Shown here one piece after another: positions 1-25,707 of a stretch of 25,707 nt of DNA. A model generated the notes under the pieces. It saw only the letters and a program-made list of their open reading frames with translations, had not been told where the DNA came from and made no database searches. Within the stretch, counting starts at the first letter, position 1. Every line of letters begins with the position of its first letter. Source of the DNA: a virus. Lineage: Duplodnaviria > Caudoviricetes. The stretch is from positions 1 through 25,707 of IMG/VR virus record IMGVR_UViG_3300024296_000385. One strand, 5' to 3'. The translations under genes and the position numbers were made by a program.

Positions 1-1
1 A

Positions 2-175
2 CACTTAGCCTACGATGATTATCAACAGGTGCGCAGCAGTGTAGAAAGCAGCGTAGGCTTCCTTGATACCCCCTATGTACGTTTCGAGGGTACTGAATAC
101 GAACAAGAAACGTTCTTTGTTGAAGACCCTAACTATAATGTGATAGAGATCAAAAGCATGGTGCGCGATGCCTAA
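2..175 (+). CDS. VOC/glyoxalase family protein, 3' part (5'-truncated by window edge)
   Basis: Hand translation of frame 2: ...GFLDTPYVRFEGTEYEQETFFVEDPNYNVIEIKSMVRDA*, matching the typical glyoxalase C-terminus PYxRFxG...EQxTxFxxDPxxNxxExK. Not in the ORF track. Confidence 0.75.
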   Translation, partial: HLAYDDYQQVRSSVESSVGFLDTPYVRFEGTEYEQETFFVEDPNYNVIEIKSMVRDA

Positions 176-602
176 CAGGGACGAGTTCCGCACATACATC
201 AGCGAACATGCTGACGAAGTAGGATTTCAAATGCCCAAGCACATATCGGACTATCTCATAGACCTATGCACGGATAGACTGGACAAGCCAGAGCTTATAC
301 CCGAACCCAGCTTTGGTGAACGTTGGCTTAACCTACAAGAACTAGATAGGGCTCACCTATTTCAAGAGTATGCCGACCAATGCCTGTTCTTTGTGTCCTT
401 GATGCCCGAGTATGGTAAACGCAGAGGCCTGGACATAGAATACTATGCGTCACTGGGCATAAGCAGTTACTACACCGTGGGTGACAAAATACATGACAGC
501 AAATATGTACAGTTGGGCAACTGGTTCTACCACTTACAAAAGTTTCTAAACAGTGCGATCAGACCAAAGCAAAGACTAATACTTTTAGATAAATATTTGT
601 AA
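168..602 (+). CDS. hypothetical protein (144 aa)
   Basis: Start overlaps the upstream gene by 8 nt; plausible helical protein; no family recognised. Confidence 0.7.
   Translation: MPNRDEFRTYISEHADEVGFQMPKHISDYLIDLCTDRLDKPELIPEPSFGERWLNLQELDRAHLFQEYADQCLFFVSLMPEYGKRRGLDIEYYASLGISSYYTVGDKIHDSKYVQLGNWFYHLQKFLNSAIRPKQRLILLDKYL
589..595 (+). promoter_or_regulatory. putative T4-like late promoter box (ATAAATA)
   Basis: ATAAATA upstream of the GAGGA RBS and the ORF at 618. Confidence 0.45.
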
Positions 603-617
603 GAGGAAAGCACAATC

Positions 618-809
618 ATGTTAAGTAAACAATGTAAGTTACATTTGAAAGAAGTAGGAGAAACTGGACCACAGCATATGGTTAAGGCTCTTAAAGTTGC
701 AGTTAAGCTGCAATTGTTGGTACCTGCACTAGTAGTACACAGTGTTGCACCACGCTTCTTTAGCAAAACAGCAACAAAGATAATGACTGACATACTGGAG
801 AACAGATGA
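618..809 (+). CDS. small protein, DUF6356-like
   Basis: HLxEVGET..QHM..A...LVVHSVAPxFFxKTA pattern recalled for DUF6356; GAGGA RBS. Confidence 0.6.
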   Translation: MLSKQCKLHLKEVGETGPQHMVKALKVAVKLQLLVPALVVHSVAPRFFSKTATKIMTDILENR

Positions 810-1042
810 TTGAACAATTAGAAATGTTAGCTGAAAGTGGACCTAAGTGGGCTAAGGAAAGAGCAAGTATGGCCTGTCAAATCTATGAACAGTATCAAGG
901 CGGTGGACTAGAAGAATTTGAATACCAAGACATCATGTTGCGTCTTATTGAAGAACCTAAGATAGATACAGACGCAGGCGACGACTTAGATACTAAAGCA
1001 CTTTTAATCACAGCAGTACACCAGGTAGGGAACATAGTATGA
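806..1042 (+). CDS. hypothetical acidic protein (78 aa)
   Basis: ATGA overlaps with both neighbours. Confidence 0.7.
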   Translation: MIEQLEMLAESGPKWAKERASMACQIYEQYQGGGLEEFEYQDIMLRLIEEPKIDTDAGDDLDTKALLITAVHQVGNIV

Positions 1043-1278
1043 AAATTTCAGAAGTAATGGATGCAGTATATGTAGAAGAGCCGGCAAGTAGAGCTCTATG
1101 TAAGTCTGGTAAGCCGGACAGTGCGTTAGGTGCCAGCCAACTAGCATCATGTAAATCACAAGGCTACCGTTCACGTGATGGCGAAAAGAGTCACAAGGTA
1201 GGATCAGAAAGAGTAAAAGTACGAGGTAAAAAGATTAAGGGCAAAAAGTATGGCGGCCCATTACCAGATTGGTCTTAA
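1039..1278 (+). CDS. small basic phage protein with MKISEV N-terminus
   Basis: ATGA-coupled; Lys-rich C-terminus; shares MKISEV and HKVG with ORF 24291..24440. Confidence 0.7.
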   Translation: MKISEVMDAVYVEEPASRALCKSGKPDSALGASQLASCKSQGYRSRDGEKSHKVGSERVKVRGKKIKGKKYGGPLPDWS

Positions 1279-1281
1279 CAC

Positions 1282-1848
1282 ATGTCTGTTAAACCGATAA
1301 ATGGTAGTCTTCTTGTTGCTCCTCCAGGAATGGTAGACAGTCGCTTCAGTCGTACATCATTACTAGTAACACATCATAATCAAACTAGCTCTTGGGCTTT
1401 GTGCATCAATAGAATGACTCCGCACAACCTAGAAAGCCTAGCAAAAGAAATAAGCATTTCAAATGTAAACAACCTTAGGTTTCCTTTGTATTGGGGAGGC
1501 CCTGTACAGAAAGGCAGTGTATGGATGTTACATACTCCAGAGTGGGAGAATGAACACACCATGTATGTTAATGACCAATGGCGTGTAACATCAAACGAAA
1601 GCATGTTTCATTGCCTATCAGATGGCGATGCTCCACAATGGTTTAGAATATGCTACGGGCTATGTCAATGGGGACCTGGACAGTTAGAAACAGAACTAGC
1701 AGGTAAGCCACCCTTTGTTAAGAGTAGTTCTTGGCTAGTTGCTAATGATACTACACCCGAACAGTTGTTTAATCAAGACCCTAATGAACTGTGGGAATAC
1801 AGTGTTAAGACAGCAGGCCGTCAATCAGTTGATGCTTGGTTGGCTTAG
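1282..1848 (+). CDS. YqgE/AlgH (DUF179) family protein
   Basis: GSLLVAPP.M.DSRF.R, LxINR, YWGGPV, YGLCQWGPGQLExE, SW and LWE motifs. Confidence 0.9.
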   Translation: MSVKPINGSLLVAPPGMVDSRFSRTSLLVTHHNQTSSWALCINRMTPHNLESLAKEISISNVNNLRFPLYWGGPVQKGSVWMLHTPEWENEHTMYVNDQWRVTSNESMFHCLSDGDAPQWFRICYGLCQWGPGQLETELAGKPPFVKSSSWLVANDTTPEQLFNQDPNELWEYSVKTAGRQSVDAWLA

Positions 1849-2111
1849 TTATCGACGTATTCAACATCATCTATATCCCAAATATCGTCAAAACTACAAC
1901 GGAAAGTCTTACGACTCTTTTCGTCATATAGTTCTACCTGTTTAGATTCTAGATCACGCACTTGAATAATACCAAAGCTCTCATAGACTCCTGGGCCTGC
2001 CAATGGTGTGTCAGATAGACCTGGAGGCCTACCAAATGTGTCAAGCATAGTTGTTACCTTAAACATACACCCGTAACTCTTGCCGGCTTCAATATCTTCA
2101 ATCTTGTACAT
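1845..2111 (-). CDS. hypothetical phage protein (88 aa)
   Basis: Last gene of a coupled minus-strand run; no family recognised. Confidence 0.7.
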   Translation of the reverse strand: MYKIEDIEAGKSYGCMFKVTTMLDTFGRPPGLSDTPLAGPGVYESFGIIQVRDLESKQVELYDEKSRKTFRCSFDDIWDIDDVEYVDN

Positions 2112-2394
2112 GTTCCATCTCCATTGGTTGATAGCCTGTTGCTACTTGCATTTTTTTAATTATAACTTTAACTTGATCACTGGTTAAGTATCCTTTTACA
2201 GTATCTCCAGGATTAGTTATACCAGGCATCTCAGTCATGATACCTTCTTTAAATACCCCTATTTCAAACATTCCTTTGTTGCCACCATAGGAATGCTGAC
2301 CTTTTACAATGCTGAGTTCATAGTCACCAAACGCTAGTCTAGCCTGTATGCCTCCGTGGTAAAGTGTTTCAAATTTATACTCATCAGTTATCAT
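2098..2394 (-). CDS. hypothetical phage protein (98 aa; start moved to MITDEY)
   Basis: ATG at 2394 follows GGAGGAAG; YELSIV...SYGG..G.FEIGVF...VKGYL pattern typical of small phage proteins. Confidence 0.7.
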   Translation of the reverse strand: MITDEYKFETLYHGGIQARLAFGDYELSIVKGQHSYGGNKGMFEIGVFKEGIMTEMPGITNPGDTVKGYLTSDQVKVIIKKMQVATGYQPMEMEHVQD

Positions 2395-2704
2395 CTTCTT
2401 CCTCCACGCATAAACGTTCCATAGTCTTATAGTGTTCATATGCTTTTTGTAATGCTTCGTACTTTTCCAACTTTGTAGGGTCTGGTACTAAGATGTTTAG
2501 CCTTTCTTCAATAGCTTCTAGCCGTTTGCGCATAGCACTACCGACTTCATGATCCGCAGTATAAGTTGTATTGTAACCGAACTCAGTGCCTGTGTCGTTA
2601 TAGTCACCGATATCTATAGTAAATGTTCCTGTTGCACCAGTACCTGTGTAGGCAATATCTTCTGATGGACTAATTGTGTATTCGTCACCCATATGATCCC
2701 TCAT
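2384..2704 (-). CDS. hypothetical phage protein (106 aa)
   Basis: Coupled to neighbours; C-terminal IEERL.IL.P...LEKYEALQKAYEHYK helical segment. Confidence 0.7.
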   Translation of the reverse strand: MRDHMGDEYTISPSEDIAYTGTGATGTFTIDIGDYNDTGTEFGYNTTYTADHEVGSAMRKRLEAIEERLNILVPDPTKLEKYEALQKAYEHYKTMERLCVEEEDDN

Positions 2705-2937
2705 TTTTTCCCTTTCGTAGCACGTTTAGCTCTCGCTTTGATTTGTGCTGGTGTTTGGCCGCCTGGACTAAGTTTGTCTATGCGACATGCAAATAAATGT
2801 TTCTTACCACTGTTTGATATTAACACAGGTTGTCCATGTTCGTCAACCTGAATATCAACAATCTTTATAGGGACATTCTTAAAACGCCCAACCATTGCAG
2901 TGTCACCTACGTTTATATCTACAGTAAACTTCTTCAT
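2701..2937 (-). CDS. hypothetical protein (78 aa)
   Basis: ATGA overlaps on both sides. Confidence 0.7.
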   Translation of the reverse strand: MKKFTVDINVGDTAMVGRFKNVPIKIVDIQVDEHGQPVLISNSGKKHLFACRIDKLSPGGQTPAQIKARAKRATKGKK

Positions 2938-3395
2938 ATGATCGTGCCAAACTGCTCAGTTGTTTCGTCTCCAAGGAACCAGTTACTATCCACAGGGCCG
3001 CAACATAATGTGTGCTTGAGATAAAGGTTGTAGTCTGTTTGCTTACTAACCTCAGCCATACCTAAATGTTTTTCACTTATAATACAGATACCATAATCGA
3101 AACCACAATAAACAATGTTATTAAGACTATATTTTTTCATGTAATCAACAAGGTCTTCTTGTGTCTGCATGTTTTTATATTGAGATAGGTGACTAATACA
3201 GTTTAAATGATCAGGAACTACTTTAGCCTTGTGCTTCATGGGTCTAAGATAGTATTCTATCTTCTGCGCCAATCGAATTGCTTCAGCAGCTCTCCAAGGA
3301 TAGAGTTTTTCTTGTTCCCAACCCATAGACTGACAAGGATGCATTACTAACCATAATGCCTTGTCCTGAAGTAATTTCGATTCAATTTTATTCAT
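2934..3395 (-). CDS. hypothetical protein, weak isochorismatase/cysteine-hydrolase-like fold
   Basis: TAATG/ATGA coupled; N-terminal hydrophobic strand plus NIVYCGFDYGICI resembles the cysteine-hydrolase GxxxxxC motif. Fold call is weak. Confidence 0.5.
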   Translation of the reverse strand: MNKIESKLLQDKALWLVMHPCQSMGWEQEKLYPWRAAEAIRLAQKIEYYLRPMKHKAKVVPDHLNCISHLSQYKNMQTQEDLVDYMKKYSLNNIVYCGFDYGICIISEKHLGMAEVSKQTDYNLYLKHTLCCGPVDSNWFLGDETTEQFGTII

Positions 3396-3637
3396 TAGTG
3401 CAACATACGTGACTTTGTTTCGTGTTCATCTAAGAACGGCTTCACTTTGTCCGCAGTGTTCACAAGATTATCTACGACCTTTTCAAAGTCTCTATCATCT
3501 AGTCCAGTTTTATATAACCTAAGTGCGATAGACATTAGTACTGCTGCCACACCCATTATATCTTGTTGTGCGTCACATTCTTTTGCCGCTTCTGCAAACA
3601 CTAAGTTATAAAACTTTCCCATATCTTCTTCGTTCAT
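3395..3637 (-). CDS. hypothetical protein (80 aa)
   Basis: GAGGG RBS; helical; coupled to the downstream ORF. Confidence 0.7.
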   Translation of the reverse strand: MNEEDMGKFYNLVFAEAAKECDAQQDIMGVAAVLMSIALRLYKTGLDDRDFEKVVDNLVNTADKVKPFLDEHETKSRMLH

Positions 3638-3672
3638 ATTATCCCTCGTTTTCTAAATCCCATATTACTATA

Positions 3673-4986
3673 TTAGATCTTCTCGCCTGCCTTGAAGCCT
3701 CTAAATCTGAGAAACCTCGGAAACCTAAGCGAGTAAGTACCATCTTGATTTTGTGTAACAGCATCTGCACGTACCTCTACAATTTGCCCAGGGATAGTAT
3801 CTTTACTAACCCAAAACTCATCGCGATTAATATCAGTAAAACCGCTACCGACATTAACATTAATTTGCTTTCCGTCATCAAGTCCTTCACAAATGAAAGC
3901 ACCAAGTTTACCTTCGTTTCTTCCTGTTCCTTCTTCGACATCTTTAACCTCCAGTGATACTTCAATGAAAGGTTTCATCTTCAACCATGAATGTGATCGC
4001 TTACATTGATAAACAGCATCAACATCTTTGATCATGATACCTTCATAACCTGCTTCAACTGCTTTTTTATTATAGTCTTTGAACATTGTATCTCCAACCA
4101 TAGTACCTAGTTCTACTTCTTCTTGTGGTACTAAATCACAAAAACATTGTTCAAATATCTTTTCAAAGGTTTTAAGCATATTACTTCTACGTCTTTGTCC
4201 TTGTATGCTTTCACCTTTCTTAAATTCTACTAACGGAATAATGTCAAACACTGCAAGTCTTGCATCTTGTGCTTTCACATCACTCTTTCGATGTACCTGT
4301 TTCATTAAGTCTTGGAAACTGTTAGAAACAACTTCGCCATCAATTACATATGAACGGCCAATCTCTTCCATAAAGCCATGCAATGCTTCTGTGATGTGTG
4401 CAAAGTTTTCTAATACTTTACCGTTACGTGTGTATTGTGTAACTGACTTTGCTTCGTAGTCTACAATAGTAACACAACGTACACCATCTAACTTAGGCTC
4501 AAGCAGTTTCTTACCAACTAACTTTTTCTCATGATTGGCACTATCATGTGCTAACATACATTCGAACACAGGAATTTTATATTGTGGAAACTTCTTAGCG
4601 ACTTTGTTTACAGTCTTTTCACTTACACCACAACGCAAGTCTTTAATAAGAATACGTCTATAAAACTTATTCCATTGTTCAGCAGTTGCTACTTCACTTG
4701 CAAGTTTGATTGCATCTTGTGCGGCATTACCTGTAAGTTTACGTTTATATAGTGCATCAGCAAGTTCTAAGAACTTATCCCATGCTAGTCCTTGTCCGTT
4801 CCACTCAGGATCTACTTCAGGAACTTGCTTCACACCAAATGTGTAAAGTTTATCAAGTGCCATACGGCAACCAGCAAAGAACTCATCTAGTCCTTCTTCC
4901 ATTGCTTCTAATATTACTTGCTCTTTTGCTAGACGTGAATTGTCTGCTTCAAGTTTGTCTATAATTACTTCAGGTTGTGTTCTCAT
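3673..4986 (-). CDS. lig: ATP-dependent DNA ligase
   Basis: EPKLDGVR (motif I, adenylated Lys), IDGEV, FDI, EGIMIK, WLKMK, OB-fold VGSGF and SLRFPRF. Confidence 0.96.
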   Translation of the reverse strand: MRTQPEVIIDKLEADNSRLAKEQVILEAMEEGLDEFFAGCRMALDKLYTFGVKQVPEVDPEWNGQGLAWDKFLELADALYKRKLTGNAAQDAIKLASEVATAEQWNKFYRRILIKDLRCGVSEKTVNKVAKKFPQYKIPVFECMLAHDSANHEKKLVGKKLLEPKLDGVRCVTIVDYEAKSVTQYTRNGKVLENFAHITEALHGFMEEIGRSYVIDGEVVSNSFQDLMKQVHRKSDVKAQDARLAVFDIIPLVEFKKGESIQGQRRRSNMLKTFEKIFEQCFCDLVPQEEVELGTMVGDTMFKDYNKKAVEAGYEGIMIKDVDAVYQCKRSHSWLKMKPFIEVSLEVKDVEEGTGRNEGKLGAFICEGLDDGKQINVNVGSGFTDINRDEFWVSKDTIPGQIVEVRADAVTQNQDGTYSLRFPRFLRFRGFKAGEKI

Positions 4987-5018
4987 AAATGCCTCTCTTT
5001 TGCCTAATTGTTATACTT

Positions 5019-5047
5019 ATTATAGCGTATTATCCTTCATTTGTCAA
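5019..5047 (-). promoter_or_regulatory. sigma70-type promoter for the ligase
   Basis: Perfect TTGACA-N17-TATAAT on the minus strand. Confidence 0.85.
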
Positions 5048-5416
5048 CTCATTTATTACATTTTCTATGTTATGCACGTTGATTTCTTGTCCAATTTTGT
5101 ACACATGAAAATGGTAATCTTCAATTGTTTCTGCAATCTTATTTAATATCGTTTCCTCTGGCTCTGCTATCCATTCTGAGTAGCCTCTACCTTCTAGCAT
5201 AATAGCATATCCAAAAGTATCTTTGAGTACGCTCTCTAGTTTGCTAATTGGATTTGCTTTACCATACCATAAGTGATTAAACGTAGCATAATGACTACGA
5301 GCAGAATAACTGTTCTGGTAAACACCTAATCTAGCCTTAGCACTATTCATGCTAGTGATTCCAATCTTACAATCACCACTACCTAGAGGGTCTTTCATTA
5401 AGTATAAGAACTTCAT
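5030..5416 (-). CDS. GIY-YIG-like (T5orf172/Mug113-type) nuclease domain protein (128 aa; start moved to MKFLY)
   Basis: FLYLM...CKIGITS....RL..YQ...LE.....EW pattern; ATG 1 nt after the upstream stop. Confidence 0.6.
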   Translation of the reverse strand: MKFLYLMKDPLGSGDCKIGITSMNSAKARLGVYQNSYSARSHYATFNHLWYGKANPISKLESVLKDTFGYAIMLEGRGYSEWIAEPEETILNKIAETIEDYHFHVYKIGQEINVHNIENVINELTNEG

Positions 5417-5417
5417 G

Positions 5418-6521
5418 CTACCACCTACACTGTGCTGTTGGAAGTGTGATACGTCCAATCTTATCGTTATATAGATTTACAATAGCATCATACACACGCC
5501 ACTGATCATGGTCTCTTGGATTAGTAAATCCTTTGGTGTGGAGAGCATTCTCATAGTTGTCCTTCAGTCCTAGTTGTACTGATGTAGGATCTCCCCAAGT
5601 TTTAATAAACAGTTTGCCTAGTTCATCATCAAAGGCTTGATCAATAGCAAAGCCTTCAACTTCAGCCATCTTATATAATAATGCCATAGGCCTCCATATC
5701 TCTAACTCGGCTGCTGCCTTAGTCCAGTGTGTGTTATGAAATTGTAATGCACGTTTAAAGTATTTGCCTACAACCCCATAATCATCTGACATCTCAAATA
5801 TAGTCTGTCCACTTTTGATCTGACTAAATGCATTTGGTGTGTTAGCATTACGTTTAGGACTAAACCCTGTAGCAGTTAAAATGTTATTCATCTGTACAGT
5901 TGCACTATCTTTTGTTTCTAATAATATCATAAACTCATCGTAGGCATGAAGTTTACGTTTGTTACGACTATTAATACGTATCATGTTTTGTCCTGCTAAC
6001 CAAACAGCATACTCTACCTTGTCAGTAAAGCCTGCGTCTTTTACTGTTTCGTCAGTAATCATATCTGTATCAATATACCACATAGGGTATGTAGTATACT
6101 TTTGTCTAAACATCTCTTGTGATGTATGGTGCCCGTCCCATAACATATACATACCGTCTACTAATATAGCAGTTGGCAACAGCACCGCAGTGTGTTCGTA
6201 GTCTTGTTCAATTTTATACATATGGTTGGGTGCAACATCTCGTTGGAACCTTGGCCACAAATACATATCCTCCCAATCAATCCAACCAAACTTTACAATA
6301 CCTTCTTTAGGATCGTATGGGTCTTGGACATCAGGCTTCTTGTCAGGACCAAGCACAACATCAATTGCTTCTGCAATATCATTAAGAGGAATAATGCCAC
6401 GGTCGTAGTTGTCAGACATGGTACGCAAATCAATTGCGTCATCTTTCATTTCAAATGGAATTTTAAATTTTGCCAGATACTTGTTGATCTCCGTCTGGCG
6501 ATTGTACGGAACTTTCTTCAT
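5418..6521 (-). CDS. ParB/Srx-like N-terminal domain protein (367 aa)
   Basis: PRFQRDV...LWDGHHT resembles ParB-like/DUF262 QR...DGxH motifs; strong TAAGGAG RBS. Confidence 0.6.
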   Translation of the reverse strand: MKKVPYNRQTEINKYLAKFKIPFEMKDDAIDLRTMSDNYDRGIIPLNDIAEAIDVVLGPDKKPDVQDPYDPKEGIVKFGWIDWEDMYLWPRFQRDVAPNHMYKIEQDYEHTAVLLPTAILVDGMYMLWDGHHTSQEMFRQKYTTYPMWYIDTDMITDETVKDAGFTDKVEYAVWLAGQNMIRINSRNKRKLHAYDEFMILLETKDSATVQMNNILTATGFSPKRNANTPNAFSQIKSGQTIFEMSDDYGVVGKYFKRALQFHNTHWTKAAAELEIWRPMALLYKMAEVEGFAIDQAFDDELGKLFIKTWGDPTSVQLGLKDNYENALHTKGFTNPRDHDQWRVYDAIVNLYNDKIGRITLPTAQCRW

Positions 6522-6536
6522 GCTCTTAACTCCTTA

Positions 6537-6599
6537 TAACATGTGCAACGAATTGCTAGTGTTAGTTTGTGCCTGGGTGCGTAACGAATTACTGGCCCA
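6537..6599 (-). promoter_or_regulatory. tandem UUCG-loop hairpins in the 5' UTR
   Basis: UGGG-CCA-GUAA-UUCG-UUAC-GCA-CCCA and UAACA-CUA-GCAA-UUCG-UUGC-ACA-UGUUA, the second abutting the SD. Confidence 0.65.
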
Positions 6600-6619
6600 C
6601 AGCGTTAATTTATACTTAC

Positions 6620-6648
6620 ATATTACACTCACGATTACCACTTGTCAA
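6620..6648 (-). promoter_or_regulatory. sigma70-type promoter
   Basis: TTGACA-N17-TAATAT on the minus strand. Confidence 0.75.
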
Positions 6649-6672
6649 CCCCTAAGGGCAATAATTATATGT

Positions 6673-7599
6673 ATGAAGATACTAATCATTGGTGCAGCAG
6701 GCTTTTTTGGAAGAAACTTAGCGTATGCTTATAAAGACTTACATGATATTAGTTGTATTGACCTACCTCTAGATCTTTTTGGAGATAAAAAAGACTTCTA
6801 TGACGAGTTCGATGTAGCAGGGATAGATATTCAAGAGGACCTATGGCAAGTTAAACAACGTATGATGGACTGTGATGTTGTTATCCATTTGGCTAACAAG
6901 ACTAGAATAAGTCCTAGTTGGCAAGAGTACGAACAGTACTATAGTATGAACATAGGAACTACCCAAAAGATATATGCTCTATCGCAAACACTAGGCGTTA
7001 AAAAGTTTATCTACTTTAGCTCTAGTTCTGTGTATGGCAACAATGGTTGGATACCTAACAAAGAATCAGACCCTTTGAATCCTACAAGTCCTTATGCTAT
7101 TAGTAAGATGGCTGCGGAGGCTGCATTAACAGCACAACACAGTCGCTTACCAAAGACAGAACTTATTATAGTAAGGCCGTTTACAATGTATGGTCCGTTC
7201 ATGGAGATGGGAAAGTATTCATTAGTAATATCAAAGTTCATTGAAGCAGTACAGGCAGGCAATCCACTATTACTTGATGCTACAGGATCTCAAACAAGAG
7301 ACTTTATACATGTTAGTGATGCTATCTCTGCACTTAGCCTAATTATACAGCATGGCAAGAGCGGAGACATATATAATATAGGATCAGGCGAGTCAGTGTC
7401 TATTAGAGAGTTGGCAGACATTGTCAGTAGCAAACAAGTTCATACTCCTCCACGCATTGGACACATTGAACATACGTTAGCTGATACAAGTAAACTCAAA
7501 GAGTTAGGTTGGAAGCCAGAGATTGATGTAAAAACATGGTTGACAAATTTAGTTGCAGACCTTAGTATAACAAGTAATATTAAACAAGAGGAAAAATAA
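6673..7599 (+). CDS. NAD-dependent NDP-sugar epimerase/dehydratase (extended SDR); start moved to MKILII
   Basis: GAAGFFG Rossmann motif, SSSSVYG, YAISK catalytic YxxxK, RDFIHV, YNIGSG. Confidence 0.92.
   Translation: MKILIIGAAGFFGRNLAYAYKDLHDISCIDLPLDLFGDKKDFYDEFDVAGIDIQEDLWQVKQRMMDCDVVIHLANKTRISPSWQEYEQYYSMNIGTTQKIYALSQTLGVKKFIYFSSSSVYGNNGWIPNKESDPLNPTSPYAISKMAAEAALTAQHSRLPKTELIIVRPFTMYGPFMEMGKYSLVISKFIEAVQAGNPLLLDATGSQTRDFIHVSDAISALSLIIQHGKSGDIYNIGSGESVSIRELADIVSSKQVHTPPRIGHIEHTLADTSKLKELGWKPEIDVKTWLTNLVADLSITSNIKQEEK
7540..7568 (+). promoter_or_regulatory. sigma70-type promoter for clpP, inside the 3' end of the epimerase gene
   Basis: TTGACA-N17-TAGTAT. Confidence 0.65.
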
Positions 7600-8190
7600 A
7601 TGGCATTAGTACCAATGGTAGTTGAATCAACAAGCAAGGGCGAACGAGCTTATGATATCTACAGTAGATTATTAAAGGACAGGGTAATAATGCTCAACGG
7701 TCCTGTTGAAGATGTAAGTGCAAACCTTATTGTTGCACAGTTGTTATTCTTAGAGTCAGAAGATTCAGATAAAGCGATCTCGTTGTTTATTAATAGTCCA
7801 GGTGGTGTTGTAACTGCTGGCATGAGTATATATGATACAATGCAGTTTGTTAAGCCAGACATTGCAACATATGTTACTGGCCAAGCATGTAGTATGGGTA
7901 GCCTACTTGCACAAGCAGGTGCAAAAGGTAAACGTTATATGTTACCAAACGCAAGGCACATGATCCATCAGCCAAGCGGCGGTGCTAGAGGACAAGCAAC
8001 AGACATGCAAATACAAGTAGAAGAAATTTTAAAGATTAAGAAAGAGCTTACAGGTATCTACGAAAAACATAATAGTGCGGGCAAAACATTTGATGAGCTA
8101 AGTGCTGATATGGAACGTGATAACTTTATGACTGCACAAGAAGCAGTAGACTATGGCTTAGTTGATCAAATTATAGATAAACGTCCATGA
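7600..8190 (+). CDS. clpP: ATP-dependent Clp protease proteolytic subunit
   Basis: LVPMVVE...[26 protein letters not shown] (Ser), MIHQP (His), ERDNFM (Asp). Confidence 0.97.
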
Positions 8191-8570
8191 AGATAGTACC
8201 ACAGGGTAATAAGCAAACAGACTGGGGCATGGAGCTCAATTGGGCATCTAATGAATCATATGCAGGCAAACTATTAGTATTTGAAAAGCCTAATAAGAAA
8301 ACTGCAATGATGTTACATAAAACTAGACGTAAGAGTTGGTTTGTTAATTCAGGTAAGTTTAAGATTACATTTGTTGATATCAAGACAGGTCAAAGCAGAG
8401 AACAAGTTATTAAAGAAGGCAACACTATTGATATTGCTGAAATGACTCCACATCAATTAGAATCGTTAGATCATCATTCAATTATATTTGAATCAGGTAC
8501 TCCAGATTATGAAGATGATCAGTTTAGACTTAATCCTGGTGACGAGCAAACACAGCCTTCAGAGCAATAA
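8187..8570 (+). CDS. cupin, mannose-6-phosphate/sugar isomerase-like
   Basis: WGxELxW, YAGKLL, MMLH..R..SWFV..G, PHQLE motifs. Confidence 0.7.
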
Positions 8571-9735
8571 CTAAATCCTCAATCATTTTATCATCATGAT
8601 ACGGAGTAGGTGCAAACCGCAAACGTTCTGTACCTTCTTCTACTGTTGGATAGTTAATTGGCTGTACATAGATATCGTGTTCATCGATAAGCATATCACT
8701 CATTGACTTACACTTCTTAGCATCTCCTACAAGTACAGGAACAATGTGTGTAGTTGAACACTCCATTACTTGTATTCCGTTTGCTACTAATCTTTCTTTT
8801 AGTTTCTTCGCTTGTGTTTGGTGACTAACTCTAACTTCGTTATGATCTTTTAGGTATTTAATTGCAGCCATTGCGCCTGCACATGCAACCGGACTCATAC
8901 TAGTCGTGAAGATAAAACCAGAAGCTACTGAACGGATAGCATCAATAACGTCTGCATCAGCAGCAATGTAGCCACCTTGAACTCCAAAGGCCTTTCCGAG
9001 TGTGCCATTGATTATATCAATACGGTTTTGTAGTCCTAGTTTCTCCGTCCAGCCGCCTCCGTGTTCGCCATAAAGGCCAACAGCGTGTACTTCGTCAATG
9101 TATGTAATTGCATTATACTTGTCTGCAATGTTACATATTTCTTCCATCGGCGAAATATCTCCGTCCATAGAATAAACACTTTCAAATACTATACAAGGAG
9201 TTTGATTAGCAAGTACAGCGTTAGCACATAGTTCTTCTAGTTGACCCATGTCGTTGTGATGCCACACTTGCTTTTCTGCTTTACTGTGTCTAATACCTTG
9301 TATCAATGAAGCATGATTCTTACTGTCGCTTAAGAATACAATGTTAGGGAATATTCTTTTTAATGAAATAAGTGTCCATTCGTTTGCAACGTATGCAGAT
9401 GTAAACAGCAAGGACTTTGCTTTGTTGTGTAACGTACTAATCTCATGTTCCAACGCAACGTGGTAATGGCTTGTGCCACCTATGTTACGTGTACCTCCCG
9501 AGCCTGATCCTGTTTGGTCTAGGGCAGTATGCATAGCGTCTATGACAACCTTGTGCTGTCCCATGCCTAAGTAATCGTTACTACACCAATTAGTAATGTT
9601 TTTAATATTATAAGGTCCGTACCAGATAGCTCTAGGGAACTCGCCTCTTTCCCTAAGTATGTCGTTGAAAACCCTATAGTTGCCGCTATCTTTTAGGTTT
9701 TTTAGTAGTTTGTTTATTGGTTCTTTGTTTATCAT
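8530..9735 (-). CDS. hemA: 5-aminolevulinate synthase (Shemin/C4 pathway)
   Basis: [58 protein letters not shown] (PLP Lys), [18 protein letters not shown]. Confidence 0.96.
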
Positions 9736-9853
9736 GATAGAATAGTGTTCCCATTGAGTGATGGCATTGATACCAACCGTCTTTTCTTAGCTCGTCCATT
9801 AGGCTATTATATTCATTAGCCCATGTTTTAAAGAATTTAATTATGTTGTACAT
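9686..9853 (-). CDS. 55-aa leaderless ORF heading the hemA transcript (MYNIIKFF...)
   Basis: ATG exactly 5 nt downstream of TAAATA; overlaps the hemA start by 50 nt. Confidence 0.55.
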
Positions 9854-9858
9854 ACATG

Positions 9859-9873
9859 TATTTAACATAAATA
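9859..9873. promoter_or_regulatory. back-to-back divergent late promoter boxes
   Basis: TATTTA-ACA-TAAATA palindrome gives TAAATA on each strand, facing divergent genes. Confidence 0.6.
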
Positions 9874-9893
9874 ACAATATAGGAGAGCAAACA

Positions 9894-10157
9894 ATGGCAG
9901 CGAATGGTATATCAACTTTAGCACTTAAAAAGACTAGACAAGACACTAAATTAGCCAAAGCAGAAGCAAAACGTCAAGGCAAATCAGTTGCAGCTGACGG
10001 AACCATCTCTGGCAGTGTTGATACTGGCGCTGTATCATATAGAGCTCTTAACACATTGAATCTTGGCAGATTGCCTACAAGATATAATGCTTCAGATAAC
10101 AATGGTGCACTTACTGACTCTGCTGGTGTTCCAGTTGCTAGTCGTCCTTGGTCATAA
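9894..10157 (+). CDS. hypothetical phage protein (87 aa; start moved to MAANGIS), possibly virion-associated
   Basis: AGGAG RBS and late box upstream; Ala/Gly/Thr-rich. Confidence 0.7.
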   Translation: MAANGISTLALKKTRQDTKLAKAEAKRQGKSVAADGTISGSVDTGAVSYRALNTLNLGRLPTRYNASDNNGALTDSAGVPVASRPWS

Positions 10158-10209
10158 ACTTACCCTTTTTTAATAAATACGTATATAACTAATTAGGAGC
10201 GATAACGTT

Positions 10210-10638
10210 ATGTATGAGTATAGAGCCACGATCGTTAAGATTGTAGATGGCGACACTGTTGATGTAGATATTGATCTAGGCTTTGGTGTTGTTTTAAAAG
10301 ATGAAAGGGTACGTGTTATGGGAATTGATACACCAGAAAGTCGTACAAGAGATAAGGTAGAAAAGAAGTTTGGACTTGCTGCAAAGGCAAGACTAAAAGA
10401 GCTTCTAGGTAAGACAACTGTTTTGAAAACTCAGATTAATAGAAACGGTGAGGACATGAAAGGCAAGTTCGGTCGTATCTTGGGTGACTTTTCTACAGAA
10501 GACGGACGCATGATAACCGATATCATGGTAGAAGAAGGACATGCTGTAGCATACTTTGGTGGTAGCAAAGAAGAGATACAACTGAAGCATATGGCTAACA
10601 GAGAGAAATTACTCCGTGAAGGGGTAGTTGTTTTATAA
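10210..10638 (+). CDS. thermonuclease (SNase-like) family protein
   Basis: VDGDTVD, RVMGIDTPE, KFGRILG, EGHA motifs; ATAAATA at 10173-10179 and AGGAG RBS. Confidence 0.9.
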   Translation: MYEYRATIVKIVDGDTVDVDIDLGFGVVLKDERVRVMGIDTPESRTRDKVEKKFGLAAKARLKELLGKTTVLKTQINRNGEDMKGKFGRILGDFSTEDGRMITDIMVEEGHAVAYFGGSKEEIQLKHMANREKLLREGVVVL

Positions 10639-10649
10639 GGAGAAAGTAC

Positions 10650-11069
10650 ATGTTTAGATTAATTGCACTGTTATCACTAGTAATAGGTTTATGGGTAGTT
10701 CCTGCAACTGCAACTGGCGGAGTAATAGGAGCTCTTAATACTAACACTACCGAAGAGCCAGCACCAACACCACCAGGCCTACCGATGCCACCACAAGGAC
10801 AATATCAAACTTTACCTATAATGATTGACTGCGGCCGCTATGAAGATGTAGTAAGCATCATCATTAAAGCAGGCGAGCAACCTTTCGCAGCAGGTAAGAT
10901 ATTATTTAAAATTCCAGATGGTAGAGCAATAGAAGCAATATTAGAAATGTGGGCTAATCCGGAAACAAGAACTTTTACAAGCGTTCTTAAAGTAACTGAT
11001 GAATATGCCTGTTTAGTATTTCCAGGAAAAGAATTTATGGGTGCGCCACAACAGGGATTAACATTATAA
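10650..11069 (+). CDS. secreted/periplasmic hypothetical protein
   Basis: N-terminal signal peptide, Pro-rich linker, two Cys; AAGGAG RBS. Confidence 0.7.
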   Translation: MFRLIALLSLVIGLWVVPATATGGVIGALNTNTTEEPAPTPPGLPMPPQGQYQTLPIMIDCGRYEDVVSIIIKAGEQPFAAGKILFKIPDGRAIEAILEMWANPETRTFTSVLKVTDEYACLVFPGKEFMGAPQQGLTL

Positions 11070-11072
11070 ATA
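11065..11072 (+). promoter_or_regulatory. T4-like late promoter TATAAATA
   Basis: Exact T4 late consensus upstream of the lipase RBS. Confidence 0.65.
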
Positions 11073-11090
11073 AAAACATAGGAGCGAAAT

Positions 11091-11894
11091 ATGTTATCAG
11101 GAAAGTTAAAGAAAGGAATAGCAGAACTTACATTCAATCAAAGAAGTTTATTATTTGCTGAGCTATCAGCAATTGCATACTTAGATCCAAAAGATGCAAC
11201 AGCACAAGCAAAAGAGCTAGGCTTTACAACAGTAGAGTTTTATGATATCGACGGTGCTCAGGCTTATCGCTTTATGAATAAACACGATATGGTTATTGCA
11301 TGTCGTGGAACACAGCCAACAGAATACAACGATATTAAAGCAGACTTAAACGCTCTTCCTATTATTTCTGAAACAGTTTCTAGAGTACACAGAGGATTTA
11401 AAACAGAAGTAGACGAACTTTGGCCACATGTGAAAGAGGACATGGACCGTAAAGTTAATCTAAAGAAACAGCATTGGTTCTGTGGACATTCATTAGGTGC
11501 TGCAATGGCAACTATAATGGCTTCAAGATGTAAGCATAGTCCAGAACTAAGCGATCCTGTTGAACTTTACACATATGGTTCACCTAGAGTTGGATGGTCA
11601 GCATACTGCAACAGTTTAAATATTGACCATCATAGATTTGTAAACAACAACGACATAGTTACAACAGTACCACTATCAATAATGGGTTTCAAACATCATG
11701 GTACTTGTCATTACTTTAATTCATGGGGTAACCTACGTAAACTTTCGTTCTGGCAAAGAACAAAAGATAAGTTCCGTGGAATGTGGAGAGGACTAAAAGC
11801 ATTTAAAATAGATAACTTCTCGGATCATTCTATGGCAGAGTACATTGCACATTGTGATAAATTAGTAAAAGGAATGGAAACACCGCAAGTTTAA
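11091..11894 (+). CDS. lipase class 3 family protein
   Basis: IACRGT, VHRGF, GHSLGAA nucleophile elbow, YTYGSPRVG, NNNDIV, DHSM. Confidence 0.93.
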   Translation: MLSGKLKKGIAELTFNQRSLLFAELSAIAYLDPKDATAQAKELGFTTVEFYDIDGAQAYRFMNKHDMVIACRGTQPTEYNDIKADLNALPIISETVSRVHRGFKTEVDELWPHVKEDMDRKVNLKKQHWFCGHSLGAAMATIMASRCKHSPELSDPVELYTYGSPRVGWSAYCNSLNIDHHRFVNNNDIVTTVPLSIMGFKHHGTCHYFNSWGNLRKLSFWQRTKDKFRGMWRGLKAFKIDNFSDHSMAEYIAHCDKLVKGMETPQV

Positions 11895-11907
11895 CAAAAG
11901 GAGTTGG

Positions 11908-12558
11908 ATGTCGTTCTTAGTCCATAACTTACCGCCGCAAGAAGTATTTGTTAAAAAGGAATACTTATATGATCTACAAAAAGGTCATGGGGAACTCACG
12001 CCTGGGGTATGGATTTCAATTAGAAGTATAATGGGCAAAGCACTATATTTTGAAACACTCCTAACTGAGTACGGTGCATTGTACGATAAACTTCCTATAT
12101 CAGCATTTGTTTGGAAAGAAGATTACGATAAAGATAATCAACTTGATCTTGATACATTACAAATATGGGATTGCTTTGATTATGATATCACACTAATTAA
12201 AAAGCCTATGCTATCTAACTGCGAGTTCTTTGGCAAAGATAAGAAAATGCACAAAGGCGATTACATGTTTACACTTGATACATGTCATGCACAACACTCA
12301 ACACTTGATATTAATTTTAGCGAACACGATCCTGAACATAAAACATTTAACGTTATTAAGTTAGACAACGGACAGTTTGCAGCACAACCAAACAACAGAG
12401 TAATATTTACAGATCAAAGTCTAGTTCACCCGGAGCGTAAAATGCCAGACTTTAAAGTGTGTACACAAAACTACACAGTTGAGAACACACCTAAGTGGTC
12501 AGTAGGACATACTGACGAATGGCAATACAAAACGAAAGACGAAGAAAGTGGAAGATGA
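11908..12558 (+). CDS. conserved hypothetical protein (216 aa)
   Basis: AGGAG RBS; LPISAF, WDCF, EHK and NGQFAAQPNNR motifs recalled from marine phage proteins; function unknown. Confidence 0.75.
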   Translation: MSFLVHNLPPQEVFVKKEYLYDLQKGHGELTPGVWISIRSIMGKALYFETLLTEYGALYDKLPISAFVWKEDYDKDNQLDLDTLQIWDCFDYDITLIKKPMLSNCEFFGKDKKMHKGDYMFTLDTCHAQHSTLDINFSEHDPEHKTFNVIKLDNGQFAAQPNNRVIFTDQSLVHPERKMPDFKVCTQNYTVENTPKWSVGHTDEWQYKTKDEESGR

Positions 12559-12730
12559 CGAGAAAGAAGCCTATAGACTTTTTTGGTTAGTCAAAGGGCA
12601 TTTAAATACCTCACACGAAACTATAATATCATCATACGATGGTTACTTTAAAAGACTATGGGGTAACTGTGAACGTGCTGAATACGGTATGGAAGGCTTC
12701 GAAGAAGCATATAAAAAGAAAAGGGGTTGA
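12548..12730 (+). CDS. hypothetical protein (60 aa)
   Basis: GTG start overlapping the upstream gene. Confidence 0.6.
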   Translation: MEDDEKEAYRLFWLVKGHLNTSHETIISSYDGYFKRLWGNCERAEYGMEGFEEAYKKKRG

Positions 12731-12755
12731 CTTCTTTTTAAATTGGTGCTATAAT
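12727..12755 (+). promoter_or_regulatory. sigma70-type promoter
   Basis: TTGACT-N17-TATAAT with extended TGn. Confidence 0.85.
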
Positions 12756-12780
12756 ATAGGTACAATAGAAAAGGAGTTAT

Positions 12781-13377
12781 ATGAAATTGCGAGATAATAA
12801 AGTAATCTTAGTAGATGCAGACGGTGTCTTACTCGATTGGGAATGGGCATTTAATGTATGGATGGGCGAACAAGGTTTCGAAAGAATTGAAGGGTCGCAG
12901 TTCATTTATGATATAGGTGAGCGATACGGTATTCCAACAACACAATCAAAAAAACTTGTTAACATATTTAATAACAGTGCATGGATTGGATTTCTTCCAG
13001 GACTGAGAGATGCACAGTTTTATGTTAAGAAACTACACGAAGAATATGGATTTACATTCCATTTAATTACTTCACTATCCTTAGATAAAAATGCACAGAA
13101 ACTAAGAACAATGAATATAGATAAGTTGTTTGGAACAACAGCCTTTACAAAATATGTATACTTAGGAACTGGTGCAGACAAAGACGATGCACTTAAAAAG
13201 TATAAAGGCACAGGACTATATTGGGTTGAAGATAAACCTAAGAACTGTGAAGCAGGACTTGAACAAGGACTTAAACCTTTACTGATCGAACACGGCCATA
13301 ACATGGATTACAGACATGACGGTATTACTACAGTTAAGAACTGGAGACATATACACGATTTAGTAACTCATCCATAA
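12781..13377 (+). CDS. HAD-superfamily 5'(3')-nucleotidase-like protein (T4 gp30.2-like)
   Basis: DADGVLLDW (DxD), ITS, K and WVEDK HAD motifs I-IV. Confidence 0.8.
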   Translation: MKLRDNKVILVDADGVLLDWEWAFNVWMGEQGFERIEGSQFIYDIGERYGIPTTQSKKLVNIFNNSAWIGFLPGLRDAQFYVKKLHEEYGFTFHLITSLSLDKNAQKLRTMNIDKLFGTTAFTKYVYLGTGADKDDALKKYKGTGLYWVEDKPKNCEAGLEQGLKPLLIEHGHNMDYRHDGITTVKNWRHIHDLVTHP

Positions 13378-13430
13378 GTACGTAGTAATATAACTATATT
13401 CTTATAAGGCCCCACAAAAACATCTTTATC

Positions 13431-13478
13431 TATAAATAATATTAAGCACTTGACATTTAGTGTGTCAAGTGTTACTAT
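13431..13478 (+). promoter_or_regulatory. compound promoter for alkB: late box, sigma70 promoter and inverted repeat
   Basis: TATAAATA 13431-38; TTGACA-N17-TACTAT 13450-78; CACTTGACA-N7-TGTCAAGTG 13447-71. Confidence 0.75.
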
Positions 13479-13527
13479 GTTAATACATTGTGTGATTAAT
13501 AACCGCCGATAAGGCAGGAGGCATACA

Positions 13528-14592
13528 ATGAATAAACTTCTCGTAAACATAAGGTACTTCATTGCGCCATTGTTGATACTTGTTACACTCGTCGGAGTGT
13601 TAGCAGGTGGAGCGTGGGCATGGACAGGTGTAGGCTTATTGGGAGTAGGCATTATACTTGACACTCTTATCAATGTTCAAACTCGTGGAGCAGTTGATGA
13701 GAACGGAGAGACCTTGGGAATCCCCTGGTTACAGAATACAGTAATGTATTTGATGTTACCGGTCTTTGTTGCACTTCAGTTGGCACTAGCATATCAGATC
13801 TATAATGGTATGGCAGGTGCAGAACTTTTAGGTGCTACACTATCAACAGGTATATTTGCAGGCATAGGCATAATCTATGGGCATGAACTATCTCACACCA
13901 AAGGCATTGCATTCGTAATAAGCCGTTGGATGATGGGACTATCAGGTTCAGCACATTTCTGTTATGCTCATGTGTACAATCATCACTTGGAATTAGCAAG
14001 TGAAGACGATCCTGCAACAGCACCTAGAGGACGTGATATCTATTCACACTATATCAAATCACACTTAGGACAATCTAAGTTCTTGTTTGAAATGGAGAGA
14101 GGTAGATTGAAACGTTTAGGTAAACCTTTCTTGTCCGTAGGTAATAGATGGATAAGAGGTTACATGATGAGTGTACCTACACTTGCATTGTTCTTCTTTG
14201 CAGGTGGTTGGTTAGGTGTCGCATGTATCGGACTTGTTTGGTTAATATCAAACTTCGAACTTGAAGCACTTAACTATCTAGAACACTATGGTTTAATTCG
14301 TGTTAAAAGCGAACCAATAGACTATAGACATTCCTGGGATAACTCAACATTATTCACAAGCTGGTTCTTCATAGAGATTGGTCGCCAGGCTGATCATCAT
14401 GACAGAGGTGAGACACACTTCTGGGAACTAGATGAAGTAGGTGCGCCTAACACAGGTGTAGGTTACTTTACACTCTTTGCGTTAGCACTGATACCTCCTG
14501 TGTTTAATAGCTTTATGAAAAAGCATTTAGACAATTGGGATAAAAACTTTGCAACCGAAGCAGAAAGAGAAATAGCAAAAACATTTGCGTAA
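13528..14592 (+). CDS. alkB: membrane di-iron monooxygenase, AlkB/XylM family
   Basis: His boxes HELSH, HVYNHH, NYLEHYG (AlkB-diagnostic HYG), QADHH; DPATAPRG; HSW; several TM helices. Confidence 0.9.
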   Translation: MNKLLVNIRYFIAPLLILVTLVGVLAGGAWAWTGVGLLGVGIILDTLINVQTRGAVDENGETLGIPWLQNTVMYLMLPVFVALQLALAYQIYNGMAGAELLGATLSTGIFAGIGIIYGHELSHTKGIAFVISRWMMGLSGSAHFCYAHVYNHHLELASEDDPATAPRGRDIYSHYIKSHLGQSKFLFEMERGRLKRLGKPFLSVGNRWIRGYMMSVPTLALFFFAGGWLGVACIGLVWLISNFELEALNYLEHYGLIRVKSEPIDYRHSWDNSTLFTSWFFIEIGRQADHHDRGETHFWELDEVGAPNTGVGYFTLFALALIPPVFNSFMKKHLDNWDKNFATEAEREIAKTFA

Positions 14593-14599
14593 TCTTTGG

Positions 14600-14625
14600 G
14601 GGTGTCGGCAACGGCACCCTTTTTT
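14600..14625 (+). terminator. rho-independent terminator after alkB
   Basis: GGGTGTCG-GCAA-CGGCACCC followed by a T tract. Confidence 0.9.
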
Positions 14626-14626
14626 C

Positions 14627-14662
14627 TTGACAAGACTTTCTTTTAGTGTTACATTATAAATA
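14627..14662 (+). promoter_or_regulatory. sigma70 promoter overlapping a late box
   Basis: TTGACA-N17-TACATT with TGn, then TATAAATA 14655-62. Confidence 0.7.
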
Positions 14663-14755
14663 ATGATGGAACAATTAAGTTTCTGGCAGGCAACGTTGAG
14701 CCTGCTCTTATTATGTGAGCGCCGTGGTAAAAGCGGCAAGCAGAGGAGATAATAA

Positions 14756-15715
14756 ATGGACGCACTCACCCTATGGATGGGGATAGGATTCTTATTTGCA
14801 GCCTATTCAGTAATAGCAAATGATTCAGTACAGACTTTAGGTACATGGATTGCATCAAATAACGATAAATTTAACTGGAAAACTATGTGGGGAGCGGCAA
14901 GTGTAGTCTTGCTATATACCCTATGGTATGGTTGGTACATGAACGGTGGAGACATCAGCTATGGACGACTTAATAAAATACCATTCCAAGAGATACAATG
15001 GTATCATGCGGCAGCACCAGGATTACTATTAATACTTACACGGATAGGAGTACCAGTTAGTACTTCTTTTTTAGTATTAAGTGCCTTTGCAAGTACGTTT
15101 GTACTAGAAAAGATGCTTATGAAAAGCATGATGGGTTATGCTGTGGCGGCTGTGGCAGCATATGTTATTTGGATAGGAGTTACTAAACTCTTAGACGAAG
15201 CAAAGCCTTTCAAAGAAGAACACAAGAATCGTTGGCGCATAGCACAATGGTTCACAACAGGCTTCTTATGGTTCACTTGGCTGAGTCATGACATGGCGAA
15301 CATTGCAGTGTTCCTACCTAGAGAGATACCCTGGGACCTTATGGTATTAGTAAGTCTTGTATTTGTATTTGGCTTAGGATATATGTTCCGTGAAGGCGGA
15401 GGTAAGATACAAAATATTGTAATTGAAAAGCACAACACAAGATATGTTCGTAGTGCTACAATTATTGATGGTGTGTATTGGTTGTGCTTATGGTTCTTCA
15501 AAGAGCTCAATGATATTCCAATGTCAACAACATGGGTGTTTGTAGGACTACTATGTGGTAGAGAACTTGCTATGGCAACTATGACAGGCAAGGAAAAGTT
15601 CAAGACAGTGTTTCCGTTGGTCACTAAAGACTTCTTCAAGATGATGATAGGCCTAGGTGCATCAGTTGGAGTAGTATTGATGATACACTATGTAATTGTA
15701 CCAAATGGATATTAA
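14756..15715 (+). CDS. multi-pass membrane protein, PiT/PHO4-like phosphate/sulfate permease relative
   Basis: About 9-10 TM segments; IANDSVQT and SHDMANIA resemble the two PiT GxND/HxxNDxAN signatures; PVSTS and PMSTT repeats. Confidence 0.65.
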   Translation: MDALTLWMGIGFLFAAYSVIANDSVQTLGTWIASNNDKFNWKTMWGAASVVLLYTLWYGWYMNGGDISYGRLNKIPFQEIQWYHAAAPGLLLILTRIGVPVSTSFLVLSAFASTFVLEKMLMKSMMGYAVAAVAAYVIWIGVTKLLDEAKPFKEEHKNRWRIAQWFTTGFLWFTWLSHDMANIAVFLPREIPWDLMVLVSLVFVFGLGYMFREGGGKIQNIVIEKHNTRYVRSATIIDGVYWLCLWFFKELNDIPMSTTWVFVGLLCGRELAMATMTGKEKFKTVFPLVTKDFFKMMIGLGASVGVVLMIHYVIVPNGY

Positions 15716-16305
15716 TGGAAAACAATAATCAAATAAAAGAGTTTTACCCATACACTTGGGTAAAACCTAAATACCAACAATCAGCACAAGACTGCTTCAA
15801 TGAGATAGATTCGTATCTTAGTTTTCATCCTCCTAAACGTATATTAGATATCGGTTGCGGCTATGCATATGTTAGTGAGCAGTTTCAGAAGAAGTACGGA
15901 ACCGAACTATGGCTGCTTGAAGGAGACTTTCAAACTACTATTGACAGACCGCGAAAAGCAACATGGGGTGAAGTAGAAGACTTTAAGTTTTATCTTCCAG
16001 TTGCAGACTTAAAAGAATATTGGAATTCGAGAGGAATCAAATATAACTTTGTTGATGCTAACAATATAAACATACCCGAAGGTATGACATTTGATCTAGT
16101 TAGTAGTTGGCTAAGTTGTGGCTTTCACTACCCTGCTAAGACTTATAAAAGTTTAGTAGAAAAACATACAACCAGTGATAGTAAAGTTATCTTTGATTTT
16201 AGAACAAAGACACTACTTAATCAACAAAGCCAAGACATAAAAGTTATACACAATTTCAACCCAAGTGGAGGAAAAAGATCACGAGTTCACTTTAATTTTT
16301 CTTGA
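15715..16305 (+). CDS. class I SAM-dependent methyltransferase
   Basis: ILDIGCGYA motif I and FDLV; TAATG-coupled to the transporter. Confidence 0.8.
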   Translation: MENNNQIKEFYPYTWVKPKYQQSAQDCFNEIDSYLSFHPPKRILDIGCGYAYVSEQFQKKYGTELWLLEGDFQTTIDRPRKATWGEVEDFKFYLPVADLKEYWNSRGIKYNFVDANNINIPEGMTFDLVSSWLSCGFHYPAKTYKSLVEKHTTSDSKVIFDFRTKTLLNQQSQDIKVIHNFNPSGGKRSRVHFNFS

Positions 16306-16330
16306 CTTAAAGAACTTTTTGTAATATTAT
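16302..16330 (+). promoter_or_regulatory. sigma70-type promoter for prs
   Basis: TTGACT-N17-TATTAT. Confidence 0.7.
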
Positions 16331-16364
16331 ATAAGTACAACATAACACCAAGAAAGGACTACAT

Positions 16365-17324
16365 TTGAAAATGAAAATTATCTCAGGAAACGCTAACAAA
16401 CCATTAGCACAAGAGATTGCAGAACAATGTTTTGCTACCCTCGTCCCCGCAAATATTTCAACTTTCGCAGATGGAGAATCAAACGTAGAGTTTTTAGAAA
16501 ACGTTAGAGGCGAAGATGTTTTTATTATTCAAAGTACAAGCACACCAGTAAACGATAGTCTTATGGAACTGATGGTTATGATTGATGCAGCACGTAGATC
16601 AAGTGCTAGTCGTATTACAGCAGTTATTCCATACTATGGTTATGCTAGGCAAGATCGTAAGAGCGCAAGTCGTACTCCTATTACTGCTAAGTTAGTTGCT
16701 AACTTAATTACAACAGCTGGTGCAGACAGAATACTTACAATGGATTTACATGCAGGACAGATACAAGGTTTCTTTGACATCCCAGTGGATGATTTAACAA
16801 GCCGTGTAGTATTTGCTAAAGACATTAAACGCACAATAGGTATCATTGACGACCCTGAAGTTAATCAACAAGGAACAGTATTTGTATCGCCAGACGCAGG
16901 TGGTGCAGTTAGAGCTCGTAAGTTTGCAGACATGTTTACAGGCGACATTGCTATTGTAGATAAAATGCGACCTGAAGCAGGTAAGTCAGAAGTAATGAAT
17001 ATCATTGGTGATGTTAAAGGCAAACATGCTATCCTAGTAGATGATATCGTTGACTCAGGTGGAACATTATGTAAGGCAGCACAAGCAATTATGAAAGCTG
17101 GTGCATTGAGTGTTAGAGCATATATTACTCATGGTGTACTATCAGAAGATGCATGTCAAAAAGTTGAGAAGAGTGTACTCGATGAACTAGTTGTTACTAA
17201 TACTATTATAAATCGTTGCCCTAAGGGTTGTAAGAAAACACGTCAAGTAAGTGTTGCTCCATTACTTGGAGAAGCAATGCGTAGAATAACTAATGAAGAA
17301 TCAGTTAGCAGTCTTTTTGTTTAA
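16365..17324 (+). CDS. prs: ribose-phosphate pyrophosphokinase (start may be ATG 16371)
   Basis: FADGE, PYYGYARQDRK, MDLHAGQIQGFF, VSPDAGG, VDDIVDSGGT. Confidence 0.97.
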   Translation: MKMKIISGNANKPLAQEIAEQCFATLVPANISTFADGESNVEFLENVRGEDVFIIQSTSTPVNDSLMELMVMIDAARRSSASRITAVIPYYGYARQDRKSASRTPITAKLVANLITTAGADRILTMDLHAGQIQGFFDIPVDDLTSRVVFAKDIKRTIGIIDDPEVNQQGTVFVSPDAGGAVRARKFADMFTGDIAIVDKMRPEAGKSEVMNIIGDVKGKHAILVDDIVDSGGTLCKAAQAIMKAGALSVRAYITHGVLSEDACQKVEKSVLDELVVTNTIINRCPKGCKKTRQVSVAPLLGEAMRRITNEESVSSLFV

Positions 17325-18156
17325 GTAATTCCCTAGCACCGTAAGTAATCATATAAGAAGCACCAGCACGTTTAAAAACATCATGTGTTTCTTTTAACAT
17401 CTCAGGAACTAACCAACCATTACGTTGTAGACCAATGTACTCGCCGCTTGTTTGAAAAACACCTACAGGAACAGAATATCCTGTTGCTTCCTTAATAGGC
17501 CTAATAAGATCAATACTGGTCATACCTGGCTTTACCATTAACATATCAGCACCGTCTCTGTGATATTTTTGACTACGACAAATTGCAAGTTCTCTGTCAT
17601 TTACATCTAATTGATAACTTCTGTGTATTCCTTTTTCAACACCAATAGTTTGTCTAAACCCATCATAGAAAGTTGATCTAAACTTTGTTGAATAGCTCAT
17701 TACTTTTGCTTTTAGATTTTCTTTAAGTACTAACACAGTTTGGTCTTGACAGTCACTAGGTGCTAATACATCTGCTCCTGCTTTGTGTACAACAGTTGCT
17801 TGTTGAAGTAGTTGATCGTACGTTTTATTCATGTCCTCAGGATAGCAACAATGCCCATCTAGCGTAGTAGAACACAAACATATATCAACATGCAAGTTTA
17901 CTTTATCTCCGTGTACTGCTTTAATTTCGCTAACAACACGCTTGTTTAATTCCCAATCAGGAGAGTCTGTTCTGTCTGGCATAACAAATATTAAGATGTC
18001 TTTGACACCTAGTATGATATCCCTACCAATAGTATCTATTGCACCTTTAACTGACCAAGGGTGGTTATCATTACCAAGTACAGATTGCTTAGTTGCCTTT
18101 ATCCAATCATCACCGTTAGTCTGATTGTTAATAAAGTAAGGTTGTATCAGCCTCAT
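17305..18156 (-). CDS. hemB: porphobilinogen synthase (ALA dehydratase), Zn-type, N-terminally shortened
   Basis: DICLCSTTLDGHC Cys triad, APSD, MSYSTKF and MVKPG Schiff-base lysines, RSYQL, FQTSGEY, RAGA. Confidence 0.9.
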   Translation of the reverse strand: MRLIQPYFINNQTNGDDWIKATKQSVLGNDNHPWSVKGAIDTIGRDIILGVKDILIFVMPDRTDSPDWELNKRVVSEIKAVHGDKVNLHVDICLCSTTLDGHCCYPEDMNKTYDQLLQQATVVHKAGADVLAPSDCQDQTVLVLKENLKAKVMSYSTKFRSTFYDGFRQTIGVEKGIHRSYQLDVNDRELAICRSQKYHRDGADMLMVKPGMTSIDLIRPIKEATGYSVPVGVFQTSGEYIGLQRNGWLVPEMLKETHDVFKRAGASYMITYGARELLKQKDC

Positions 18157-19130
18157 TCAAATCTTTCCCTAACCATGTCTACAAATAGTTTTACGTTGTC
18201 CTCTGGTGTCTCTTTATGTATGCCATGTCCTAGTCCGCATATCCAACCAGTTCTATCAATACGCTCCATGCTGTCAAGCCATTCCGATATTTCTTTCTTT
18301 AGGTATAGCCCAGGTGTCATCATTAACTTCTCATCGAAGTTGCCTTGTATAAATCCATCTTGGTATTTCTTAAACGTTCTGTGTATATCAACTGCACTAT
18401 CAATACCTAATCCTGCCCAACCCATTCTATACAGTGTAGGTAAACACTTATGATTTAGATGTTGTGTATAGTATCCTGTATCAGAATCTATTAGTGGTTG
18501 TAATAGATTAACGTAATGTGTTTTAAAGAAAGACTCACTCATGTTAGCCACACCACTATCAAGTATCATAACTTTCTCTGCACCTGCTTCTAGTTGTAAA
18601 TGTATGTTACGTGATAGCACAGGAACAATTACTTCTTCCATGTACGCTGCTTTCCATTTTAAATCCATGTTAGGTTTTTTACCTGTAGCATAATTTAACA
18701 ATGTCCATGGGCCGCCTACAAATCCTATTAGGCTTTTTGATTTATGTAGTTTCTCTCTAGTTGCAGAAACAGCAGCTTTCTGAAAGTGCATGTGTTCTAC
18801 TGCACGTGAAACGTTCTTATGATCTTTATAGTTGTCTTCGTTGATGTACCATTCAAACTGTGGACCTGGTGCAAACTTTAAAGGCACACCTAGTCCTTCA
18901 ATAGGAAATAGTATGTCGCTAAACAGTATTGCAATATCAAAATCAAATTGATCAATTGGTAGCATTGCTACATCAGCAGCCACCCTAGGTAACTTACACA
19001 TTTGTTCAAAGGTAAACTTCTCTTTCATCTCCATATAAGGTTGCTGATATCTTCCAGCTTGTCTCATCATCCATATCGGAGGGCAAGACTGTTCTACCCT
19101 ATTGCAGGCATTTTCAAATTTTTCATTCAT
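18153..19130 (-). CDS. hemE: uroporphyrinogen decarboxylase
   Basis: PIWMMRQAGRY, AILFSDIL, IGFVGGPWTL, QGNFD, LGHGI...TP. Confidence 0.95.
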   Translation of the reverse strand: MNEKFENACNRVEQSCPPIWMMRQAGRYQQPYMEMKEKFTFEQMCKLPRVAADVAMLPIDQFDFDIAILFSDILFPIEGLGVPLKFAPGPQFEWYINEDNYKDHKNVSRAVEHMHFQKAAVSATREKLHKSKSLIGFVGGPWTLLNYATGKKPNMDLKWKAAYMEEVIVPVLSRNIHLQLEAGAEKVMILDSGVANMSESFFKTHYVNLLQPLIDSDTGYYTQHLNHKCLPTLYRMGWAGLGIDSAVDIHRTFKKYQDGFIQGNFDEKLMMTPGLYLKKEISEWLDSMERIDRTGWICGLGHGIHKETPEDNVKLFVDMVRERFE

Positions 19131-19948
19131 ATAAGTTTCGTTCCTAGTTGTTCGCCAAGTTCTAGATAGTTTTCTTTCTTACCTATTACTTCACTGTACT
19201 TATCTGTTTCGAAGTTGTGAGCTCTAATCATTAAACAGTCACCAACAACACTAGATATACAACCAACCGCAGTATGACAGTCTCCGTCTATAACTTCAAG
19301 CATCTTACGTTCAGCCATTGCTCCTTTATACGTGTCTGCATCAGACGAACTGTTTAACAAATAACTTGCGGAACTTTTCTTTCTTGTTTGTAATGCTATA
19401 ACACCTTGACCAACTGCTGGTAACATTTCGTCAAAGTTAAATATCTTTGTTATCTTATGTTCTAATCCTAATGCTTCTAGTCCTGCAACAGCAAGTACAA
19501 TAGCATCATACTGTCCGCTTTCTACTTTAGAAATACGTGTGTCAATATTTCCTCTAATAGAAACTATCTCTGCATCTGGATATAATCTTTTTAGTTGTGC
19601 AATTCTGCGAGGACTACCTGTTCCTATCTTTGCACCTAATTTTGTAGGATCACCTATTACACAATCTCTAGGATCGCTACGATCTAGTACTGCTGATATC
19701 TCAAGAACATCATCTGAGTCTCTTGGTAAATCTTTTAAACTATGAACAGCAATATCAATTTCGTTATCTAATAACTTCTGCTCAATGGCCTTACAAAATA
19801 CTCCCTTGCCGCCCATTTCTAATATAGGCGTGTCTGGATTAATTTCTGCTTCTGTTTTTATCGTAACAATCTCTGGGTCACTTATTAGAGCCGCTGCTCT
19901 ACTTGCATACTGCAATGCTAGTTTACTTCCTCTAACGCCTATCTTCAT
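19127..19948 (-). CDS. hemC: hydroxymethylbilane synthase (porphobilinogen deaminase)
   Basis: GVRGSKLAL, GGKGVF, AVHSLKDLP, GTGSPRR, IRGNIDTR, PAVGQG, GDCHTAVG cofactor Cys. Confidence 0.95.
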   Translation of the reverse strand: MKIGVRGSKLALQYASRAAALISDPEIVTIKTEAEINPDTPILEMGGKGVFCKAIEQKLLDNEIDIAVHSLKDLPRDSDDVLEISAVLDRSDPRDCVIGDPTKLGAKIGTGSPRRIAQLKRLYPDAEIVSIRGNIDTRISKVESGQYDAIVLAVAGLEALGLEHKITKIFNFDEMLPAVGQGVIALQTRKKSSASYLLNSSSDADTYKGAMAERKMLEVIDGDCHTAVGCISSVVGDCLMIRAHNFETDKYSEVIGKKENYLELGEQLGTKLI

Positions 19949-20021
19949 TTCTAACCTTCCTTATGACCCAAGCAATGAATGCTAAGATAGCAGCAGTTAA
20001 TGCACCTATCCCAATGTTCAC
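19932..20021 (-). CDS. 29-aa single-TM micropeptide (MNIGIGALTAAILAFIAWVIRKVRNEDRR)
   Basis: GTG start overlaps the hemF stop (GTGA); the stop lies inside the hemC 5' end; ~19 hydrophobic residues then a basic tail. Confidence 0.55.
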   Translation of the reverse strand: MNIGIGALTAAILAFIAWVIRKVRNEDRR

Positions 20022-20836
20022 GGCCAACTCACATCTGGCGGTAAGCTCATTAAGATTGCTTCCATGTTACCACCTGTTTTAAAACCAAACTTAGTTCCAC
20101 GATCATATAATAAGTTGAACTCTACATATCGTCCACGTTTGATCTTTTGTATATCTTTATGCTCGTCTGTGTAGTTGTTGTTCATATAGTTAATTGCAGT
20201 TGTTCTCATTACATCTGCAAACTTAATGCCCATACGTTCTACAAATTTAAAGTCCATGTCCTCTGGTGAATAGTATTCAAAGAACAAACCTCCGATACCT
20301 CTTGTTTCTTTTCTGTGTGGCAAGTAAAAGTATTCATCACATGCTTTACTAAACTTATCGTACCAAGTTGTATCATATAAATCACAAATCTTTTTAAGCT
20401 CTTGGTGATACTTTACTTTAAACTTCTCGTCATCTAAGCAAGGAGTTAGATCCATACCACCACCAAACCATTCTTTGTCGTGTGTCTTAAGGTATCTTGT
20501 GTTGAAGTGCATTGCTGGTACCCAAGGATTAGTAGGGTGCAATACTACACTTATACCTGTGGCATAGTACTCTCTATTCTCATCAGTTGTGCCTGGAATC
20601 TCTTTTGCAAATTTTGGATCAAACTCTCCAGTAACACACGAGTAATTTACTGTACCTTTTTCAAATACGTTTCCACGTATAACTTTGTGTGTTTGAGTCC
20701 ATCCCTCTCTGCTTGAATGTCCACCTTGGTCCATTTTAATAGGATCTTTGGGTGTAAATCTAGCTTCTACTTCATTGATGTTATCTTCTATAATTTGCGC
20801 AAGTTGTGCAAACCATTCAGTATACAATGTGTTCAT
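20018..20836 (-). CDS. hemF: oxygen-dependent coproporphyrinogen III oxidase
   Basis: VFEKG.VN, ATGIS, HPTNP, MHFNTRY, WFGGGMDLTP, RGIGGLFF, RGRYVEFNLLYDRGTKFG, ILMSLPP. Confidence 0.97.
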   Translation of the reverse strand: MNTLYTEWFAQLAQIIEDNINEVEARFTPKDPIKMDQGGHSSREGWTQTHKVIRGNVFEKGTVNYSCVTGEFDPKFAKEIPGTTDENREYYATGISVVLHPTNPWVPAMHFNTRYLKTHDKEWFGGGMDLTPCLDDEKFKVKYHQELKKICDLYDTTWYDKFSKACDEYFYLPHRKETRGIGGLFFEYYSPEDMDFKFVERMGIKFADVMRTTAINYMNNNYTDEHKDIQKIKRGRYVEFNLLYDRGTKFGFKTGGNMEAILMSLPPDVSWP

Positions 20837-20841
20837 GGCAG

Positions 20842-20847
20842 TATTTA
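20842..20847 (-). promoter_or_regulatory. late promoter box 5 nt before the hemF ATG (leaderless)
   Basis: TAAATA-CTGCC-ATG with no SD between the terminator and the start codon. Confidence 0.6.
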
Positions 20848-20857
20848 AGTTGCACTC

Positions 20858-20889
20858 AAAAAGAAAGGCAGCAACCTGGCTACCTTTCT
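20858..20889 (-). terminator. rho-independent terminator upstream of the hem operon
   Basis: AGAAAGGTAGC-CAGGTT-GCTGCCTTTCT followed by TTTT on the minus strand. Confidence 0.8.
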
Positions 20890-20979
20890 CCCCTTCAAAT
20901 GTAATGTTCCTTAATCTTTTGGCTATGCCGTTTTTTGTATCTTCATCCTGATATTAGGAAACTATATTTGTGTATTTTT

Positions 20980-21249
20980 TTACTTTGAGGTCCCTGTTAC
21001 GAACTTGTAAAACTCCTCGGCTGTTTCTAAAACTTCTTTAGAACCTGGAATTTCTGGCATATCGACTTTGTTAAGTACTTGTCCAGTTTTTTCGTCACGC
21101 TTTGCAGATACTTCCCAACCCATCCACTTGTTTGAATATTCAAACTCTGTAAATGCTTTGGCCATGTCTAGCACTTCTGTGCGAATTTCGTAACCGTTTT
21201 TATTGAATTGCACTTTAGGCAGTGCGTCCTTGATTTTGTCTAATGACAT
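20980..21249 (-). CDS. conserved hypothetical phage protein (89 aa)
   Basis: NGYEIR..VL.MAK...P....VL..A..FY.FV pattern recalled from T4-like phage proteins; AAGGAG RBS with CA-rich leader. Confidence 0.75.
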   Translation of the reverse strand: MSLDKIKDALPKVQFNKNGYEIRTEVLDMAKAFTEFEYSNKWMGWEVSAKRDEKTGQVLNKVDMPEIPGSKEVLETAEEFYKFVTGTSK

Positions 21250-21282
21250 TTTACTTCTCCTTGTGTGTGTTGTGTGTTATGC

Positions 21283-21320
21283 TACATTAATAATGTAACA
21301 CTATTATTTACCTTTGTCAA
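21283..21320 (-). promoter_or_regulatory. sigma70 promoter with embedded late box and palindrome
   Basis: TTGACA-N17-TACATT with TGn; TAAATA at 21305-10; TACATTA-A-TAATGTA palindrome 21283-97. Confidence 0.65.
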
Positions 21321-21468
21321 CGCACTTAATGATTTTTCTTTTCCAAACACCTGCGTTGTAGGTGCCGCAAACCATTTATGCTATGTTTGCTCTCAGAAGC
21401 ACACACCTAAATATTACACTGACTTCAACGCTTGAGTGTTGTCAGGAAACAAGAAGGAGATAACCAAT

Positions 21469-21702
21469 ATGGAAATCTTAAATAAAGTAAAGGGTTGGGC
21501 GAGTGCAATTACCGAAGTAGGTGTTTCACTTATTTCATTAGCAATCGTTCTTGAAATCCTATTCAACGGACAGAACATTCCGTTCTGGCCAAACATCAGC
21601 GTAGTAGACAACATTACTGGAATGATAACAGCGTTATCAGCACAGGGCTTAGTTGGGTTAGTAGCTGTATGGGTGTTATATCATATCTATAATCGCAAAT
21701 AA
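21469..21702 (+). CDS. small two-TM membrane protein (77 aa; start moved to MEILNK)
   Basis: AAGGAG RBS; TAAATA at 21408-13; two hydrophobic helices. Confidence 0.75.
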   Translation: MEILNKVKGWASAITEVGVSLISLAIVLEILFNGQNIPFWPNISVVDNITGMITALSAQGLVGLVAVWVLYHIYNRK

Positions 21703-21727
21703 AAATATTTCATAACACAAAGAAGTT

Positions 21728-21770
21728 ATGGCAGAGCCGTCTTGGCGGACAGCTCTGTCATTTTTTATTT
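21728..21770 (+). terminator. terminator hairpin between convergent genes
   Basis: ATGGCAGAGC...GCTCTGTCAT stem followed by a T tract. Confidence 0.7.
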
Positions 21771-21965
21771 TACTTTCAAATTCGATGGATTATATTGTTC
21801 ACCATTATAACCTGGATATGTTTTATCTTCAACTCCAAAGTTACAACTAGCAACAATTAATAAAAATGCAATAGCGGTATAAGTTGTACGTTTCGACCAC
21901 AGTATGAAATTAGCAAACGCTTTCTCAGCCTGTGCTTGAGCCGTCGCCCTTACATCACTTTCCAT
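21765..21965 (-). CDS. aa3-type cytochrome c oxidase subunit IV-like protein (CtaH/COX4_pro_2-like)
   Basis: QAEKAFANFILWSK + one TM + N parallels the alphaproteobacterial subunit IV pattern (Q/H)ExTFxGFI..TM..N. Confidence 0.55.
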   Translation of the reverse strand: MESDVRATAQAQAEKAFANFILWSKRTTYTAIAFLLIVASCNFGVEDKTYPGYNGEQYNPSNLKVK

Positions 21966-22002
21966 TAATCCATTCAGCTTCGTCTTCGGTGTATGGCCAC
22001 AT
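21955..22002 (-). CDS. 15-aa micropeptide MWPYTEDEAEWINGK
   Basis: ATG overlaps the upstream stop (TAATG); fills the gap and overlaps the next start. Confidence 0.45.
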   Translation of the reverse strand: MWPYTEDEAEWINGK

Positions 22003-22256
22003 TATGCATGTCCTTTCCAAAATGCTACAGACTTTGACTTTCCTCTAAAGTAATGATCACCAGGCTCGTAGTTAGACTTGGCTTTCTTTACTCTTTCTAG
22101 TCTTTCAATTGCTCTACGCTTAACATTTCTTAAACGCTCTTGCTCGACTAATAAGTCTTTCGCTAACGTTGGGTAACCTTGTAAACGCATTAGATTTGCA
22201 GCTCTACCGTAACCAGCAATCTCTAAGTTGTTATACAGTTTTGTTATCAAAAGCAT
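22002..22256 (-). CDS. small basic protein with GxxRAAN...GY motif (84 aa)
   Basis: GGAGAG RBS; paralogous motif with the neighbouring ORF. Confidence 0.7.
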   Translation of the reverse strand: MLLITKLYNNLEIAGYGRAANLMRLQGYPTLAKDLLVEQERLRNVKRRAIERLERVKKAKSNYEPGDHYFRGKSKSVAFWKGHA

Positions 22257-22455
22257 TATCTCTCTCCGTCATCAGTTTCTTAGCCTCATTTAAATAACCC
22301 ATACGGGCAAGTTCATTAGCAGCTCTAGCACGACCTGCTGTTTCGCCAAAGGCAATTGTACCAACCCAAAATGCAAACAAAGCATTTCTGATAATGGTAC
22401 AAAGTTTACATGTAAAGTTCCATGTGGTTTGTGTTATCGCAGTCATTATACCCAT
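22231..22455 (-). CDS. small protein with GxxRAAN...GY motif (start may be ATG 22446)
   Basis: GRARAANELARMGY..AK.L; TAATG coupling at 22446. Confidence 0.7.
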   Translation of the reverse strand: MGIMTAITQTTWNFTCKLCTIIRNALFAFWVGTIAFGETAGRARAANELARMGYLNEAKKLMTERDNAFDNKTV

Positions 22456-22706
22456 CCTCTTAAATTCTTATTTGTAGTTGCAGTCATTCTCTTATCTTGG
22501 AAGTTACCTCTAGCAATACTTTCAATATCGCTACGGCCAATTCCTAAATCTTTTAGTTCATGATCTGTAAGGTTGCGTAATTCTCTACGAGTTGTTGCAA
22601 TCATAGCCTTGCGTGCTCTGTTGCGTCTCCATTGTTTAACTAAGTCTACAAGTCCTTCTAAAGCATCTTGCAGCAAGTGTGATACTGTCATAATTGCTTG
22701 TGTCAT
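22446..22706 (-). CDS. DUF1127 (YjiS-like) small protein
   Basis: WRR.R....TRRELRNLTDHELKDLGIGRSDI is the DUF1127 consensus; ends N.NLRGWV. Confidence 0.9.
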   Translation of the reverse strand: MTQAIMTVSHLLQDALEGLVDLVKQWRRNRARKAMIATTRRELRNLTDHELKDLGIGRSDIESIARGNFQDKRMTATTNKNLRGWV

Positions 22707-22885
22707 TAGTTCTTCACTCCCATTTTAGGACCGCGTCCTTCGTGGGTCATCATATAGTGATAAGCATAATACCAATCACTTCCGTACTCAGTTTTGGCGT
22801 AAGTGAGCATCTCTTTTTCGAAAGTCCTAGTCGGACTTGGGTTTCCAAGTAAACTCACAAGGCCATTGAATAGCATGGTTGCCAT
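22706..22885 (-). CDS. 59-aa hypothetical protein (MATMLFNG...YAKTEYGSDWYYAYHYM...)
   Basis: AAGGAG RBS; TAATG-coupled to DUF1127; below the ORF-track cutoff. Confidence 0.75.
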   Translation of the reverse strand: MATMLFNGLVSLLGNPSPTRTFEKEMLTYAKTEYGSDWYYAYHYMMTHEGRGPKMGVKN

Positions 22886-22910
22886 TTTTTTCTCCTTGAT
22901 TAAGTTTTGT

Positions 22911-23045
22911 GGATGCTTGAGGAAAGCAATACCCCGGAACTTCCCCGGCGGTGCGTGAACCTTTGGTCCCCGTCAATCACTTGTAAGGCATGGACAATGC
23001 CCCAGTCTTTCCTGGTGTCTGTATGTATATTTCGACAACTTCGAA
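22911..23045 (-). ncRNA. candidate structured leader RNA/sRNA upstream of the DUF1127 operon
   Basis: GC-rich non-coding tract with six short hairpins, downstream of TATAAATA. Family not recognised. Confidence 0.55.
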
Positions 23046-23078
23046 GGTTCCGACTGTCACCTTGCGCTTTGTCACCTG

Positions 23079-23086
23079 TATTTATA
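23079..23086 (-). promoter_or_regulatory. T4-like late promoter TATAAATA
   Basis: Exact consensus ~190 nt upstream of the first ORF of the DUF1127 operon. Confidence 0.65.
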
Positions 23087-23178
23087 TAATAGTACAGTAT
23101 TACTGCCCTAATCAGAGCGGTTTTTCATGCAAGGCTGTCATGCAATTTTTGCAACAATAAGTTGATAAATTAAAGTTC

Positions 23179-23229
23179 TTGACAGCCGTAAATCATTGTT
23201 GTATAATTTGTTACGTAAAAGGGTAAATA
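23179..23229 (+). promoter_or_regulatory. perfect sigma70 promoter followed by a late box
   Basis: TTGACA-N17-TATAAT 23179-23207; TAAATA 23224-29. Confidence 0.85.
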
Positions 23230-23255
23230 CACTTAGTAATATTTAGGAAAACACG

Positions 23256-23516
23256 ATGAAAATTAAAACAAGGTCGATTTTACAAGAACTTAACGAAATT
23301 GCAGATCGTAGAGATACAGAATCTCTAATACAGAGTCGTGCAACCAATATTATCAACTCAGCAATTAATTTAATTGAATCTATGCATAAACATTACGATC
23401 AAACAACAGCCATTGAGCTGGAGCGTAGATTTATAAATTCTATAAAAGGCTCAGATTCCTCTAAATTTGATAGAGGTATTAAACGAGTCGTTGAATCAAA
23501 GAAACGAGAACGCTAA
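23256..23516 (+). CDS. conserved hypothetical phage protein (86 aa)
   Basis: AGGA RBS; helical; first gene of a plus-strand operon. Confidence 0.75.
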   Translation: MKIKTRSILQELNEIADRRDTESLIQSRATNIINSAINLIESMHKHYDQTTAIELERRFINSIKGSDSSKFDRGIKRVVESKKRER

Positions 23517-23517
23517 C

Positions 23518-24294
23518 ATGACCCTACTTTTAGAAGGCGGTAACATATTTAAGGATGCGGAAGGTAAGCCAGCAACCATTAGGATTGCAAAGAGCGATGT
23601 ATTACCTACTGTCCAATGGTTGGAAGGAATTACTAACTTAGAACTCACAGACAATATGTTAGGAACAACTGGTAAGAAAGATACCAGTGGTGACTTAGAT
23701 CTCGCAGTCGATGTTTCGAGTACAACAAAAGCAGATTTAGAAGCTACGCTTCTTGCTTGGGTACAAGATAAAATCGGTGGCGAGGTTAACGGTAAAGAGT
23801 GGATACGTAAGTCAGGCATCAACGTACACTTTAAAACTCCGATCAAAGGGGATGATTCAAACGGCTTTGTGCAAACAGACTTTATGTTTGGTGATCCAGA
23901 TTGGATGAAGTTCAGCCTGCAGGGAAGTGGACCAAACTCACCTTATAAAGGTATGCATCGACACATCTTACTTTCCAGCATAGCAAAAACGAAGGGCATG
24001 AAATGGTCAGCAAATGAAGGACTGAAAGATAGAGAAACTAACGAATTGGTATCGCAAGACCCCAACCAAATCGCTAAGACTTTATTAGGCCAAACAGCAA
24101 CACCATCAACACTTGAATCAGTAGAGTCAATTGTTAACTTTATTAAGAAGTTACCAAACTACGAAGAACTTGTTGCCGACGCTGTTGAGTCTTTTGCAAG
24201 AGACGGTTTAGAATTACCGGACAATAAAAAAGTCGAAACTTACCAAGCGGATCACAATGCTTGGATGCGTAAACTTATAGACATTGTAAAATGA
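23518..24294 (+). CDS. Pol-beta-like nucleotidyltransferase fold protein (start moved to MTLLLEGGN)
   Basis: LGTTGKK..SGDLDLAVD and a distal VQTDFM give the G-x..DxD..D carboxylate triad. Confidence 0.6.
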   Translation: MTLLLEGGNIFKDAEGKPATIRIAKSDVLPTVQWLEGITNLELTDNMLGTTGKKDTSGDLDLAVDVSSTTKADLEATLLAWVQDKIGGEVNGKEWIRKSGINVHFKTPIKGDDSNGFVQTDFMFGDPDWMKFSLQGSGPNSPYKGMHRHILLSSIAKTKGMKWSANEGLKDRETNELVSQDPNQIAKTLLGQTATPSTLESVESIVNFIKKLPNYEELVADAVESFARDGLELPDNKKVETYQADHNAWMRKLIDIVK

Positions 24295-24440
24295 AGATAA
24301 GTGAGGTCGTAGACATACGCTATTCGATAGCTGACAAACTTTCTAAGATGCATAAAGTAGGACCCGTGTATGGCAAAAAAGACTTGAATGTGCCACACGC
24401 AACATACGTAGATAAAACTAAGAAGAAGAAAAAAGCATGA
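24291..24440 (+). CDS. 49-aa basic protein MKISEVVDIR...KTKKKKKA
   Basis: ATGA overlaps at both ends; below the ORF-track cutoff. Confidence 0.7.
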   Translation: MKISEVVDIRYSIADKLSKMHKVGPVYGKKDLNVPHATYVDKTKKKKKA

Positions 24441-25549
24441 GAGCATTTGAATTTTTAACAGAAGCTGTATTAGTAGAAGCAGTAGGCAGAGAGTTTAACC
24501 ACTTAGAAGACCTCGTATTTACTAATCCATCAGATGGTGCTAAACGTGCAGTTGATATCTTAAAGAGCATGGAGCAAGATGCTAGTGATGTTGCAGTTAA
24601 ATGGGATGGTAATCCAACAGTGTACTGGGGACGTGAAGATGACGGACAGTTTAGATTAGTTGGAAAAAATAATTGGGGTAAAGAAGAAGGTAAGTCTAAC
24701 TCAGCTGATGACTTAGAAAAGTTTATCAACAGCAGAGGCAAGGGCGAAGAATGGAGACCTAAGTTTGCAAAAGATATGGCAAGCCTATGGCCGATATTTG
24801 AAGCAGCGACTCCACCGGACTTCAGAGGTTACATGTATGGTGACTTATTATACCATCCAGGTAAACCTTATCAAGGCAGTGACGGAGCAATTAGTTTTAC
24901 TCCTAATCAAACTACTTACAATGTTAAGGCACAAAGTGATATTGGACGTAAGGTAGGCAAAAGTAAAGTTGGTGTTGCAGCACATTCAGCATATGAATAC
25001 TTTGGCGATAAGTCAGGCACACCCATTGAAGATGTAAAACAATTTAATGGCACAGCAGATCTTTTAGTATTAGGACAACAGTACGTAAGCAAAGCGCCGC
25101 CAGTAAATGCAGATAACTTAGGCAACATAGAAAAGGTAGCAAACAAAGAACAAGCAAACATTGCTAAGTTCTTTGAGAAGCGTCCTGGACTAAGTGATAT
25201 CAGCGATATCATGTACACATTTGTAAATCAAATGAGTAGAGCTAAAAAGTTAGATGACTTAAAAGTAGAAAGTTTCCTCAATTGGCTTCAAAATTCAAAG
25301 GTTTCCGCCAATAAACAAGCAAAGATTATAAGTATTATAGACAGTAGTAAGCAAACTGCAACAAACATATTTTTCCTTGTTACAGAGCTTATGAAAGCCA
25401 AGAATGAAGTAATTGCAGAGCTTGATAAAGCAGAAGGTGATGTAGTTGCTACAACAGGTGGCAAGCCAGGAGGCGAAGGCTTTGTTAAGACTAGAGACAA
25501 AGTTAAGTTAGTTCCACGTGATAGATGGACGCCTTTTAGAGCAGATTAA
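24437..25549 (+). CDS. RNA-ligase-like covalent nucleotidyltransferase fold protein (DUF6267-like)
   Basis: HLEDL, VKWDG (motif I KxDG), GDLLY, GEGFV (motif IV), VKLV (motif V). Confidence 0.6.
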   Translation: MRAFEFLTEAVLVEAVGREFNHLEDLVFTNPSDGAKRAVDILKSMEQDASDVAVKWDGNPTVYWGREDDGQFRLVGKNNWGKEEGKSNSADDLEKFINSRGKGEEWRPKFAKDMASLWPIFEAATPPDFRGYMYGDLLYHPGKPYQGSDGAISFTPNQTTYNVKAQSDIGRKVGKSKVGVAAHSAYEYFGDKSGTPIEDVKQFNGTADLLVLGQQYVSKAPPVNADNLGNIEKVANKEQANIAKFFEKRPGLSDISDIMYTFVNQMSRAKKLDDLKVESFLNWLQNSKVSANKQAKIISIIDSSKQTATNIFFLVTELMKAKNEVIAELDKAEGDVVATTGGKPGGEGFVKTRDKVKLVPRDRWTPFRAD

Positions 25550-25599
25550 GCGTTTTTAGTCAAAAATCCCCCCAAACCCCGTAAGTTTTTACCCAAAAG

Positions 25600-25642
25600 A
25601 TAAATAAGAGTGTAAGAAAAAAGCCGGTCCCTGAGCGGGATC
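25600..25642 (+). promoter_or_regulatory. late promoter box plus 5' leader hairpin
   Basis: ATAAATA 25600-06; GGTCCC-TGAGC-GGGATC 25626-42; GAGGAG RBS downstream. Confidence 0.55.
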
Positions 25643-25667
25643 ATTTAATAATCGAGGAGATAATATT

Positions 25668-25707
25668 ATGGCAGATCTATCAAACGGAAGCTCAGTATTC
25701 CAAACTT
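25668..25707 (+). CDS. start of a late gene (MADLSNGSSVFQT..., 3'-truncated)
   Basis: Strong GAGGAG RBS, late box, frame open to the window end. Confidence 0.65.
   Translation, partial: MADLSNGSSVFQT

Follow-up and report, generated by a model that had tools for sequence, protein, structure and literature searches.

Five heme-branch genes in a virus related to T4-like marine jumbo phages

A phage ALA synthase, vAlaS, has been shown to be active by its rescue of an E. coli strain auxotrophic for ALA (Wegner et al. 2024, PMC11480375). Its overexpression leads E. coli to accumulate porphyrins and to become light sensitive, and the same report describes phage cassettes of the type hemO-pcyA/X-alaS (PMC11480375). 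A coproporphyrinogen oxidase and a porphobilinogen deaminase were reported, in one sentence of the text, for the pelagimyophage PMP-MAVG-4 (Zaragoza-Solas et al. 2020, PMC7029224). Here, we analysed a stretch of 25,707 nt from a virus record (the window), which encodes HemA, HemB, HemC, HemE and HemF. The window HemA is of the vAlaS type: both belong to a virus-only clade, lack His342/Cys400 and are associated with heme oxygenase and bilin reductase (PMC11480375). Yet, relative to the vAlaS cassettes there are four further enzymes here, in an operon; the main text of that article contains no hemB, hemC, hemF or coproporphyrinogen, and its supplements none of five enzyme names (PMC11480375). 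PMP-MAVG-4 is described as a marine T4-like phage and has hemF and hemC in common with the window, but it is credited with these two genes, hemB and hemE being unnamed in the text (PMC7029224). Identity to the proteins of G006, a 177-kb genome that resembles the published description of PMP-MAVG-4, is 41% for the window HemC and 49% for its HemF. The novelty of phage tetrapyrrole genes was thus overstated in the preliminary description of this DNA, since ALA synthase (PMC11480375) and the hemF and hemC pair (PMC7029224) were already published. Neither hemE nor hemB of phages, nor the set of five genes, came up in the literature searched, which was largely open-access, and supplementary tables of auxiliary metabolic genes may list them. 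Among the literature and records searched, this would be the largest heme-pathway set of a virus, with five biosynthetic steps, and a close relative carries seven tetrapyrrole genes. With these genes, the range known from vAlaS widens to include mid-pathway steps.

Pfam-type profile scans of the window found none of the genes for capsid, portal or terminase. We regard it as viral because its relatives are viral and the entry is kept as an IMG/VR virus record, which answers the call of the preliminary description to confirm its origin. The relative G676 is a 353-kb T4-like phage, 98% complete, with matches to gp23, portal and terminase; 13 of the 33 tested window genes are common to both. The close relative G001 (107 kb) has all five hem genes, and the only downstream tetrapyrrole genes seen in it are a heme oxygenase and a bilin reductase; its completeness is 31%, and that of G002 17% (CheckV). 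G006 is a complete T4-like genome with hemA, hemF, hemB and hemC plus the same two genes. In one relative, hemE-F-C is flanked by a gp46-like gene and by T4 baseplate and portal genes. The window phage would hence be a member of a lineage of T4-like marine jumbo phages of roughly 350 kb, whose jumbo hallmarks are seen in G676. About 7% of its genome is then covered (25.7 of roughly 350 kb, a size taken from CheckV on relatives). A tblastn search of the isolated phages in INPHARED with HemE, HemA, HemF and HemB gave no cultured carrier; the matches, at 25-38%, were rejected as phage hem genes, since they resemble BioF/Kbl-type paralogues or host DNA included in phage submissions. The window has no Rfam match.

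The operon order F-C-E-B, which the preliminary description proposed to survey in IMG/VR, recurs in 11 of 25 hemF loci; the other 14 have other orders. No other hem gene lies nearby in 40/80 viral hemE, 56/80 hemB and 74/80 hemA loci, and hemA is present in G676, G678 and G679, which give no matches to hemB, hemC, hemE or hemF. Most relatives therefore do not require the full set. The four genes of the block were probably captured separately and make up a mosaic module that is optional, and hemA is far more widespread.

Table 1. Positions of the hem genes and neighbouring elements in the window.
Feature	Position	Strand	Support or remark
hemA, 5-aminolevulinate synthase, viral AlaS type, 401 aa	8530..9735	-	TIGR01821
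55-aa ORF overlapping hemA start, His-His motif	9686..9853	-	38-100% conserved in relatives
TAAATA, late-promoter-like, hemA unit	9859..9864	-	5 nt ahead of the ATG of the 55-aa ORF
hemB, short zinc-type porphobilinogen synthase without N-terminal arm, 283 aa	17305..18156	-	PF00490, fold
hemE, uroporphyrinogen decarboxylase, 325 aa	18153..19130	-	PF01208, E 1.8e-62
hemC, hydroxymethylbilane synthase, shortened C-terminal domain, 273 aa	19127..19948	-	TIGR00212
Hydrophobic mini-ORF, 29 codons, overlapping hemF stop and hemC start	19932..20021	-	open in 5 of 6 relatives examined
hemF, oxygen-dependent coproporphyrinogen III oxidase, 272 aa	20018..20836	-	PF01218, E 2.5e-81
TAAATA, late-promoter-like, hemF unit	20842..20847	-	5 nt ahead of hemF ATG
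Terminator-like hairpin and T run, between operon and upstream gene	20858..20888	-	conserved stem

All five hem ORFs are intact and on the minus strand (Table 1). They had been described as a pathway made of hemA and a compact overlapping operon. All the genes are indeed present, and hemC/hemE and hemE/hemB overlap by 4 nt. However, hemF and hemC are 69 nt apart, hemA forms a unit of its own, separated from hemB by 7.6 kb that include plus-strand genes, and the set covers five of eight heme-synthesis steps rather than the whole route. The hemF-hemC gap is spanned by the mini-ORF, which is 25 aa long in relatives and stays open with synonymous changes in five of the six examined; in the locus L021 it is absent and the two genes almost touch.

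The recognisable catalytic motifs noted earlier held up, every ORF scoring far above the Pfam cut-off and the key residues being located. HemA passes the NCBIfam model TIGR01821 (576.8 bits, cut-off 338.55). Its PLP lysine is K248 in the alignment to R. capsulatus 2BWN, and K341 and H399 stand in place of the heme-feedback residues His342 and Cys400 (R. capsulatus numbering, PMC11480375). HemC passes TIGR00212 (267.7 bits, cut-off 164) and HemF barely passes NF003727 (298.8 against 297 bits), with its family motifs located. In HemC, which has no fused HemD, D73, R114, R115 and C224 are invariant, and among these residues we assume the roles of cofactor cysteine and catalytic aspartate. HemB (169.9 bits against the equivalog cut-off of 297) and HemE (TIGR01464, 210.2 against 302.95) are divergent, as they do not reach the NCBIfam cut-offs. 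Yet, R23, R27, D72, Y147 and H302 of HemE, presumably functional, are invariant in 9/9 viral sequences. The HemB model (pLDDT 90.6) matches E. coli porphobilinogen synthase (PBGS) with a TM score of 0.88, i.e. a barrel fold. C93/C95/C103, K158 and K209, which we take to be the zinc-type cysteine triad and the two Schiff-base lysines, are invariant in 25/25 aligned sequences, and the triad occurs in 67 of 68 short-family proteins. The phage protein thus shares its TIM-barrel fold, triad and lysines with zinc-type PBGS (E. coli 1B4E/1I8J), but lacks the N-terminal arm of about 30 residues found there. Two residues precede the first strand in the window protein and in 51 of the 68 short-family proteins (6-13 in 15, 2 unscored). 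Among 47 full-length proteins the number is 27-40 in 30, the other 17 being unscored. BFVD, a library of viral structures, has no counterpart of this armless HemB. The arm is reported to set the choice between octamer and hexamer (PMC7729013). The phage protein is a naturally occurring case in which to ask if PBGS activity depends on arm and octamer.

Judging from their sequences, the five genes probably work as auxiliary metabolic genes of the heme branch: they are host-type genes amid viral genes, fall in virus-specific clades and are under purifying selection, with dN/dS of 0.02-0.14 in 12/12 gene pairs. The window lacks hemD, hemJ and hemH, as the preliminary description had it. That description proposed to look for these genes in the rest of the genome; the other viral records searched gave no HemD, HemJ or HemH either, including a search for the cryptic HemD type detected by fold (HemG and HemY were searched by Pfam scans only), although most of the window phage's own genome is unseen. 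Two leads to a hidden HemD were rejected: a recurring 277-aa ORF of F-B-C cassettes gave a U32-peptidase-like lead instead, and three profile matches at E 0.04 came down to one 96-aa peptide with no likeness to HemD.

TAAATA-N5-ATG stands at the start of both the hemF unit and the hemA unit, which lie 11 kb from each other. We take the resemblance of TAAATA to the T4 late promoter as the basis for a late timing. Only these two sites in the window have TAA[AG]TA-N5-ATG opening an ORF of at least 30 aa. The same motif lies within 250 nt upstream of 24/74 viral hemA genes, against 0/74 in an in-gene control, and of 40 TAAATA sites that lead an ORF in 16 related loci, 26 have a spacing of 5. TAAATA alone is not enriched (28 against 36.8 expected). 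There is no Shine-Dalgarno sequence at hemF. The operon had also been described as set among promoters: sigma-70-like sites do not exceed chance (48 against 51.4, positions 8000-23500), but the best ones are intergenic. The hairpin upstream of hemF is conserved in 7/7 aligned loci, with two-sided changes in four stem pairs; a simple scan does not pick it up. RNA libraries contain near-identical contigs over hemA, hemB, hemE, hemF and other parts of the window, which are strandless and level-less and may include DNA carry-over.

The reading we favour, with a probability of about 70%, is that a T4-like marine jumbo phage uses these five enzymes together, late in infection, to keep up the carbon flow that starts at glycine and succinyl-CoA and leads to protoporphyrinogen IX, assisted by host HemD, HemJ and HemH. 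The two hem units would be switched on jointly, likely late. HemA would make ALA free of heme feedback, because both feedback positions are changed as in the published vAlaS. The armless zinc HemB, probably a dimer, would make porphobilinogen without the arm-dependent switch between octamer and hexamer, and HemC would make the bilane that host HemD cyclises. HemE and HemF would draw uroporphyrinogen III to heme and away from siroheme and B12. Ring closing, the oxidase step and iron insertion are predicted to fall to host HemD, HemJ and HemH, respectively. The resulting heme would serve host respiration and, in relatives having both genes, also the phage heme oxygenase and bilin reductase. Of the earlier proposal of a porphyrin boost for respiration or phototrophy the heme branch stands, but nothing found here supports a bacteriochlorophyll purpose. 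The choice of steps kept and omitted points to possible bottlenecks of heme supply during infection of marine bacteria, for which iron and respiration are important.

One might speculate, more tentatively, that marine jumbo phages have assembled a deregulated tetrapyrrole regulon from separately captured and trimmed enzymes under one late motif, precisely HemD, HemJ and HemH being omitted, with at most seven virus-encoded steps from glycine to bilin in lineages like the present one and porphyrin or bilin overflow possibly a function of its own. The trimmed enzymes would be the feedback-free AlaS, the armless, probably dimeric HemB and the short HemC. That the five enzymes supply the phage heme oxygenase and ferredoxin-dependent bilin reductase, for bilin production or iron release rather than respiration, strikes us as unlikely. 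Both genes lie about 30 kb from hemF in G001, they are paired with hemA in G006 and G676, a heme oxygenase immediately follows hemF-hemB in L062, and hemO-pcyA/X-alaS cassettes are published (PMC11480375). Yet, heme that is made and then broken yields no net iron, G676 retains heme oxygenase, reductase and hemA without the middle enzymes, and our analysis identified no bilin-binding target. We give still less credit to porphyrin itself as the product, i.e. an overflow to copro- or protoporphyrin as a photosensitiser aiding lysis or as a metal chelator. The loss of regulatory features in HemA and HemB, the late-type motif, the lack of HemD, HemJ and HemH in all viral records searched and the porphyrin build-up and light sensitivity caused by vAlaS in E. 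coli (PMC11480375) fit such an overflow. But HemE and HemF drain early intermediates instead of building them up, single-gene carriage is common, and there may simply be no bottleneck at the membrane and iron steps. Furthermore, HemF requires the type III isomer and hence host HemD.

Neutral cargo recently taken from hosts could account for the patchy presence and shuffled order of the genes, but the purifying selection noted above already largely refutes it, as do the trees, in which each gene falls in a deep virus-only clade, and cellular identities that reach 40-58% at best; it is very improbable. These per-gene phylogenies, proposed by the preliminary description, were built by a quick method with SH-aLRT support; all have composition warnings and two also long-branch warnings. 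The least credible alternative, to which we attach almost no weight, is a cellular contig or a phage-host chimera. The window lacks structural genes, and a similar compact heme operon exists in small-genome bacteria. However, the same gene order with phage-type neighbours is found in 11 IMG/VR records at 82-100% identity, GC is even (36-43%), a pattern scan of GTDB genomes found no close HemE, and G676 shares many window genes. One contig of the sequencing run X3, possibly the source sample, also covers 17018-20952 with two differences. The operon was found in 14 DNA runs, all possible sources of the record and hence not counted as independent.

An alphaproteobacterial host is plausible. An AlkB-like gene was discarded as a pointer to it: it is 59% identical to G069/G241 among 401 alphaproteobacteria, but database matches at 66-69% include Methylophaga. 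A host search with PRPP synthase gave no match at a threshold that was too strict, and the S21 and omega of G001 are not diagnostic. The gene set itself is likely a mosaic from at least two bacterial donors. The trees suggest that HemB and HemE derive from small-genome bacteria, namely from their compact heme operon, and HemA and HemC from ordinary alphaproteobacterial types. This operon, hemA / hemCD-(B)-E-(H)-F-J, occurs in small-genome, low-GC alphaproteobacteria (G045, G069, G130, G223, G241, G287, G353 and G370); no HemE of its type was found in a 221-genome phylum sample. Like the phage set it clusters the Shemin/HemF route, and it holds the nearest sampled cellular relatives of the phage HemB and HemE, whereas its proteins form no group with the HemC and HemA of the phage. 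It also carries HemJ, often HemH and a HemD fused to HemC, none of which is in the window. The HemC tail of these cells is a cryptic HemD identified by fold search; profile-profile comparison with ordinary HemD did not detect the likeness. In four of these genomes, the HemB arm is already halved.

The five hem genes claimed by the preliminary description lie where it placed them and all are intact. They fall in the Pfam families aminotransferase I/II, ALAD, URO-D, porphobilinogen deaminase and coproporphyrinogen oxidase, with HemA, HemC and HemF above the NCBIfam cut-offs and HemB and HemE below. The compact overlapping operon of four genes holds in part: hemE shares 4 nt with hemC at one end and 4 nt with hemB at the other, but hemF and hemC are separated by 69 nt. 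This gap is bridged by a mini-ORF that is open in 5 of the 6 relatives examined. The gene hemA is a unit of its own, 7.6 kb off from the others.

Features of the hem region and its surroundings (window positions)
Feature	Position	Strand	Remarks
55-aa ORF	9686-9853	-	overlaps hemA start; kept in relatives with His-His or His-x-His motif
AlkB-like alkane monooxygenase/desaturase	13528-14592	+	many close relatives; cellular matches at 66-69%
Unassigned hydrophobic protein, 319 aa	14756-15715	+	directly after hemE in L023
PRPP synthase	16365-17324	+	converges on hemB
Hydrophobic mini-ORF, 29 codons	19932-20021	-	bridges hemF-hemC gap; one hydrophobic stretch and basic tail
Conserved motif: small hairpin, GGATGAAG, GCATAGC	about 20905-20965	-	between 89-aa gene and terminator
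Five small ORFs, including DUF1127 protein	21765-22885	-	vary among close relatives

The window has PHROG matches to a DNA ligase and one virion structural protein, and none to capsid or terminase. That the contig is viral, as first supposed, is borne out by phage-type relatives sharing its hem genes or their neighbourhood. The genome G676 (353 kb, 98% complete, gp23 over the cut-off) has 13 of the 33 window genes tested, at 26-75% identity, including the hemA-cupin-clpP-ligase neighbourhood; its tetrapyrrole genes are hemA and those for heme oxygenase and bilin reductase, with no match to hemB, hemC, hemE or hemF. In G001 (107 kb, 31% complete) we found all five genes, encoding proteins 91-97% identical to those of the window, with heme oxygenase and bilin reductase some 30 kb away. 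The complete 177-kb T4-like genome G006 combines hemA and hemF-B-C with heme oxygenase and bilin reductase; hemE has no match in it. At locus L014 hemE-F-C has a gp46-like gene on one side and genes for the T4 baseplate and portal on the other. Scanning IMG/VR for HemF returned 25 loci (F-C-E-B 11, E-F-C 8, F-C-E 4, F-C 2), which are not 25 species because many records are near-identical copies. Given these relatives and shared genes, the window probably comes from a T4-like marine phage of roughly 350 kb, in which the hemF-hemC-hemE-hemB block is an optional insert. The whole operon also lies, with 2 differences, on one contig of metagenome run X3, possibly the record's own source; runs with the operon carry the labels seawater, marine or viral metagenome, and 14 of 14 DNA runs are possible sources. 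G001 further encodes (L030-L033) a large radical-SAM and 2OG-Fe(II) oxygenase cluster, curli CsgF/CsgG, ribosomal protein S21, RNA polymerase omega, ClpS, KDO8P synthase and GMP reductase.

The phage HemA retains the PLP lysine, and its K341 and H399 stand at the positions of the R. capsulatus feedback residues His342 and Cys400. In this it is like the published viral 5-aminolevulinate synthases (vAlaS), many of which have the same residues changed according to Wegner et al. (PMC11480375). The HemB model has the porphobilinogen synthase fold (pLDDT 90.6, TM 0.88 to the E. coli enzyme) and retains the zinc triad as well as the two lysines, and its N-terminus starts only two residues ahead of the first barrel strand. 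The arm is full in the small alphaproteobacterial genomes G069 and G241, shrinks to 12-17 residues in G287, G130 and G045, and is gone in most viral sequences. Since the arm hinge decides between octamer and hexamer and makes the allosteric interface (PMC7729013; background on HemB in PMC535902), the armless phage enzyme would have lost this control, its activity without the arm being putative.

Pfam HEM4 had no HemD match in 10 viral records, and neither ferrochelatase nor HemJ matched in 5 viral records each. In the nearest cellular operons HemD is the tail of HemC and is missed by Pfam, although the top 12 Foldseek ranks for the tail's model are all uroporphyrinogen III synthases; the search was therefore redone with this type. 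Its profiles matched in cellular controls and found nothing in IMG/VR pattern scans, 5 records, 210 overlapping loci (2.95 Mb), 153 further loci and the viral genomes G676, G678 and G679, a negative for the records and loci searched, which take in only a fragment of the window's own phage genome. These cellular operons of small-genome alphaproteobacteria encode a HemC of 492-509 aa with a divergent HemD tail identified by fold (L352:10498-11118; L350, L351, L385, L386, L388-L390).

We give a probability of about 0.7 to the reading that deregulated phage enzymes would push the soluble steps of heme synthesis, leave the HemD, HemJ and HemH steps to the host, and so supply heme for respiration and for the phage's own heme oxygenase and bilin reductase. 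One might speculate, from the presence of these last two genes in the relatives, that bilin or iron is the main aim, which we regard as unlikely. Deliberate porphyrin overflow, for which the changed HemA and HemB controls might also be invoked, seems less likely still. The hem genes could be neutral cargo recently taken from hosts, but with dN/dS of 0.02-0.14 against relatives in 12 of 12 hem gene pairs (simple counting) this is very improbable. A cellular or chimeric contig, in spite of the missing capsid and terminase matches, is barely credible next to the phage-type relatives.

Where did these enzymes come from? The viral HemB profile, run against 121 alphaproteobacterial genomes, gave its best scores on three small ones (E 1e-79 to 1e-85; 1e-56 or weaker on the rest), and the HemE profile, run against 401, picked out 9 small genomes, 8 of which have their heme genes in a compact operon, hemA / hemCD-(B)-E-(H)-F-J. 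The fetched stretches of two of these small genomes, G223 and G370, have no hemB; the operon type of HemE matched in 49 of 61 genomes of the family of G223. We built quick trees, with nearly all alphaproteobacterial sampling, rows thinned at 80-90% identity, midpoint roots and composition warnings. In them 18 of 19 viral HemE sequences nest within the small-genome operon clade (SH-aLRT 100), and all 17 viral HemB sequences fall in one clade, whose sister is the half-arm operon type (SH-aLRT 96, or 98 with 51 database matches added; G055 is one background row). No conclusion here depends on the unpublished genomes G055 and G254. All 16 viral HemC and all 4 viral HemA form clades among ordinary alphaproteobacterial sequences, apart from the operon type (35 of the alphaproteobacterial HemA rows are a random draw), and HemF takes no clear position. 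Hence, with HemB/HemE and HemA/HemC placed with different types, the set likely comes from two or more donors. Viruses captured HemE a second time, independently, at L072:3719-4708, in a form sister to an alphaproteobacterial genome of 27% GC. The AlkB-like neighbour, tried as a host pointer, does not settle the host.

A conserved hairpin and T run, with two-sided changes in the hairpin, closes the gene upstream of hemF; beyond it TAAATA stands 5 nt ahead of the hemF ATG, which lacks a Shine-Dalgarno sequence. The only other TAAATA-type ORF-leading site in the window opens the 55-aa ORF at the hemA start, which could serve translation coupling or heme sensing. The spacing is 5 in 26 of 40 ORF-leading TAAATA sites (16 related loci). 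Of 74 viral hemA genes, 24 have the motif upstream, compared with 0 of 74 in-gene controls; in the lineage of locus L021 hemF lacks it. The motif resembles the T4 late promoter, and the hem units are predicted on this ground to be expressed late, leaderless and jointly. Contigs nearly identical to the window over hemA, hemB, hemE and hemF occur in RNA libraries, a weak hint of expression only; PMC13390420 reports viral alaS transcripts in an estuary. The small hairpin/GCATAGC motif upstream is conserved across all 7 aligned loci, and Rfam has no match to it.

Viral heme genes have precedents: vAlaS with hemO and pcyA/X, of shown activity (PMC11480375), large freshwater phages with ALAS, ho1 and pcyX (bioRxiv 2020.02.13.942896), and hemF with hemC in one pelagimyophage (PMC7029224); mentions in the parts consulted of PMC10732071 and PMC13720004 are limited to a porphyrin category and heme oxygenase. 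Neither hemE nor hemB in a phage, nor the set of five genes, turned up in the literature covered, which leaves aside subscription papers and the supplementary tables of other papers; cultured phages yielded no close homologue of the hem proteins. Pattern scans gave 153 viral stretches for short HemB, 154 for HemE and 500 for HemA. Among the best 80 of each, many with short flanks, a second hem gene lies within the fetched flanks of 24, 40 and 6, respectively, and the fullest set seen is that of the window's lineage. DUF454, a YbaN-like membrane protein, is often found near viral hemA, hemB or hemE (L019, L044, L072, L091, L113), including 18 of the best 80 of 500 hemA loci. A 277-aa Cys-containing ORF, with a U32-peptidase-like lead, occurs in or beside F-B-C cassettes (L063:3451-4281 and five similar loci). 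Short hemB immediately follows the gp23 capsid gene in L071 and L106, and in phage locus L063 a ribosomal protein L7/L12 gene stands right behind hemC (6719-7078).
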